From positions 56,303 through 120,302 of the forward strand of contig JBDRLL010000036.1 of the NCBI GenBank assembly GCA_043813075.1: a stretch of DNA of 64,000 nucleotides. Reading direction: 5' to 3'. The position numbers were made by a program, and so were the translations under genes. Shown here piece by piece: positions 1 to 64,000 of this stretch. Source of the DNA: Candidatus Altiarchaeota archaeon (GTDB lineage: Archaea > Altiarchaeota > Altiarchaeia > IMC4 > SCGC-AAA252-I15). Below the pieces are notes generated by a model. That model ran no database searches. It was not told the origin of the DNA and saw only the letters and a list, made by a program, of their open reading frames with translations. Numbering within the stretch: position 1 is the first letter of the stretch; each line of letters opens with the position of its first letter.

Positions 1-369
1 CTCACAAAAGACGAAATCCAGTTCAAGAAGAGCGTGGACGCGAAATGGGCGTACCTCGTCTACCACGGGGAATGGTTCCACCCCCTCAAGGAAGACCTGG
101 ATGCGTTCATAGGGAAGAGCCAGGAGAACGTTAACGGAACGTACAGGGTGAAACTCTACAAAGGCAACATAGACATAGTGGAACGCCACTCCGACTCGGG
201 ACTGTTCAGCAAGGAGATGAGGTCCATAAAGACCAGGGGATTCGACCAGCGCTGGGCCATAGGGTCAACAAAAGTGGAGACCCTCCAGTGGATGATAATG
301 GCGAAAGCTGGTAGGACGACTAATGCCACCTCAAAAAAGAAGGTGGTTGTTGAGGTGAAAACGAAATAA
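1..369 (+). CDS. argG: Argininosuccinate synthase-like protein, C-terminal part (5' end outside window); divergent paralogue
   Basis: Frame open from base 1: LTKDEIQFKKSVDAKWAYLVYHGEWFHPLKEDLDAFI...VKLYKG aligns with the ArgG at 1966-3210 (LTIEQNLFKPRIESKWTEMAYFGLWFEPLMKDLEAFI...MKLYKG). Confidence 0.85.
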   Translation, partial: LTKDEIQFKKSVDAKWAYLVYHGEWFHPLKEDLDAFIGKSQENVNGTYRVKLYKGNIDIVERHSDSGLFSKEMRSIKTRGFDQRWAIGSTKVETLQWMIMAKAGRTTNATSKKKVVVEVKTK

Positions 370-457
370 CATTAGTGTGGGGATTACGCCCCCCACCCAC
401 CATTATTTTAGTGGGATGAACAAATAGGTTACACAAGGCCACGGGCCTAAAAAAAAG

Positions 458-1969
458 ATGGATAAATCAAAGAAGCTTTGGGGTGGACGGTTCCAGAAGA
501 ACCCGACGAAAAGCGTTGAAGACTTCCTCCAGTCCATAGAAGTGGACCGTGAGATGGTCTTGGAAGACATCTGGGGTAGCGAAGCCCACGCCATAATGCT
601 GGCCAAACAGGGCATCATCGACAACAAGGACTTGAAGAAGATACTATACTGGCTGGAGAAGGCCCGTAAAGACTACCTGTCAGGCAAGTTCGTGCTGACC
701 ACCGAGAACGAGGACGTCCACATGAACGTGGAACGATACCTTATCGACGGGGCAGGACCAGAGTACGGCGGCAAACTCCATACAGCCCGCAGCCGTAACG
801 ACCAGGTTCTCGTGGACTCGAAGATGCACATACGCAAGAAGATAATAGGCGTGAAAAAACAGGTCATCGGACTGCAGAAGGTGTTCCTGAAGATCGCTGG
901 GGAGAACCTGGAGACGCCGGTCCCAGGATACACGCACACTCAGGACGCGCAACCCATAACACTGGGCTTCTGGGCCACCGCCTACGTGAGCATGCTCATG
1001 CGAGACCTACGCCGGCTGGACAACGCGTACGAGATAGTTGACATGAACCCGCTGGGAGCGTGCGCGCTCGCAGGCACTTCATTCAACACAGACCGAATGC
1101 TAACCACAAAACTCCTCGGATTCAGCAAGGTGCACCACCACTCGCTAGACATAATAAGCAGCCGCGACTTCATCGCAGAGACACTGTGCGCGCTAACCCT
1201 CCTTATGAGCAGCCTGAGCAAGCTGGCGGAGGAGATGGTGTACTGGAGCACATACGAGTTCGGCATACTTGAACTCGACGACAGCTACACTGCAGGAAGC
1301 AGCATCATGCCGCAGAAGAAGAACCCTTGCATCGCAGAGCTCACGCGAGGCCGAACAGGACGGATTTACGGCTCGCTAATCCAGTTGCTGACGATGCTGA
1401 AGGGCATCCCGATGGGCTACAACCGGGACCTGCAGGAGGACAAGCCGCCACTATGGAATGCGTTCAAGGTGATAGAGGACACGCTGGACGTGACGACGGG
1501 CATGATAGACACCATGAAGGTGAACAAGGAGCGGCTTGCGGAGCTGGCTGGAGCCAACTTCACGACAGCAACAGAGCTCGCGAACCACCTGGTGCGGGAG
1601 CATGGGATAAGCTTCCGGGAATGCCACCACATAGTCGGAGACTTGGTGGGCACCCTGCACCGCAAGGGGAAGAATTTCATGGACTTCGACGAGGTTGATG
1701 AAGTGCTGGGCAAACACGGGATAAAGATAGGCTACGACGAGATGCGGAACATCTTCGACCCGAAGAAGAACATATACACGTACAAGAGCCTTGGAAGCAC
1801 GTCCCCGAAGGAGGTCTCGAAGATGATGAAGATGTTCGAGAAGGATGTCATTGAAAAGGAGAAGATAACGCTAAAACAGGAGAACAGCATTAAAGACGCG
1901 GAGAAACTAACGCAAAAAACGGTAAATGCCGTGCTTGAAGGCGGAGACATATTAAAGATAAAGATATGA
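458..1969 (+). CDS. argH: Argininosuccinate lyase
   Basis: KLWGGRF, EDVHMNVE, LHTARSRNDQV, GSSIMPQKKNP, YNRDLQEDK motifs. Confidence 0.97.
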   Translation: MDKSKKLWGGRFQKNPTKSVEDFLQSIEVDREMVLEDIWGSEAHAIMLAKQGIIDNKDLKKILYWLEKARKDYLSGKFVLTTENEDVHMNVERYLIDGAGPEYGGKLHTARSRNDQVLVDSKMHIRKKIIGVKKQVIGLQKVFLKIAGENLETPVPGYTHTQDAQPITLGFWATAYVSMLMRDLRRLDNAYEIVDMNPLGACALAGTSFNTDRMLTTKLLGFSKVHHHSLDIISSRDFIAETLCALTLLMSSLSKLAEEMVYWSTYEFGILELDDSYTAGSSIMPQKKNPCIAELTRGRTGRIYGSLIQLLTMLKGIPMGYNRDLQEDKPPLWNAFKVIEDTLDVTTGMIDTMKVNKERLAELAGANFTTATELANHLVREHGISFRECHHIVGDLVGTLHRKGKNFMDFDEVDEVLGKHGIKIGYDEMRNIFDPKKNIYTYKSLGSTSPKEVSKMMKMFEKDVIEKEKITLKQENSIKDAEKLTQKTVNAVLEGGDILKIKI

Positions 1970-3210
1970 GAGAAGGAGAAATGAAAATAGTACTAGCATA
2001 TTCAGGGGGATTGGACACGAGCGTATGCATAAAATGGTTGCAGGAGAGATACGATGCAGAAGTCATAACACTGACTCTGGAGTTGGGGCAGGAGATAGAG
2101 GACCTCGACGCCATAGAGAAGAAGGCCAAGGACTTCGGCGCGATAAAGACGTACAGCATAGACGCGAGAAGGGAGTTCGTGCACGAGTACATAAACCCTG
2201 CAATAAAGGCCAACGCGCTATACGAGGGGAAATACCCCGTGAGCACTGCGATAGGAAGGCCGCTTATCGCGAAGAAGATGGTTGAGATAGCTGAGAAGGA
2301 GCGTGCCGACGCCGTAGCCCACGGGTCAACTGGCAAGGGGAACGACCAGGTGCGTTTCGACGTCGCAGTCCAATCACTGAACCCGGAATTGAGGGTTATA
2401 GCGCCGGTCAGGGAATGGCCTATGACGCGTGAGGAGGAGATAAACTACGCTAAAAAACACGGGATACCGGTGCCGGTGACAGTGAAAGACCCCTACAGTT
2501 ACGACATAAACCTGTGGGGCAAGAGCGCTGAGGCAGGACCCCTTGAAGACCCCATGTTCGAGCCCACTGACGCGTCGTTCTGGTGGACTGTTAAGCCTGA
2601 GAAGGCCCCCAACAAGCCGGAATACGTCGAACTAGAGTTCGAGGACGGCATACCCATAGGCCTAAACGGGAGGATAATGGATGAGGTCGAGCTGATAAAA
2701 TCATTGAACGAGACCGCTGGAAAACACGGTGTGGGAAGGATAGACATGATGGAAGACCGGCTTGTCGGCATAAAGAGCCGTGAAACCTACGAGTGCCCGG
2801 CCGCAATCACCATACTGGAGGCCCACAAGGAGCTTGAACGCCTGACGCTCACCATAGAGCAGAACCTGTTCAAACCCAGGATAGAATCCAAGTGGACTGA
2901 GATGGCCTACTTCGGGCTATGGTTCGAGCCTTTGATGAAGGACTTGGAGGCTTTCATAAACGAGACCCAGAAGAACGTCTCAGGGAAGGTCAAGATGAAG
3001 CTCTACAAGGGTTCTGCGACAGTAGTCGGCCGTGAGAGCGCGCACTCCCTATACCATCAAGGCCTTGCGACATACGATAAGGGAGACGCCTACGACCACA
3101 CCGCCGCGGAAGGGTTCATAAAGATATGGGGTCTACCGTCCGTTGTCGCGAACAAGCGGAACAAGAGCGTTGCCGGAAAAAAGAAGAGGAGGAGGGTGAA
3201 GGAGGAATAG
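1966..3210 (+). CDS. argG: Argininosuccinate synthase (start may be ATG 1981)
   Basis: LAYSGGLDTS, HGSTGKGNDQVRF, EDRLVGIKSRETYE motifs. Confidence 0.97.
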   Translation: MREGEMKIVLAYSGGLDTSVCIKWLQERYDAEVITLTLELGQEIEDLDAIEKKAKDFGAIKTYSIDARREFVHEYINPAIKANALYEGKYPVSTAIGRPLIAKKMVEIAEKERADAVAHGSTGKGNDQVRFDVAVQSLNPELRVIAPVREWPMTREEEINYAKKHGIPVPVTVKDPYSYDINLWGKSAEAGPLEDPMFEPTDASFWWTVKPEKAPNKPEYVELEFEDGIPIGLNGRIMDEVELIKSLNETAGKHGVGRIDMMEDRLVGIKSRETYECPAAITILEAHKELERLTLTIEQNLFKPRIESKWTEMAYFGLWFEPLMKDLEAFINETQKNVSGKVKMKLYKGSATVVGRESAHSLYHQGLATYDKGDAYDHTAAEGFIKIWGLPSVVANKRNKSVAGKKKRRRVKEE

Positions 3211-3214
3211 AGTT

Positions 3215-4690
3215 ATGGTTCATGAGGATGCCTGTAGAACAAAAAAACGAATGATACTATACGGTATCCTCACTTTCTCAGCTATTCTGATGCCTATTAT
3301 AACGCATCAACTGGAATCTGAGTTTGAATTAAACTTTATTGGAAACAACATCTCAAGGAACTACATTGCGTGCTCCCTTTTTTCCATAGGGATAATAGTA
3401 TTTGGTTACTTAGAGCTAAGAGGAAGATGGAAGAAACCGTTAGAGGAGAATATACCGATCATACTCGCAGTATTGGTGTTGATTAATTACTGCATCCTAT
3501 GGACTTCAGCCACCGCGAAAGGCCATGACTACGACTGCTTTGAGATAGCAGCTAAAAGCTTTTTAGCGGGGAAAAACCCCTATGCGGGATGCTATCTGTA
3601 CCCTCCCCTATTCGTAGAGAGCATGGCGGCCGCATACAAGTCGATTGATTACCTCGCCTCGACTACCGGCATGAACATTACTGGAGAAGGCATCTGGGAG
3701 CTTATGTTTTATTTGTTTCAATGCCTTCAGTTTGTATCCTACATCACAGCATACTACCTGTGTTATATATTCGCCCGTAAGGCCTCACTGAAGGGGATGC
3801 ATGCATCCATAATCGTCACCATATTATTCCTGTTTAACTATCCGGTGAACAACAACATGTTTGGCAGGCAAATCAACCTGATGATACTGGACGCCATCCT
3901 CATAGCCATCCTGCTTGCCGAAAAGCACCCATTCCTAAGCGGACTATCACTGGCTATCGGGGGGAACATCAAGTATTACCCATTCCTACTCCTATACCCG
4001 TGGGGCATGGCAAAGAGGATGCGGATACTTGCGTACAGTGGCGTATTGATTACCGTAATTTTCCTGATAACAAGCAGCTTTGGCAGTGACCTGAACACCT
4101 GGTACCGGTGGAGGGATTACGTGGGCATCTACAGTAAAAACATCGCATACAATGATGTCGGGCTTTACGCAATCACTTACAACATATCCAGGGCCATCAC
4201 GATTGTTTCTGGAATGAACAGGAACTTTTCCCACATACTGCATGAAGCATCATACGGGCTGTTGGTTGCCTTGACCATAACCTGGTTTTCAACACGTTTT
4301 ATTGCCCGGAAAAAAGCATCCGAGAATCTCCCAAAACCATTAGGAGACAGGTTCAGATTGTTCGGGGATTCCATAGACGCAGTATGCATTGGCCTCTTGA
4401 TATTCCCGGAAGTCTTAAGCCATCACTATGTTTTTACGATACCCGCGGTAATATGGGCTATTGCTGTCAGAGGGGATAGGAGGGGGAGTACTGTATTGAG
4501 CGCCATCCTAATGTTTTGGATGATAGACACCAATATTTTACTGGTAGACTACAGTAGAATAGTCGGGCTTCTTATCGTATTGCATTTAACATCGCCAAAA
4601 GCGGTTCCAAAACAGATTGACGCCCCCTATTTCACACAAAACATGGGCCCAACACCCACTGATAGCGACACCTCTCGCGATAGTGACTAA
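3215..4690 (+). CDS. Polytopic GT-C glycosyltransferase, GT87/DUF2029-like
   Basis: Many TM segments; D..Y/F...NPY, YLYPPLF, GxQIN, IKYYP and HHY motifs; visibly more AT-rich than neighbours. Confidence 0.7.
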   Translation: MVHEDACRTKKRMILYGILTFSAILMPIITHQLESEFELNFIGNNISRNYIACSLFSIGIIVFGYLELRGRWKKPLEENIPIILAVLVLINYCILWTSATAKGHDYDCFEIAAKSFLAGKNPYAGCYLYPPLFVESMAAAYKSIDYLASTTGMNITGEGIWELMFYLFQCLQFVSYITAYYLCYIFARKASLKGMHASIIVTILFLFNYPVNNNMFGRQINLMILDAILIAILLAEKHPFLSGLSLAIGGNIKYYPFLLLYPWGMAKRMRILAYSGVLITVIFLITSSFGSDLNTWYRWRDYVGIYSKNIAYNDVGLYAITYNISRAITIVSGMNRNFSHILHEASYGLLVALTITWFSTRFIARKKASENLPKPLGDRFRLFGDSIDAVCIGLLIFPEVLSHHYVFTIPAVIWAIAVRGDRRGSTVLSAILMFWMIDTNILLVDYSRIVGLLIVLHLTSPKAVPKQIDAPYFTQNMGPTPTDSDTSRDSD

Positions 4691-4697
4691 AAAATAA

Positions 4698-6101
4698 TCA
4701 GACCACGTAGCCCATATCCCTTAGAATCTGGAGTGTCTTCTCGTCAGCCATTATCGGCTCCCTGGAAGTGTTCTCGACAGGGTATAGTTCAAGCATCTTA
4801 TCCCTTAGCCGGGAGGATACCTCAAGATACCTTGAGGCAGCATTAGACTGCTCGAGAGGATCCCTAGCATGGTCGTACAACTCCTCCACGTCAAAAGAGA
4901 CGTGATGGGCTAGGGGAATGCATTTAGGCCTCAAGCCCTCAGGATTGTATATGTACCGCCATCTGCCGGCCCTAATGGACTTGATGTCAGTCAGCTCGCT
5001 CAATGCTATGCCGAAGTCACGGCCGGAATAGCCGGGCTCGAAAAGGGGTGCCATAGACTTGCCTTCAAAATGGGGGAGAGGACGTAATCCTAGAAGCTCT
5101 AATGCTGTGGGAACCACGTCAATGTTCTCCACCACCTCCCCAACCCTGAGACCACCATACCTGCCGTCCGGAAGACGGATTATGAGGGGTATGTGCAGTA
5201 CTGAGTCGTGTATGGAACACTGGTGGAAGAAGTAGTAGTCGTGCTGGTACAACTCCTCCCCATGATCCGCGAATATGAATACAATAGACTTGTTCAACAG
5301 GCCGAGAGATTCCAGCTCCCCGAAAATCTCGCGGACAGAAGAGTCAGCCCATAGCACGTCCCCATCGTATTTAGAGATGTGATAGTCCAATTGCGCGGCC
5401 GTTAGATTAATCATCTGGGTTGTAATCTGGGTGGGGCGTAGCTTGTCCCCGGGAGAGTAGTTGCCGAAAACATCGTACTTTTTTGGCGGCTTGTAAGGCC
5501 GGTGGGGTGCGAACAGGTGGGTGAAGAGGAAGAATTTCCCGTCCTTGTTCTTCCTCAAGAACTTGATGGTCTTGTCAACGTTACGATCGTCCGCGTATCT
5601 CGTGCATGCTTTGTCGCCGAAACCGTACTCTAGGATATGGCACCCGGTAGACATGACCGCGATTGTCGCATAACCCTCACCCCGGAGCACGTCCGCTATC
5701 GATGGTATGCCCTCCCCAAGCACCTGCCCGTTCTCCCTAACGTTGGTCGAGACTGGGTACAGTGAGGTCAGCATTGACGTGAGGGAAGGCTCGGTCAGAC
5801 CCCGCGAGGTGAACATGTTCTCAAACAGAATACCCCCGCCAGCGACCGAATCCACGAATGGCGTGGTGTCACGATCATACCCGTAACAACCCATGTGATC
5901 AGGGCGCAACGTCTCTATCGAAATGAATATCAGGTTATATCCAGGATAAGAAGAACTTGCAATGTCAGGAGCACCCCCCAGGGTAGTGGCCGGGCCTTCG
6001 ATAGGGGCAGGGGAACGCAGCACGCCATACGTGACTGCGGAAACGATTATTATAAACAGTGTTAAAGCGGTTATGCCTAGAAAATCAGGTTTTGAATGCA
6101 T
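4698..6101 (-). CDS. Membrane-anchored sulfatase-like (alkaline phosphatase superfamily) enzyme
   Basis: N-terminal TM helix; SIETLRPDH, TEPSLTSMLT, PHRPY, ADHGEE, LHIPLII; C-terminal LRDMGYV. Confidence 0.85.
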   Translation of the reverse strand: MHSKPDFLGITALTLFIIIVSAVTYGVLRSPAPIEGPATTLGGAPDIASSSYPGYNLIFISIETLRPDHMGCYGYDRDTTPFVDSVAGGGILFENMFTSRGLTEPSLTSMLTSLYPVSTNVRENGQVLGEGIPSIADVLRGEGYATIAVMSTGCHILEYGFGDKACTRYADDRNVDKTIKFLRKNKDGKFFLFTHLFAPHRPYKPPKKYDVFGNYSPGDKLRPTQITTQMINLTAAQLDYHISKYDGDVLWADSSVREIFGELESLGLLNKSIVFIFADHGEELYQHDYYFFHQCSIHDSVLHIPLIIRLPDGRYGGLRVGEVVENIDVVPTALELLGLRPLPHFEGKSMAPLFEPGYSGRDFGIALSELTDIKSIRAGRWRYIYNPEGLRPKCIPLAHHVSFDVEELYDHARDPLEQSNAASRYLEVSSRLRDKMLELYPVENTSREPIMADEKTLQILRDMGYVV

Positions 6102-6110
6102 TTTAGAGGA

Positions 6111-6302
6111 TCATAGGCCCCTTTTATCTTTCTTAATCCTGCGGCTGCTGTCACAGCCGAACTCCAGGTGGTGGGATTCAACATCCCTTAACTCTGACTT
6201 TGAGACTTCAGCTTCATGCCTTGTCTTGACTTCCCTCGCCCTTAGCCTGGCGAGCTCGTTCCCAGCGCCGCCACAAAGCCTATAGTTACTCCCGCGCGCC
6301 AT
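6111..6302 (-). CDS. Small hypothetical protein (63 aa, MARGSNYRLC...)
   Basis: ATG at 6302 lies 1 nt after the upstream stop (6304) and the ORF fills the gap to the sulfatase start; no motif recognised. Confidence 0.4.
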   Translation of the reverse strand: MARGSNYRLCGGAGNELARLRAREVKTRHEAEVSKSELRDVESHHLEFGCDSSRRIKKDKRGL

Positions 6303-6303
6303 G

Positions 6304-6870
6304 CTATTCCTCGCTACTCTCAGTGTAGGGCACGCAGCCGACTTCCTTCTGGCATCTCTCATTATCCATGCAGGTCCGGATTATCTTCTTCGTCTGCGTT
6401 ACCTTGCACGAACCATCATCGCAGAATGGTTCAGAGTATATCTTGTAGGTCTTGTCGTAGTCGCACCTTATCTCACTGTACTCTGGATCACCGCAGTCAG
6501 CGTTCGAAGTGCACGGCGGCAGTACAGGCACGTGAATAGTGGTGGTAGTTACCTTAGCGCCGGGAGAACAGACTTGAGGGCACTTGCTGATGCAGTCAGT
6601 GCACTCGAACCCGACCTTCACAACCTGTTTTTCGCTGGTATCCTTTGTGACATCCTTCGTCTCCTCGCACTCGGGGATGTTGGGCTCAGGGCACTCGCTC
6701 AAGTCAGGCCTCTTAGAGCCGTCATAACACTGGTATTCGATACTCGTTGTCTCAATGACCTTGCTGCACGTCCTCGGCATGTACCAGTAGGTGAATCCGC
6801 CGCCGAAGACCAGCCCTAGGAACAATGTGAGCACTGAAAGCGCGCTAAGTAGTATTATCTCTTCCTTCAA
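6304..6870 (-). CDS. Membrane-anchored Cys-rich extracellular protein
   Basis: N-terminal hydrophobic helix, many Cys in small modules, TTTT linker. Confidence 0.75.
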   Translation of the reverse strand: MKEEIILLSALSVLTLFLGLVFGGGFTYWYMPRTCSKVIETTSIEYQCYDGSKRPDLSECPEPNIPECEETKDVTKDTSEKQVVKVGFECTDCISKCPQVCSPGAKVTTTTIHVPVLPPCTSNADCGDPEYSEIRCDYDKTYKIYSEPFCDDGSCKVTQTKKIIRTCMDNERCQKEVGCVPYTESSEE

Positions 6871-6910
6871 GAGGAATCACCTTGTAGATATATGGATTCA
6901 CAATTAAAAA

Positions 6911-7429
6911 CTATTGTTTCAATAGCCGTATTATCTCGCAGGCGAACTCCCTGGCGGATTCAGGACCCCTTGCAGTCACTATCCTGCCGTCTGAGACCAC
7001 CGGCCCCTGCACGTAGACTGCATTACCTTCCTTTAGCGCCCGTATAGCGTCTGGGGAGGGGAATACCGTCGCCTTCACGCCAGCCAGTATGCCCGCCTTC
7101 GCCAGAGCCCCTGTTGAAAGGCATATTGCTGCGACAACACTGCTCTTCCCCACCGCGTCTGAGAGTATTTTATGCAGTCGCCCGTCACCCCAAAGCCATT
7201 TAGGAGAGCCGCTGCCACCAACCACTATCACAGCGTCATATCCTGAAGCATGCGCTTCGCCAAGACTCATGTCCGACTCCACGGTCATGCCGAGCATGCC
7301 ACGACATAGCCCGCCCGAAGGCGAGGCAACAGAAACGCCAATGCCAGAAGACTCGAGTTCCCTCCGGGGTATATCGTATTCCTCATCCCTAAAATTGTCC
7401 TGTGCAATAATCATCAAGACATTCATCAT
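6911..7429 (-). CDS. DJ-1/PfpI family protein
   Basis: FRDEEY, YDAVIVVGGSG, AAICLS nucleophile elbow, VTARGP. Confidence 0.92.
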   Translation of the reverse strand: MMNVLMIIAQDNFRDEEYDIPRRELESSGIGVSVASPSGGLCRGMLGMTVESDMSLGEAHASGYDAVIVVGGSGSPKWLWGDGRLHKILSDAVGKSSVVAAICLSTGALAKAGILAGVKATVFPSPDAIRALKEGNAVYVQGPVVSDGRIVTARGPESAREFACEIIRLLKQ

Positions 7430-7469
7430 GAAACACCATTATTTATATTGGATTTTAATCATTTAACGG

Positions 7470-8165
7470 GTGTTGCCTGTGAAGTACGCTATCCTTGCCT
7501 TAACGCTACTTGCAGTGGTAGCAGCATATAGCGTGCTGGAGAGTGACGTGACCGAGATTGATGTTAATAGCGGTGCGGTAAGCCTGCCGGAACCTGTCTT
7601 GAAGGGTGGTTTAAGCGTTGAGGAAGCCTTGAGTTCCCGCCGTTCAGTCAGGTCATACAGCAGCGGCAGCGCGACAAAAGGGGAGTTAGGGCAGATGCTG
7701 TGGGCAGCCCAGGGCGTGACTAGCGAGTGGGGTGGGAGGACCGCGCCTTCCGCTGGATCCACATACCCGTTAGAGACGTACGTTGTCGTGGGAGACGTGG
7801 AGGGGCTTGAGCCTGGAGTCTACGAGTACGACCCGAAAACCCATTCCATAATCCAGAAAAACGGGGGAGACTTAAGGGAGGCTCTTGCGCGTGAAGCATT
7901 AGGCCAGGGCATGATAAGCAAGGCCCAGTTCACCATCATACTCTCCATCGCCTACGAGAGGGCTACCGGACGCTATGGAGAGAGGGGTGTTATGTACGCC
8001 CACATGGAGGCAGGGCACGCTGGCCAGAACATATACCTGCAGGCGGAGTCGCTTGGCCTTGGGACCGTAGCGGTGGGAGCCTTCAACCCTGAGGGAGTGG
8101 CGGAATTGCTGGACATCCCGGAGGGAGAGACTGTGGCGTACCTGTTCCCTGTCGGGAGGAGGTAG
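7470..8165 (+). CDS. SagB/ThcOx-family nitroreductase-fold protein with N-terminal signal or anchor
   Basis: RRSVRSY, RTAPSAGSTYPLE, EAGHAGQN, GTVAVGAF. Confidence 0.9.
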   Translation: MLPVKYAILALTLLAVVAAYSVLESDVTEIDVNSGAVSLPEPVLKGGLSVEEALSSRRSVRSYSSGSATKGELGQMLWAAQGVTSEWGGRTAPSAGSTYPLETYVVVGDVEGLEPGVYEYDPKTHSIIQKNGGDLREALAREALGQGMISKAQFTIILSIAYERATGRYGERGVMYAHMEAGHAGQNIYLQAESLGLGTVAVGAFNPEGVAELLDIPEGETVAYLFPVGRR

Positions 8166-8203
8166 ACTGTTTTTTAGTGTAATAATTCCCTTATAGTTGA
8201 TAC

Positions 8204-9658
8204 ATGGCACAGCAAGAGATAACGCCCCGGATTGCTCAGGCACGGTTGAAAGAGGTTGTCGAGTCTCTGCCAGCCGGATACGAGGAGAGGATTAGGGCTC
8301 ACTCCGCGAGGGCTAGGCAGATATTCAGGAACCCTGATGCTGTAATGCTGGATGTCTCAAGATACTATAAGATGCTTGCCGACGACAAGGCAAGCGACTA
8401 CTGGAAGGGTGAGGCGGAGAACTCCATAAACGCCGGGTTTGACGTGGTAGGCAGGAAGGGCGTATCCGACCCTGATGCCGCGTGGCGTGAGCTGACGCAA
8501 GTCTACCCTCCAGTCGAGGTGGGCGACAGGGTAACCAGCACCAGGCTAGGTAGGGAAGCGCAGAACTTCACGCCCATATACAATGAGTCAGACAACCCCG
8601 ACGACATGATAAGGAGGATTATCGCATTCGGCAGGATGAGGCTGCCGTCCTCCACAACACTGCTTTCAAACTATTACGCGATAGACTCGCACTACTCCAG
8701 CGATAAGACTCCAGCGGAAAGGCTTGAAGTCTTCATGAGGGCTACAGAACCCAGGGTGGTGGAGAGGGTGAGGGAGCTTGAGCCATACAAGGATATGGGC
8801 GTGAGATTCCTTGGCGCAGTGGACAAGAGGCCTGAGGCAGTGGACAGGTATTTCAAAGCAAGGGAGTCAGGATACAATCCTGCAGCAGAGGCTGAGAGGC
8901 TGCTGTCTTCAAGGAAAGACGTGTCGACGGTAACAGACCCTGAGACAGGGCTTATAATGGTGGGAGAGATGAGTGAAGGCCATGAGACCATAGCCAGGAG
9001 TTTCGGCCTGGACCCCAAGTCCCCGGAATACAGGATGCACGTTAAGGGCATGATGCCCAAGAAACCGAGGAGGGGGGAGTACGTGCCGACAGCGTCATTC
9101 AACTTCGGATACTACGACATACAGGGGGATACTGAACACCATCGGAGCATGTCAGCCACAGAGGCCATAGAAGGCTGCGTGAAGCATATGGCACAGCAGG
9201 GATTCAGCCCGGACACTGTAATCAAGGTGTCTGACGTCCATTTCTTCAGCAACAGCGGATACAGGCTCGGAAGCCTCACCGGCCCTGAATCATACTTCAG
9301 GGTGGAGCCGGACCACAGGAACAAGGATGACTGGACCTGCGTGACAGGTAATGGCGTTGACGTGTGGAGGTACAACATGCCTGCAGGAGACACCAGGGTC
9401 GTGGGCCACACCGTCATGGTCAAGAAGGGGGGGATATATACGGGCGACGTCCCGCTGACCACCCTCGGTGGCGACGTGGAAGTCAGCCTATACTGTGGCG
9501 CATTCATAGGCGATGACGGTACCGTAAGATTATCCGGACACATCCCTAAACACGGCAGCCACGAGCCGGACCCTGCCGGAGTGGCTGAAGTGCTGCGCAG
9601 GTTCGACCCAAGCCTGAGGATAGACGTCGAGAAGGTTACCGGCAAGAAGATAAGCTGA
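8204..9658 (+). CDS. Hypothetical protein, tandem paralogue 1
   Basis: 484-aa ORF colinear over its full length with the next ORF; no family recognised. Confidence 0.85.
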   Translation: MAQQEITPRIAQARLKEVVESLPAGYEERIRAHSARARQIFRNPDAVMLDVSRYYKMLADDKASDYWKGEAENSINAGFDVVGRKGVSDPDAAWRELTQVYPPVEVGDRVTSTRLGREAQNFTPIYNESDNPDDMIRRIIAFGRMRLPSSTTLLSNYYAIDSHYSSDKTPAERLEVFMRATEPRVVERVRELEPYKDMGVRFLGAVDKRPEAVDRYFKARESGYNPAAEAERLLSSRKDVSTVTDPETGLIMVGEMSEGHETIARSFGLDPKSPEYRMHVKGMMPKKPRRGEYVPTASFNFGYYDIQGDTEHHRSMSATEAIEGCVKHMAQQGFSPDTVIKVSDVHFFSNSGYRLGSLTGPESYFRVEPDHRNKDDWTCVTGNGVDVWRYNMPAGDTRVVGHTVMVKKGGIYTGDVPLTTLGGDVEVSLYCGAFIGDDGTVRLSGHIPKHGSHEPDPAGVAEVLRRFDPSLRIDVEKVTGKKIS

Positions 9659-11119
9659 GTGAGCACATTGCATGAGGAAGTCAACGCCCAACAGGCCCAG
9701 GCAAGACTGAAGGAGGTGGTTGGCTCGCTACCCCCAGGATATGAAGGGAGGATCAGGGCGCACTCCGCGAGGGCCAGGCAGATATTCAGGAACCCAGATC
9801 ACGTGATGCTACAGGTGTCCGGATACTACAGCATGCTCGCTAAGGAAGATGCGAACGACTACTGGATAAATACGGGGGAAACAGCGATAAACACCCTTTT
9901 TGACATCGCCTCGATGCGGGGGGTCTCAGACCCTGACGGCGCATGGAGGGCGCTAACCGAGACATACCCGCCAGTACAAGCGCATGGGAGAGTAGATTCC
10001 CCATTCGACTCCAACGCCAAACACTTCATGCCGATACTGGAGGCCGCGCCCGACAAGGAGGATATGATACGGAGGATTGTGGCTTTCGGAAGGCTCAGGC
10101 TGCCGTGTTCGAGAACACTCTTAACGAACTTCGACGCTATAGGACTCGCCTACGCGAGAGACATGAGCACCGAGGACAAGCTCGAGACTATGATGGACGC
10201 GACAGGCCAGAGGGTCCTAGACAGGGTTGGGGAGCTTAGGATGCATCGGGGCATGGGGGTGGACTTTCTGAGGGCTGCTGCAGACCGCCCTGAAGCAGTC
10301 GAACTTTACTTCAAGGTAAGGGATTCAGGATACAATCCCGTCAGGGAGACGGACAGTCTGCTTGCCGCAAGGAAGAACGTGTCTCTGGTAGTCAGCCCGG
10401 AGACGGGGCTGATAGTGGTGGGGGACATGGCCAGGGGGCATGAGCAGATTGCAGATGATTTTGGCATAGACCCTGCAAGCTATGAATACAGGAAGTACTT
10501 GAAGGGCAGCATACCCAGGAGGAGTAGGAGAGGTCCGTCTGAGCCGACAGTCAGGTTCGGCTTTGGATTCTACGAGCTTCCCGAGGACGTGCACAGGAAG
10601 AGGTATGCGGCGACAGACGCGGTGAGGGGGTGCCTGATACACATGGCGGAACAGGGATTTGACCCCAACTATGTCGTAAAGGTTTCTGACGCCGCCTTTT
10701 TTTCGAGATGCGGGTACCGCTTAGGGAATCTGATAGACGAAGACTCGTTTTTCGGGAACTTTAATGTTGACCCGACTGATTGGAGGGGTTCTGGGGACTG
10801 GACCTGCATGTCAGGCAACGGGATAGACATATGGCGTTACAACATGAGCGACGACAGGGTGCTGGGAAACACGGTGATAGTGAGTGGGAAAAACGTTTAC
10901 ACTGGAGACGTGCCAGTCAGCACACTGGGAGGCAGTGTCGAATTCAGCACATACTGTGCCGCACACACCAGGGAAGACGGCTCGATAAGCCTTTCAGGAC
11001 GCATACCGAAACACGAGAGCCACGCGCCAAGCCCATCAGGAGTAGCAGACGTGATGCGTAGATTCGACCCAAATCTGAAGATAGAAGTGTCGAAGGTCAC
11101 TGGGAAAAGAGTCAATTAA
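9659..11119 (+). CDS. Hypothetical protein, tandem paralogue 2
   Basis: GTG start directly follows the paralogue 1 stop; shares AQARLKEVV.SLP.GYE.RIRAHSARARQIFRNPD, PETGLI.VG.M..GHE.IA, DWTC..GNG.D.WRYNM, RRFDP.L.I.V.KVTGK. Confidence 0.85.
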   Translation: MSTLHEEVNAQQAQARLKEVVGSLPPGYEGRIRAHSARARQIFRNPDHVMLQVSGYYSMLAKEDANDYWINTGETAINTLFDIASMRGVSDPDGAWRALTETYPPVQAHGRVDSPFDSNAKHFMPILEAAPDKEDMIRRIVAFGRLRLPCSRTLLTNFDAIGLAYARDMSTEDKLETMMDATGQRVLDRVGELRMHRGMGVDFLRAAADRPEAVELYFKVRDSGYNPVRETDSLLAARKNVSLVVSPETGLIVVGDMARGHEQIADDFGIDPASYEYRKYLKGSIPRRSRRGPSEPTVRFGFGFYELPEDVHRKRYAATDAVRGCLIHMAEQGFDPNYVVKVSDAAFFSRCGYRLGNLIDEDSFFGNFNVDPTDWRGSGDWTCMSGNGIDIWRYNMSDDRVLGNTVIVSGKNVYTGDVPVSTLGGSVEFSTYCAAHTREDGSISLSGRIPKHESHAPSPSGVADVMRRFDPNLKIEVSKVTGKRVN

Positions 11120-13011
11120 ACAAGCCTTATGGAATCCAGGTTCCTTGGGGCACTCGCCTCAAAACCGAACATGTCGTAGAGTGTTGAAGCCAGGTTATTC
11201 GCCTTGCTAGCCTCGCCGTGCACGACCACAACCCGCTTAGGCTTCGGACTGACCTTCTTGCAGTACCCGAGCAGCTGCCTCCTGTCCGCGTGACCAGAGA
11301 AACCGTCGACAGTCTCGACACGAAGCTTAACCTTCAACGCCTTAGTCCTGCCATCATGATCCTCAATGGGGATCTCATGAAGCCCGTTCTGAAGACGCCT
11401 GCCCAGACTGCCCTCAGCCTGGTAACCGACGAAAGCCAGCGTGTTGTTCGGGTTCTCCGCGAAAGCCTTGAAGTACTCCACGCTCGGGCCGCCAGTCATC
11501 ATGCCGGAAGTCGCTAGTATGACGCAAGGATCCTCGCTGGCTATTATGTCGGGACGCCTCTTATGCTCCACCCGCTCAAACCCGTCAACCAGGAAGGGGT
11601 TATACCCGTTGAATACCCTGTGCTTGATGTGCTTCTTCAAGTACTCCGGATAGGAGGTATGGATTGCAGTAGCCTCCCATATCATGCCGTCCAGGTAAAC
11701 CGGCACCTCAAGCTCGTTGAAACGATAAGCAGCCTCCAGAACCATCATGACCTCCTGGCTCCTGCCGACACTGAACACTGGGATAAGAGTCTTACCCCCC
11801 TTAGCGACAGTCTCCTGAAGTATCGAAAGCAGCGCCTGCTCAGCGTCACGCCTCTTCGGCTGAGCATCATAACGACCGCCGTAAGTCGACTCGATTATCA
11901 TGGTCTCCACCCGAGGGAAATCGAAGTTAGCGGCCTCAAGCAGACGGGTGTCTCCGAACTTGAAGTCGCCGGTATACACCATGTTGTGCAACCCCTCGCC
12001 TATATGGAAGTGGCAGACGCTTGAGCCGAGAATATGACCTGCATTATACAGGGTCAAGTGTATGTCAGGCGTGATGTCAGCAACCTCCTCGTACTCGAGG
12101 GGTATGGTGTGCTTTATCATCTCCCTCACCTCCTTACTACCGAAGGGAAGTTCATTCTGACCCTTAACGCCTATCTCAACAGCGTCAAGCACGAGGAGCA
12201 TCATCAAGTCCCTCGTCGGCTCAGTACAGTATATCGGGCCGTCGTAGCCGTATTTGAACAGGTACGGTAGGAAACCGCAGTGATCCAGGTGAGCGTGCGA
12301 TATTACAACCGCATCCAACTCAGATATCGCCAGCTTCGCAGCCCGGAAGTCAGGGAAACGCTCGTTATTCTGGGCTGCCACATTGATTCCGCAGTCCACG
12401 AGCACGTTGCTCTCCGGCGTCTGGAGCAGTATGCTGGAACGACCCACCTGCTGGGCTCCGCCCAACGGGGTTATCCGTATCCAATCGCATTCGGCGTCAG
12501 GCTTCCTGTATATCTTCTTGCCAACACCCTTGAGTATCTTATGCCTCTCCTCACGGTTCTCGAAAAGCATCTTCCGGATGCTCCTCACAGTCTCGGACTC
12601 TATTGGAGGCTTCCTCAAAAGCTTAGGAGTCCAACGAGTCTTACGCGTTATCTCCTCTAGAGTGCTACCATGCTTCCCGATAACCAGGCCAAGCTTCTCA
12701 GCCTCAATCCGTACTTCGCCAAAGAACTCGTCAAACTCTATGTCGACTATGTTAGCCTCAGGAGGTATTATCCCCTCTATTATCTTCTTCGCCTCCACAG
12801 GATCCATCAGCGAGTCGGGGGTAGACCTCACGATAACCCTCTTCTTAAGGGAAGTAGCCAGGTTACGGACCTCACTGCTGTTGTCAACGAAGAACTGCAT
12901 GTCGCCGGTGTACAAGACGACCTTAGGCCCTTCAACATCAACCTTGACTATCTTGCCGGGTGGGGCTGTCTCCTCAACAATCTTCTGTATTTCCTTAAAC
13001 TCCATTCTCAA
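11116..13011 (-). CDS. Beta-CASP ribonuclease aCPSF1 (transcription termination factor FttA)
   Basis: Two N-terminal KH domains, SHAHLDH, AGHILGS, GFSGHAD, VHGE; typical linkage to psmB. Confidence 0.95.
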   Translation of the reverse strand: MRMEFKEIQKIVEETAPPGKIVKVDVEGPKVVLYTGDMQFFVDNSSEVRNLATSLKKRVIVRSTPDSLMDPVEAKKIIEGIIPPEANIVDIEFDEFFGEVRIEAEKLGLVIGKHGSTLEEITRKTRWTPKLLRKPPIESETVRSIRKMLFENREERHKILKGVGKKIYRKPDAECDWIRITPLGGAQQVGRSSILLQTPESNVLVDCGINVAAQNNERFPDFRAAKLAISELDAVVISHAHLDHCGFLPYLFKYGYDGPIYCTEPTRDLMMLLVLDAVEIGVKGQNELPFGSKEVREMIKHTIPLEYEEVADITPDIHLTLYNAGHILGSSVCHFHIGEGLHNMVYTGDFKFGDTRLLEAANFDFPRVETMIIESTYGGRYDAQPKRRDAEQALLSILQETVAKGGKTLIPVFSVGRSQEVMMVLEAAYRFNELEVPVYLDGMIWEATAIHTSYPEYLKKHIKHRVFNGYNPFLVDGFERVEHKRRPDIIASEDPCVILATSGMMTGGPSVEYFKAFAENPNNTLAFVGYQAEGSLGRRLQNGLHEIPIEDHDGRTKALKVKLRVETVDGFSGHADRRQLLGYCKKVSPKPKRVVVVHGEASKANNLASTLYDMFGFEASAPRNLDSIRLV

Positions 13012-13080
13012 CGCGTTAGTTTATTAAAAAGCAGCCATAGGATGAACTGCCTTGATCAACAAAAGTACATTAAATTATTT

Positions 13081-13722
13081 TTATGCGGCCTTCGAGGCTA
13101 GATCCTCGACTTCCTTGTCACTGTATCTCTTGAAACCGTCCTTAGTGATCGCAATCAAATCCATGCCGTCCCCTGAAGCCGAGTCACGGGCCATCGCACT
13201 CTTCAACGCCTTCAAAGCGACAGTCAGATTCTCGTCGACCGTCTTATCCTCGCTGAACTCCCGCTCCAAGACGCCGTACGCCATCGGACTCCCGCTTCCT
13301 GTTGCAGCCATCTTCTCCTCGATAAGGCCTCCAATCGGGTCGAGCGTGAACAACTTCACATCTTCCCCGTCATATCCGCCTATCAGCAGCTGCACCAGGT
13401 AGGGGAATATCTTATTGCCCTGAAGAATGTTGCTCAATAGCACTGATATGGCCTGGGAGCTCATCTTCTCGCCGTTGTTCATCTCATAGAGCTTTGACTC
13501 CGCCTGTATGAGCCTCATAAGGCTTTCAGCGTCACCTACACTCCCCGCGACAGTCGCTCCGACGGTATCGTTTATGTTGAACGACTTCTGCGCCCTCTTG
13601 CTGGCTATGAAGTGGCCCCAGCTAGCCCTCCTGTCTGTAGCGAAAACTATTCCGTCACTGCAGACTAGTCCTATTGTAGTAGTCCCCTTAAATTGCTTTG
13701 ATTCCAAAGAAACCGCCTCCAT
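13081..13722 (-). CDS. psmB: 20S proteasome beta subunit
   Basis: Propeptide followed by G/TTTIG catalytic Thr; ATGSGS; RDSASGDG. Confidence 0.96.
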   Translation of the reverse strand: MEAVSLESKQFKGTTTIGLVCSDGIVFATDRRASWGHFIASKRAQKSFNINDTVGATVAGSVGDAESLMRLIQAESKLYEMNNGEKMSSQAISVLLSNILQGNKIFPYLVQLLIGGYDGEDVKLFTLDPIGGLIEEKMAATGSGSPMAYGVLEREFSEDKTVDENLTVALKALKSAMARDSASGDGMDLIAITKDGFKRYSDKEVEDLASKAA

Positions 13723-13786
13723 CTCAAATAGAAGAAAGGCAAAAATAATACCTCTACAATATATACTGCACCATCCTTTAAAAACA

Positions 13787-14848
13787 TTAGGATTTCGCTG
13801 GACGGGCTTCTATCATCAAATCCCTGCCCATTCTCCTGAAATCAGTGAAATCAAGGCGGAATGCCTTGCTGAGTGAGGGTGCGCCTTCGCCGCCGAACGC
13901 GGGCGTCTCCCTGCCGCAGAGTATTGTCGGTGCCATGAAGAGGAGCATCCTGTCCACCAGCCCGGACTTCAAGGCTGACGCGTTCACTTCACCGCCGCCC
14001 TCTATCAGTACGGAGGTGACACCCTCCTTACCCAGCCTCCTCATGAGCTTCCTGAAGTCCACGTGGTCGTCGCCCATCACCCAGACCCTCGCCTTCCCTT
14101 CCAACAGTTTTTCCTTCTTCTTCCCGTGCCTCTTGCTCGTCGCGATTATGACGTTATCGTCCTTCAATACTTTCGCGTCCAGGGGAATCCTAAGGCGGCT
14201 GTCCATTATTACCCGGATTGGGTCGCGCCAGCCCCTGAGCCTGCACGTGAGACTTGGGTCGTCCATGAGTACCGTGTTAATACCGACCAGTATCGCATCA
14301 CTCCCGCCGCGAAGCTCCTGAACCATCCTCCTGGACTCTGGTGAGGTAATCCACTTTGACTCTCCGGAAGACGTAGCTATCTTGCCGTCCAGAGTCATCC
14401 CAGACTTCAAAGTGACGAAAGGCATCCCTGTCTTGACGTGTTTCACGAACACTTCATTAAGCCTCTCAACCTCCCCGGACAATACACCGGAGACAACTTC
14501 AACGCCCGCACGCCTTAGCACGCGCCCGCCTGACACAAGCGGGTTCGGGTCGCGCATACCATACACCACCTTGCTTATCCCAGCATCGAGTATGGCGTCA
14601 GTACATGGAGGAGTCCTCCCGTGATGGGAGCACGGCTCCAGAGTGACATACAATGTAGCACCCCGCGGGTTAGCGCACTTCCTCAACGCCTCTACCTCTG
14701 CGTGAGGCATGCCAGCCCGCCTATGATAGCCTTCACCGATGATCCTCCCGTTCTTAACGATTACCGCACCAACATAGGGATTGGGGGAGGGATTGCCTTT
14801 CCTTGACAACTCAAGAGCCCTGCGCATGAAGTCGGAGTCTTTCATCAT
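13787..14848 (-). CDS. ribD: Bifunctional pyrimidine deaminase/reductase RibD
   Basis: PNPYVGAV, HAE, LEPCSHHGRTPPC deaminase motifs; TLDGKIA, DDPSLT, IEGGG reductase motifs. Confidence 0.95.
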   Translation of the reverse strand: MMKDSDFMRRALELSRKGNPSPNPYVGAVIVKNGRIIGEGYHRRAGMPHAEVEALRKCANPRGATLYVTLEPCSHHGRTPPCTDAILDAGISKVVYGMRDPNPLVSGGRVLRRAGVEVVSGVLSGEVERLNEVFVKHVKTGMPFVTLKSGMTLDGKIATSSGESKWITSPESRRMVQELRGGSDAILVGINTVLMDDPSLTCRLRGWRDPIRVIMDSRLRIPLDAKVLKDDNVIIATSKRHGKKKEKLLEGKARVWVMGDDHVDFRKLMRRLGKEGVTSVLIEGGGEVNASALKSGLVDRMLLFMAPTILCGRETPAFGGEGAPSLSKAFRLDFTDFRRMGRDLMIEARPAKS

Positions 14849-15424
14849 TCAAAGCAGGTGGTGCATCTTATCCCGCTTGGTCTTAAGGTAGCGCAGGTTA
14901 TATTCCGTAGGCTCGGTAGTCAACGGTATCCGCTCTACGACGTTGATGCCGGACTCGGCGAGGCCCTTAATCTTCTCCTCATTGTTTGTCAGCAGGGCGA
15001 CAGACCCGACTCCAAGCTGCTTGAGTATGTCTGCGGCGACAGTATAGTCCCGCATGTCGGTCGGGAAGCCGAGCTCGTTGTTGGCTTCCACTGTATCACG
15101 GCCGTTCTCCTGCAGATTATACGCGTTTATCTTGTTCAGCAGGCCTATGCCACGACCCTCCTGCGCAAGGTAGATAAGCACTCCCACGCCACGCTCTTCT
15201 ATGTACTGGAGGGCCTTCACAAGCTGGGCGGAGCAGTCGCACTTGAGGGAGTGGAATATGTCGCCGGTAATGCACTGTGAGTGTATCCTGACCGGGACAT
15301 TCTCAGAGCCCAGGTCGCCCTTGTATACCGCCAGATGCTCCCTGCCATCAGTGTCGCGGAAGGCGCGAGCCTTGAATGAACCATACTCGGAGGGGATTCC
15401 AGCCTCCTCTGATGATTCCATCAA
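14849..15424 (-). CDS. ribA: GTP cyclohydrolase II
   Basis: RIHSQCITGD...CDC, QEGRGIGL, YLKTKRDKMHH. Confidence 0.95.
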   Translation of the reverse strand: MMESSEEAGIPSEYGSFKARAFRDTDGREHLAVYKGDLGSENVPVRIHSQCITGDIFHSLKCDCSAQLVKALQYIEERGVGVLIYLAQEGRGIGLLNKINAYNLQENGRDTVEANNELGFPTDMRDYTVAADILKQLGVGSVALLTNNEEKIKGLAESGINVVERIPLTTEPTEYNLRYLKTKRDKMHHLL

Positions 15425-15870
15425 CCGATCACCTTAGGGGCGTTCTTCCTGTCCAGCATCTTACCCCGCTTAACCAGCTTCACTGCAGACTCGACGCTCC
15501 GCCTAGCGTAATCATCGATCCTCGCCTGGCCTTGCGCGCGGGTCATCCCAGGCCCGGATATCCCCAGCGACACTGGCTTGCCAGTCTCGAGAGACAGGTC
15601 CATCATCTTCCTCGCCGCGTGCTGTGCGACCACTTGATCGTGATCGGTGTCGCCTTCTATAACAGCGCCGAGCGTGACAACCGCGTCAACGTCGTCCCTG
15701 GCCAGCAGTTTCTTTATGGCCAGTGGAGCGTCAAACGCCCCAGGCACCCGGACTATGTGGGTGACGTCGCACTCCAGGAATTCTGCGTGGGCCTTAGCCC
15801 TCTCCATCATGAGGTGTGTTATGTCAGCGTTGAATTCTCCGACCACAAACCCCAGTTTCACGTTATCCAT
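15421..15870 (-). CDS. ribH: 6,7-dimethyl-8-ribityllumazine synthase
   Basis: EFNADIT, VPGAFDAP, LGAVIEGDTDHD, LGISGPG. Confidence 0.95.
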   Translation of the reverse strand: MDNVKLGFVVGEFNADITHLMMERAKAHAEFLECDVTHIVRVPGAFDAPLAIKKLLARDDVDAVVTLGAVIEGDTDHDQVVAQHAARKMMDLSLETGKPVSLGISGPGMTRAQGQARIDDYARRSVESAVKLVKRGKMLDRKNAPKVIG

Positions 15871-15893
15871 CTCTTTTTTTCACCTCTTGTTTA

Positions 15894-16349
15894 TTAGATC
15901 GACCCTGCGTCCGGACCTCCCTGACGCAATCCCATCCCGGCGTTTTCCAGCAGCCAGTCAGGCTTCTTCAGCAGGTAGACCGCGTTCCTAGCGTGCTTCC
16001 TGCAGCGGTCCTCGACGATGGCCTTCAACTCCCTAGGCTTAGCTGCCTCGTCCTCGTGGACGAAGACCTCGATTATGTGCTTTTCAGCCATTAGCTGCGC
16101 CTGTATGAGTCCCTGCGACGCCTCGTGGGCGCACATCCTGTCCTTCTCTTTCCCGCCAGGCATCCCGCATGCGACGCATATGTCACATTCTTTCAGTAGC
16201 ATCTTGCATGCTGCAGGCAGGTCCTTTATGCCCGGAACAGTCCTACGTACCACTAGGGTATCGGGGAAGTTGTCGCGTATCTCGCCCGCCACGAGCTTCC
16301 CCATGTTCACCCTGGAGAAGGTGGTGTCCACGACACCTATCCTAGTCAT
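15894..16349 (-). CDS. ribC: Archaeal-type (lumazine-synthase-like) riboflavin synthase
   Basis: DTTFSRVNMG, TVPGIKDLP, IIEVFVHEDE, GLRQG. Confidence 0.92.
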   Translation of the reverse strand: MTRIGVVDTTFSRVNMGKLVAGEIRDNFPDTLVVRRTVPGIKDLPAACKMLLKECDICVACGMPGGKEKDRMCAHEASQGLIQAQLMAEKHIIEVFVHEDEAAKPRELKAIVEDRCRKHARNAVYLLKKPDWLLENAGMGLRQGGPDAGSI

Positions 16350-17037
16350 CGCACGCGTCCTCCCACGCCCTCTTTATCTCACTCCCGCCGACGAAGACGA
16401 GGTTGTTTTCCCTGGCGTATTTCACAGCATCCTTTTTTGAAAGCGACTTGTCTTCGTCAAGCATCTCGCAGATGACTGTTGCGGGAGTCAGCCCCGCAAG
16501 CCTTGCCAGAGCCACCGAAGACTCTGTCTGACCCTCCCGCTCCATCATCAGCCCCGGGGCCGCGATAAGCAGTGGCACGTGGCCAGGGCTCCTGAAGCAT
16601 TCCACAAATTTTCTGCGGTCAGGATTCTTGGATAATTCAGAGAACTCCCGTATAGTCTTGGCCCGGTCTACGTCAGGTATCCCAGTGAAAGTGCTCTTCG
16701 CGTTTATGGTTATGGAGAATGATGAGCGCTCGTCGTAGGGCAGGTTGATTGCCCTCAGATCGTGGAGCAGCGGGTATTTCCCTGATGCCGCGTCGTATAT
16801 GTCCACCATGAAAGGCAGTCCCAGCGACTCCGCTATGCCATTGTCTATTGCCATGCATATCAGGCCGCCCGCTCTGCACCGCATCTCGCGGATGTGCTCA
16901 GGCTTCACGAATTCCGCGGCCACCGCCAGGTCGGTCTCGTTCTCCCGGTCCTCGGAGTCGTGTATCAGTATCATATCGCCGCGCCTCAGAGATTCGAGGG
17001 CTTTTTCTATGCTGTCCATTTCGGAATATATTGACAT
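16342..17037 (-). CDS. ribB: 3,4-dihydroxy-2-butanone-4-phosphate synthase (archaeal type)
   Basis: DRENETD, GGLICMA, PYDERSSF, FRSPGHV, CEM. Confidence 0.93.
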   Translation of the reverse strand: MSIYSEMDSIEKALESLRRGDMILIHDSEDRENETDLAVAAEFVKPEHIREMRCRAGGLICMAIDNGIAESLGLPFMVDIYDAASGKYPLLHDLRAINLPYDERSSFSITINAKSTFTGIPDVDRAKTIREFSELSKNPDRRKFVECFRSPGHVPLLIAAPGLMMEREGQTESSVALARLAGLTPATVICEMLDEDKSLSKKDAVKYARENNLVFVGGSEIKRAWEDACDD

Positions 17038-17121
17038 TACTAATTAAAAAAGAGTAGATACTCGAAAATGAGTTAATGTTTTCTTTGGGGGATTAATAAC
17101 CAACCAATCCACATAGAATCT

Positions 17122-17182
17122 GTCCAGGTGATGATAGCGCTCCACCCTGAATACGTGATGACAAGGGTAGCTACTGATGGAC
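17122..17182 (+). ncRNA. Archaeal C/D box methylation-guide sRNA
   Basis: Terminal stem GTCCA (17122-26)/TGGAC (17178-82); box C GTGATGA 17128-34; 12-nt guide; D' CTGA 17147-50; C' GTGATGA 17155-61; 12-nt guide; D CTGA 17174-77; intergenic; AT-rich TATA-like ATTAATAA about 25 nt upstream. Confidence 0.92.
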
Positions 17183-17293
17183 CACAACCGCCACTGTCAG
17201 TTGACACCAGGGATCGGCATTCGCTGGGCTCAGCCGCTCTGTGGCGTGATGATGAATCCACTCTTTCCGCCAACACTTTGCGCGAGCCAAAGC

Positions 17294-18520
17294 CTAATAG
17301 TCGCACAGCTTCCTCTGGCCGCCATCCCAGAACACGTCCTTCTCGCCGGTGAGCGTCGGCCTCCCATAATTCCCGCCGCCGCCCGCGACATACTTCATCC
17401 TTCCGGAACGGAACAATCCGATAATCTCGGCAACCTTCGGGTTGACCTTTCTCACGTCAGCGAGGTCGGCGTCAACCAGGACGTTAATCTCGGAGCCGAG
17501 CGCCCCGACAATACGGTCCCACTCGGCCTTGACCTTCTTGGCCTGCAGGTTCTTAACGCCAACAGCAAGGGAGACCACCTCAGCCAGGGGGACTACGTGC
17601 ATGTAGGGCGGCCTGTGGCCGGGATGCCTGGGCTTATCCCATGCTGCGAGCTCCCCTATCCTCGATTCCACGCCCTTCTTTATTATGCCCCCGCATTCCG
17701 GGCAACGGCGCTTCAATTCAACCACATCCTTGTCGCGGAACTTCAAGTAGCACCTGCTGCAGGCCGTGACATGATACTTGCCCTCCCTAGGATCCAATCC
17801 GGCATTCAACGCAAAAGACCTGCCGCCCTCACGGATTATCGCCTTCCGGATCTCAGTAAAAGAAAGCCCCCTCAAGCCAAGCCTGTTGAACTCCCTACCA
17901 AGACGGTGAGGCCACGGACTATGGCAGTCGCTGTTGGCCATGAACGTGAGGCCCTGCAGCTCTTCTATGCGGTCCGCCATCTGCGAGTCCGCGCTCAACC
18001 CCAGCTCCATGAAGTGAATGTGCTTCATATTCCCGCCATAGCATTCGGGGAGGGAGTCATACTCCTTGTAGACCGCAGTCCACGGCGTGAACGCGTGGGA
18101 GGGTCCGACAAGACCACCGACCTCTCGCGCGTAGTCGACAATCTCCTCGCCAGTCAGCCTCACGTTAGGACGACCATCAGAAGAGATGTTGGGGGAGTGG
18201 CTGGCGAGAGACTCTGCCAGCGACTCTGCCGCAGAGATGGAGGGCAGTATTATGACGTGGTGAACCCGCCTCACATCCTCAACCTCGGTCTGCACGATAA
18301 ACCGCGTGTTAAAACCCTTAGCACAGTACAGGCCATCCTCCTCTGAGAGAATCTCCTTCATATGGCCGAGCCACTTGGGGTGCAGTGCGTCGCCGGTGGC
18401 GACTACGTCAAGCCCCTTGAGGACCGCCTGCCCCGCTATCACCGGAAGGGTCATCTCGTCAGAGACCCCGCCACTGTAGCGGGAGTGTATGTGGAAGTCG
18501 ACGTTAAACAGGTCCATCAT
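17294..18520 (-). CDS. Endonuclease Q / TIGR00375-family PHP-domain protein
   Basis: DFHIHSRYS, HAFTPW, ELGLSAD, NSDCHS, GKYH..AC.RC, CPECGG.IKKGV. Confidence 0.9.
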   Translation of the reverse strand: MMDLFNVDFHIHSRYSGGVSDEMTLPVIAGQAVLKGLDVVATGDALHPKWLGHMKEILSEEDGLYCAKGFNTRFIVQTEVEDVRRVHHVIILPSISAAESLAESLASHSPNISSDGRPNVRLTGEEIVDYAREVGGLVGPSHAFTPWTAVYKEYDSLPECYGGNMKHIHFMELGLSADSQMADRIEELQGLTFMANSDCHSPWPHRLGREFNRLGLRGLSFTEIRKAIIREGGRSFALNAGLDPREGKYHVTACSRCYLKFRDKDVVELKRRCPECGGIIKKGVESRIGELAAWDKPRHPGHRPPYMHVVPLAEVVSLAVGVKNLQAKKVKAEWDRIVGALGSEINVLVDADLADVRKVNPKVAEIIGLFRSGRMKYVAGGGGNYGRPTLTGEKDVFWDGGQRKLCDY

Positions 18521-18547
18521 AAAACCTAAGACATAAGCTGATATTAA

Positions 18548-20374
18548 TCACTTGATGTAGCCTATCTCCCTGAGCCTGCTTTTGATGTCCTCCTGCAGGG
18601 GGGTTTCGACCAGGCTCCTGTTGGAAAGCGTCTCGTATGTTGGAATGCGGGTGATATTCCCATCACCATGCCTGCCTGGCTTGAGCATCTTAAGCACGAC
18701 ACTACCATCCATGTCTGATGCGGGAGGAAGCCCCAGCACATGCAGGAGTGTGGGCGTGAAATCGAGCACAGACGCCCTGCACGTCGCATTCCTCCTGAAC
18801 GGTGGTCCTGCCGCTATGAGAACCCCGTCCAACTGATGAATAGCGAACGTGTCGTTTGACCCTTCAATAGACGACGGATCAACAGGCTCGAATCCATGGT
18901 CAGACAGGATTATGAACGACGTGCCCTCACCCGCACCATCTATGAATTCGCCTATAAGCTCGTCATAAAACTCATAGTACAGGGGTATGGTATCCCTGAA
19001 GGCCATCACCTCGTTCTCGTTGAAAACACGGCCCTCATACGCGCTAGTGTTCATGTAGCCCCAGAAATAGTGCATCAATATGTCCGCGCCCTCGAGATAG
19101 ACGAACAATACGTCAGGCTCGCGAGTACGGTACAGGTGCTTGGCGGACTCTGCGTAGCTGACGTCCAGACTGTACGAGAGCTTAATCCTGTTCAACTGGC
19201 TGGTGTGAACGTGGTCTGAGACGTCCTCGCTGTAGCCGTATCCGAGAGCATCCTCGTGATAAAAACGCTTGACCGCCGTGAGGCCCACCCTCGGCGGAGT
19301 CAAAACAAACCCGCTGAGCTCGCCACTCAACTGTTCAGGGTATGTTATGCTACCAAGATTGCTCACGCTCCTGTTCGTATGCCACGGAAGATACACGAGG
19401 TGGTCTGACACCATGAAACCGTTCACCTCCTCTGCAGGCCACGTGCTCCACAGGCCCACGAAACCGACGGAGACGTTATGCTCGCTGAGGATGTTCCATA
19501 GTGCCTTGGTCTTACGGAAGGATGATGTTGGGGGGGTCGTGTGAGCCCTGACCAGGTTGTCTTCAAGCACGTATAGCGTGTATTCTGTGATGCCGTGCTT
19601 GTCAGGTGTTTTGCCAGTGAATATGGAGGTCCATACTACGGGGGATGCTATGTACCCGGCATACTCCATCGATGTGAAGTTGCATGACACGCCGAGGTCA
19701 ACAAGCTTTTTAATGTTGGGGAGCCTGCCTTCCTCCATAAGAGGCTGCAGCAGCCTCCATGTGGCGCCGTCAAAGCCTATGATTATGAACTTGCCGGAGC
19801 CCACCGCAGTCGTGCCAGACCCCGTAGGAGGTTTGTCCACATCATCCTTCAGGGGGATTGAGAGGACGACCGCTATGACCACGATTACCTTGAGCATCAG
19901 CGAGAGACGTGAACCCAGGGAACGTTCCGTAAGCCCGAGGAAGTCACGCATAAGGTTCAGTAAAGCAGGTACCAGGATGAGGAACAGCAGGAATAGGAGG
20001 TACATGAGGGATAGTGAGGCGGCGATTGGCGAACCCATAAGCTCCAGTGAGGATGCGGTGACCATGATGCTCACCATGGTAAAATTAATTACAAAAACAG
20101 GGTGGCATCCAGCCGCCCACCCCAGCAACCTTAGGAGAAGCGAAATCACGGCATAAGACAACAAGCCGAGGACGCAGCCGATAAGAGCATAGGTCGACAA
20201 GAGCCTTAATATCACTCCGGACGTGTCGCCGGAATACCAGCCCACATTCAGTATTATGCCAGCATCCAGGAGATAGATGAGCAATGCAACGGGAAACATG
20301 AGGGACACTATTCCAGGCAGAAATGACTTGCACGCGAACTTCAATGCTGACGTTAAGAAGTCAGGAAACTTCAT
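18548..20374 (-). CDS. Membrane-bound alkaline phosphatase/phosphodiesterase-family protein
   Basis: Several N-terminal TMs; IGFDGATW, SPVVWTSIFTG..P..HGI, LSDHGF, C-terminal RLREIGY. Confidence 0.85.
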   Translation of the reverse strand: MKFPDFLTSALKFACKSFLPGIVSLMFPVALLIYLLDAGIILNVGWYSGDTSGVILRLLSTYALIGCVLGLLSYAVISLLLRLLGWAAGCHPVFVINFTMVSIMVTASSLELMGSPIAASLSLMYLLFLLFLILVPALLNLMRDFLGLTERSLGSRLSLMLKVIVVIAVVLSIPLKDDVDKPPTGSGTTAVGSGKFIIIGFDGATWRLLQPLMEEGRLPNIKKLVDLGVSCNFTSMEYAGYIASPVVWTSIFTGKTPDKHGITEYTLYVLEDNLVRAHTTPPTSSFRKTKALWNILSEHNVSVGFVGLWSTWPAEEVNGFMVSDHLVYLPWHTNRSVSNLGSITYPEQLSGELSGFVLTPPRVGLTAVKRFYHEDALGYGYSEDVSDHVHTSQLNRIKLSYSLDVSYAESAKHLYRTREPDVLFVYLEGADILMHYFWGYMNTSAYEGRVFNENEVMAFRDTIPLYYEFYDELIGEFIDGAGEGTSFIILSDHGFEPVDPSSIEGSNDTFAIHQLDGVLIAAGPPFRRNATCRASVLDFTPTLLHVLGLPPASDMDGSVVLKMLKPGRHGDGNITRIPTYETLSNRSLVETPLQEDIKSRLREIGYIK

Positions 20375-22073
20375 CTGGAACCTCCCTTAGGGAGATGTTA
20401 TACAATACAGCCCGGTACACGCCCCTCTCAATCCCCTTGTGATGCCAGTCCTCATTCTCCATTGAGAAGACGGGGGTGACGTCAAAACGGTCGTATAACT
20501 CGAGCCCATACATCCCGGTAAGCGGGAGAACAGCCTTGGTGCGCAAGTCATACAGCTCCCCCCGGGATATGTCGAAGCGCAGGTTAGAGTATACTTTCCC
20601 GGTCTGCGTGTTCTTCAGCATCATATCCTCCTTGCTGTAGGCGAGGAAGTCCTCGATGAGTATGTCATAACCCAGGCCCTGGGTCGTAGCGTAAACGGAA
20701 GTGCCGTGACGTAATACCCCCTCAAGGTAATCCAGGTGAGCCTTGATCTTATCCGGATAAATGAGGTCGTTGCCGCTCGGATGGCCTGTAGAATTCCGCC
20801 GGGCATAATACTCATAATGCTGGCTCTCATCCATCGCGATTATCAGGGAGTCCTCCCCAGTAACCTCCCTTATCCTTTTAGCGAACTCGCACGGCCCACA
20901 ATAGCTGCGCCTGTACTCCACTATGGGGTATATGTTGTACATCATCAGGGAGACCAGTATGAACAGGACTATTCCGGCGGCAGCATCCTTGTATCTCAGC
21001 CTAATCCTGTCCAGCGAGTAAGACATCATGACGACTGGCACAGCAAGCGCGGGTATCACAAACCTCGGGGAAGTGGATATCAGATTCCCGAGATACATGA
21101 AGAACGCCAGGAACCATAGGGACAAGGCGGCACACAAGTGCCTGTCCTCAACCCACAGGTAATACAAGCCGCCCAGGAACAAGACCCATCCTATCCAGGT
21201 CAAAGAGAACGTGGCCCAATCCAGGGACTTCGTCAGGTTCGGGGTGAACAATCCGAATCCACGGTTCGTCTCAGACCCTACGGAACGCATCTTCCCAGGC
21301 AGCGAGAACGAGGGGTCATCCATCATCTTGGGAACGAAGAAGAGGGTGAACACGATGAACGCGGGTACCGCTAGGACTAGGATCTCCCTCAATAGTTCGC
21401 CGTAAGTCTTTGACAGCATTATCTTAGTCTTCTTCCTGGATTTCTTCACCTCAACGGGCATGCTGCCGTGAGCGTAAAGCAGGATGAATGCGGGGAAAAG
21501 AAGTGCGCTCGTCTGGCGTATGGCCATCGTAAAGCCAAGGAGGCACGATGCCAAAGCCAAAAGCCTTAACGACTTCCTCTCGCCCGCCTCCAGGACAACA
21601 TAGGCTGACAGCAGCAGGAAGAACAATTCCATGCCATGCCCCTTACCGTAGGTTGAAAGCGAAAGGTGGACTGGCAGGAACGTCAGTATCAGGCCAGCGT
21701 ATATGCCAGCGTAATCAGAGTTGAACAGCCTTCTCGCAAGCAAGTATGCCGCCGGAATGCATAGGGCGCCGAAGAGGACTCCAGCGAACAATACCGCAGA
21801 CTCCGCGCTGGTCGCGCCCAACAACTTGAACACCGCGTAAGTGAGCGTCATCAGCACCGCCTCCCCAGGGTAACCCAGCTCCCCCTGCAGGTAGTGGAGC
21901 CTCCCTGTGGCGAGGGTGTCTTCAGCAGCCCTCGCGCCGATGACAGAGTCAGTGTGCCACAGGCCCGCTGACTTGAAGTAATACCTCACTCCAAAAGCGA
22001 TGAGGAACAATACCAGCGCTATCTTAAGCTCCCTGACGCCCAAACCCGGCTTCCTCAACTTCCGCATCCGCAC
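20361..22073 (-). CDS. GT-C fold (ArnT/PMT-like) membrane glycosyltransferase
   Basis: More than 10 TMs; R...WHTDS first loop; PRF; extracellular C-terminal domain. Confidence 0.72.
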   Translation of the reverse strand: MRMRKLRKPGLGVRELKIALVLFLIAFGVRYYFKSAGLWHTDSVIGARAAEDTLATGRLHYLQGELGYPGEAVLMTLTYAVFKLLGATSAESAVLFAGVLFGALCIPAAYLLARRLFNSDYAGIYAGLILTFLPVHLSLSTYGKGHGMELFFLLLSAYVVLEAGERKSLRLLALASCLLGFTMAIRQTSALLFPAFILLYAHGSMPVEVKKSRKKTKIMLSKTYGELLREILVLAVPAFIVFTLFFVPKMMDDPSFSLPGKMRSVGSETNRGFGLFTPNLTKSLDWATFSLTWIGWVLFLGGLYYLWVEDRHLCAALSLWFLAFFMYLGNLISTSPRFVIPALAVPVVMMSYSLDRIRLRYKDAAAGIVLFILVSLMMYNIYPIVEYRRSYCGPCEFAKRIREVTGEDSLIIAMDESQHYEYYARRNSTGHPSGNDLIYPDKIKAHLDYLEGVLRHGTSVYATTQGLGYDILIEDFLAYSKEDMMLKNTQTGKVYSNLRFDISRGELYDLRTKAVLPLTGMYGLELYDRFDVTPVFSMENEDWHHKGIERGVYRAVLYNISLREVPDEVS

Positions 22074-23524
22074 TCCTCCCCGCCAGAACCCAGAGACGAC
22101 ACGTGACCCCTCAATACGGCGAGACCACCCCTCAACAGCAGCTTCAAGTCCGGGACGCTCCTGACGGACATGACCTTATTGAATATGAACCCTGGCCTGA
22201 AATACACTTCACGCCAGGCCCTAGAGCACAATTCGACTATCTCCTTGGACGGTATGTTCGGGTTAACGAGGGAGGGGACGCTCATGTCATACTTCTCCCA
22301 CTCGCCCTCAGGGAAACGCAGCCACCCGTTCTTCCTAGCCTCCTCGAACAAGACTGTGCCGGGATAGACTATGGGTATGGAGAACTGGACGGTGTCTACG
22401 TCAAGCTCCTTAACGAACTCTATTGTCCTACGCAAATCCCCCCTAGTCTCCCAGGGGTATCCGAGCATCACGGTGCCGTGACGCATTATGCCAACATCCT
22501 TCGCAGCCTTGAAGCTGGCCCGGACCTGCTCGATAGTGTACCCCTTCCGTATCCTCTCGAGCGTGTCAGGGCTCGCGCTCTCGATGCCGAACTTTATGAG
22601 CCGGCAGCCGGCAGCCCTCATCTTCCCGAGAATCCCCGCGTCCACATTGTCCACCCTGCCGTTGCACGACCACACGACCTTTATGCCCCTGTCGACTATC
22701 CCGTCGCAGAACTCCTCCATCCACTCCCGGTTGCACGTGAAAGTGTCGTCGTCAAAGAATATCTCCCTCACGCCATGCTCCGCAACAAGCATCTGCATCT
22801 CATGGAGAACACTCTTAACGCTCCTGAACCGGACCTTGTTATGATAAAGCATCTGAGGCCACGAGCAGAAAGTGCACCTGTAGGGGCAGCCGCGGGAGGC
22901 CATCATGTAGGTGAATTCATCGTAAAGCCTCCACGACTCATGGTATTTGCGCCAGGGTATTATGGTCCGGTCTATGAAAGGCATGGAATCCAGGTCCTCG
23001 ACGAGCTCGTATGGGCCGGTGTTCTTCACAACACCATCCTCGCGATAGTATATTCCGGGGGGCATGCCAGACCCGGAATCAATGTGTCTGGCCAGCTTTA
23101 GCATGCTCACGTCGTAGTCGCCGCCGGTGATGACATAGTCGAGCAGTGAATTCTCCATCGACTCCTCAGGTAGGACGGACACGTGGTCGCCGCAGACCGC
23201 GATCTTGATGTCTGGGAGCGCGTCCTTAATCCTGCCGACAGTCACCCAACTCTGCTTTATGGTGGGGGTCTTGGCCTCGTACACAAGCAAGTCAGGATTG
23301 TTCTCAGACAGCCGTTGGATGAATTCATCATCGGTCATGGACTCGCTTATAGCGTCGATGAATCTGACGTCATAGCCCTCCTTGCTCCAGAGGGTCACGC
23401 CCATGGCGGGAGTCATCGGGTAGATGAGCTCGTTGTCGCCCCTCATCTTCGCGAACCTGTTCTGACTCAACGTGATGAATCCTTCACCGCTCTTGAAAGG
23501 CAGATACGCGAAAACAGTCTTCAT
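22055..23524 (-). CDS. Cobalamin-binding radical SAM protein (HpnJ-like)
   Basis: N-terminal B12-type Rossmann region (GDHVS.LP), SRGCPYRCTFC, FDDDTF, FGIESAS, MLGYPWET, YPGT. Confidence 0.88.
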   Translation of the reverse strand: MKTVFAYLPFKSGEGFITLSQNRFAKMRGDNELIYPMTPAMGVTLWSKEGYDVRFIDAISESMTDDEFIQRLSENNPDLLVYEAKTPTIKQSWVTVGRIKDALPDIKIAVCGDHVSVLPEESMENSLLDYVITGGDYDVSMLKLARHIDSGSGMPPGIYYREDGVVKNTGPYELVEDLDSMPFIDRTIIPWRKYHESWRLYDEFTYMMASRGCPYRCTFCSWPQMLYHNKVRFRSVKSVLHEMQMLVAEHGVREIFFDDDTFTCNREWMEEFCDGIVDRGIKVVWSCNGRVDNVDAGILGKMRAAGCRLIKFGIESASPDTLERIRKGYTIEQVRASFKAAKDVGIMRHGTVMLGYPWETRGDLRRTIEFVKELDVDTVQFSIPIVYPGTVLFEEARKNGWLRFPEGEWEKYDMSVPSLVNPNIPSKEIVELCSRAWREVYFRPGFIFNKVMSVRSVPDLKLLLRGGLAVLRGHVSSLGSGGEECGCGS

Positions 23525-24483
23525 AAACCGACCCTTGATATCTTTATGCCCGAGCCACCAGCAGTCCTACACCCCATGAACTTCCTGAAAAGGCCGTACA
23601 CGAATCCCAGACCATAAGACACGTGTATGATGGGGTAGAGAAGCCACATGGCTGGGAACACCATGAACTCCCTCCGGTCCAATGCGAACTTGAGGCTGGT
23701 CAGGCCCGTGAGGGTTAAGTATAGTAGTAGGGGGAGAATATAAAAAAACCATCCGGTGGAGAGGATAACTGGGATGATCGACAGGAGATAGGCTGCGAAC
23801 CCCGTGGGCATGAGGAAAAGCGGCCTGAAACACGATGGCTGCATGAGAATCTGCTCCATCCTACCACGCCCATACCCTATGTTCTTCCGTATTATCTTGG
23901 ATATGGTGCCGGCCCTGCTGTGGTGCACGAGAGCCTTAGGGTCGTATATCATACGGTATCCCCTGGACGCCATCCTGTTGAAGAACTCGTTCTCCTCGTT
24001 GGGATAGAGGTCGGCGTGCAAGCCGCCCTCCTTCAGGTAATAATCCCTCCTGCACGACAGGTTGCACAGCACCAGGTGGGTCTCATCAGCGTCCCTGACG
24101 CCGCCTATAGGACGGAACCTATACCTCATGCTGCCTGCGCCGATCGCGGACTCCATCGTGTAGCCGAAACACCTCGCGAGCAGTGGATCCGACTCGGGAG
24201 TCACCATAGGCCCCCCGACCACCGCAACCCTTTCGTCGTCGTAATAGTGGAGGGTGTGCTCGAGAAGGTCCGGCTCCACCACCACGTCGTCGTCGAGGAA
24301 GTAGACTATGTCGCCGGAAGCCTCCGCCGCCGCCTTGTTCCGCTGCTCTGAAGGAGACTTGCCTTCCGCAACAACAACCTCCATTAGCTCCCGCGGGAAA
24401 TCGAGCTTCCTCAGTGATGCGACACATACGTCCGGCCTTAAGCCAGGCCCTATCGGTATTATGAAACTAACCTTCCCCTGCAT
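23521..24483 (-). CDS. GT2 glycosyltransferase with C-terminal TMs
   Basis: VSFIIP, QRN, FLDDD, NEE.EF..R, YGRGR. Confidence 0.88.
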   Translation of the reverse strand: MQGKVSFIIPIGPGLRPDVCVASLRKLDFPRELMEVVVAEGKSPSEQRNKAAAEASGDIVYFLDDDVVVEPDLLEHTLHYYDDERVAVVGGPMVTPESDPLLARCFGYTMESAIGAGSMRYRFRPIGGVRDADETHLVLCNLSCRRDYYLKEGGLHADLYPNEENEFFNRMASRGYRMIYDPKALVHHSRAGTISKIIRKNIGYGRGRMEQILMQPSCFRPLFLMPTGFAAYLLSIIPVILSTGWFFYILPLLLYLTLTGLTSLKFALDRREFMVFPAMWLLYPIIHVSYGLGFVYGLFRKFMGCRTAGGSGIKISRVGL

Positions 24484-25486
24484 CTTTTGTGAATAAGTTT
24501 AATGAAACACCCTTCTTATATGCGATCAGATAACCCAACGCCACTTGAGGCAGTATGGACAGTATGAGCAGCATGAAAGACACTGCAATCATCGTCTCAG
24601 CCTGAACGCCCAGCAGGGAGAACAACAACACCAACCCCACGTCACGGGTGCCTATGCCCAGCACGGATATGGGAAGCACCTCTATCATCAACACTATGGG
24701 CATCACGAAAAGCAGGGAGAGCATGCTGAAGTGGACGCCAACCCCCTCCCCGAGTATGTAGGGCCTCAGGAAGAGTATCGTCCACGAGGCTGCTGTGAGG
24801 AGTATAAGCTGCATGAGGAAGACGGGTTCGTGTATCACACGGAGTGTGGCGTGGAATTCCCTCAAAAGCCGCTTGGAGTGGCCCTTGAACCTGTCAGGGA
24901 TTATGAAACGCTGGACAGGCCTCATGAAAAACTCGGTTGTGCGGGTTGAGAAGAGTATCAGCGTGAATGAAGCAAGCATCACCGCCATCAGGAGTATCAA
25001 GAGTATGTTGTAGGAGGAGCCGCTTATCAGGAGGATTACGAAAACGTATCCCGTCGAGGCTGCGATGCAGATGTAGAAGAAGTCCAGCAGCCGGTCCACT
25101 ATCTCAACGCTCAAAGCCTTGTCAAGCTTCAATCCCCGGTCCCTCAAGTCGAAGGCCTTGACTATGTCTCCGACACGCCCGGGTGTCACCGCGCCGAATG
25201 CTATGCCCATGATGAAGGTCTGGAAACTGTCTGTGACACTGTATTCCCTGAGGAACCTGCCGGCCAGGAGCTTCCACCGGAGGGAGCGCAGGAAGACTTC
25301 CATGCCGACGGTGACAAGGCACAGTAATATGTAGATGGGGTGCATTGAGGATATCATCCCGATAGTCGCTGGCACGTTTATCTGGGAGAGTACTAGCATG
25401 AAGAGTATCAACCCGAAAAACGAGAGGTGACGCGAGGATATTTCCATCATCCGAACCTCAGACAGACATTCTGAGACGTAAAACAT
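24467..25486 (-). CDS. Lysylphosphatidylglycerol-synthase-TM (flippase-like) membrane protein; start probably near 25450
   Basis: RSLRWK, TPGRVGD..K, DRLLD, LPIS..GIG.RD. Confidence 0.85.
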   Translation of the reverse strand: MFYVSECLSEVRMMEISSRHLSFFGLILFMLVLSQINVPATIGMISSMHPIYILLCLVTVGMEVFLRSLRWKLLAGRFLREYSVTDSFQTFIMGIAFGAVTPGRVGDIVKAFDLRDRGLKLDKALSVEIVDRLLDFFYICIAASTGYVFVILLISGSSYNILLILLMAVMLASFTLILFSTRTTEFFMRPVQRFIIPDRFKGHSKRLLREFHATLRVIHEPVFLMQLILLTAASWTILFLRPYILGEGVGVHFSMLSLLFVMPIVLMIEVLPISVLGIGTRDVGLVLLFSLLGVQAETMIAVSFMLLILSILPQVALGYLIAYKKGVSLNLFTKDAGEG

Positions 25487-26156
25487 CTATGGGATACTTT
25501 AGTATTATATTCCAGTTAAGCTTGGACGAGCCGGAAGCCCTCGGCTTGAATATTATCGGCACCTCCCGCATGCTGAAGCCCGCCTTCATACAACGGTAGA
25601 GTATCTCAGCGCCAACCGAGTATCCGGTCGAGACGAAGTTGTCCAAGTCCAATGCCTCCAAAACCTCACGCCGATAGCACTTGAAGCCGCCGCTGCTGTC
25701 GTGCACGCCAAGGCCCAGCACGACCTTGTTGAACATGTTGGACATCTTGGACAGCATGTTCTGGATGAAAATCTTGTGCTCTGTGTCGCCGCCGTCAACA
25801 TACCTGGAGCCTATGACCACGTCAGCATCCCCGATGTTCTCCAGCAGCAGCGGTATGTACTTGGGGTCATGGCTGAAGTCCGCGTCCATCTCCACCACGA
25901 CGTCGTAGCCGTTTTCAAGGGCGTGCTTGAAGCCTGCGACACCAGCGCTCGCCCGGCCGCGCACTCCAGTGCGGACCAGCAGGTGTATCCTATCGTCATC
26001 CTTCGCAAGTTCTGCGACAAGCTCGTCCGTGCCGTCCGGACTGTCGTCGTCCACCACAAGGACTTCCAGGCGCTCGTCCTGCGAGAGCACTGACTTTATG
26101 ATCCTGGTTATGTTGCCCCGCTCATTGTAGGTTGGAAGCATTACGATAGGCTTCAT
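25458..26156 (-). CDS. Polyprenol-phosphate hexose (mannose-type) synthase, GT2 Dpm1-like
   Basis: PTYNE, VDDDSPDGT, EMDADFSHDP, GSRY, D.SGGFKCYR. Confidence 0.92.
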   Translation of the reverse strand: MKPIVMLPTYNERGNITRIIKSVLSQDERLEVLVVDDDSPDGTDELVAELAKDDDRIHLLVRTGVRGRASAGVAGFKHALENGYDVVVEMDADFSHDPKYIPLLLENIGDADVVIGSRYVDGGDTEHKIFIQNMLSKMSNMFNKVVLGLGVHDSSGGFKCYRREVLEALDLDNFVSTGYSVGAEILYRCMKAGFSMREVPIIFKPRASGSSKLNWNIILKYPIDVLRLRMSV

Positions 26157-26182
26157 TACAGCTAATCATTGAGACAGGGGGA

Positions 26183-27802
26183 TTAAATACGCTCGGGATT
26201 CTCGAACACAACGTAATGAACATGATTGCTGGTTGGAAAGCCGAGATAGTCCATGAAGGATGTCCTCAACCCGGGAGGCCTCTGTTGCGAGGATTCGATC
26301 TCATAGACCATGCTCCAGTTCGAGACCGTATCCAGGAGGGGCGAGAATTCGGTTCCATTAAGGTCGTTCAGCACCCACACTGGGAATACCGCGTAATCAA
26401 TGTTCTCGACACTCAGGTTCCGGGTGAAGTCGCTGGGGGAAGTTCCGACGAGATAACGGTCGTAGGGTATGAGATTCAAGCCGTAGTACGAGAATATCTG
26501 GCGGAAGCTGACTTCATCAGCCTTTGTGTCGGGGGTGATCATCGTGAAGGCGACAAAATCCCCCTCCACAACCCTCTGGTCGATGAAGTCATTCATCATC
26601 ATCACCTCCTGGACGGGAGTCATCGACGCCTGGCAGAATACAAAAGCCTCCACCCCACACCAGAAGGTGAAGATGAATGGTATGGCGGTTAAGACGACAA
26701 CCCTCCTGGGGTGGACTGCAGCAAGATGATTGATTACGCGCTTAAGGAAGAATACGGGGGTTATCGAGAGTATGTAGACTACGGGGATGAGCATGTGGTC
26801 CGCCCGGTTGACCATCAAGAGGAACAAGAGATAGGAGTGGAGGTACACGAAAACTATGCGCCTCAGATTATCGTTCGAGATGACGAACAAACCCATCAGG
26901 GACATTATAAAAAACGATGAGAAGACTCCGGAGAGGATCATCTTATGGTCGACAGGCATGAGGGAGTATAATATCAGGGGGATGAATAGCACGAACTCCG
27001 CCCTGACGCCGGAATTGCCGGCATAAAGCGAATCAACGTATTCGAGAAGCCTGCCTGAAAAACGCGACAACACGAGTAATAGGATGGGGGAGCCTAGGAC
27101 AACGAGGAGGTATAAGCGCGAGAACTTCTGGAAATCCCTCAGAAAACCGTTGGAGTCAAACAACAGCATTAATGAGACGAATATAATCAATGGCGCCAGA
27201 GAGAGAAAAAGCGACTTGAACAGATGCTTCCTCGAATTCCAGAATAAGACTAGGGCAATCGAGAAGACAAACACCAGCCCGGAATATTCAACAAGTGTTG
27301 CAGCACCCACGAGTATGCTGGACAATGCCAGGTCCCTCTCCCGCCCGGACTCCAGGAAGTTTTGCAGGAAGTATATCGACGCCAGGACCAGGACGCTAAG
27401 GCAGTTGTTGGCGAAACCCATGCGACCCCAGAACACCAACTCCGGAGTCAACGCATATAATAGGCCCGCCAAAAACCCGTATCCTGCACCCAGGATGCGC
27501 GAGACGATAGCGTAGACTATGATCATGCCTATTAGGGACATGACTACTGAGAATATCCTTATTGCGAGCATTCCTGGACCCAGAAGTTTTATTGGGAGTA
27601 TCAGGGATAGGAAGTATGCGGGAGGATGGGGTATGAAATGGTATTTGTAGGCGAACAATCGTGGGGTCCCAGCCATCAGGTTAACAGCGTAATTCACGTT
27701 AGCGTTCTCGTCCGGATCCCATTTAGGCACTGAAGACAGGTTGACGAGCCTCAATGACAATGCGAGCAGTATCACCAGCAGTATTCGATAGTCTATTCTC
27801 AA
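26183..27802 (-). CDS. GT-C fold (GT39/ArnT-like) membrane glycosyltransferase
   Basis: LRL...DPDE, HPPAYF, IR..S motifs; many TMs. Confidence 0.8.
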   Translation of the reverse strand: MRIDYRILLVILLALSLRLVNLSSVPKWDPDENANVNYAVNLMAGTPRLFAYKYHFIPHPPAYFLSLILPIKLLGPGMLAIRIFSVVMSLIGMIIVYAIVSRILGAGYGFLAGLLYALTPELVFWGRMGFANNCLSVLVLASIYFLQNFLESGRERDLALSSILVGAATLVEYSGLVFVFSIALVLFWNSRKHLFKSLFLSLAPLIIFVSLMLLFDSNGFLRDFQKFSRLYLLVVLGSPILLLVLSRFSGRLLEYVDSLYAGNSGVRAEFVLFIPLILYSLMPVDHKMILSGVFSSFFIMSLMGLFVISNDNLRRIVFVYLHSYLLFLLMVNRADHMLIPVVYILSITPVFFLKRVINHLAAVHPRRVVVLTAIPFIFTFWCGVEAFVFCQASMTPVQEVMMMNDFIDQRVVEGDFVAFTMITPDTKADEVSFRQIFSYYGLNLIPYDRYLVGTSPSDFTRNLSVENIDYAVFPVWVLNDLNGTEFSPLLDTVSNWSMVYEIESSQQRPPGLRTSFMDYLGFPTSNHVHYVVFENPERI

Positions 27803-27812
27803 TGCAGGTCAC

Positions 27813-28346
27813 CTACAATGCATTCAAAGCCTCCGTGAACTCCGTGCTCCAGTCCTTCTCAAAAACCTTTCTGCCCCCGGACTCCAGCCAGGATGAGACA
27901 ACATCATAGTCTACGCCCGTGGTGGCATCCAGCTCGAGGACGTTGTTGTGGAGGGATAATGCGTCATACAATATGACTCCAGCATACTCCGCCTCCAGGT
28001 TCTCCAGTATCTTACCACGCCCATACCCCCGTTCAGACATGCGGGCGGAAAGCAGCCTCGGGTCAGCTCGCAGGACAAGCACGTGGGATACGGGCATGAA
28101 ATGGCTCAGAAGACCGTCCACCACCAGAGGCTCCTTCCCGGAACCATACTCCTTCTCGAACAGGACGCCAAGCTCGTCAACGTCAACATCGAATGTCTCA
28201 TGGTCCTTATCATAGTCCACACCAATACTCGACTTGGCGTAATCGTTCAAATCAAGGTACACTGCCTTTAAGAGAGAGGAAAGTTTCCTGGAATTTGTCG
28301 TCTTACCGGTGCAGGGGGTGCCCGAAACAGATAAACTGTAAACCAT
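27813..28346 (-). CDS. Adenylate kinase 6 / Fap7-like nucleotide kinase
   Basis: SGTPCTGKTT P-loop, VVDG.LSH, L..R...RGY...K..EN.EAE. Confidence 0.88.
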   Translation of the reverse strand: MVYSLSVSGTPCTGKTTNSRKLSSLLKAVYLDLNDYAKSSIGVDYDKDHETFDVDVDELGVLFEKEYGSGKEPLVVDGLLSHFMPVSHVLVLRADPRLLSARMSERGYGRGKILENLEAEYAGVILYDALSLHNNVLELDATTGVDYDVVSSWLESGGRKVFEKDWSTEFTEALNAL

Positions 28347-28349
28347 GCC

Positions 28350-28438
28350 GAAACCCAGTATTTTGCCTATTTATATTGCTTTTACGAATAGGTTATATAG
28401 CTAAATAAAGCATATAAAAATCGTAGGAGGTATGAAAT
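28350..28438. promoter_or_regulatory. AT-rich divergent promoter region with strong Shine-Dalgarno site for the pilin array
   Basis: TTTATA, TTATATA and ATATAAAAA boxes; GGAGGT at 28426-31, 7 nt before ATG 28439. Confidence 0.6.
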
Positions 28439-28765
28439 ATGAATAAGAACAAGGTTCTAATAAGCCTGCTGGCATGCCTTATTGTTTTTTCAATGGCAAC
28501 CACGGCAAGCGCAATATCAAACGCCATAAAACTGAGGGTTTGCTCGGTAGTAACGTCAATTTACCAGGCATTATGGGCCATTGCGCCGTCTTTCGTCGCA
28601 TTGATGTTCATATACGGCGGCGTTAAGTACGTGTACGGCGGCGATGACCCGGGAGCGCGTAAGAGCGGTAGAAACATCTGCGTGCACGCGATAATCGGCG
28701 GAATCCTTATTGCAATAGCAAGCGCTGTGATAAGCATAATAGGATTAGGATCAGGCTGCAGTTAA
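28439..28765 (+). CDS. VirB2/TrbC-like pilin 1
   Basis: Signal peptide ending ASA; two hydrophobic helices joined by YGGVKYVYGGDDPGARK; AIIG. Confidence 0.8.
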   Translation: MNKNKVLISLLACLIVFSMATTASAISNAIKLRVCSVVTSIYQALWAIAPSFVALMFIYGGVKYVYGGDDPGARKSGRNICVHAIIGGILIAIASAVISIIGLGSGCS

Positions 28766-28789
28766 ACACCTGCAACGGAAGGGTAGAAT

Positions 28790-29101
28790 ATGGAGGTTAA
28801 ACCCATCATAGCAGTTTTGGCAATAATAGGACTATCAGGGTTAGCTTCAGCAGTGGCGATCCACATAGCACCATGCAAGATTATTGTCATGGTCAGAGAC
28901 GCGATAATGTCGCTCACAGGGATAATGGTCCTGCTGATGTTCACCTACGGCGGCATTAAATACGTCTACAGCGCAGACGACGCGGGAGGCAGGAAGGCCG
29001 CTAAGAAGATATGCGAGCACGCGATAATCGGGGGGATACTAGCAGGCCTGATGAACGAGGTTTTAACCGTACTAGGCAACACACCATACTGCCCCACCTA
29101 A
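28790..29101 (+). CDS. VirB2/TrbC-like pilin 2
   Basis: Signal peptide ending ASA; YGGIKYVYSADDAGGRK; AIIG. Confidence 0.8.
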   Translation: MEVKPIIAVLAIIGLSGLASAVAIHIAPCKIIVMVRDAIMSLTGIMVLLMFTYGGIKYVYSADDAGGRKAAKKICEHAIIGGILAGLMNEVLTVLGNTPYCPT

Positions 29102-29102
29102 A

Positions 29103-29402
29103 ATGAGTTATAAGTCCAGAATATCGGCTGCGGGAGTTTTGTTGATAGCTTTAGCCACCAACGTGTCCGCCGGATTATTCGATAAGGTGATAACTTTTGT
29201 AAACTCACTCCAATACTCCGTGCTGGTCATGGGCAACTCGATATGCGAGGTGATGTTCGTGTACGGAGGCCTGAAGTACATATTCAGCGCAGACGACCCC
29301 AGCGGGAGGAAGACTGGCCTCAACATATGCATCGCAGCCACCATAGGGGCGCTGCTGATAGTGATTTCAAAGGAAGTCGTAAGCGTGATAGTCGTGACAT
29401 GA
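29103..29402 (+). CDS. VirB2/TrbC-like pilin 3
   Basis: Signal peptide ending VSA; YGGLKYIFSADDPSGRK; ATIG. Confidence 0.8.
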   Translation: MSYKSRISAAGVLLIALATNVSAGLFDKVITFVNSLQYSVLVMGNSICEVMFVYGGLKYIFSADDPSGRKTGLNICIAATIGALLIVISKEVVSVIVVT

Positions 29403-29408
29403 GGGAAG

Positions 29409-29729
29409 ATGAATACGGATAACGTGAAGAAGGGGATTATCGTATTGCTGTTGTGCACGCAGATTGTCTCAGCCGCTACAACAGATCCTGCAGCCATAAT
29501 AAAAGGCCTGATATGCAGCATATGGACGGACTTCACAAAGCTCATAGGGCCTCTCGCAACCCTCATGTTCGTGTACGGCGGCGCTAAATACGCTTACAGT
29601 GCAGACGACCCGGGAGGGAGGAAACAGGCGAAGGCCATCTGCATAAACGCGATAATAGGTTTGCTTATAGCCGCATCGGCGAGGGCCATAGTAGCCGCGG
29701 CCGGGGCATCAGGAAGCATCTGCCCTTAG
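29409..29729 (+). CDS. VirB2/TrbC-like pilin 4
   Basis: Signal peptide ending VSA; YGGAKYAYSADDPGGRK; AIIG. Confidence 0.8.
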   Translation: MNTDNVKKGIIVLLLCTQIVSAATTDPAAIIKGLICSIWTDFTKLIGPLATLMFVYGGAKYAYSADDPGGRKQAKAICINAIIGLLIAASARAIVAAAGASGSICP

Positions 29730-29735
29730 AGCAGT

Positions 29736-32630
29736 TCAAGCGTCAGCGAGAGGCAGGAATACGGGGGATTCGCCAGCATCAGTTGATTCTAACACCGCAG
29801 GCTCGTCATTAAAGCCGTCGTAGCTTATCTCATAAACCCTCACATATCCCGCGGAAAACTCCTTGATAGGGCGGAAATGCCTTAAAGGCTTTATGTCCCG
29901 CGTGTACAATCCGTGAGCCTTGTACTCCCTCACATAGTGGGTCAGGTAGAGGTTCGTGAGCATGAAGTCGTTGAACTCGTCCGGAACATACACTAGTGTG
30001 TTGAATGTCGGATAGAACCTGCAGTAATACCTAGTCCTCTCGTCCACGTTGGGCGAGGCATATGAGGAGGCGCACATGAGTATGTCCCCCAGAGGCTGCA
30101 CGCCGAGTATGGAAGCCTTGCTTGATTCCGCCCAATTGCTCCATGGTATGACGTCGCCGTAGGGCGTTATGACTTCCACTGAATCCAGTTCCCCATCCCG
30201 TATGTTGAATATGAGGGCTGCGATATAATTGCTGCAGCCGAAGAGAAGCCTCTGCTGCTGGTAGACGCCGCCCTTCCCGTCACCGACTATCTGCGGACGG
30301 AGTATGCTGTTCTCAGGCAGGAACCTGCACTGCCCATAGTTCCGCCAAGCCCACATCGGGTCGGCGGCAGTGTTGGACTCGATGTCCCCGTTGGCTATGA
30401 AGTGAAGCGCACTGCCCTTGCCGATCATCGTCCAGTCTATGGCAACGTACTTAAGTTCACGTCCAGTCTCACGGTACGCGTCATTATACTCTTCAACCAT
30501 CTTGAACGCCTCCTGCTCGCCGCTCTTGTTCACGAAGAACCTCGCCACATCCTGGATCTCGAAGTAGTCGGCCTGAAGGTTGTCTATCAAGACAGGCCTC
30601 TGAGACACTGCGGTAATCCAGTGGCCGTAGTCCCACCACGTCAGTATGGCCTCGCTCTCGGAGGTCTCGTTGTACGCCCAGTCAAGCATCGGCTGCCAGT
30701 AGTATATGTCGAGGGTGAAGCCCATGTGCATGACTATGTGGCCCACAAAACTGTTGTAGTTCCAATCCCCGAAGAATGGCACGTAAAGCACGGGCACGAC
30801 AAGCAGCATTAGGGTGCCTATTATCCTCCAGTCGTCCAGCTCCTTCTTGTTCACTGCCGCATACAGGCCGATGCTCGCGCCCAGCACGGTGACCGACGGG
30901 CTTGCCGCGAATATCCATGCGGACTTGTTCCATGACCCCCACATCATGGGTATGCTCCACGTCAATAGGAACAACGCGCCGATGCTCCGCCTGCCCAAAG
31001 CCAGGTATGCTAGTGGCACAAGCATGAAAAGGCCGTATAATAAGGCTATCCCGTACTTCCCGTAGCCGCTGTTAAGGAAGTCCACGAAACCGCCGGCCAT
31101 CGGATTCTGCTCTGAAACCGTCTGGTGGACGACACTCTTCAGCTTGGCGCCCATGATGGTAGTGTATATGTTGCCCACAACCTCGATAGGCCCTCCCTCA
31201 TGGTACGCCAACAGTACGCCGCCGATTATCACGATGACTGACAGGACCAGTATCCTGTCCTGTATCAGCGAATCCACCCTATCCTCGATACTCTTGGAGG
31301 GCATCTCCTTCTTGCCGTGCATGCGGACACGAACAGCCTCAAGGATTATGGGCAGCCCTATCGCACCGGCTATGGGTATCAAAGCTATGGGAGGCATCTT
31401 CAACATCCCCAGCATCTCCAAGACAGGGAACGTGAGCTGCTCGTGAGTGAAGAGTATCGACAGCTGGCTTATGGCCACCGCTATGAACAAGTAGGGCACA
31501 ACCTTGGTGCAGTTCTCCCTGTGCATGAAGAGTATCAGCGCATAGATTATCCCAAACGCTCCGACAGTGAGGTATGCGTAAGTGTAGGCCCACGTTAGCT
31601 TGAGCATCATGAAGGACAGTCCGGCGAGCACCGCGTACTTGAAGCTCCTCCGGTGGACGGACGCGAAGAACAGGTAGAAGCTGGACAGCATGAGGAACAT
31701 GCCGAACACGTCGTCCTCGCAGTTGGCGGCAGTCCCGTTTATCGCGAAGCCTGGACTCAGCATGAATATGAAGGCTGCAGTCAAAGCGGCAAGCCTGTTG
31801 TGGGGACGCATATCGGAGAACATCTCCTTCACCAGCAGATACATGGGTATGACAGCGAGGCCGCCCAACACGCCAGGCAATAGCATGGCGATGTCGTAGA
31901 GCGAGAAGCCGAAGGGCTTCATGACGAGGGCCATGACGCCGTACAACGTCGGGTTGAGCATTGGCGTTGAATGCTGTGGCAGACCGTGGGTGACCCCGCC
32001 CTTCGAGGCGATGTACGCCGGGTCGTCACGCTTCTGGAGGCCGCCTATCATCGGATACACTAGGTCGTCGTATTCGGTTATGTGGCCGGAGTAGACGCCG
32101 CGCATCCACTTGTACTGCCAGTAGGAGTCCAGGTTGCCGAGAAGCTCTGATGTTGCAGGCACCACGTGCAGCACTGTGGCGGAGAGGAACAACGCGAGCA
32201 CCGCCGCAAGCTCCCAGTCCATGATACGGCGTATAGTCAGGGTTGTGAAGAACAGTATTATCGCGGTGATGAACGAGAAGAACAGGTAGTCCTTGTTGGC
32301 TGGATAATCATACCATCCGACATACCATGAGAACAGCGCTGATATGAAAACGAGCAGGGGGATGACGTAGGCCCAAGACGGCCTGCTTGAATCCCTTATC
32401 GTGAAGAATAATGACGCGACGAAAAGTGCGGAAAGCATCCAGGGCGCAGTCTCGAAGAATGTTCCCGTTATCCTGACGGCCGTCAAGACCAGCACCAGCA
32501 GGGACACCAGGAACACCGGCTCACGGAACTTTGACGTTATCCTCTCATAGGAGTCTACGGACAGCGTTATGGACTTTTCTTTGGTTGAACTGCTTTTTCT
32601 AGCAGACTTCTTCTTAGAAACCATCTTCAC
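29736..32630 (-). CDS. aglB: Oligosaccharyltransferase AglB (STT3 family)
   Basis: WWDYG, TVSE (TIXE-like), DWTMIGK (DK-type) motifs; many TMs. Confidence 0.93.
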   Translation of the reverse strand: MKMVSKKKSARKSSSTKEKSITLSVDSYERITSKFREPVFLVSLLVLVLTAVRITGTFFETAPWMLSALFVASLFFTIRDSSRPSWAYVIPLLVFISALFSWYVGWYDYPANKDYLFFSFITAIILFFTTLTIRRIMDWELAAVLALFLSATVLHVVPATSELLGNLDSYWQYKWMRGVYSGHITEYDDLVYPMIGGLQKRDDPAYIASKGGVTHGLPQHSTPMLNPTLYGVMALVMKPFGFSLYDIAMLLPGVLGGLAVIPMYLLVKEMFSDMRPHNRLAALTAAFIFMLSPGFAINGTAANCEDDVFGMFLMLSSFYLFFASVHRRSFKYAVLAGLSFMMLKLTWAYTYAYLTVGAFGIIYALILFMHRENCTKVVPYLFIAVAISQLSILFTHEQLTFPVLEMLGMLKMPPIALIPIAGAIGLPIILEAVRVRMHGKKEMPSKSIEDRVDSLIQDRILVLSVIVIIGGVLLAYHEGGPIEVVGNIYTTIMGAKLKSVVHQTVSEQNPMAGGFVDFLNSGYGKYGIALLYGLFMLVPLAYLALGRRSIGALFLLTWSIPMMWGSWNKSAWIFAASPSVTVLGASIGLYAAVNKKELDDWRIIGTLMLLVVPVLYVPFFGDWNYNSFVGHIVMHMGFTLDIYYWQPMLDWAYNETSESEAILTWWDYGHWITAVSQRPVLIDNLQADYFEIQDVARFFVNKSGEQEAFKMVEEYNDAYRETGRELKYVAIDWTMIGKGSALHFIANGDIESNTAADPMWAWRNYGQCRFLPENSILRPQIVGDGKGGVYQQQRLLFGCSNYIAALIFNIRDGELDSVEVITPYGDVIPWSNWAESSKASILGVQPLGDILMCASSYASPNVDERTRYYCRFYPTFNTLVYVPDEFNDFMLTNLYLTHYVREYKAHGLYTRDIKPLRHFRPIKEFSAGYVRVYEISYDGFNDEPAVLESTDAGESPVFLPLADA

Positions 32631-33316
32631 TTGCCGTACCTACGCTCCTTAGTCCTGAAGTCAGAAACTATATCGTTTAAATCCTCCTCCGTGAACTCCT
32701 GCCATAGTTTCTCGACGAAGTATATCTCGCTGTAGGCAGACTGCCATAGGAGGAAGTTGCTTATGCGGTCCTCAGCAGTCCTTATGAGAATGTCGGGATA
32801 ATCCTTCACCCAGAGGTTATCCTTTATGCTGTCCTCAGTCAGCTCCATGCCAGACTCAACCACTTTTTTCGCGGCCTCCAGTATCTCCTGCCTTCCGCCG
32901 TATGCTATGGCAAGGTTGAGCTTAAGACGGTCATAGCCTTTAGTGGATTCCTCCAGCCGCTGAAGGTTTTCGAACACCTCCTTGGCGAGTTCAGGCCTCA
33001 CGCCATTGTTGAGGAGCTGCTGCTTGTCGCCGCATATGTTTATCCTCACCTTGTTGTCGTGTATCCTGGGCTCCTTCATGCCGTCGAGCGCGTGGCTGTT
33101 GAAGACGCTGAACAGGGTCTCTATCTCGTCCTCACCCCGGTTGCTGATGTTCTCCAGCGAGAGGGCGTAGAGGGTCAGCTCGTCGACCTCGAGCTTGGAG
33201 CACCATTCAACAAAATCGTAGAACTTGCGTATACCCTGGTCGTAAGAGTCAAGAAGGTTAATGTTCTTCTTGGCCATATACCTCCTGTTACCATCAGGTA
33301 TGAGCGCTATATGCAT
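32627..33316 (-). CDS. uppS: cis-prenyltransferase (polyprenyl diphosphate synthase)
   Basis: HIALIPDGNRR, S.EN, YGGR.E, RISNFLLWQ.AYSE, C-terminal RRYG. Confidence 0.94.
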   Translation of the reverse strand: MHIALIPDGNRRYMAKKNINLLDSYDQGIRKFYDFVEWCSKLEVDELTLYALSLENISNRGEDEIETLFSVFNSHALDGMKEPRIHDNKVRINICGDKQQLLNNGVRPELAKEVFENLQRLEESTKGYDRLKLNLAIAYGGRQEILEAAKKVVESGMELTEDSIKDNLWVKDYPDILIRTAEDRISNFLLWQSAYSEIYFVEKLWQEFTEEDLNDIVSDFRTKERRYGK

Positions 33317-33379
33317 CGTAGATGATATCCTTGTATTAACGTGTAATTAATTGATTTGGTCTTTAAATTATTAACTAAC

Positions 33380-33853
33380 ATGAATCCGGGCATAATGTTG
33401 GATGCGTCAGCCATCATACGGTCGAACCTGGACTTCTCCGAGGGAGGGTACTACATAACCCATGGGGTGATGTCTGAGATAAACGACCCAAGGGCTAGAG
33501 ACGCAATTGACTATGGAATTAGAAGTTCTAACATAAAAATGCTTGAAACCGGCGGAAAACACCTTGAAAAGGCCCGTAAAGCAGCTAGAAAAACAGGCGA
33601 CGACAGGGTTTTGAGCGAAACGGACTTGGAAGTCATCGCCGCCGCGCTGGAGCACGGGCTAAACGTGGCTTCAGACGACTACGCCATACAGAACACGTGC
33701 AGGACCCTGGGGATAGGATACGTTACCACACTACACGACGGGATAAGAGAGCATGTGAGGTGGCGATACGTGTGCGGGGGGTGCGGGAAGAGCATGGAGG
33801 GCCCCGGCGTTTGCAGCGTATGCGGCTCGGAAGCCAGGAGGAGGAGGGCCTAG
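33380..33853 (+). CDS. nob1: Nob1-family rRNA maturation endonuclease (PIN plus Zn ribbon)
   Basis: LDASA, LSETD, SDDYAIQN, CGGC...CSVCG. Confidence 0.9.
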   Translation: MNPGIMLDASAIIRSNLDFSEGGYYITHGVMSEINDPRARDAIDYGIRSSNIKMLETGGKHLEKARKAARKTGDDRVLSETDLEVIAAALEHGLNVASDDYAIQNTCRTLGIGYVTTLHDGIREHVRWRYVCGGCGKSMEGPGVCSVCGSEARRRRA

Positions 33854-33883
33854 TTTTTTAGCGTTCCCGATTATTCTTTACTT

Positions 33884-35728
33884 GTGAAAAAGCCATCCGT
33901 CTCCGACGAGAGGATAGTGACATCAATCTTCATTTTCACCGCGCTAGTGTTCTACGCGACTTCTGCGGGGATGAACGACAGCAACTCTGGAAGCCATTAC
34001 GCGCTCACCAAGGCCATCGCGGAGGACCAGTCCTACATAATAGACGAGTACGTCGGATACACTGGGACGATAGACGCGGCGAAGGTGGGTGAGACATGGT
34101 ACTCTGACCGCCCGCCAGGCAACGCGTTCATTGCATCATTATTCTACCTGTCCGGGAAGGTGTCGTCAGCGATAGTCAGTATGCCGCGCTTCGACATGAG
34201 CTGGGACGCCGGCAACCCGGGCGCGTTCACCGTGATACTCCTGCCGGTGATCTCCGCGTCAGCGTCAGTCGCACTGCTCTACCTCATTGTCCGACGGCTC
34301 GGCGGCAGCGTCCATGCGGGAGCCATAACCGCGCTGACGCTCGCATTCTGCACGATAACATGGGAGTACGCCCAACTGCTCCACTCGCACGCGCTATCCC
34401 AAGCCCTCATGATGGCGGCAGCATATCTCGCGCTGACCATACGGGACTCGAGGAAGGATGAGGGAAAGTTCATGGCACTATGCCTTATCACAGGATACGC
34501 GGCGATCGTGGAATACCCCAACATACTCTTGACCATCCCGCTCGCATGGTACCTCAAGACGACAGGCAAGATAAAGACAGGGAAGAAGAGGCTGTCAGAC
34601 CCCATCCTCCAGAAGGCTGCGGTAATATTCGCCGCGCCACTGATAATACTCGCAGCATACAATACGGCAAACTTCGGAAGCCCGGTGAAGACAGGCTACT
34701 CATACAACTACCACTTCGGCTGGGCGAGGAGCATGACAGACACCTTCAGCAACCCCATGTGGGAGGGCCTGATGGGACTGCTGGTGGACTCTGACAGGAT
34801 ACAGGGAGGCCTGCTGAAGACCGCGCCCATAGTCCTGCTGGCGCTCGCATGCTGGCCCCAATTCCACTCCAAGAAACGCGGGGAGGCTGTCCTGCTGGGC
34901 TCCATGTTCCTGATTCACCTGCTCTTCTACGCCAAGCACCAGACGTACTGGGGCGGGGGGGCTGAGAACACGAGATACCTGCTGACCGTCACCCCATTCA
35001 TACTCCTGCCGGCATACATCTGGCTCGACAAGTATTCGCTAGGCTTCATGGAGAACAAGACAAGGATTATCGGGGCGTTAGCCTACGCAATCCTAGCGTA
35101 CTATTCAGCATCCTACGTGGTGTGGGACATAATGCACTACCCAGGCCACGAGCCATTCGAGACGGTGCCATTGATGTCTCCAGGAGACGTCGCGTACAAC
35201 ATCAGGGTGGTGTTCAGGAACATGTGGAACCTCCCGTTCATGCTCGGACTGATGGGCCTCTCTTACTCTGCCGTATCCCTCAGGATTAACAGGCCCCTTG
35301 GATTCCGGAGGATGGAGCGCGGACACAGGGACAAACTGGTTGCCTTGGCAGTGGCGTCGCTGCTGCTTCTAGCCTTCAGGCCGGACCTTTCCGGAGGGAA
35401 ATCGTTCATACGCTGGGAGGCTAGGATGGGGGGAGGAGAATGGAGCAGGGTGGATATGCCAGTGGAAGTCCAGGGTCCGGGAGTCATGGAAGTCAGGGCT
35501 TCAGTGCAAATCCCGAAGGGCGGGAGCCTGTCGGGCACAATCACCGCCGTGGAGTGCGTTGAGAACGTGAACGTGAACAACATCGTGAAGCTGGCTGCGG
35601 AATGCGGCGGCTGCGAACACTGCAACGGATTCAATTACGACCTGACGAAGGTGGTGACGCCAGGGCTGAACAGCATCCTCTTCAGGGTGAAGAGCAACAG
35701 GAGTGTCGTATCATTCAGGCTCGAGTGA
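33884..35728 (+). CDS. GT-C-like polytopic membrane protein with C-terminal beta-sandwich domain
   Basis: S.YALT.AI.E, YSDRPPG, YN..NFGSP..TGY, WGG....RYL; many TMs. Confidence 0.65.
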   Translation: MKKPSVSDERIVTSIFIFTALVFYATSAGMNDSNSGSHYALTKAIAEDQSYIIDEYVGYTGTIDAAKVGETWYSDRPPGNAFIASLFYLSGKVSSAIVSMPRFDMSWDAGNPGAFTVILLPVISASASVALLYLIVRRLGGSVHAGAITALTLAFCTITWEYAQLLHSHALSQALMMAAAYLALTIRDSRKDEGKFMALCLITGYAAIVEYPNILLTIPLAWYLKTTGKIKTGKKRLSDPILQKAAVIFAAPLIILAAYNTANFGSPVKTGYSYNYHFGWARSMTDTFSNPMWEGLMGLLVDSDRIQGGLLKTAPIVLLALACWPQFHSKKRGEAVLLGSMFLIHLLFYAKHQTYWGGGAENTRYLLTVTPFILLPAYIWLDKYSLGFMENKTRIIGALAYAILAYYSASYVVWDIMHYPGHEPFETVPLMSPGDVAYNIRVVFRNMWNLPFMLGLMGLSYSAVSLRINRPLGFRRMERGHRDKLVALAVASLLLLAFRPDLSGGKSFIRWEARMGGGEWSRVDMPVEVQGPGVMEVRASVQIPKGGSLSGTITAVECVENVNVNNIVKLAAECGGCEHCNGFNYDLTKVVTPGLNSILFRVKSNRSVVSFRLE

Positions 35729-36866
35729 CGTCGGCCTTGCCCTTGAGCATCAGATAGACTGCGGCATACTCTGGAGGGGAAACCCTCTCGCCATCAGCAT
35801 AGGGGCCGAAGACCTTGCCCATCATCTCGAACTCCCCCACATCCGCACGCGCTATCACCGGGACCTCTGATTCCCCGAAGACCACCGCATCGACGAGCGG
35901 GTTGAACGAGTCGACGTCACCCACTACAGCAGCCTTCAGTCCGGTGGACCCGTGGAGGGTGTCGGGTATGCGGATGAGGCGTGTGGTGTCGAACGTCACC
36001 ATCCTGTCGGCATCCTCTATGTCCTTGACTGAGAACTCCTCGACAACCCTCTTCTTCAGGCTGGACTTCACGCCGAACACCGCATCCCACTTCCCGTTCT
36101 CCAGGAACTCCAGATTAGCGTCCCTGTTCTTCACTATCTTGGACGCGGCCTGGGGGCTGAGCCCGTAGTTCTTCCTCAGCACATCCTTGTCAGACTCCAG
36201 GAGAGACTTTGTTGTAGAGTATATCCTGGCCGGCCAGCCCTTCCCGCCCCTGCCCGGACCTATCCAGGAGCCGCCGGATAGCTTGGGCTTGCCCCGCCTG
36301 TAGGTTATGCCTGCAGGAGACTCAGCCTCCCGTATGAAGCAGTCCAGGTCAAGGCCTGTGCCGGTAACGTAATCTATTATCTCCCTGCGCTCGTCGCTCC
36401 CCAGGGTCCTGAGCCCGTCGTTGAACACGTGTATGTGGTAGCCTTTGCTGCCAGAGAAGTTCAGCCTAACCTCATCCTCGCTTATGCCAAAGTCGCCGGT
36501 CAGGAATCCGATCAGGCTGACCGCCTCCCTCTTAACAGCCTCCAGGTCACTGTTGTTGAGCCATTGTATCTCCCGGTCCAGGTCGAAAACCAGGTCCGCG
36601 CCAGTCCAGTTCTTCGCGGTCATCGGCTGGTTCTCAGGATACTCGTAGTAGGCTATCGAATAGCTGATGTAGTAGGGGGCTTCCGTCTTCAGATACTGCC
36701 TGAACTCCTTCTCGGTCTTGAAGCTCTTGTGCCTGAACTTTATCTTGTCCTCCAGGGTGCCGACGCCAACCTCACGCTTGCGGATATCTCTCGGGGCTGG
36801 CACATCGTTCCGCCAGTAGTATTCCTTGAACTTCTTCTTCAGGTATATCTTCGTGTCAGTCTCCAT
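35715..36866 (-). CDS. priS: DNA primase catalytic subunit
   Basis: ADLVFDLD, FSGSKGYH, D..VT.D..RLIR.P.TLH. Confidence 0.94.
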   Translation of the reverse strand: METDTKIYLKKKFKEYYWRNDVPAPRDIRKREVGVGTLEDKIKFRHKSFKTEKEFRQYLKTEAPYYISYSIAYYEYPENQPMTAKNWTGADLVFDLDREIQWLNNSDLEAVKREAVSLIGFLTGDFGISEDEVRLNFSGSKGYHIHVFNDGLRTLGSDERREIIDYVTGTGLDLDCFIREAESPAGITYRRGKPKLSGGSWIGPGRGGKGWPARIYSTTKSLLESDKDVLRKNYGLSPQAASKIVKNRDANLEFLENGKWDAVFGVKSSLKKRVVEEFSVKDIEDADRMVTFDTTRLIRIPDTLHGSTGLKAAVVGDVDSFNPLVDAVVFGESEVPVIARADVGEFEMMGKVFGPYADGERVSPPEYAAVYLMLKGKADVTRA

Positions 36867-36910
36867 CGCAGTGTATTATATATTCATTAGTAAAGTAATA
36901 GCAGTGTAGG

Positions 36911-37591
36911 ATGAAGCCTGACGAAGTCCTCCGAAAGCTTAGGTCTCACGCGAACCCTGTGAACGTGGAGGGCATGGCCCGCTTTGGCATAAACCCGGAA
37001 AACACTCTGGGAGTCCCCATCCCTGCGCTCAGGAGGATGGCGAAAGAGATTGGGAAGGACCATGGCCTCGCCCAGAGCATTTGGACTTCAGGCATCCACG
37101 AGGCGAGGATACTCGCGGGAATGATAGAGGACCCTGGGAAGGTGACTGAACGGCAGATGGAATCCTGGGTGAGTGACTTCGACTCATGGGACGTGTGCGA
37201 CCAATGCTGCATGAACCTGTTCGACAAGACAGTCTACGCGCACGGTAAGGCCGCTGAATGGAGTGCGAGACGGGAGGAGTTCGTCAAGCGCGCCGGTTTC
37301 GCGCTCATGGCGTCGCTCGCAGTCCACGACAAGAAGGCTTCAGACAAGGATTTCGAGAAGTTCCTTCCCATAATCAAGCGCGAGTCTGGTGACGAGAGGA
37401 ACTTCGTCAAGAAGGCGGTTAACTGGGCGCTACGCCAGATAGGGAAGAGGAACGCCTCCCTGAACAGGAAGGCAGTCAAGACTGCGGGGGAGATAGGCGG
37501 GATGGACTCCAAGTCCGCAAGGTGGATCGCGTCCGACGCGCTCCGTGAACTCACTGACGACAAGGTACTGGAGAGGCTGAGAAAGAGATGA
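36911..37591 (+). CDS. AlkD-like DNA alkylation repair protein
   Basis: DSWDVCD, EEFVKRAGF, DERNFVKKAVNWALRQIGKRN. Confidence 0.9.
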   Translation: MKPDEVLRKLRSHANPVNVEGMARFGINPENTLGVPIPALRRMAKEIGKDHGLAQSIWTSGIHEARILAGMIEDPGKVTERQMESWVSDFDSWDVCDQCCMNLFDKTVYAHGKAAEWSARREEFVKRAGFALMASLAVHDKKASDKDFEKFLPIIKRESGDERNFVKKAVNWALRQIGKRNASLNRKAVKTAGEIGGMDSKSARWIASDALRELTDDKVLERLRKR

Positions 37592-38457
37592 AGGAGAAGG
37601 TAAAGCTGATAGTGGTCATACCGGTGGGCCCTGGAGAGAGGATGGAGAACGTCCTGGACACGGTCGAGAGCGTAGCCCACTACATGACTGAAGACAGGAG
37701 GATACTCATCCTGGACGACAGCGGCAGGGGGGCTGGAAAGGGCGTGAAAGCAGGGTTCCCTGATGTGGAGGTGCTGGAGCAGCCGGGCGGACAGGGGGCC
37801 GAGGGTGGTTTATACATGTCCATCTCAAACGCCCTGAAGCACGCTTACGAGAACTATGACTTCAGGGTAGTCCTCAAACTGGATTCCGACGGCCTTGTGA
37901 TAGGCGGCGGCGCTGAAGACGAGGCTGTGGAATACTTCGAGAGGAACAGGGATGTCGGGGTCATAGGATCTTACAGGGTCTCGTGCACTGGCGAAAAGAG
38001 AGACTTCATTGGAGTGAAAAAGGCGTTTGTGAGGGAGATGAGGCTATGGCGGATGCTGATATCGCCAGGCAGGTGCAGTGCATACCGGAAGATAGTCCCC
38101 GAGATCATGGGGAAGGGCTATGAGCTGGGAGAGCACTGTCAGGGCGGCGCATACTTCATGAGCCAGGACTGCGTTAAGAGACTCGTCGAGTCAGGGCTCC
38201 TGGGTAAAAAAGAGTTCAACAGCGACAGGATACCTGAAGACTCCATCATAGCCATGCTAGTATGGAAGGTGGGCTTAAGGCTGGGCGACTTCGCCACCGG
38301 AGACCTTCCCATGGGGATAGCGTGGAGCGGCCTGCCCTGCTCCCCAGAGGAACTATTGTCGAGGGGGAAAAAGATAACACATTCAGTCAGGTCTTGGGGA
38401 AGCATGAGCGAGGGGGAGATCAGGGGATTCTTCAGTGAGAGGCGGAACAGAGTTTAG
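37588..38457 (+). CDS. GT-A fold (GT2-like) glycosyltransferase
   Basis: VVIPVG, ILDDS, KLDSD (DxD), QGGAY, PED. Confidence 0.7.
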   Translation: MKEKVKLIVVIPVGPGERMENVLDTVESVAHYMTEDRRILILDDSGRGAGKGVKAGFPDVEVLEQPGGQGAEGGLYMSISNALKHAYENYDFRVVLKLDSDGLVIGGGAEDEAVEYFERNRDVGVIGSYRVSCTGEKRDFIGVKKAFVREMRLWRMLISPGRCSAYRKIVPEIMGKGYELGEHCQGGAYFMSQDCVKRLVESGLLGKKEFNSDRIPEDSIIAMLVWKVGLRLGDFATGDLPMGIAWSGLPCSPEELLSRGKKITHSVRSWGSMSEGEIRGFFSERRNRV

Positions 38458-38505
38458 TTTAAACGAGCTTAGGGCCTGAACGTATCTATGCTCGCGGAAG
38501 AATCG

Positions 38506-38742
38506 TTATTCCTTCAGGCCTTCCAGTATGCGTAGCGTCTTGAGGACGTCTGCACCGACGCCGCTGCTCATTATCTTCACGTAGGTCTCGTCAACCCCGT
38601 CCTTCTTGGACTGGTCCCTTATCTTACTAAGGTTGTAGGAGACTGCAGCCTGCGTCGTGCCCAGCTCTTCAGCTATTTCCTTTTGCGTGTATCCCAGCCC
38701 TCTCAGTTCCACGAGCTTTGACTTCTGCCAGTCAGACAACAT
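38506..38742 (-). CDS. Small helix-turn-helix DNA-binding protein
   Basis: GYTQKEIAEELGTTQAAVSYNL; ATG at 38742. Confidence 0.8.
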   Translation of the reverse strand: MLSDWQKSKLVELRGLGYTQKEIAEELGTTQAAVSYNLSKIRDQSKKDGVDETYVKIMSSGVGADVLKTLRILEGLKE

Positions 38743-38906
38743 CTTATGCCTCAATACAATATATATTAATTATAGTAATGAATTTGTTTATATAATATAA
38801 AAATGTTTTGTAAAATAAAAATCGGGTGTTTTGAGGGTGTAAAAAGCCTGAAAAACAATGTTAAACACTTAAACTATTAAGAAAAATAGTTGTTGTCAGA
38901 TGCATC

Positions 38907-40745
38907 ATGGATATTGACTATGATAAACTCGGCTTCAAGTGCGGGATAGAGATACACCAGCAGTTGGACACGCACAAGCTTTTCTGCGAATGCCCTTCCA
39001 TCATACGGGAGGACACTCCAGACCTGACTGTGGAAAGGAGGATGAGGGCGGTGGCGGGAGAGCTCGGCAACTTCGACCCCGCGGCACTCCACGAATTCCT
39101 CAGGAACAGGACGCTTGAATACCAGGCTTACGAGGACACGAACTGCCTCGTGGAACTGGACGAGGAGCCGCCGCACCCTGTGAACGGCGAGGCCTTGGAC
39201 ACCGCAATCCAGGTGTCCCTGCTGCTTAAGGCAGACATCGTGGACGAGGTGAACGTGATGCGGAAGACGGTGATAGACGGCAGCAACACGTCAGGATTCC
39301 AGAGGACCATGCTGGTGGCGATGAACGGCAGGCTGGATACGAGCGAGGGGGAAGTGGGGATACCGACCGTCTGCCTGGAGGAGGATGCTGCGAGGATAAT
39401 AGACACGAAAGGGGGGAGAGTCGTCTACAGGCTTGACAGGCTCGGCATACCGCTCGTTGAGATCGCCACCGACCCGGACATAAAGAACCCCAGGCACGCG
39501 AGAGAAGTCGCAGAGAAGATAGGCTCCATACTCAGGGCGTGCAAGGTGAAGCGTGGCCTAGGCACGATAAGGCAGGACATAAACGTGAGCATAACAGGGG
39601 GAGAGCGGATTGAAGTGAAGGGCGTGCAGGACCTGAAGCTGATAAGCAAGGTGGTTGAAGGCGAAGTCGCGAGACAGCTCATGCTCATGGAAGTCAAGAA
39701 GGAGCTGGGTGAACGGGGAGCGGGGAAAAAGGATTATGACGTCAAGGCCGTTAACGTGACAGATACCTTCGGGGAGACAAAGTCCACCGTCATCCAGAAG
39801 GCTGTCGCATCAGGGGGGGTGGTGATGGCAGTCCGGCTCAGACACATGAAAGGCCTCCTGAAGGGTAGGCTGGGGCCCCAGCTGGCCCAGTACGTGAGGG
39901 GTTCCAGCAGCCTAAAAGGCCTGTTCCACGGGGACGAGCTGCCCGCGTACGGCGTGAGCCAGGAGGAGGTTGGGGCGGTGATGAAGAGCGTTAAGGCAGG
40001 TAAAGACGACTCGTATGCCATACTGTCCGGACCGGCGGGGGAGGTTGATAAGGCAGTTAAGGCCCTGGTGGGCAGGTGCGTGACCGCCCTAGAGTGCGTG
40101 CCTGAGGAGACGCGGAGGACTAGGGACGACGGTTCCACAGAATACATGAGGCCCCTGCCTGGTTCCGCGAGGATGTATCCTGAGACAGATGAGCCGCTTG
40201 TGGAACTGTCTGCAGAGCATGTGGGGGACTTGCGTGGGGGGCTTCCCGAATTGAGGGAGGACAAGGCCTCCCGCTTCGAGGAATTGGGCTTGAGCGGTGA
40301 ACTGGCCTCACAGCTATCGCGTTCGAGGGAGGCGGGATTGTTCGAGGAGCTTGCGGAGGAGTTTGGCGGTGTCCAGGCCACGCTTATCGCCACGACCATC
40401 ACGTCATACCCGAAGGAGGCTGGGAAGAGGTATGGAGTCGACGCGTCCGCGCTCAATGAAGATCATTATCATCAGATAATCAAGCTGATTTCGGACGGCA
40501 GGCTGAGCAAGAACGCTGTCGTGGAGTTGATAGCCAAGGTCGCGGAGAACCCTGGTGATGTGGTGGCGGAAGTCGCCGAGTCGAACAAGCTCACCATGAT
40601 GGGAGACGATGAGCTGAAGAGCATCATCGACAGGATACGCTCTGAAAACAAGGACGTTAAGCCAGGCCAGCTGATGGGGAAGGTTATGGCTGAAGTCAGG
40701 GGACGGGCGGACACCGAGAAGGTGAGGAAGCTGCTGGGCGTGTGA
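38907..40745 (+). CDS. gatE: Glutamyl-tRNA(Gln) amidotransferase subunit E
   Basis: GIEIHQQL, DEEPPH, DGSNTSGFQRT, GTIRQD, RPLPG.ARMYPETD. Confidence 0.96.
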   Translation: MDIDYDKLGFKCGIEIHQQLDTHKLFCECPSIIREDTPDLTVERRMRAVAGELGNFDPAALHEFLRNRTLEYQAYEDTNCLVELDEEPPHPVNGEALDTAIQVSLLLKADIVDEVNVMRKTVIDGSNTSGFQRTMLVAMNGRLDTSEGEVGIPTVCLEEDAARIIDTKGGRVVYRLDRLGIPLVEIATDPDIKNPRHAREVAEKIGSILRACKVKRGLGTIRQDINVSITGGERIEVKGVQDLKLISKVVEGEVARQLMLMEVKKELGERGAGKKDYDVKAVNVTDTFGETKSTVIQKAVASGGVVMAVRLRHMKGLLKGRLGPQLAQYVRGSSSLKGLFHGDELPAYGVSQEEVGAVMKSVKAGKDDSYAILSGPAGEVDKAVKALVGRCVTALECVPEETRRTRDDGSTEYMRPLPGSARMYPETDEPLVELSAEHVGDLRGGLPELREDKASRFEELGLSGELASQLSRSREAGLFEELAEEFGGVQATLIATTITSYPKEAGKRYGVDASALNEDHYHQIIKLISDGRLSKNAVVELIAKVAENPGDVVAEVAESNKLTMMGDDELKSIIDRIRSENKDVKPGQLMGKVMAEVRGRADTEKVRKLLGV

Positions 40746-40838
40746 GGAATATTTTTATTCAGATAATCAGAATCATATACAAGGCATTGTTTTCCCATTC
40801 TTTTTCCAGCCTTCCAATCCAGGAAAAAGAGGGGGATT

Positions 40839-41045
40839 ATGAGGATGGATTGGAGGAGGAATCTGTGGTATAGTGGCTGGCTGGCCCTGCTGCTGCTTTC
40901 ACTCGACTTCTGGAACTGGGGCAGCATAAGATACATGTTCTTCGGGATACCCTGCTGGGTGGTGTGCATGCTGATAATCACGGTACTCCTGTCCATGTAC
41001 TACCAGCTCTTCTCCAGGACAGTGTGGGGTGAAGACGATGATTGA
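40839..41045 (+). CDS. Small 2-TM partner of a solute:sodium symporter (DUF3311/DUF997-like)
   Basis: DFWNW...FGIP.W motif; overlaps the symporter start. Confidence 0.8.
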   Translation: MRMDWRRNLWYSGWLALLLLSLDFWNWGSIRYMFFGIPCWVVCMLIITVLLSMYYQLFSRTVWGEDDD

Positions 41046-42423
41046 CATCATCGCGGTCACATCATACCTGGTCCTGCTGCTGGCGATAGGATTCCTCAGC
41101 AAGAAGTACACGACGTCCAAACCGGAAGACTACTTCCTCGCCAGCCGGAGCTTCGGCAAGGTATTAATGCTCTCCACGATGGCTGCCACGAACTTCAGCG
41201 CATTCTTCTTCCTCGGGTTCGCGGGCGCAGCCTACAAGTACGGGTTCGGCCAGTACGGGATAATGGGTGTCGGAACCGCCCTCATGCCCATAATGTTCTA
41301 CGTCATAGGCAGGAAGGTGTGGAGGCTGGGGAAGGAGAGGGGGTACATAACTCCCGCAGAGCTTGTGGGAGACAGGCTCGGCTCAAGGAAGCTTAGGCTA
41401 TTGTTCATGGCAGTCATGGTGGCGTTCACGATACCGTACCTGGGCGTGCAGGCCATAGGCGCTGGACTCATGCTGAACCTGGTGCTAGGCATCTCCGTGA
41501 AGGTTGGCGCGGTCCTCGCGCTGACGATAATAACATTCTACATACTCCTCGGCGGCATGAGAGCGTCCTCGTGGACGGACGTGCTCCAGGGCGTGCTCAT
41601 GGTATTGGCGATACTTGCCGCAGTCTTCTTCGTCTCCAAAGGCCTGGGCGGGTTTGAGGCAGCCAACCTCAACGCCTTCGACAGGGCGCCGGAACTGTTC
41701 TCGCGTCCAGGCGGCGAAGGCTACTTCACCATGCAAGTGTGGCTGTCGTTCATGCTGTTGTGGGTGTTCGTGGACCCCATGTTCCCCCAATTGTTCAGCA
41801 GGTTCTACACTGCGCGGTCCGAGGAGTCCCTGAAGTTCAGCATGATAGCGTACCCCCTGGTCATCGCGTTAATGTTCTTCTCGGTCGTGCTGATCGGCGT
41901 GTGGGCGAGGGGCATAGACTATGAAGGCGCGCCAGACCAGGTGCTGCCGTACATGGTGAAGGCTTACGCGCCGGAATGGGTTTTCGCCCTCGTCATGGTG
42001 GGCGCGCTGGCAGCCCTGATGTCCACCGCAGACTCCCAACTGCTCGCGCTCTCAACCATGCTGAGCCACGACCTCGAGCTAAGCAACGAGGTCTGGAAGA
42101 GCAGGCTAATATCCTTCACCATAAGCATGGCAGCGCTAGCATACATAATACTAGGCTTCGACCCTGCCGCAGGCATATTCGGGACGCTCGTGAAGACCAC
42201 GTTCAGCGGCCTGGTGGTACTCTTCCCGGCGACTTATGTGGCATTGTACAGGCCGAAGACGAGCGCTCTCGCTGTTGGCGCGTCCATAATACTGGGGGAG
42301 GTTTCGATAGTATTGTTCCAGTGGGGGTGGCTGCCGACCTACGGGTTCCTGGATGGAATGCTCGCCCTCCTTGTCTCAGCGGCAGCCATATTTGTCTTAG
42401 ACCCTTTCACCAGGAGAAAGTGA
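41029..42423 (+). CDS. Sodium:solute symporter (PanF/PutP-like)
   Basis: DYFLA.R, SAF.FLG, GGMRA..WTD.LQG, AA.MST.DSQLL. Confidence 0.93.
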   Translation: MKTMIDIIAVTSYLVLLLAIGFLSKKYTTSKPEDYFLASRSFGKVLMLSTMAATNFSAFFFLGFAGAAYKYGFGQYGIMGVGTALMPIMFYVIGRKVWRLGKERGYITPAELVGDRLGSRKLRLLFMAVMVAFTIPYLGVQAIGAGLMLNLVLGISVKVGAVLALTIITFYILLGGMRASSWTDVLQGVLMVLAILAAVFFVSKGLGGFEAANLNAFDRAPELFSRPGGEGYFTMQVWLSFMLLWVFVDPMFPQLFSRFYTARSEESLKFSMIAYPLVIALMFFSVVLIGVWARGIDYEGAPDQVLPYMVKAYAPEWVFALVMVGALAALMSTADSQLLALSTMLSHDLELSNEVWKSRLISFTISMAALAYIILGFDPAAGIFGTLVKTTFSGLVVLFPATYVALYRPKTSALAVGASIILGEVSIVLFQWGWLPTYGFLDGMLALLVSAAAIFVLDPFTRRK

Positions 42424-42455
42424 TTTAAATCGAGAACGGGTACGGCTTCACCACC

Positions 42456-42545
42456 ATGGGAGCCATAGTTCTGCTACTACTGATCGCATACGGGGCCTAC
42501 CACCTCCTGAAGAAGAGGAAGAAGAAGGAGGGGGGGAAACCCTAG
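42456..42545 (+). CDS. Putative 29-aa single-TM microprotein or gene remnant
   Basis: MGAIVLLLLIAYGAYHLLKKRKKKEGGKP*; stop overlaps the convergent toprim gene stop. Confidence 0.45.
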   Translation: MGAIVLLLLIAYGAYHLLKKRKKKEGGKP

Positions 42546-42883
42546 TCAACCATACTGTCGAGGCCTTCCACGTGGGAGAACCGCATCCTGGCGAAAATCT
42601 CCCTGGGCCGCACATCCTCCCGTATGCCATAGAGGTTGAAGAGCTTGTGCAGCTTCTTGCGCAATATCTTCCCCTGCTGGTCCATGTCAGTCAGCACTAT
42701 AACCTCATCATACTCCTGAAGGGCCTCCACAACATCCAGGAGCGAAGCACCCCGATTCAACTCCACGACAGGCTCAGACACGCCCAGCCTCTCCAATGCT
42801 TCACGATCCTTACGGCCCTCCACGATAATCGGCTTGCCCAGGGACTCCAGGAATTCAGGCAACAAATCCAGACGAGACTCCAT
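42542..42883 (-). CDS. Stand-alone TOPRIM domain protein (RNase M5/small primase-like)
   Basis: IIVEGRKD..AL and LTDMD..G motifs; ATG at 42883. Confidence 0.85.
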   Translation of the reverse strand: MESRLDLLPEFLESLGKPIIVEGRKDREALERLGVSEPVVELNRGASLLDVVEALQEYDEVIVLTDMDQQGKILRKKLHKLFNLYGIREDVRPREIFARMRFSHVEGLDSMVD

Positions 42884-42985
42884 GAACAATAATGAGAATG
42901 GAAAGGGAAAAAACATCTTGCCCGTGGCGTATGATGTTCTTAACACTGTTTGACTCAAACACCAAAATCCTTGTGTGACTGCCTA

Positions 42986-43028
42986 GTTTGATAACAGAAC
43001 AGCGTTTGATAACACTGGTGTTATTAAA
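42986..43028. repeat. Direct plus inverted repeat cluster
   Basis: GTTTGATAACA at 42986-96 and 43004-14; TTTGATAACAC-TG-GTGTTATTAAA quasi-palindrome 43005-28 (1 mismatch). Confidence 0.7.
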
Positions 43029-43138
43029 GCGCGCTTATCAGTAGCCCTGGATATTTTTTGTGAGCATTAATATGTTGTTTTTTATACTTTAGTAAATACT
43101 GCACGATTTCTGGCAGGATATGAAAAATACAAATAACG

Positions 43139-43705
43139 ATGGATAAATTAAAAACACTCTACGTGAGCAATAGGAAGGACTGGCGTAGATGGCTTAAAAA
43201 AAATTTCGACAAAGAAGCCGAAGTCTGGCTGGCGTATCCTAAAAAATCCTCTGGAAAACCAAGAATAGAGTACAATGATGCTGTTGAGGAGGCATTATGT
43301 TTTGGGTGGATTGACAGCATTGTCAAATCTTTAGATAAAGAAAACAGTATTCAGAGGTTTTCTCCAAGAAACCCCAAAAGCACTTATTCTCAGCAAAACA
43401 AGGAAAGAATAAAATGGCTTTTAGAACATGATATGATTCATTCTTCAATGCTTGAAAAAGCGGAAGAGATTGCTTCACAAAAGTTTGTTTTTCCAAAAGA
43501 TATTCTTGAATCCATAAAGACGGATAAAGTTGCATTGAAAAATTACAATAAGTTTTCAGATCCATATAAAAGAATTCGCATAGCTTATATCGATGCTGCG
43601 CGTAAGCGCCCTGAAGAATTCACAAAACGCCTTGCTAATTTTATTAACAAAACACGGCAAGGAAAAATGATAAAAGGCTATGGAGGAATAGACAAATACT
43701 ATTAA
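43139..43705 (+). CDS. YdeI/OmpD-associated (bacteriocin-protection) family protein
   Basis: WR.WL, Y.DAVEEALCFGWIDS, RFSPR.PKS, I..A.KRPE...KRL; lies in an AT-rich island. Confidence 0.9.
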   Translation: MDKLKTLYVSNRKDWRRWLKKNFDKEAEVWLAYPKKSSGKPRIEYNDAVEEALCFGWIDSIVKSLDKENSIQRFSPRNPKSTYSQQNKERIKWLLEHDMIHSSMLEKAEEIASQKFVFPKDILESIKTDKVALKNYNKFSDPYKRIRIAYIDAARKRPEEFTKRLANFINKTRQGKMIKGYGGIDKYY

Positions 43706-44270
43706 CACCATCCGAAATGATAGGTGAAATGCCATGAATTGGATTTGGCAGTTACAGGCTTTGTTGGTTGCGTTTTTCATATTTTAAAGTTGGTTTCGTA
43801 TTAATAGAAAGTCGGGAAAACGCTATATTTCCTAAGCGTGTCAACAAGTCAGTACCCGAAAAAGAGCAAAGCTCTTTTTGGGCCACACTCCAGCAAGGCT
43901 GGAGCGACTGGTTTGACACTAAGCGGGAAATATCCGTTGAAGCTCTGATTTGGTTGATTCGCCAAATACGGCTTACATGAGCTGAATACAAGGGTTTTTA
44001 CCTAACAAGCACATAAATAACCGACATATGAAAAACGCCCGAAAACGGGTAGAATGGATAAAAACATCCTGAGCAAAAGTTATGCCTTGAGTATAGGAGG
44101 GCTGAGTCAGGAGCATTTTTCTCCGATTTCGGCGATAATCCCAGGATTTCAGGGGATTGGGTCCCTCCGCCCGCACACACATAGTTTTTATGCAAATCTG
44201 TGGTCATTTTCACCTTTTTAAATGATTATTCACATTATTTAGTATATGCTGTATATACGGTTGATGTAGG

Positions 44271-44771
44271 ATGTCTGGGGTTGTCTGTGAGGTTCGGGAG
44301 GAGGTTACGCGGCATTACGCGGGAATCTTTGAGGAGATGGGCCTTAGTTCTACGATGATTGACATCTACATGTCCCTGTTCTTCTCCAAGGAGCCGATGG
44401 GCCTGCAGGAGATTGCTGGAGATACGGGTTATAGCGTGTCGACGGTGTGTAATACCATAGACTTGCTCGTCAAGTATACTGACGTCCGGAAGTTCAAGAA
44501 GCCTGGCAGCAAGAAGATATACTACGAGTGCACGCACGACATAAAAAAGGCGATGCGGAATAAGATTAGCGGACACCAGGACATGATCAGGGGCCTTATT
44601 AACGTGCTCAAGGAGTCTGAGGAGAAGCTGGTTGGGGATGATGACCCTGACGCGGAGAGGATAAGGGGGGATATCGGGAAGCTCAGGAAGGATTATGAGA
44701 AGATTGATAAGATAATCTCGCTATTAATAACAATGAAGCTTATCGACAAGTCGATGGAAGATGATGGATAG
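44271..44771 (+). CDS. GbsR/MarR-like winged-helix transcriptional regulator
   Basis: PMGL.EIA..TGYS.STV, KKPGSKKIYY, C-terminal coiled coil. Confidence 0.85.
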   Translation: MSGVVCEVREEVTRHYAGIFEEMGLSSTMIDIYMSLFFSKEPMGLQEIAGDTGYSVSTVCNTIDLLVKYTDVRKFKKPGSKKIYYECTHDIKKAMRNKISGHQDMIRGLINVLKESEEKLVGDDDPDAERIRGDIGKLRKDYEKIDKIISLLITMKLIDKSMEDDG

Positions 44772-45468
44772 TAAGCCGTGCAAGGAGGAGCCGATAATAA
44801 GGCTGGAGGACGTGTGGAAGATATACCGGATGGGTGAGGTCGAGGTCCCGGCCCTGAGGGGGCTGACGATGAGCATATACCCGTGCGAGTTCGTCGCGAT
44901 AATGGGGCCGTCAGGCAGCGGTAAGAGCACTGCCATGAACATGGTCGGCTGCCTTGACGTGCCGACGAGGGGGCACATATACCTGGAGGACAGGGACATC
45001 GCGGAGCTGGAGGAGTCGGACCTCGCGCAGATACGGGGCAGGAAGATAGGGTTCATATTCCAGCAGTTCAACCTGATTTCAAACCTCACTGCGCTGGAGA
45101 ACGTGGCTATGCCCATGATATTCCAGGACATGCCGTCCCTGACCAGGGAAAAACGGGCTACTGAACTATTGAAGGCCGTCGGCCTGGGGGACAGGATGCA
45201 CCACAGGCCCAACGAGCTTTCCGGCGGACAGCAGCAGAGGGTGGCTATAGCAAGGTCTCTCGCCAACGATCCTGACGTGGTGTTGGCTGACGAGCCGACT
45301 GGGAACCTGGATTCGAAGAGCGGGGGGGAGATTATGGAGATGCTGACGAGGCTGCACAAGGAGGAGAACAAGACTATTATCATGGTAACACACGACGCTA
45401 AGCTTGCGGAATACGCTGGCAGGATAGTCGGTATAAAAGACGGGAAAGTAGTTGAAGGAGGTAAATGA
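44761..45468 (+). CDS. ABC transporter ATP-binding protein (MacB/LolD type)
   Basis: GPSGSGKST, LSGGQQQR, LADEPTGNLD, VTHD. Confidence 0.95.
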   Translation: MMDSKPCKEEPIIRLEDVWKIYRMGEVEVPALRGLTMSIYPCEFVAIMGPSGSGKSTAMNMVGCLDVPTRGHIYLEDRDIAELEESDLAQIRGRKIGFIFQQFNLISNLTALENVAMPMIFQDMPSLTREKRATELLKAVGLGDRMHHRPNELSGGQQQRVAIARSLANDPDVVLADEPTGNLDSKSGGEIMEMLTRLHKEENKTIIMVTHDAKLAEYAGRIVGIKDGKVVEGGK

Positions 45469-46772
45469 AGATGAAGAGGATGTTATTGGTTTTTGGATTA
45501 ATGATGCTGGCCGCACACTGTGCGGCAGGACAGCTGCTGGTGGATTCACTATCAACGAATCCGAGCTACATAGAGGCTGGAGACAATGTTGACGTTTACG
45601 TTAAGTTCCACGAGGACCCTAGCACGTGGAAGCTGACTTCAGTCAAGTCGTCGAGCGGAGAGCGGATACCTGTCGGGAAGGACAAGGACGTGTATTACGT
45701 GTCTCGGATATCTGCTGCAGACGACATCAGCAGGCAGTACCTCATACTCAAGATAGGGGAGAGGGATGTGGGACACCTGTACTACGGGGAAAGCTGGACG
45801 ACGCCCTTCGAGATAAAGGTGAAGGACACCGCGCCTGAAGGCATATACGGGCTGGAATTCCAGATTGTGGAGACTAATATCGCCAAGACAGCCCCCTATG
45901 AGGTGGTTATGACAAAGAGGTTCAACCTGACTGTTGAAGGCAACCCGAAGCTGGCGATAACGTCTGACAGCGAGCTGACTGCCGGTGAGACCGAGAAGTT
46001 CAAGGTGTCGGTAAGCAATGTCGGCGGCGGGATAGCCAAGCACGTGACCGTTGAGTTGAATGCGACAGACCCGCTCACAGTATTGAAGTCGTCCAGCACC
46101 TACGTGGGCGACATGTCTGGGAGGACGTTCAAGGACCTGTCCTACGAGCTTCACGTGGACAGTGCCGCGACACCCAAGGCCTACACCATACCGGTTGACA
46201 TAAGGTATACTGACAGGAACGGCGTGGACCAGACGGTGAAGAAGAATCTGGGCGTCAAGGTCGCTGGCATGCCGATGGTCACTGCGAGCCTGGAGGAGTT
46301 CGAGGACTTCAAGGCGGGCACCACAGGGAAGGTCACCGTCAGCGTCATAAACAAGGGCTTCATAGACGCGAAATTCCTTTCAGTCCAGATGCTGGACACC
46401 GACGACTACACTGTGACGTCGAACAGCGACATATACATAGGCAACCTGGCTTCAGACGACTTTGAGACAGAGGACTTCACCGTGAAAGTGGCTGAAGGGG
46501 TCTCAGGGAAGATGCCGTTGAAGGTGAAGGTTTCGTACACCGAGGAGAACAACAACCAGATGCACGTCGAGGAGAGGAAGCTTGAGATGAACGTCATGTC
46601 AGACGATGAGTACTACAAGCAGCATCCGAAGACGAACGGCACGCAACAGCTGGTGAGTGCTGTGATGCTGTTGCCGGCGATAGTGGTGGCGTACATCGTG
46701 CTGTGGCTGCTGTTCAAGATAGTCGGCGCGATAACAGGCTTCATCGACAGGAAGATATTCAGGAGAACATAG
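45465..46772 (+). CDS. COG1361-like surface protein (signal peptide, Ig-like repeats, C-terminal TM)
   Basis: Repeated V.N.G...A..V, YVG/YIG.L and Y.IPV.I.Y patterns; located inside the ABC cassette. Confidence 0.8.
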   Translation: MKMKRMLLVFGLMMLAAHCAAGQLLVDSLSTNPSYIEAGDNVDVYVKFHEDPSTWKLTSVKSSSGERIPVGKDKDVYYVSRISAADDISRQYLILKIGERDVGHLYYGESWTTPFEIKVKDTAPEGIYGLEFQIVETNIAKTAPYEVVMTKRFNLTVEGNPKLAITSDSELTAGETEKFKVSVSNVGGGIAKHVTVELNATDPLTVLKSSSTYVGDMSGRTFKDLSYELHVDSAATPKAYTIPVDIRYTDRNGVDQTVKKNLGVKVAGMPMVTASLEEFEDFKAGTTGKVTVSVINKGFIDAKFLSVQMLDTDDYTVTSNSDIYIGNLASDDFETEDFTVKVAEGVSGKMPLKVKVSYTEENNNQMHVEERKLEMNVMSDDEYYKQHPKTNGTQQLVSAVMLLPAIVVAYIVLWLLFKIVGAITGFIDRKIFRRT

Positions 46773-46776
46773 GGAT

Positions 46777-48006
46777 ATGATAGCCGACTACGTCAGGTTC
46801 GCCCTGCACAGCCTGACGAACCGGGGCCTCCGCAGCTGGCTGACTATGCTGGGGATATTCGTGGGCATAGCCGCGGTAGTCTCCCTCATAAGCCTCGGGC
46901 AGGGCCTGCAGGACTACATCAACGGGGAGTTCGAGAAGGTGGGCGCCAACAGGATAATCATCACCCCCGGGGGGGGAGGTGGTGGCGTCATTGCCATGGG
47001 CGCCTCCCAGATTTCTTCAGCGAAGCTGACTGACGAAGACCTGGGTTTGATACTGGGGGTTAGGGGCGTGGACTCCGGCGCAGGCATGGCCCGCAAGACG
47101 ATTGACGTTGAATTCAAGGGCGAGTCAAAGTCGGTCTACGTTTTTGGGGCGGACTTCGGGCCGGAGTCGCTGGAGTACATGAAGACCATAGACTACATGA
47201 TCGTTGATGAAGGAAGGTACCTGACGCCGCAGGAGAATTACAAGGCGATAATCGCCAGGCCGCTGGCTGAGGACGGCTTCGACAAGGAGGTCAAGAGGGG
47301 GGATAAGGTGAAGGTTAATGGCCAGGACTTTGAGATAGTGGGCTTCACTAAGGTGGCCGGGAACCCGGCGCACGACAACAAGATTGTCATACCCATAGAC
47401 ACGCTCAGGGGGATGTACGGGATGGGTGACGAGCTGGCTATGATAACCGTTAGGGTGGGTGACGGCTTCAACGTGTCTGAGGTGGCTGACAACATGAAGC
47501 GGAAGCTGAGGAGAAGCCACAACCTCGATGAGGGTGAGGAGGACTTCACTGTCCAGACTTCGGAGCAGATGATGGAGAGCTTCAACGCCATACTGGGGGT
47601 GGTCCAGGTTGTGTTGTCTGGCATAGCGTCGATATCGCTGATAGTCGGCGGCCTGGGCATCATGACCACCATGTACACGAGCGTCCTGGAGAGGACCAGT
47701 CAGATAGGCATAATGAAGGCTGTGGGCGCCAGGAACAGGGACATACTCATGCTGTTCCTCGTCGAGTCCGGGATACTCGGCATGATGGGGGGGATTATCG
47801 GCGTGCTCTTCGGGCTTGGCATAAGTTTTGGCGCATCCTATGTGTCTGAGACGTACTATGACACTGAGATGCTTAAGGCCTCGGCGGACGCCAGCCTGAT
47901 AGTTGGCGCGCTCGCATTCAGCTTCATAGTGGGGTGCGTTTCAGGGGTAATGCCGTCCATGAAGGCTGCGAACATGAGGCCTGTGGACGCGATAAGGAAG
48001 AAGTAA
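46777..48006 (+). CDS. ABC transporter permease (MacB/FtsX type) 1
   Basis: RSWLTMLGIFVGIAAVV, SVLERT.QIG.MKAVGA, P..KAA.M.PVDA. Confidence 0.93.
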   Translation: MIADYVRFALHSLTNRGLRSWLTMLGIFVGIAAVVSLISLGQGLQDYINGEFEKVGANRIIITPGGGGGGVIAMGASQISSAKLTDEDLGLILGVRGVDSGAGMARKTIDVEFKGESKSVYVFGADFGPESLEYMKTIDYMIVDEGRYLTPQENYKAIIARPLAEDGFDKEVKRGDKVKVNGQDFEIVGFTKVAGNPAHDNKIVIPIDTLRGMYGMGDELAMITVRVGDGFNVSEVADNMKRKLRRSHNLDEGEEDFTVQTSEQMMESFNAILGVVQVVLSGIASISLIVGGLGIMTTMYTSVLERTSQIGIMKAVGARNRDILMLFLVESGILGMMGGIIGVLFGLGISFGASYVSETYYDTEMLKASADASLIVGALAFSFIVGCVSGVMPSMKAANMRPVDAIRKK

Positions 48007-48008
48007 AG

Positions 48009-49217
48009 ATGATTGGGGACTATTTCACGCTTTCGATGCGGAACATCACGAAGAAGGGTGTCAGGAGCTGGCTGACTATGCTGGGGATATTCGTGGGCAT
48101 AGCCGCGGTAGTCTCCCTCATAAGCCTCGGGCAGGGGATGGAGGATGCGATAATGGAGCAGTTCGAGATGATGGGCTTTGACGTCATCATGATAATGCCG
48201 GGGTCCCAGTACGGCACGAGCTTCGGGTCCTTGAAGCTGACGGACCATGATGAGAAGATTGTTAGGGGCGTTCGTGGAGTGGATGACGTGGCGCCTTTGA
48301 TATCCAAGCTGTCTAAGGTCAGGTTCAAGAAGGAGGTGGAGTACACTTTCGTGAGCGGCGTGCCCTTCGACGACAGGTATCGCGTGTTCGAGAGCATGCA
48401 GGGGCTGGATCTTTCAGCCGGACGGAATCCGCAGCCGTCAGACAAGTACAAGGCGTTGATAGGCTATCTGCTGGGGGAGGGCGAGTTCTTCGGTGATGAG
48501 GCGATTCACGTCGGAGACAAGGTGGAGATAGAGGGCTATGAGTTCAAGGTCGTCGGCATCCTCGGGAAGATAGGCAACGACCAGGACGACTCCCAGTTCC
48601 TCATTCCTGAAGACACTGCTAAGGAGATATTCAATGAAGACGGTTACGACGTGTTCATGGCGAAAGTGAAGGAGGGGTCTGACGTCGAAGAGGTTGCCGA
48701 GGGCATAAGAGTCAAGATGCGGAAGGACAGGGACCAGAAGGAGGGTGAGGAGGACTTCAACGTGCAGACGCCGGAACAGCTGATGGAAAGCGTTGGCGGG
48801 ATACTGAGCGCAGTCGAGACGGTGCTCGTCGGTATCGCGATGATATCACTGATGGTGGGGGGCATAGGGATAATGAACACCATGTACACGAGCGTCCTGG
48901 AGAGGACGAACGAGATAGGGGTGATGAAGGCTATTGGAGCGAGGAACAAGGACATAATGATGATGTTCCTCGTGGAATCCGGCGTGCTGGGGCTGGTCGG
49001 AGGCGGCGTGGGAGTCCTGATAGGGTTAGGCATGGGGAAGACCGTTGAATACTACGCCGCAATAGCATTGCACAATGAGATGCTGAAGGCGAGCACGTCA
49101 CCATACCTCATATTGGGCGCCCTGGCGTTCAGCTTCATAGTCGGATGCGTTTCCGGAGTGATGCCCGCCATGCAGGCCGCGAAACTGAAGCCTGTTGAAG
49201 CCCTGCGCTACGAGTGA
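48009..49217 (+). CDS. ABC transporter permease (MacB/FtsX type) 2
   Basis: Same motifs; ends LKPVEALRYE; ATG 48009 aligns with the permease 1 start. Confidence 0.93.
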   Translation: MIGDYFTLSMRNITKKGVRSWLTMLGIFVGIAAVVSLISLGQGMEDAIMEQFEMMGFDVIMIMPGSQYGTSFGSLKLTDHDEKIVRGVRGVDDVAPLISKLSKVRFKKEVEYTFVSGVPFDDRYRVFESMQGLDLSAGRNPQPSDKYKALIGYLLGEGEFFGDEAIHVGDKVEIEGYEFKVVGILGKIGNDQDDSQFLIPEDTAKEIFNEDGYDVFMAKVKEGSDVEEVAEGIRVKMRKDRDQKEGEEDFNVQTPEQLMESVGGILSAVETVLVGIAMISLMVGGIGIMNTMYTSVLERTNEIGVMKAIGARNKDIMMMFLVESGVLGLVGGGVGVLIGLGMGKTVEYYAAIALHNEMLKASTSPYLILGALAFSFIVGCVSGVMPAMQAAKLKPVEALRYE

Positions 49218-49247
49218 TTTTTTACCGTCCCCTGTTATTTTTAACTG

Positions 49248-50291
49248 ATGAAGAAGTTCAAGTGGGTTCTGGTGGGGGCGGTCTGCCTGGCGATGCTGTA
49301 CCTGATGGTCAGGCCGTTCATCGACGTCCTGATATACAGCGTGTTCGTCTACTATACTACGAGGCCGTTGTATAAGGCGTTGAAGAAGAGGGTGAAGTCG
49401 AAGATGCTGGCAGCCAACATCTCGCTGATCCTGGTGGTGCTGCCGGTGACCATCGTCCTGCTGTATACTGTGGGAGTCGCATCCATCGAGCTGCTTAATC
49501 TCGCGGGACGCCTGGAGATACCGTACTTCGACATAATCAGGAGGATTATAAGCGATTACGCCGTCAGGATAAGGAGCCTCGAGGTCAGCGAGGTGTTTGA
49601 GATAGTCAGGAGCAACCCGGACTTCAAGCAGGTTGGTGACCTGTTGTTCACGCTTAGCGTAAGCACCCTGGACATAGTGTTCCGCCTCTTCCTCGTCTAC
49701 CTGGTGTCCAGCCTGCTGTTGAGGGAGGGTTCCATGCTCTCTTCATGGTGTCTTGACAACATATTCTGCAGTGACACCGACTTGTGCAAGAAGTTCATGG
49801 ACGGCGTCGACAGGGACCTCAAGAGGGTGTTCTACGGGAACATCATCACTGCGGTGGCCATAACCTTCATAGCTGTCGTGTTATTCAGCATACTCAACTC
49901 GCTAAGTCCCGGCGTCAGGATACCGTACCCTGTGCTGCTCAGCATACTATGCGGTTTCGCAAGCCTCATACCGGGGATAGGCGTGGCTGTAGTGTACGCG
50001 CCGGCCGCACTGATTCTCGGAGCCCAGGCGTACTTCAACGGAGTGCTGGCGCAGCAGTGGTGGTTCATACTACTGTTCTTCGCGTCCACCGCCATAATAG
50101 CGGACATAATACCGAACTGGGTTGTGAGGCCGATGCTGTCGAGCAGGGAGATCAATGAGGAGCTGATGCTGTTCGCCTACATCTTCGGGCCTCTCGCGTT
50201 CGGCCTCAGCGGGCTTGTGCTTGGCCCGATAATACTTGTCGTTGCGATGAACTTCGTTAAGACGGTGCTGCCAAGCCTTAACAAGGGCTAG
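49248..50291 (+). CDS. AI-2E (UPF0118/PerM) family transporter
   Basis: YY.TRPLY..L, IP..G, GP..FG..G..LGP. Confidence 0.88.
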   Translation: MKKFKWVLVGAVCLAMLYLMVRPFIDVLIYSVFVYYTTRPLYKALKKRVKSKMLAANISLILVVLPVTIVLLYTVGVASIELLNLAGRLEIPYFDIIRRIISDYAVRIRSLEVSEVFEIVRSNPDFKQVGDLLFTLSVSTLDIVFRLFLVYLVSSLLLREGSMLSSWCLDNIFCSDTDLCKKFMDGVDRDLKRVFYGNIITAVAITFIAVVLFSILNSLSPGVRIPYPVLLSILCGFASLIPGIGVAVVYAPAALILGAQAYFNGVLAQQWWFILLFFASTAIIADIIPNWVVRPMLSSREINEELMLFAYIFGPLAFGLSGLVLGPIILVVAMNFVKTVLPSLNKG

Positions 50292-50725
50292 AGCGTGGTC
50301 TTCCTGGAGGCTGGTATCAGTCCCACCAGTCTTCCGTTGGAATGCTTTGCGGCGCAGATTATGTTCTGGCCTGACTTCACCAGCACTATCCCGTCGAATG
50401 GCTTATGTTCTATCGAGCCTTCCTTGAACAGCGCGTCCGCCTGCTCGTGTGACACGCGCATCACGTTTTTAGTGGCCTTTTCCCCGATGATTTGCGCGCC
50501 CTCTATTGAGGGATGGATTGTCCCCTCTGATAGGTCTCCTATGTGGAGTCCGATCCAGCTCTGCCTCAGGCAGGGTGGTTCGCCGCCCGCGTAGAGGAAT
50601 AGGCGGGTGCTCTTCTTCTGAAGTCTCGAGTAGAGGCGGCCTTCCAGTGTTATCGCGCACCCGAACTGTGCTTCAATCACGCGGTATAATTCCCCAGCCC
50701 CGTCGTATTCCACTGGGTCATCCAT
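50288..50725 (-). CDS. NIP7/PUA-like partner of the m5C methyltransferase
   Basis: GLHIG......PSIEGAQ.IG..A.KN; C-terminal IP..R; overlaps the RsmB-family gene. Confidence 0.7.
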   Translation of the reverse strand: MDDPVEYDGAGELYRVIEAQFGCAITLEGRLYSRLQKKSTRLFLYAGGEPPCLRQSWIGLHIGDLSEGTIHPSIEGAQIIGEKATKNVMRVSHEQADALFKEGSIEHKPFDGIVLVKSGQNIICAAKHSNGRLVGLIPASRKTTL

Positions 50726-51611
50726 TCTTCACCACCTTCGCTATGTAGAAGCAGCCGGTGTCGTTGTGCTGCGGCATGATCCTCATGGACTTCCCCGCCT
50801 TGTCTGTTAGTCCTTTAGAGTGATTGAGTCCGTCCAGCTTAACTTCAGCGAGTTCAGCCCCTTCCTCGGAGAGTACGTGTTCGACTACGTGCTCGTTCTC
50901 CTCGAGCGTGGTCGTGCACGTGCTGTAGACCATGACTCCCCCAGGCTTCAGCATGCCGTAGGCTGCTGACGCCATCTTCTTCTGTAGGGCTGATAACGCC
51001 CGCACCCACTCCATATCCCATTTGTCGAATATCTGCGGGTTCTTCCTGGCTGTGCCCACGTCGCTGCATGGGGCGTCGACCAGTATCCTGTCGAACTCCA
51101 TGCCCCTCCCGGAGAGCCTGACCCCGTCGTTCTGGGTTATTACGGCGTTTCTGACTCCCGACTTCTGGATGCTGTAGACGAGGGCTCTTATGCGCCTGAC
51201 GTTGTTGTCGTTCGCCACCAGGGTCCCGGTGTTCCGCATCAGCTGGGCTATGTGAGTTGACTTCCCGCCGGGCGCAGCGCACATGTCCAGCACCCGCTCC
51301 CCCGGCTGGGGGTCGAGCGCCAGCACAGGTATCATCGAGTCAGCGGACTGTATGTAGAAGAAGCCGAGCTGGTGCTCTAGGAAGTCCAGGCCGAGCTGGC
51401 TCACCCAGAGGCCGTCACTGCACCATGGTATGCTGCCGTAGTCCACCCGCCTCTTACGGAGTATCCGCTCGACTTCTGTGAGGCTGCTCTTCAGCGTGTT
51501 GACGCGGACAGAGTATCTTGCTGGTGGACGCTGTATGTAGTCCATGAAGCCCCGGTAGTCGCGGCCGAGGATTCCCTGATGGTATGTCTTGAATGACTTG
51601 GAGGGGGGCAT
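50718..51611 (-). CDS. RsmB/NOP2-family RNA m5C methyltransferase
   Basis: RVNTLK, LDMCAAPGGKS, DAPCS, YSTCT...ENE; likely start ATG 51611. Confidence 0.93.
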   Translation of the reverse strand: MPPSKSFKTYHQGILGRDYRGFMDYIQRPPARYSVRVNTLKSSLTEVERILRKRRVDYGSIPWCSDGLWVSQLGLDFLEHQLGFFYIQSADSMIPVLALDPQPGERVLDMCAAPGGKSTHIAQLMRNTGTLVANDNNVRRIRALVYSIQKSGVRNAVITQNDGVRLSGRGMEFDRILVDAPCSDVGTARKNPQIFDKWDMEWVRALSALQKKMASAAYGMLKPGGVMVYSTCTTTLEENEHVVEHVLSEEGAELAEVKLDGLNHSKGLTDKAGKSMRIMPQHNDTGCFYIAKVVKNG

Positions 51612-51636
51612 AAGAATAGAATAGCATCGCATACTT

Positions 51637-52473
51637 TTATTTGCCCCACAACTCCTTTCGGCGTGCTTCAAGGAGGTTGTCTTCAACACCCACGTATTCT
51701 GCCGCAGTCCGTGGGATTCCCGTGGAGTATATGCGTGGCATCCGCTCCCTATGCTTCAAGTCCCTTAGCAGGTGGTGTTCTAGTATTAGCATGCATCCGG
51801 TCTCATCCAGTATTTCGAGCAGGTTGCATTCAGCCTTCATCAGGTTGGCTTGGCTGAACTTGTATCCCAGAAAGTATGTGGGCGGCCCGTCCATCACCAG
51901 TAGAGTTGGCTTGGAATCGATTATCCAGTCTCTGGCGGCATCGTCGACCGGACCCTGCGCGTCGCTCGCGTGCACCAGCACGTCGTTGCCGTGGCTTATA
52001 CTGCACATGATGACGTAGCCGAGCCTGATTCCGGGAGGGCCGTGGGGTGCAGGCGGGCTGAATTCTATTTTGACGTCGCCGAAGCTGAATGACCTGCCGT
52101 CCGCGTACTCGAGGCTGCGTGAGTCCGGCAGCTGTTGGGCGAAGTATCTCCCCCGCTCGGCCTGGCTCTTGTTTATCATGGAGCATATGTCTTTGGCGAG
52201 GACTTTCTTTCCGTTGTAGAACGACTCCCCGGGATCATGGTGGTCGTAGTGGTAGTGGGTGATTGCGAGTATGTCGGACTTCGAGGCATAGTCGTGAATC
52301 CTCTTCTTCGCCACAGCCAGCGCGTCCAGCTCCATCTGGTGTGGGGGGAGGCCGTAACGGAGGGGGCCGAGGGCTGCGCTGGGGTCTATTGTGATCCGGC
52401 AGCCTCCAGCCTCCACGTGGGTGGCCATGCTGCGGACGCCCATGCTCTCGAAGGCGAGTGGGGTTACTTTCAC
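51637..52473 (-). CDS. MBL-fold metallo-hydrolase (UPF0282-like)
   Basis: ESMGVRSM, THYHYDHH, SDAQGP, HHLLRD; GTG start 52473 overlaps the upstream stop. Confidence 0.88.
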   Translation of the reverse strand: MKVTPLAFESMGVRSMATHVEAGGCRITIDPSAALGPLRYGLPPHQMELDALAVAKKRIHDYASKSDILAITHYHYDHHDPGESFYNGKKVLAKDICSMINKSQAERGRYFAQQLPDSRSLEYADGRSFSFGDVKIEFSPPAPHGPPGIRLGYVIMCSISHGNDVLVHASDAQGPVDDAARDWIIDSKPTLLVMDGPPTYFLGYKFSQANLMKAECNLLEILDETGCMLILEHHLLRDLKHRERMPRIYSTGIPRTAAEYVGVEDNLLEARRKELWGK

Positions 52474-52691
52474 TTTCTTGCGGTGTTGAATCCCAGGAGG
52501 ACGTAGGGCGTGCAGTGCCTGGTCAGGCTGGTGAATATCCCGGCAAACGCTATGAGCGCCAGGATCCATGTGACCGGCGGCTTGGACAGTCCTAGTGCGA
52601 GCGCGATCATCGCCAGTGTTCCGGCGAGTGCGCGCACCATCAGGTCGTAGCCTCCCACATTCTCTTTTGCGAGTAGTTCCGTCAGTTTCAT
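52470..52691 (-). CDS. DUF2892/YgaP-like small membrane protein
   Basis: NVG..D...R...G and C..Y.LLG.NT motifs. Confidence 0.85.
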   Translation of the reverse strand: MKLTELLAKENVGGYDLMVRALAGTLAMIALALGLSKPPVTWILALIAFAGIFTSLTRHCTPYVLLGFNTARK

Positions 52692-52733
52692 GGTTACGTA
52701 TGGTTGCTGTGGGATATAAAGAGGATTTGCGGG

Positions 52734-53336
52734 TTATAGTGTCTTGAATGCGTTGATGGAGAATGCTGCTGTTGACGCGAGCAGGGTGGTTCCGTCGGAG
52801 ACTGGGTTGATGTTCCTAAGAGCGCCGCCGTCGGAGAAGTAGTCCGAGGTGAATGCGTATTCCAGGAAGAATGAGAGTGTTGATATCACACGGCCGAGGT
52901 GGACGGCATTGCCTGGGGGATCGCTGCCGATGAAGAGGTTCACTCCTTCCGGGACTCCGGTGGTCAACAACAGTAGGTTAAGGTGTGTGTTACTGCTACG
53001 ACACTCGTCCTCAATTCTCTTTAACCCATCAACCCCTACGAGGTGGAATGCGTCCGGCGGCTCAAAGCCGTATTTCACGCCTTCGATCACGTCCATCAGC
53101 TGGAAGACTGTGGAGGCGACTCCTTGCGGGTCGTTGAAATCAATTTTCTCACGGAGGCGGGCGACGTGTTCGGCCGCGCCGGCGACGGTTTCCACGTTGA
53201 TGGAGGCTAGACGTCTGGCTAGCGGTAGTGGCGAGGGTCTTGTCTCAATGTTCCTGCTCTCGGTTGCGAGCCTTATCTTTGTTTTCGTGAGTCCGAAGAG
53301 CTTTTTAACACCGCGTTTTACGTGCCTGTCCACCAC
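52734..53336 (-). CDS. Hypothetical protein
   Basis: 200-aa ORF divergent from infB; no motif recognised. Confidence 0.65.
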   Translation of the reverse strand: MVDRHVKRGVKKLFGLTKTKIRLATESRNIETRPSPLPLARRLASINVETVAGAAEHVARLREKIDFNDPQGVASTVFQLMDVIEGVKYGFEPPDAFHLVGVDGLKRIEDECRSSNTHLNLLLLTTGVPEGVNLFIGSDPPGNAVHLGRVISTLSFFLEYAFTSDYFSDGGALRNINPVSDGTTLLASTAAFSINAFKTL

Positions 53337-53368
53337 TTTTTTATGGTAATATACCGTAAATATATGCT

Positions 53369-55096
53369 ATGGCGGTCACTAGGGAGCCTATAATCTCGGT
53401 TTTGGGGCATGTGGACCATGGTAAGACCACTATACTCGACTTCATCAGGGAGAGTGTGATCGCGTCCAGGGAGGCGGGCGGCATAACCCAGCACATAGGG
53501 GCCACAGACATCCCCTTTGAAGTGATCGAGAGGGTGTGCGGTAAGACTTTGGACAAGAGCAGGATAAGGATTCCAATAAGAGGCCTGCTTTTCATAGACA
53601 CTCCAGGGCATGAGGCTTTCACGAACCTTAGGAAGCGCGGGGGGAATGTCGCAGACCTTGCGATACTGGTTGTGGACATAAACGAGGGTTTGATGCCTCA
53701 GACGCTCGAGTCCATTGAGATACTCAAGCAGTATAAGACGCCTTTCATAATCGCGGCCAACAAGATAGACGCGATAAGGGGGTGGATGGATGACGTCCCC
53801 TTCAAGAGCCAGCATGAGGGCGTTAGGAAGGAGTTCAACGACAAGTTCTACAGGCTTGTGGGCGACATGTCCATGAGGGGTCTTGAGTGCGAGATGTATG
53901 ATAGGATATCGGACTTCACGAAGCAGATTGCGGTGATACCTGTCTCAGGCAAGACTGGGGAGGGCATACCAGGGCTTCTGAAGGTGCTGATAGGCCTGGC
54001 CCAGACATACCTGGCGAAAGAGCTGTCTGTGGAGATAACAACGCCGGCGAAAGGCACGATACTGGAGGTCAAGGAGACAAAAGGGTTAGGCACTACAGTG
54101 GATGCGATAATCTACGACGGCATAATCAGGGTGAACGACATGATAGTGGTCGGCGCGAGGGAGCCGATAGTGACGAAGGTGAAGGCCCTGCTGAGGCCGA
54201 GGGCGCTGGACGAGATGCGGGATCCTAGGAAGCAGTTCAAGCACGCTAAGGAGGTTTACGCTGCTTCGGGCGTTAAGATAGTCGCCCAGGGCCTGGAGGA
54301 TGCGCTGCCCGGGGGGCCAGTCTACGTCGGGGGTCAGGAGCTGGTGGAGAAGGTTAGGGAGGAGATAGGGGAGATAGAGTTCAGCAAGGATTCGGTGGGC
54401 GTCGTCATTAAAGCGGATACGCTGGGCACCCTGGAGGCCCTGGTTAAGATACTCACAGCCAACAAGATTCCGGTGAGACGCGGCGGCATAGGCAAGGTCT
54501 CGAGGAGTGATATTGTGGAGGCCGAGTCCGTGTCGCAGAACAACAAGTATCTCGGTGTCGTGATGGCGTTCAACTCTGAGGTCCTGCCTGCGGCGGATGC
54601 GACGGCGACCGACAGGAACGTGAAGGTCATTGAGGGCAAGGTCATATACAGCCTCATCGAGGACTATGAGAAGTGGGTTGAGGAGCAGAAGGCTGCCGAC
54701 AAGGCGGAGATGGTGAAGACGGTGGCCACCCCCTGCAAGTTCAGGATACTGAAAGCCCACACCTTCAGGCAGAGCAAGCCTGCGATAGTGGGTGTTGAAG
54801 TCCTCGCCGGAACCCTGCATGTGGGAAGCAGGCTGCTGCGGGATGACGGGAAAGTCTTCGGGAAGATCAGGGGCATGCAGGAGTCTGGGGAGAAGATTGA
54901 CGAAGCCAAGGCGGGGGATAGGATAGCGGTATCCATTGACAGCGTCATGGTGGGCAGGCACTTCAATGAGGATGACACGCTATACACGTTCATATCCATG
55001 GAGGACTTCGATGCGTTGAAGCAGACGGAGTTGAGTGATGAGGAGAAGCAGATACTCCGGGAAGTGAGGGAGATAAAGAAAAAGAGGAGTATGTGA
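53369..55096 (+). CDS. infB: Translation initiation factor aIF5B (IF-2)
   Basis: GHVDHGKT, EAGGITQHIGA, DTPGHEAF, NKID, KADTLGTLEA. Confidence 0.96.
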   Translation: MAVTREPIISVLGHVDHGKTTILDFIRESVIASREAGGITQHIGATDIPFEVIERVCGKTLDKSRIRIPIRGLLFIDTPGHEAFTNLRKRGGNVADLAILVVDINEGLMPQTLESIEILKQYKTPFIIAANKIDAIRGWMDDVPFKSQHEGVRKEFNDKFYRLVGDMSMRGLECEMYDRISDFTKQIAVIPVSGKTGEGIPGLLKVLIGLAQTYLAKELSVEITTPAKGTILEVKETKGLGTTVDAIIYDGIIRVNDMIVVGAREPIVTKVKALLRPRALDEMRDPRKQFKHAKEVYAASGVKIVAQGLEDALPGGPVYVGGQELVEKVREEIGEIEFSKDSVGVVIKADTLGTLEALVKILTANKIPVRRGGIGKVSRSDIVEAESVSQNNKYLGVVMAFNSEVLPAADATATDRNVKVIEGKVIYSLIEDYEKWVEEQKAADKAEMVKTVATPCKFRILKAHTFRQSKPAIVGVEVLAGTLHVGSRLLRDDGKVFGKIRGMQESGEKIDEAKAGDRIAVSIDSVMVGRHFNEDDTLYTFISMEDFDALKQTELSDEEKQILREVREIKKKRSM

Positions 55097-55365
55097 TGGG
55101 CCAGGGATACGATTTTGAGACGCGGAGGGTCATAGAGGAGATAAGGAAGTCCGGCCACGCCAGGGTTGGACTCCAGTTTCCTGAGGGCTTGAAGCAGCAT
55201 GCCTTGGAGATAGCGTCTGAGATAGAGTCTGAGACCGGTGTTGAAGTCGTTATAATGACTGACCAGACCTACGGCGCCTGCGACGTCAAGAGTAGTCAGG
55301 CTGAGAAGATGGGTCTTGACTTGCTGGTGCACTACGGCCACACAAGGCTGATGCCTGGGGACTAG
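55096..55365 (+). CDS. Dph2 N-terminal domain only (short or split diphthamide synthesis protein)
   Basis: LQFPEGLK, TYGACD, LVHYGH; ends after about 90 aa against the convergent ftsZ. Confidence 0.85.
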   Translation: MGQGYDFETRRVIEEIRKSGHARVGLQFPEGLKQHALEIASEIESETGVEVVIMTDQTYGACDVKSSQAEKMGLDLLVHYGHTRLMPGD

Positions 55366-56444
55366 AGGAATCCTATCCCGAGGTCGTCGTTTTCCTCTTC
55401 CTCCCCGAAGAGTTTGCCGTTGCCGCCGTGGCCTATTATGTTTGGGGACTTCACGCCGGTGACTATGCTGATGACTTCCAGACGGTCCTCGATGTTGGGG
55501 TTGAGCCTGGCGCCCCACATCACGTTGGCGCTGTCGTCGAACTGGCTTGTGAGCCTCTCGCCGACCGCGTTCGCCTCTCCTATTGTCATGTCAGGGCCGC
55601 CGGTTATGTGTATTAGAGCTCCCTTAGCGCCCCGGTAGTCGACGTCCAATAACGGGTGGTCGAGCGTGTTCCTTACCGCCACTTCCACCTTGTCAGGGCC
55701 TTCACCGTCTCCTACGCTGATGACGGAGACGTTGCCGCCGCCGAGCACAGCCTTTATGTCAGCGAAGTCCAGGTTCACGAGGCTCGGCTCCTTTATGGTC
55801 TCTGTTATGCCCTTGACTGCGCGGGAGACTATCTCGTCTGCCACGAGGAAGGCCTTGTCTATCGGAAGGTTCGGCACGTATTCAACAAGCTTGTTGTTGT
55901 CTATCACGACTACGGTGTCTGCGACCTTCCTCAGGCGTTGTATGCCCTCCTTGGCTTTTATGAGCCTCGACCTCTCGAGCTTGAATGGGAATGTTACTAT
56001 GCCGACGACTATCGCGCCAACCTCCTTCGCAGCCTCCGCTATCACCGCCGACGAGCCCGTGCCCGTGCCCCCGCCCATGCCTGCGGTCAGGAACACTAGG
56101 TGGCTGCCTTCAAGAAGGTTGACTATCTCGCTCCTGCTGGCTTCAGCGGACTTCATCCCTATCTCCGGGAATCCGCCGGCACCGAGGCCGCGAGTCATCT
56201 TCGCTCCTATAAGGACTTTCGTTATCCTCTCGTCAAGCTTCTTCAAGTCCTGCGCGTCTGTGTTGCAGGCTATCAGCTCGGCCCCCGATACTCCGATGCG
56301 GCATAGGCGGTTTACGGTGTTGCCTCCGCCTCCGCCCGCGCCTACGACAACAATCTTAAGGCGGCTGGCGTCTTCATAGTAGTCTTCGGATGGGCCCTCA
56401 AAAACGGATCCTACCCCTGGTCTGAACAGTGTTTCAGGCTGCAT
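55362..56444 (-). CDS. ftsZ: Cell division GTPase FtsZ (probably FtsZ2 clade)
   Basis: GAGGGGGNT, NTDAQ, GMGGGTGTG, NLDFAD. Confidence 0.96.
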   Translation of the reverse strand: MQPETLFRPGVGSVFEGPSEDYYEDASRLKIVVVGAGGGGGNTVNRLCRIGVSGAELIACNTDAQDLKKLDERITKVLIGAKMTRGLGAGGFPEIGMKSAEASRSEIVNLLEGSHLVFLTAGMGGGTGTGSSAVIAEAAKEVGAIVVGIVTFPFKLERSRLIKAKEGIQRLRKVADTVVVIDNNKLVEYVPNLPIDKAFLVADEIVSRAVKGITETIKEPSLVNLDFADIKAVLGGGNVSVISVGDGEGPDKVEVAVRNTLDHPLLDVDYRGAKGALIHITGGPDMTIGEANAVGERLTSQFDDSANVMWGARLNPNIEDRLEVISIVTGVKSPNIIGHGGNGKLFGEEEENDDLGIGFL

Positions 56445-56524
56445 GTATTAGTACACCTCATGGATTACCCCTCCCAACCTCGGTTAATGATTACGTTAGA
56501 GTAATATAAAAGATAGAATATTGT

Positions 56525-56776
56525 TCAATCGTATTCCCTTAGCGTGCTCTGCTCTGTCTCGTCCCTGCATAGGTGGCAGAATCTGAGTCCGTCTTCCTCG
56601 GCGTCCCTGCGCCGGACGTAGTGTTTCTTGTTCTTCCCGAGTATCTTGCGCATGTAGAAGCAGTTTGAGCCGGTCTTATGGTACAGCTGGTGTGTGGACT
56701 GGCTGCTTGAAACGTATTTCCCCCCGGAACCCGTGAGTTTCCGGAGTATCCTCGTTATCAGCGAGATCACGCCCAC
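56525..56776 (-). CDS. Small protein with Ada-like metal-binding domain (start uncertain)
   Basis: YVSS...YH....C.Y...I...N..Y.....A...G.R.C..C pattern; GTG 56776 avoids overlap with the upstream gene. Confidence 0.6.
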   Translation of the reverse strand: MGVISLITRILRKLTGSGGKYVSSSQSTHQLYHKTGSNCFYMRKILGKNKKHYVRRRDAEEDGLRFCHLCRDETEQSTLREYD

Positions 56777-56822
56777 CGGACACACCCCGTATAGAGAATG
56801 GTCTTTAGTGGTTATTAATGCC

Positions 56823-57191
56823 TTAATCGCAGCCCAGTAGGGAGAGTGTCTCACCCCAGTCCTTGAATCGTATCGCCCTGTCGTCTATGTAGTACATGGC
56901 GTAGGGCTTGTCTAGGACGAGCTCGTCGTATGGTATGTCGTGCATCTCCAGCCACCTCTGGGTGACGATCCTCTTGTCCTCGCCCCTCGCGGTGTGGAGT
57001 ATTATCCGGTACTTCGTCTTCAGCTTTCTTAGGGCGGCGGCGACATCCCGTCTTATGGGGCAGAGCAGATAGTTCCTAGTCTCCAAGTCTTCGTGCCTGC
57101 ATCGCCGGCATCCCCTGAAGTCTGTGAGCACCCCGTCAACGTCCACGGCTATCGCAGACTTCTCGACTATGTTCTCGTACATCACCTTCAA
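56823..57191 (-). CDS. Small HAD-superfamily phosphatase
   Basis: AVDVDGVL, HTAR, KP, YIDDRA. Confidence 0.85.
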   Translation of the reverse strand: MKVMYENIVEKSAIAVDVDGVLTDFRGCRRCRHEDLETRNYLLCPIRRDVAAALRKLKTKYRIILHTARGEDKRIVTQRWLEMHDIPYDELVLDKPYAMYYIDDRAIRFKDWGETLSLLGCD

Positions 57192-57359
57192 TCACCTTCC
57201 CGCACCCTGGAGTCTCGTGGGCCTTATGACCACTGGTTCTTCCCTCTGGACCAGCTTCTGCGCTTTATCCTGGATGGAGTTGAATACTCCTGAAACGGTC
57301 CCCAGCCTGAGAATCTTCGTCAGGTAGAATGCTACCTGCACCAGTACTGTTGGATCCAT
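57192..57359 (-). CDS. Small hypothetical protein (55 aa, MDPTVLVQVAFYLTKILRLG...)
   Basis: Purine-rich GGGAGGG upstream of ATG 57359; stop abuts the HAD start. Confidence 0.55.
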   Translation of the reverse strand: MDPTVLVQVAFYLTKILRLGTVSGVFNSIQDKAQKLVQREEPVVIRPTRLQGAGR

Positions 57360-57382
57360 CTTCAACCGTACCCTCCCTTTTC

Positions 57383-57457
57383 TTATGCCAGGAGTCTCGC
57401 GAGACTCCAAAGGTAAAACATCATCTCGAATGCGTTTAGGACAGCTATCTTGTCCAT
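57383..57457 (-). CDS. Putative 24-aa hydrophobic peptide MDKIAVLNAFEMMFYLWSLARLLA
   Basis: GGAGGTG Shine-Dalgarno (+ strand 57465-71) 7 nt before ATG; resembles the N-terminus of the next ORF. Confidence 0.5.
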   Translation of the reverse strand: MDKIAVLNAFEMMFYLWSLARLLA

Positions 57458-57612
57458 TGCCATCCACCTCCCCGTTTTTTTGTCCGCCTGGTCCTTCCCG
57501 TGAATTACTTTTTACAGCATCACCTCCACTGTTTTCCCTATGTTCATATTGAATAACCCTAAGCATAAGGTTGAGGGGAATATTGTGTTAGAATAGGGAT
57601 AGAACCGGGTTA

Positions 57613-60600
57613 CTAGCTGGATTCGGGTATCTTGAATGAGACTTTAGTGCCCTTGCCGTAACTGCTTTTTATGTCAAGAACCCCCTTGTGGAGGGATATT
57701 ATCCGCTTGCATATGGCTAGGCCGAGCCCAGCCCCCTTGTAGCGCCTGCTGACTGATGAGTCCACCTGGTAGAACCTTTGGCCTATCTTATCCAGCTCCT
57801 TACGGGGTATTCCTATGCCCGTGTCTGATAGGCTTACGTTAATGAAGCGCGCATCCTTTTTTATGGAGACAGTTATATTGCCGCCGGAGGGGGTGAATTT
57901 AATGGCATTGTCGACAACGTTAAAGACGACCTGCTTGAGTAGTGTGGCGTCGATCATGCACTCGTATTTCTTCTTGCTTGAATACATTTTCTTTAGCTTG
58001 ATTCCCTTGCCCTTGATTATATTCTCCATCTCGGATAGCACGGACTCGACCAGCTCCCTGACGTCCTTCTTCTCCAGGCTCATCCTTACTTCCCCGGACT
58101 CCAGCTTGTGCAGGTCTAGCAGCCGGCTTACTAGGGCGTTCATCCGGTCTATGTTTCCGATTATCTTATCGATCTTCTCCTTCTGCTGGCTTGAGACCCT
58201 GCCGATCATGCCTGTCGACAGGAGTTCCGCGTATCCGCGTATTATGGCTAGCGGTGTCTTGAGCTCGTGCGACGCCACTGAAACGAAGTCTGACTTCATC
58301 TTCACGAGACTCTCCGCCGCCTCTTTCGCCTGTATAACCCGCTGGTAGAGCACCTCCCTCTCGGTGACGTCCCTGAACACGTATACTGCCTGGATTAGAT
58401 TACCTGCAGAATCCTTGAGAGGGTATGCCCTGACTTCATGGTATATCCTCCCGTGGGGTTCATGATGGTAGTGTATGTCTCCCACCGGTTTTCCTGTCTT
58501 GAACATCTCCCTCACCACGCAACTCTTGCAGGGCCTAGCCTTTCCGTGTATGACGTCAAAGCAGCATAGGTGCCGGACACTCTTCCTCTTCTTCCTCAGG
58601 CTTTCCTCGAAGGCCTTGTTGTGGCTTATTATCCTGTACTTCCTGTCAAGCACGACTATGGACTCGTCCATGGAGTTTATCACAGTCTCAAGGTGCTCCT
58701 TCATGTCTGAAATCTCCCGCTCCAGGATTGTTTTCTCAGTCACATCGTCTAGGATGGTTATCGCACCTGTCACACTCCCGTGAGAATCCTTCAAAGGCAC
58801 GCTCCTGAAGTCGACGATAATCTCCTTACCCCAGAAACTCGTGTATGGGACACTGTCGAGATTTATAGTCCCACCGTTCAAGACCTTCCGGAAAAGCTTG
58901 TCTATCCCCTGCTTCTTGAGTTGCGGGAGCTTAAAGACGTTGAACTTCAGCGTATCTGATTCGGAGGGGCTTCCAAGGAGTTCTATGAGGGCGTTGTTGA
59001 CGCTGGTTATGCCACCCTTATCGTCTATCGTGAGTATGCCCACAGGAGCGTTCTGGAGTATGTTGTGCAAGTACACGTTCAGGTCAGCCAGCTTCTCCTC
59101 GAACTTCTTCCGCTCGGTTATGTCGGTCACAACCCCGAGTATAGCCTTCTCGCCCATGAAGTCGATTAGCTCGGTGGACAGTATCACATCAATTTCCTTC
59201 CCGTTTTTTGTGACTATAGTGTATTCCAGAGGCTCGTTATCCTTGCCGGCCATATGGTTCCTGAAGGCCTTCTCGACCAGTTCCTGGTCTTTGTCTGCCA
59301 TCATCCTCCTGAAGTTGAACTTCTTTGAGTAGAATTCATCCTTGGAGTAGCCCATTATCTCCACGCACTTGTGGTTCACGTAGACTATCCTGCCCATGAC
59401 GTTGATGAATATCATGTTGGGGGAGTTCTCAGCGAGGCTTCTGAACTTCTCCTCGCTCTCAATCAAGGCTTCCTCAGAACGCTTCTTCTCAGTCAAGTCC
59501 TCGTAGACGGAGACGACTTCGCCGGTCGGCAGCTTGTAGACGAAGTTGTCGCCCCAATGTCCCATTCGCTCGTCCTCATAGTATGCGGGTGGGAGGTATT
59601 CAGACTTCCCAGTCTTCCACACCCGCGATAAGACGTCTAGGAGTCCGAATTCCTTGATTCCAGGGAACACATCCATGACGTTCCTGCCTACGACGCCTTT
59701 CTTCTTTACCTTGCTTATCCGTTCACCCGACTTGTTGATGTCTTTTATGATGAAGTTAACGCCGTCTTTTGAGGAGTACACTGCCACGCCCCTGAGCATC
59801 CGATCGAACAGCTCCCTGTACTTTGATTCGCTCATCCTTAAAGCCTGTTCAGCCATCATTTTAGCGGTCACATTCTCGAAGGCGACTGCCAGCTTATCGC
59901 CCGGCAGCCTGAATGCGCGTATCCTGAATGCCCCGTCAAGGCGTTCATCAGTGTAGTGCAGTTCTTCTGTCTCGAAAGTCTTGCCTGTCTTGAATGCATG
60001 CAGGTATGCGCTGGTTATCCCATCCCTCCTTGCATTGGGCCATAATTCATTGAATTCCCTGCCAGCCCAGTCTTTCACTTTGAGTCCTGTCAGGCGCTGT
60101 GCCTCACTGTTCCCAGACTCCAGGTACATTTTGTCTGGAGCGACGTACCGGTAGATGAACAGGCCGGAGGGTATTGTCTTCACAATGTCGTCTGACGTCT
60201 TCAGTGACTCCCTTAAAGCCTCCTCAGACCTCCTGCTTTCAGTGATGTCCTGCCCGGAACTGAGTGTGCCAATGTTTTTACCGTCCGCGCTAGTGAGTAG
60301 GGTGTTGTTCCAGGCTATCAGCCGCTCCCCCCCACTCTTTGTTAATACAGGGTTCTCATAGTACTTCATGTTCCTCAATTTTCCGGCCATAAGATTCTTG
60401 AAGACTTTCTTTACCTCACCCCTCCTCTTCTTTGGCAGGAAGTTGTCGAACCAGTTCTTACCGACCACCCCACCCTCACGATAACCCAGGATTTTGCATC
60501 CCTTCCTGTTTATCATCGTCACAATGCCTTTACTATCGAGTGCGACCATCATCACGTTCGCGATGTCAAGGTATGTATTGGCCTTATCCCGCTCGGCCTT

Positions 60601-61362
60601 TATCGCTTCTGTCATCTGTTTCCTTGATGTGATGTCCCTCAGGAATCCGACGAAGCGGGTGATGCTTCCAGAATCATCCTTTATTGAGTATACTGTGAAC
60701 GATGCGTGGAATTCCTCCCCGTTCTTCTTCCGGTTCAATAGTTCACCAGTCCACGTCCCACCCTTTAGGACAGCCTTTGACATCTCAGCCTCTATTTTAA
60801 TCCTGACAGCTTCAGGTTCGGCGTTCAGCAGCGAAGCGTTTTTCCCGATTATCTCTTTCCTACTGTAGCCATAGAGCTTCTCGAACTCCCTGTTCACATA
60901 TTCTATACGGCCGTCCAGGTTGACTGACATGAAGGAGTAGGGTGCGGTCTCTATCGCCTTGCTTAGGAAGTCCGCCTTTACCAGGGTCTTCTCCTCTGAC
61001 GAAACGTCTTTCGCCATTATCAACGCGCCGACTATACTGCCGTTCATCTGGATTTCATTGCCAGAAATCTCGCAGTGGCGGACTTCACCCCTCTTCGTCA
61101 ACGTCTTTATACGGTATTTCGGAACGTGTTTGCCACGCACCCTGGCTTTGAAGGACTTCTCACACACCTTGAGATATTCTTTACAGACTATGTCCCTGAA
61201 GGACATCAAGCCCAGGTCAGAGTTGGTGTAGAGATACCTTTTAAGCGCGGTCTCGTTTGCGTAGACTATCTTTCCGGTTAAGTCTAGCACAAAGACTGTC
61301 TCATCCAGCTCTTCAAGCACCGGCTTGTACCGGGCTATGAATTCCCGAAGGTCCTTGCTCAT
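57613..61362 (-). CDS. Cytoplasmic multi-PAS sensor histidine kinase
   Basis: Eight PAS-like repeats, SHELKTPL H-box, NAIKF, DTGIG, G.GLGL; start ATG 61362 overlaps the receiver stop. Confidence 0.93.
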   Translation of the reverse strand: MSKDLREFIARYKPVLEELDETVFVLDLTGKIVYANETALKRYLYTNSDLGLMSFRDIVCKEYLKVCEKSFKARVRGKHVPKYRIKTLTKRGEVRHCEISGNEIQMNGSIVGALIMAKDVSSEEKTLVKADFLSKAIETAPYSFMSVNLDGRIEYVNREFEKLYGYSRKEIIGKNASLLNAEPEAVRIKIEAEMSKAVLKGGTWTGELLNRKKNGEEFHASFTVYSIKDDSGSITRFVGFLRDITSRKQMTEAIKAERDKANTYLDIANVMMVALDSKGIVTMINRKGCKILGYREGGVVGKNWFDNFLPKKRRGEVKKVFKNLMAGKLRNMKYYENPVLTKSGGERLIAWNNTLLTSADGKNIGTLSSGQDITESRRSEEALRESLKTSDDIVKTIPSGLFIYRYVAPDKMYLESGNSEAQRLTGLKVKDWAGREFNELWPNARRDGITSAYLHAFKTGKTFETEELHYTDERLDGAFRIRAFRLPGDKLAVAFENVTAKMMAEQALRMSESKYRELFDRMLRGVAVYSSKDGVNFIIKDINKSGERISKVKKKGVVGRNVMDVFPGIKEFGLLDVLSRVWKTGKSEYLPPAYYEDERMGHWGDNFVYKLPTGEVVSVYEDLTEKKRSEEALIESEEKFRSLAENSPNMIFINVMGRIVYVNHKCVEIMGYSKDEFYSKKFNFRRMMADKDQELVEKAFRNHMAGKDNEPLEYTIVTKNGKEIDVILSTELIDFMGEKAILGVVTDITERKKFEEKLADLNVYLHNILQNAPVGILTIDDKGGITSVNNALIELLGSPSESDTLKFNVFKLPQLKKQGIDKLFRKVLNGGTINLDSVPYTSFWGKEIIVDFRSVPLKDSHGSVTGAITILDDVTEKTILEREISDMKEHLETVINSMDESIVVLDRKYRIISHNKAFEESLRKKRKSVRHLCCFDVIHGKARPCKSCVVREMFKTGKPVGDIHYHHEPHGRIYHEVRAYPLKDSAGNLIQAVYVFRDVTEREVLYQRVIQAKEAAESLVKMKSDFVSVASHELKTPLAIIRGYAELLSTGMIGRVSSQQKEKIDKIIGNIDRMNALVSRLLDLHKLESGEVRMSLEKKDVRELVESVLSEMENIIKGKGIKLKKMYSSKKKYECMIDATLLKQVVFNVVDNAIKFTPSGGNITVSIKKDARFINVSLSDTGIGIPRKELDKIGQRFYQVDSSVSRRYKGAGLGLAICKRIISLHKGVLDIKSSYGKGTKVSFKIPESS

Positions 61363-61721
61363 CCCAACACTTCCCGTATGTGTTTCAGGAGTATGTTCTT
61401 GTCGAATGGCTTTATGATATAGTCGTCCACAACATCCTGGAGGCCGAATATCTCGACTCCAGGACCCTTCTCGACGGTCAGCATGATTATCTTCAGCTTG
61501 TCTGCGATGCCGTCCTCCTTCAGCTTCTTGAGCGTCTTCCAACCGTCCAACGCAGGCATCCTCACGTCCAAGAGTATGGCATCGTACTTGCCGTCAACAG
61601 CCTTCTTAATGCACTCCTGGCCTGATGGGGCTGAATCCACTTCATAACCCGCCTGCTGGAGTATCATAGTGAGTATGTCTATTATCTCAGGCTCATCGTC
61701 CACAACAAGTATCCTAGCCAC
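61359..61721 (-). CDS. Stand-alone response regulator receiver
   Basis: ILVVDDE, LLDVRMP..DG, MLT, KPF. Confidence 0.94.
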   Translation of the reverse strand: MARILVVDDEPEIIDILTMILQQAGYEVDSAPSGQECIKKAVDGKYDAILLDVRMPALDGWKTLKKLKEDGIADKLKIIMLTVEKGPGVEIFGLQDVVDDYIIKPFDKNILLKHIREVLG

Positions 61722-63200
61722 TCAACCACCTCTCGGCCCGACCGGGCTTCTTAGTATCGACTTGCCCCGCTCAGTCACTTCAAGCAGTTTGAACTTGCCC
61801 TGCTCCACTATCCTGAGCAAGCCCTTGTTCTCGAGCTCGTAGATCCTCTTGCGTGCCGTCGTCTTGGTAATATCAAATTTATTTGTAACGTTTTTAAATG
61901 AAGGCAGCTTCCTGCTGTTGTTCTCAGCAAACACATACTCAAGGAGGTCGTACAATGTCTCGTTAAGCACCATTGATTCGGAGTAGCTCACGTCCTCCAT
62001 CTCCTTCCGTATTAGAGACAACTGGTCTTGGCTTATCGTGGACGGGTCTAGGGACACGATGACTATGGACTCGCTGGACATTATTATGTCATTCAAGTCG
62101 TGTATGAACTTTAACGCCCTGTCGAAACCGTTCTCTGTTATCAGGTAGTCGAGGCGCTCTATCAACGCAATGCACTTCTGCTGGCTTTCATCGAATTCCC
62201 GGATTATCAGGAGAAGCCGGTCCAAGTCCGTAGGCCGTATGGACTTCTCATCAGTCTTCGCGTTCGTCATCCATAGTATGGGCGTTGTCCTCAGCGCGTA
62301 CTCTGACCGTATCCTCTCGGGAGGGACCCTGGCTATTATGAGGCCGTAGTAGCCGTGTTTTACGTGGTCGATGAGTATGTCGAAGCTCTTCTCTGACGAG
62401 TAGTCTGTCACCAGGTAGCCGTAACCCCGTTTTAGCCGGTATTTCATGGGCTTTTCTTCCTTGACATCCTCCTGGGAGGGAAGCAGGTGGGTTCCCCTCA
62501 CCCTGGCTTCCAATAGCATCAGTAGGACTGTTGTTGAAAGCAGTATCACTGAGAGGGAGTGTATGAGTACTCCCATGAACCTCAGCCAGTGGTATATGAG
62601 GTCTGTTGAGGAGTATGTGACAAGGTAGTTCAGGAATGCGGGGTCCACCACCAGGAGGATTGCGCCTATCTTCGCGGTAGTGTAGGCTAACGTATTGTAT
62701 TTTGACACATACCTGTACGCCAGCTTGCCTATCGTCAGGAACATCAGTGCGAGTAGTGTGACAGAGATGTTGTATGACATTAGCAGCAGGAACTGCATGA
62801 ACACTATGCGCCCCACAATGTAGGATGACAGTGGTATGACCACGCCCACTATGGCCAGCGCCTCTATGACGGACTTCGTCTTCCCAAGAGCTATATTCTG
62901 GAAGCCCAGCAGCTTAACTGAAGCGTATCCGCCAAGGGAGACTCCAATCAAAAGCAGCAGGTGTATGTTCAAATGCTTCCACAAGTCAGACGTGTATGCC
63001 CAGTGGCCGTAGTCGTGCTCTAGCGGATACAGCAGGACGAGGAGTGACGCTATCAGGAATATCCTCCATTTGGTCTTGAATTTCGTGAAATACTCTAGAA
63101 AGTAGGCTAGTAGGGTGAGTGTAAACAACGGCATCACCCAGGTTATCAGCCCTATTATGCTGGTCACGCGGACCAGTAACGCGCTTTCAGTTGGAACCAT
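61722..63200 (-). CDS. Membrane protein with DUF835 domain and C-terminal winged HTH
   Basis: About 7 N-terminal TMs; G.GYL, R..P, ILWMT, I.PT.L, LERLDYLI.ENGF, L.D (DUF835); ITKTTARKRIYELENKG...VTERG (wHTH). Confidence 0.8.
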   Translation of the reverse strand: MVPTESALLVRVTSIIGLITWVMPLFTLTLLAYFLEYFTKFKTKWRIFLIASLLVLLYPLEHDYGHWAYTSDLWKHLNIHLLLLIGVSLGGYASVKLLGFQNIALGKTKSVIEALAIVGVVIPLSSYIVGRIVFMQFLLLMSYNISVTLLALMFLTIGKLAYRYVSKYNTLAYTTAKIGAILLVVDPAFLNYLVTYSSTDLIYHWLRFMGVLIHSLSVILLSTTVLLMLLEARVRGTHLLPSQEDVKEEKPMKYRLKRGYGYLVTDYSSEKSFDILIDHVKHGYYGLIIARVPPERIRSEYALRTTPILWMTNAKTDEKSIRPTDLDRLLLIIREFDESQQKCIALIERLDYLITENGFDRALKFIHDLNDIIMSSESIVIVSLDPSTISQDQLSLIRKEMEDVSYSESMVLNETLYDLLEYVFAENNSRKLPSFKNVTNKFDITKTTARKRIYELENKGLLRIVEQGKFKLLEVTERGKSILRSPVGPRGG

Positions 63201-63353
63201 CCAACCACACCCATTTAATACAATGTACTAGAGATATATAAGTAGCACTATTTTAACACTGTCACTGTTTTTACACAAAATTGACATTATGGTGGTTTGT
63301 TTTTGGGGAGAAGAGTAGGATATAATAATTGGTTTGAACAATATTCATGCAGT

Positions 63354-64000
63354 ATGAGACGCGGGTTCTTAGCTACATTGTTCATCGCCATGGTGTTAAT
63401 GCAGTATGCTTCTTCTGATGACGTCACCGTGACGACCTCGCCTACCGGCACTACCCTAATTGATGCCGGTGATTTGGTGGAATCTGATTTATCACCCACG
63501 TCGACTTCATGGTCGACCAGCACTTCAGAGTCCTCAAGCACTACCGGGACTACCTTGACTGCCACTACTTTGGGCGAGACTGCGACAACGCCCTTGGAGA
63601 CGACCACGACGATCGAGGACGCTACCACCACGACCACTAGTCTTGAGGCGACGACCACCACTACTCTTGAGACGACCACGACACTGGAGGACACTTCGAC
63701 AGTCGATGAGACGACCACCACCCTAGAGGCCAGTACGACAACGATCGAGACCACGACCACGCTTGACACTAAGACGTCCACCAGCATTGAGGCAACAACC
63801 ACGACGCTTGAGGAAACCACTGCAACAACACTGGTGGAGACGTCCACCACGCTTGAGGCAACAACCACCACACTCGAGGAGACGACCACAACCACAGTAG
63901 AGACGACCACGACACTCCAAGCCTTCACCCTCAGTGAAGAATCCTCGCGGAAGGCGGGCTCTAGGCTGTTGGAGGAGCTTGGGGCTATGGGGGAGGATGA
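63354..64000 (+). CDS. Secreted or surface protein with long Thr-rich repeat region (3' end outside window)
   Basis: MRRGFLATLFIAMVLMQYASS signal peptide, then many TTT(T)(L/I)E units; frame open to the window end. Confidence 0.85.
   Translation, partial: MRRGFLATLFIAMVLMQYASSDDVTVTTSPTGTTLIDAGDLVESDLSPTSTSWSTSTSESSSTTGTTLTATTLGETATTPLETTTTIEDATTTTTSLEATTTTTLETTTTLEDTSTVDETTTTLEASTTTIETTTTLDTKTSTSIEATTTTLEETTATTLVETSTTLEATTTTLEETTTTTVETTTTLQAFTLSEESSRKAGSRLLEELGAMGED

Follow-up and report, generated by a model that had tools for sequence, protein, structure and literature searches.

The DNA analyzed here (hereafter the window) is a 64,000-nucleotide stretch of a Candidatus Altiarchaeota contig. 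Its open reading frame (ORF) list contains four co-oriented ORFs on the + strand at positions 28439–29729, which encode paralogous proteins of 108, 103, 99, and 106 amino acids, referred to below as pilin 1 (28439–28765), pilin 2 (28790–29101), pilin 3 (29103–29402), and pilin 4 (29409–29729). The intergenic gaps are 24, 1, and 6 nt, the start codon of pilin 3 lying 1 nt past the stop codon of pilin 2. On the same strand, a Shine-Dalgarno-like AGGAGGT was read by eye at 28425–28431, 7 nt upstream of the pilin 1 ATG; the first-pass annotation of this region, which had described four tandem paralogs of about 100 residues behind one such site, was thus confirmed. Two putative TATA-like boxes were also recognized by eye on the + strand, an AT-rich one (TTTATATT, 28370–28377) about 60 nt 5' of the first start codon and a second one (ATATAAAA) at 28412–28419. 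The tight gene spacing behind a single ribosome-binding site suggests one operon with joint expression. For positions 27800–30200, a search of sequencing runs listed no RNA run but four of DNA or unknown type, the best of which contained 0.29 of the sampled words. A scan for sigma-70 promoters and terminators gave nothing better than shuffled sequences, the sigma-70 model being uninformative for an archaeon. The stop codon of a convergent aglB gene is located 6 nt from that of pilin 4. In the public records examined, the genes are labeled "hypothetical protein".

All four translations begin with a hydrophobic signal of 22–25 residues, whose ends, read by eye, are TASA, LASA, NVSA, and IVSA. 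These small-x-small ends agree with the signal peptidase I-type signals (A/V-S-A) that had been proposed for the array. Alignment of the paralogs showed 36–43% identity to pilin 1 and 17 invariant columns (M F. Y G G. K Y ... D D ... R K ... I C .. A. I G), which reproduced the motif noticed earlier (MFxYGGxKYxx(S/G)xDDxxxRK...IC..A(I/T)IG).

To assign these proteins to a family, we used Pfam profiles with their gathering cut-offs (26.6 bits for PF18895, T4SS_pilin; 27.9 bits for PF04956, TrbC/VirB2). Pilins 1, 2, and 4 passed the PF18895 cut-off with 34.3, 32.1, and 38.7 bits, whereas pilin 3 (25.5 bits) fell short by 1.1 bits and joins the T4SS_pilin group through the paralog alignment; the E-values of the four range from 1.4e-5 to 1.1e-9. 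Pilin 4 also passed PF04956 (28.5 bits, E-value = 1.8e-6), for which no match of pilins 1–3 was listed at E-values up to 10. The nearest clusters in the ESM Atlas carry PF18895 or PF04956, both by features (0.90–0.91) and by the Atlas model itself (TM 0.58–0.62). The hydrophobic segments of the four proteins fit the layout of VirB2/TrbC-type pilins, in which a cleavable signal precedes two hydrophobic helices with a short charged loop between them, and an AlphaFold2 model of pilin 4 (pLDDT 88.7) contains a signal helix (residues 3–23) and a hairpin of two helices (27–63 and 68–98). These results support the membership of the four proteins in the VirB2/TrbC-type (Pfam T4SS_pilin) superfamily, as the first-pass annotation had it. 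Type IV pilins with class III signals, which it had set aside, are ruled out by the 22–25-residue signals with small-x-small ends and by the two-helix hairpin of the mature protein; the Pfam scan of the four pilins found no type IV pilin family.

Structural comparisons were less specific. The best match in a profile search of solved chains was TrwL, the VirB2 of R388, with a weak E-value of 0.21. The pilin 4 model could be superimposed on CedA1, the conjugation pilin of Aeropyrum pernix (8dfu_B; Z 8.0, rmsd 3.4 Å, 74 of 84 residues, 15% identity), but CedA1 ranked tenth in a wide structural search, on a par with hairpins from ESCRT-III and histidine kinases (Z 8.0–8.6), and Foldseek found no match of the model in the PDB at an E-value of 0.001 or below. 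The likeness to CedA1 claimed earlier therefore stands as a structural match, but not as one that separates CedA1 from unrelated hairpins.

Within the window, the array is flanked by an AAA_18/AK6-like gene and by STT3/AglB, so that its placement among core genes was correct. The neighborhood is rich in glycosylation genes, comprising AglB, a cis-prenyltransferase, and PMT_2 glycosyltransferases. A scan of the 52 other window ORFs for VirB4, VirB6, relaxase, and mobile-element families detected none, as the first-pass annotation had reported.

Arrays of 3–9 pilin copies were found in all ten related archaeal loci examined, and in nine of them an AglB orthologue (42–66% identical) lies directly downstream; the contig of the remaining locus stops short of this position. 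The synteny in relatives that had been suggested as a check was thus observed. In a tree of these pilins, all 11 of the 11 last genes of the arrays, including pilin 4, fall into one clade with a support of 100/100, the slowest evolving of the classes, and the penultimate genes, including pilin 3, form another (96/97 for a 9-row core, 51/96.7 for all 11 rows). Pilins 1 and 2 belong to an upstream class of variable copy number, which has longer branches than the last-position class and contains lineage-specific duplications (p2/p3 and p6/p7 of locus L024, p1/p2 of locus L030). Compared with same-genus orthologues, pN (0.28–0.45) was well below pS (0.73–0.91) for all four genes; only these two values are given because synonymous sites were saturated in all but one gene. 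Together with the Pfam E-values and the arrays in all ten loci, this relation indicates that the resemblance of the four ORFs is beyond chance.

A pair of Cys residues, one N-proximal and one C-terminal, is present in 45 of 53 pilins; five have neither residue, three have the C-terminal one only, and none has the N-proximal one only (counts from a pattern search, with the eight sequences missed by the pattern read by eye). Pilins 1 and 2 contain the pair, as does pilin 4 (C36/C105), whereas pilin 3 lacks both residues, and the conserved penultimate subclass in general tends to lack the pair. Judging from this pattern, a disulfide across the pair could clamp the open end of the hairpin.

The first-pass annotation had placed the assembly machinery elsewhere in the genome, and a genome-wide search bore this out. 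A compact locus on contig C10 (20.9–36.3 kb) contains, in order, a pilin, two VirB6-like proteins of 2125 and 770 amino acids, a PrgI-like protein, a 759-amino acid ATPase, and two further pilins. The ATPase matches P-loop_TraG (E-value = 7.1e-26), as well as AAA_10 and DUF87, and the solved VirB4 structure 4ag5 (E-value = 1.6e-32). The matches of its neighbors are weak, reaching 22.6 bits for TrbL (cut-off 25.9) among the VirB6-like proteins and 17.5 bits (cut-off 27) in the PrgI/VirB3-like protein. The description of the array as stand-alone is hence accurate for its own locus but not for the genome, which carries three more pilins beside the VirB4-like gene. The CagE/TrbE/VirB N-terminal domain (PF03135) gave a single match at an E-value of 0.26, and PF02534 found only short P-loop matches in the genome. 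The relaxase families PF03432 and PF08751 had no match in this genome, which is 89% complete. The C-terminal region of about 165 residues of the VirB4-like protein matched no Pfam family and, by Atlas features, only unnamed clusters at 0.78–0.83; a nuclease-like domain that had been considered for it was dropped on these grounds.

The VirB4-like gene also tracks the pilins across the phylum, although the array is unlinked to its locus. Pilins and VirB4 occur together in 43 of 61 genomes, and 13 genomes lack the two; pilins without a VirB4 match were found in three (G044, G021, and G022, which are 82%, 92%, and 73% complete, respectively, the last two being of one genus), and VirB4 only in two; full-length VirB4 orthologues are 59–87% identical. 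Since one clade has both genes and the other families have neither, this co-distribution counts as approximately one event. The nearest VirB4 proteins on plasmids, from Actinomycetota, Bacillota, and Mollicutes (CD1110 and Mbov_0397 families), are at most 31% identical, and a search of plasmid sequences found no match for the pilin. In view of this distance, the lack of a plasmid pilin match, the core-gene neighbors, and the GC content of the array (0.501 vs. 0.515 for the genome), the setting appears to be chromosomal, which fits the earlier term "domesticated" and vertical inheritance.

Relatives also encode single proteins in which hairpins are fused, from two to about 16–17 per chain. Among the matches listed, 81 of the 145 top representatives contain 2–16 of them; P0151, for example, has 14 PF18895 stretches, and P0030 has six followed by a Cys-rich extracellular tail. 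Such proteins imply that paralogous hairpins work side by side. A model of the first 600 residues of a fused pilin (pLDDT 65, pTM 0.47) showed six hairpins in its secondary structure, with unreliable packing. In family f1, to which this genome belongs, separately encoded, signal-bearing pilins are the commoner form. In addition, five VirB6-like proteins of the genome start with a hairpin homologous to the pilins (hhalign of the pilins against the five N-termini: probability 95.9%, E-value = 5.1e-9).

Our preferred reading, to which we assign a probability of roughly 0.6, is that the four genes make up a single operon, whose Sec-exported VirB2/TrbC-type hairpin proteins are satellite pilins of a relaxase-less T4SS-like apparatus that is chromosomal, inherited vertically, and conserved across one order of Altiarchaeota. 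The precursors would enter the membrane via Sec and be cut by signal peptidase I, leaving a mature hairpin of about 80 residues with a cytoplasmic DDPGGRK loop and both ends outside. A disulfide between the Cys at the start of helix 1 and the Cys in the C-terminal tail would clamp the open end, comparable to the head-to-tail cyclization of TrbC, the T-pilin, and TrhA. The VirB4-like ATPase, together with the VirB3-like and the hairpin-bearing VirB6-like proteins, may then pull pilins from the membrane to build a stacked tube or a short conduit, the inside of which would be lined by the basic loop. Last and penultimate paralogs may have specialized roles (e.g., base, tip, or adaptor), and the upstream paralogs of variable copy number may provide the bulk or a variable surface. 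Such a conduit would serve exchange between cells, either DNA import as in the Ced/Ted systems or, following a proposal made for Patescibacteria, uptake from a partner cell, and we have no preference between the two. A bolder extension, which we consider rather doubtful, is a heteropolymeric VirB2-type tube with disulfide-clamped rather than cyclized subunits in fixed specialized positions, formed in some lineages from one chain of up to 16–17 joined hairpins; it may represent a cell-to-cell conduit common to DPANN-type archaea and CPR bacteria and not a borrowed plasmid device.

Part of the same evidence could be read without a filament. The hairpins may stay in the membrane and form a ring, a channel lining, or a lipid-organizing platform, alone or with the VirB6-like proteins. 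A free filament accounts for the fused chains and for the hairpins with which the VirB6-like proteins begin no better than such a membrane-resident assembly does, and a pilus has been shown for no PF18895 protein according to the accessible text of PMC12857230, in which pilus formation is an "intriguing possibility" even for the essential array of Southlakia. On the other hand, the solved relatives VirB2, TrbC, and CedA1 are filament subunits, separate signal-bearing copies prevail in family f1, and, if the hairpin ends face outward, a linker of 15–20 residues could also join neighbors in a filament lattice. We therefore regard a purely membrane-bound role as unlikely. It is also conceivable that the paralogs are alternative major subunits and that the array is a variation cassette, changing the pilus surface for different partners or for escape from viruses. 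The range of copy number between relatives, the upstream duplications, and the longer upstream branches are in line with this idea, and the same proposal has been made for Patescibacteria in the portion of PMC12102498 available. However, the last and penultimate genes are old fixed classes kept in order, and this is more readily explained by distinct roles than by interchangeable variants. The spacing of the genes behind one ribosome-binding site suggests that they are expressed jointly, and the fused proteins express all their units together, so that a cassette of this kind seems improbable.

The frequent company of AglB calls for a different consideration, namely that the genes encode small envelope proteins unrelated to secretion, which act with AglB, the cis-prenyltransferase, and the PMT_2 proteins. 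The AglB linkage in nine of ten loci and the many glycosylation genes nearby are what such a role would predict, and ORFs preceding the C10 locus resemble genes of the same neighborhood by inspection (see below). Nevertheless, the Pfam matches of the proteins are to T4SS pilin families, the convergent orientation of AglB means that it is not cotranscribed with them, and the pilins of family f6 and of genome G007 do not adjoin AglB. N-glycosylation of the pilins was considered as the cause of the linkage and rejected: an N-x-S/T sequon occurs in just 8 of 56 pilins and in none of the mature window proteins. We judge a role unrelated to secretion very improbable. The ORFs in front of the C10 locus, three of about 550–570 amino acids and one of 471, resemble the PMT_2 and radical-SAM genes of the window.

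To our knowledge, the Ced/Ted systems of thermophilic Thermoproteota have so far provided the only conjugative-type pili known in archaea. Likewise, the only tandem VirB2-like arrays with a chromosomal relaxase-less system known to us are those of Patescibacteria, which need them to live on a host. The same kit is present in most sampled Altiarchaeota (43 of 61 genomes with pilin and VirB4), which adds a second archaeal lineage to its known range. The pilins and the motor and channel genes elsewhere, as judged from their sequences, point to a cell-to-cell conduit new to this archaeal group, and they offer a handle on how uncultured subsurface archaea might swap DNA or material with other cells. 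Moreover, fixed-position paralogs, a putative disulfide clamp, and fused multi-hairpin proteins could inform the assembly of VirB2-type filaments in general. In the literature searched, we found no report on Altiarchaeota that describes a T4SS, VirB2-like pilins, or pilin fusions; the supplementary tables of PMC12102498 and PMC9905601 could list archaeal homologues. The system, called undescribed in the first-pass annotation, is thus so for Altiarchaeota in the literature searched, but tandem VirB2-like arrays with a relaxase-less T4SS are known from Patescibacteria (accessible parts of PMC12102498 and PMC12857230).

The Patescibacteria (CPR) systems provide an instructive comparison. As described in the available portions of PMC12102498 and PMC12857230, they contain arrays of 2–11 VirB2-like pilin genes, six in Candidatus Southlakia epibionticum ML1, for example. 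Like the arrays of 3–9 genes found here, these are tandem sets of divergent PF18895/PF04956 proteins; in both systems, a chromosomal VirB4 is accompanied by VirB3/PrgI-like and VirB6-like proteins (here with PrgI and TrbL scores below the cut-off) but by no relaxase, and both are widely conserved in a small-genome lineage. The only non-archaeal matches of the pilin profile were CPR genes (2 of 12 loci), and CPR also supplied the top Atlas feature neighbors. In contrast, the system reported here has an archaeal host, an array unlinked from VirB4 with a fixed place beside AglB, fixed-position paralogs, and the conserved Cys pair, and the likeness rests on gene content rather than on VirB4 phylogeny, the Patescibacteria type being marked by a VirB4 of the monoderm (MPF-FATA-like) lineage. 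A word search of the accessible text of PMC12102498 found no mention of fused multi-hairpin proteins or of VirB6-like proteins that begin with a hairpin.

The Ced/Ted systems of Thermoproteota import DNA and use the pilins CedA1 and TedC (Beltran et al. 2023, PMC9905601, as far as its text is accessible). They share with our system a chromosomal ("domesticated") archaeal VirB2-like pilin, a VirB6-like membrane protein, a VirB4-like ATPase, and the lack of a relaxase, and TedC has a signal peptidase I signal as the pilins here do. However, they have a single pilin (CedA1 or TedC), joined by CedA2 in some, without multigene arrays or a reported Cys clamp, and the likeness to CedA1 is the tied structural match given above. 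The words "DPANN" and "Altiarchae" are absent from the accessible text of PMC9905601. Cyclic conjugative pilins, that is, TrbC of RP4, the VirB2 T-pilin, and TrhA of R27 (accessible parts of PMC13434634, PMC12037004, PMC13031515, and PMC9905601), are likewise short hairpins. Their two ends meet at the surface of the pilus and are linked covalently, as those of the pilins here may be, and pilin 4 passes the TrbC cut-off. A dedicated peptidase makes their link, which is a peptide bond, whereas the Cys pair suggests a disulfide here, and the penultimate subclass of our arrays tends to lack this pair.

Tandem virB2 paralogs also occur in Anaplasma and Bartonella (as cited in the available portion of PMC12102498), and they have been proposed there, as in Patescibacteria, as a source of surface variation. 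As in our array, several copies of virB2 follow one another at a distance from other vir genes. These organisms, however, are diderm bacteria that have protein effectors and a complete VirB7-10 complex at the outer membrane, and their paralogs are read as antigenic variants and lack the positional orthology seen here. Multiplied large VirB6 paralogs are found in Rickettsiales; several such oversized proteins per genome would parallel the five VirB6-like proteins of this genome. Finally, the best NCBIfam match of pilin 4 was the Mbov_0395 family, pilin-like proteins of Mollicutes ICEs, and membership in it was rejected at 25.8 bits against a cut-off of 40. Systems with Mbov_0395 and Mbov_0397 differ from ours in that they sit on mobile elements; the VirB4-like ATPase is 24% identical to an Mbov_0397 family ATPase on a Spiroplasma plasmid (E-value = 5e-24).

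Four open reading frames for paralogous VirB2/TrbC-like proteins were found in tandem on the + strand of the window, where the first-pass annotation had placed them: pilin 1 (28439-28765, 108 aa), pilin 2 (28790-29101, 103 aa), pilin 3 (29103-29402, 99 aa), and pilin 4 (29409-29729, 106 aa). The intergenic gaps are 24, 1, and 6 nt, and an AGGAGGT lies 7 nt 5' of the pilin 1 ATG. By reading of the sequences, every pilin carries a hydrophobic signal with a small-x-small end (TASA, LASA, NVSA, and IVSA). Pilin 1 is 36-43% identical to the other paralogues, and the motif which that annotation had described was reproduced by 17 invariant columns in the alignment of the four. The GC content of the array (0.501) is ordinary compared with the genome (0.515). 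Against same-genus orthologues, pN is 0.28-0.45 and pS 0.73-0.91 for pilins 1-4 (synonymous sites being saturated), similar to the AK6 gene (pN 0.30, pS 0.97). That pN lies below pS, as in the AK6 gene, indicates that the four pilin genes are under purifying selection. A search of sequencing runs for the array region turned up no RNA data set.

To the PF18895 T4SS_pilin model (cut-off 26.6), pilins 1-4 scored 34.3, 32.1, 25.5, and 38.7 bits, and pilin 4 also exceeded the PF04956 TrbC/VirB2 cut-off (28.5 vs 27.9 bits). The best NCBIfam match was the Mollicutes ICE pilin-like family Mbov_0395 (25.8 bits, under the cut-off of 40). A profile of 35 homologues placed TrwL, the VirB2 homologue of R388, as the top solved chain, with an E-value of only 0.21, and no matches of pilin 4 on plasmids were found at E <= 0.01. 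The ESM Atlas clusters nearest pilin 4 (feature scores 0.90-0.91, TM 0.58-0.62), which we take as a lead only, carry PF18895 or PF04956 and come from Minisyncoccota, Saccharimonadota, and Actinomycetota, with one Iainarchaeota cluster named TrbC/VirB2.

The AlphaFold2 model of pilin 4 (35 sequences, mean pLDDT 88.7) has a signal helix (3-23) followed by a two-helix hairpin (27-63 and 68-98), whose turn is S-A-D-D (64-67) and whose second helix begins with P-G-G-R-K. Foldseek gave no PDB match to this model at E <= 0.001. An independent structure search returned many long helical hairpins at Z about 8, with the Aeropyrum pernix conjugation pilus subunit 8dfu_B at rank 10 (Z 8.0, rmsd 3.4 A, 74/84 residues, 15% identity). 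The predicted fold is thus compatible with a CedA1-like pilin, in a match that is non-discriminating since 8dfu_B is tied with hairpins of ESCRT-III and histidine kinases.

A family scan of the 52 other ORFs in the window detected neither a secretion ATPase nor a VirB6-like gene, and no relaxase or mobile-element family, as the annotation had stated. Its proposal that the assembly machinery is encoded elsewhere also held: a compact T4SS-like locus, in which no relaxase was detected, with a VirB4-like ATPase and weakly PrgI-like and TrbL/VirB6-like genes was found on another contig, C10 (G000:C10:20882-36268 = L017:1882-17268; 20.9-36.3 kb), of this 1.80-Mb genome (41 contigs, 89% complete, 14 PF18895 matches at E <= 0.01). 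The locus encodes, in order, a 92-aa protein, a 115-aa pilin (PF18895 45.6 bits, TrbC 26.0), a 2125-aa polytopic VirB6-like giant (L017:2775-9149, +), a 156-aa zinc-ribbon-like protein, a 770-aa polytopic protein (L017:9625-11934, +; weak TrbL/VirB6, 22.6 bits vs cut-off 25.9), a 402-aa protein, a 294-aa protein (weak PrgI, 17.5 vs cut-off 27), the 759-aa ATPase (P-loop_TraG 7.1e-26, AAA_10, DUF87), and two further pilins of 100 and 119 aa. Its GC content (0.555) is slightly over that of the genome (0.515), and the relative's locus L042 has identical gene order. An O-phosphoseryl-tRNA synthetase (SepRS) gene follows, and 5' of the locus lie a 471-aa ORF and three ORFs of ~550-570 aa which by inspection resemble the radical-SAM and PMT_2 genes of the window.

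Among solved chains, the ATPase matched the VirB4 domain 4ag5 (1.6e-32) and TrwK (5.2e-6). Its orthologues, mostly from Altiarchaeota, are publicly named "VirB4 family type IV secretion system protein", "conjugal transfer ATP-binding protein TraC", "DUF87 domain-containing", or "ATP-binding protein", and the closest plasmid-borne relatives, from Actinomycetota, Bacillota, and Mollicutes and of the CD1110 and Mbov_0397 families, do not exceed 31% identity. Relaxase families PF03432 and PF08751 had no match in this genome, whose 89% completeness keeps the absence short of proof, and a genome search for the coupling protein PF02534 returned short P-loop matches only, in ORFs of ~510 aa. The last ~165 residues of the ATPase (~595-759; L017:15844-16350, +) match no Pfam family and lie outside the plasmid VirB4 matches; three relatives (G048:C85, G050:C4, and G042:C7) additionally encode this segment as stand-alone ORFs of ~180-240 aa.

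We then consider distribution in 61 genomes of the phylum, this one counted. At E <= 1e-5 the pilin profile had matches in 46 of them, and at E <= 1e-10 the ATPase had matches in 45; both occur in 43, neither in 13 (families f7, f8, and f9), the pilin alone in 3 (G044, G021, and G022), and the ATPase alone in 2 (G006 and G028). Because the pattern essentially sets one clade against the rest, this co-distribution amounts to about one evolutionary event, not 61 observations. Across the order, full-length orthologues of the ATPase keep 59-87% identity, a sign of vertical inheritance under strong constraint. In G021 and G022 (genus g20; 92% and 73% complete) the pilin matches are weak and the VirB4-like ATPase gave no match; possibly these genomes have pilins without this motor, or the ATPase has diverged or is missing. 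A second, divergent VirB4-like paralogue (33-45% identity) was detected in the relatives G037-G041, G032, and G043 and was not found in this genome. Most copies are ~1100 aa (~790-850 aa in G032 and G043), and PF26593 is present in database homologues that resemble them in length (~1100 aa) and identity (42-45%).

In a species-level genome collection, the closest loci were 10 archaeal (7 recorded as Candidatus Altiarchaeales or Altiarchaeota and 3 as "uncultured archaeon") and 2 distant CPR bacterial ones. All 10 archaeal loci have tandem arrays, with 5, 4, 5, 9, 4, 3, 6, 5, 4, and 4 copies (3 to 9). A maximum-likelihood tree built from 56 pilins unites the last genes of the arrays (pilin 4 here) in a single clade (11/11 rows, UFBoot/SH-aLRT 100/100), and the penultimate genes (pilin 3 here) also cluster (96/97 for a 9-row core, 51/96.7 for all 11 rows). 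Upstream copies vary in number and include lineage-specific duplications. The alignment has 111 columns only, and the deeper branches are not settled.

Two cysteines are found in most pilins, the first close to where helix 1 begins and the second in the short tail past helix 2. Of the 53 array pilins, 45 were scored with a loop-anchored pattern (both cysteines 39, neither 3, C-terminal only 3, N-proximal only 0) and the other 8 were read by eye (both 6, neither 2), giving totals of 45, 5, 3, and 0. All 8 exceptions either belong to the penultimate class, as pilin 3 of the window does, or come from an N-terminally truncated ORF. Since the end of helix 2 (residue 98) is level with residues 34-36 of helix 1 in the model, the 7-residue tail of pilin 4 could bring C105 to C36. 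Such a disulfide clamp may be a simpler route to the end reached by head-to-tail cyclisation of pilins.

The hypothesis we favor, to which we give a probability of roughly 0.6, is that the four genes are a satellite pilin operon of a chromosomal T4SS-type apparatus without relaxase, and that their products are assembled into a tube or short conduit. The pilins would be exported by Sec, with probable signal-peptide cleavage, clamped by the disulfide, and assembled by a VirB4/VirB3/VirB6-like platform; the basic loop would face the tube interior, and the fixed last and penultimate paralogues would take special positions. Within this reading, we would put a true extracellular filament at perhaps one chance in two and a DNA cargo at about one in three.

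The genomic context might instead suggest that the pilins act in glycosylation with their neighbors. The flanks are an AAA_18/AK6-like gene and STT3/AglB, which confirms the core-gene setting noted earlier, and the array lies within a glycosylation block that also holds core genes. These dense envelope/glycosylation surroundings (window 18548-35728) comprise AglB, a cis-prenyltransferase, three PMT_2 glycosyltransferases, two GT2s, LPG_synthase_TM, a B12 radical SAM protein, and a phosphodiesterase/sulfatase-like protein. A convergent AglB orthologue (42-66% identical) lies directly 3' of the array in 9/10 archaeal loci, the tenth contig stopping earlier, and an AK6 orthologue lies 5' in 7/10; the AglB adjacency is kept despite the convergent orientation and the lack of sequons in the pilins. 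Synteny is the sole support for a glycosylation role, which is contradicted by the T4SS pilin family assignment and by the scarcity of sequons (8/56 pilins), and we regard it as very improbable. That the array is purely a variation cassette seems improbable too, being weakened by the strong positional orthology of the pilins.

The main rival is a membrane-resident hairpin assembly, which we consider unlikely and which long fused hairpin chains and VirB6 fusions make plausible. In family f6, one ORF stands in place of separate pilin genes: an 871-aa protein (L039:5406-8021, -) in which a signal peptide is followed by six hairpins and then by a tail of ~300 aa that is Cys-rich and contains an internal repeat. 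It has six PF18895 stretches (168.7 bits), and its AlphaFold2 secondary structure gives six helix-turn-helix units, with untrustworthy packing (pLDDT 65). A second genome encodes a 728-aa chain of five units (L043:1047-3233, -). Because both hairpin ends face outward, units can be strung behind a single N-terminal signal. Searched against 1.84 billion representatives, the pilin profile matched 19,105 at E <= 0.001, 775 at <= 1e-10, and 32 at <= 1e-30. Among the best 150, 81 of 145 newly listed proteins have at least 2 hairpins by our own profile and 64 have one, which is no frequency, as ranking by total score favors multi-unit proteins. The 81 comprise 4 proteins with 2 hairpins, 22 with 3, 26 with 4, 8 each with 5, 6, and 7, 3 with 10, and 1 each with 11 and 16. 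P0151 (1775 aa) is a signal peptide and 14 (Pfam), 16 (our own profile), or 17 (another count) hairpins with little else. In six fused proteins, 49/53 loop-anchored units have cysteines on both sides, a figure inflated by scoring windows that can overlap the next unit. The named members of three fused-hairpin clusters are "hypothetical protein" records of Candidatus Altiarchaeales. Fused members of the listed set (P0151-P0295) consist of a single signal peptide and 2-16 VirB2-like hairpins in tandem, to which some add a Cys-rich domain at the C terminus.

This genome encodes five large proteins (770, 1727, 1736, 2125, and 2188 aa) with a common polytopic module of ~300 residues at the N terminus (blastp 1e-16 to 1e-27), which starts with a pilin-homologous hairpin (hhalign 95.9%, E 5.1e-9, 63 columns). 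Besides the two on L017, these paralogues lie at L018:2558-7765 (-), L019:4093-9273 (+), and L019:9283-15846 (+). Their long C-terminal extensions match no known family; a borderline C-terminal helix-hairpin-helix motif in the 1727-aa protein (HHH_5, 27.1 vs cut-off 27.0 bits) may be a faint hint of DNA binding.

The satellite operon and its apparatus are compared here with the published descriptions of known systems. Patescibacteria have conserved VirB4, PrgI/VirB3, VirB6, and VirB2-like pilins, found with the same two Pfam models, and 441 arrays, each of 2-11 pilin genes, across 383 assemblies, usually with no relaxase (PMC12102498). A six-pilin array of Southlakia epibionticum is described as essential, the pilus still being only a possibility (PMC12857230). 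The Altiarchaeal system has the same parts list as the CPR one and differs in its archaeal lineage, unlinked fixed-position array, putative disulfide clamp, and fused multi-hairpin proteins. In the chromosomal Ced and Ted systems of archaea, which import DNA, a single VirB2-like pilin is combined with a VirB6-like protein and a VirB4-like ATPase, in a source whose text lacks "DPANN" and "Altiarchae" (PMC9905601). Nanohaloarchaeal giant proteins with a VirB4/TraG-like domain were interpreted as T4SS-related, "VirB2", "VirB6", and "pilin" being absent from the text of that source (PMC10266531). In main texts of an open-access library, searched with a few phrasings, we found no description of an Altiarchaeota T4SS, VirB2-like pilins, or fused pilin chains.

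The window also contains a riboflavin cluster with two adjacent DMRL synthase paralogues (15421-16349), and a sensor histidine kinase of 1308 aa that carries many PAS domains (57613-61542, -), in an otherwise small genome.
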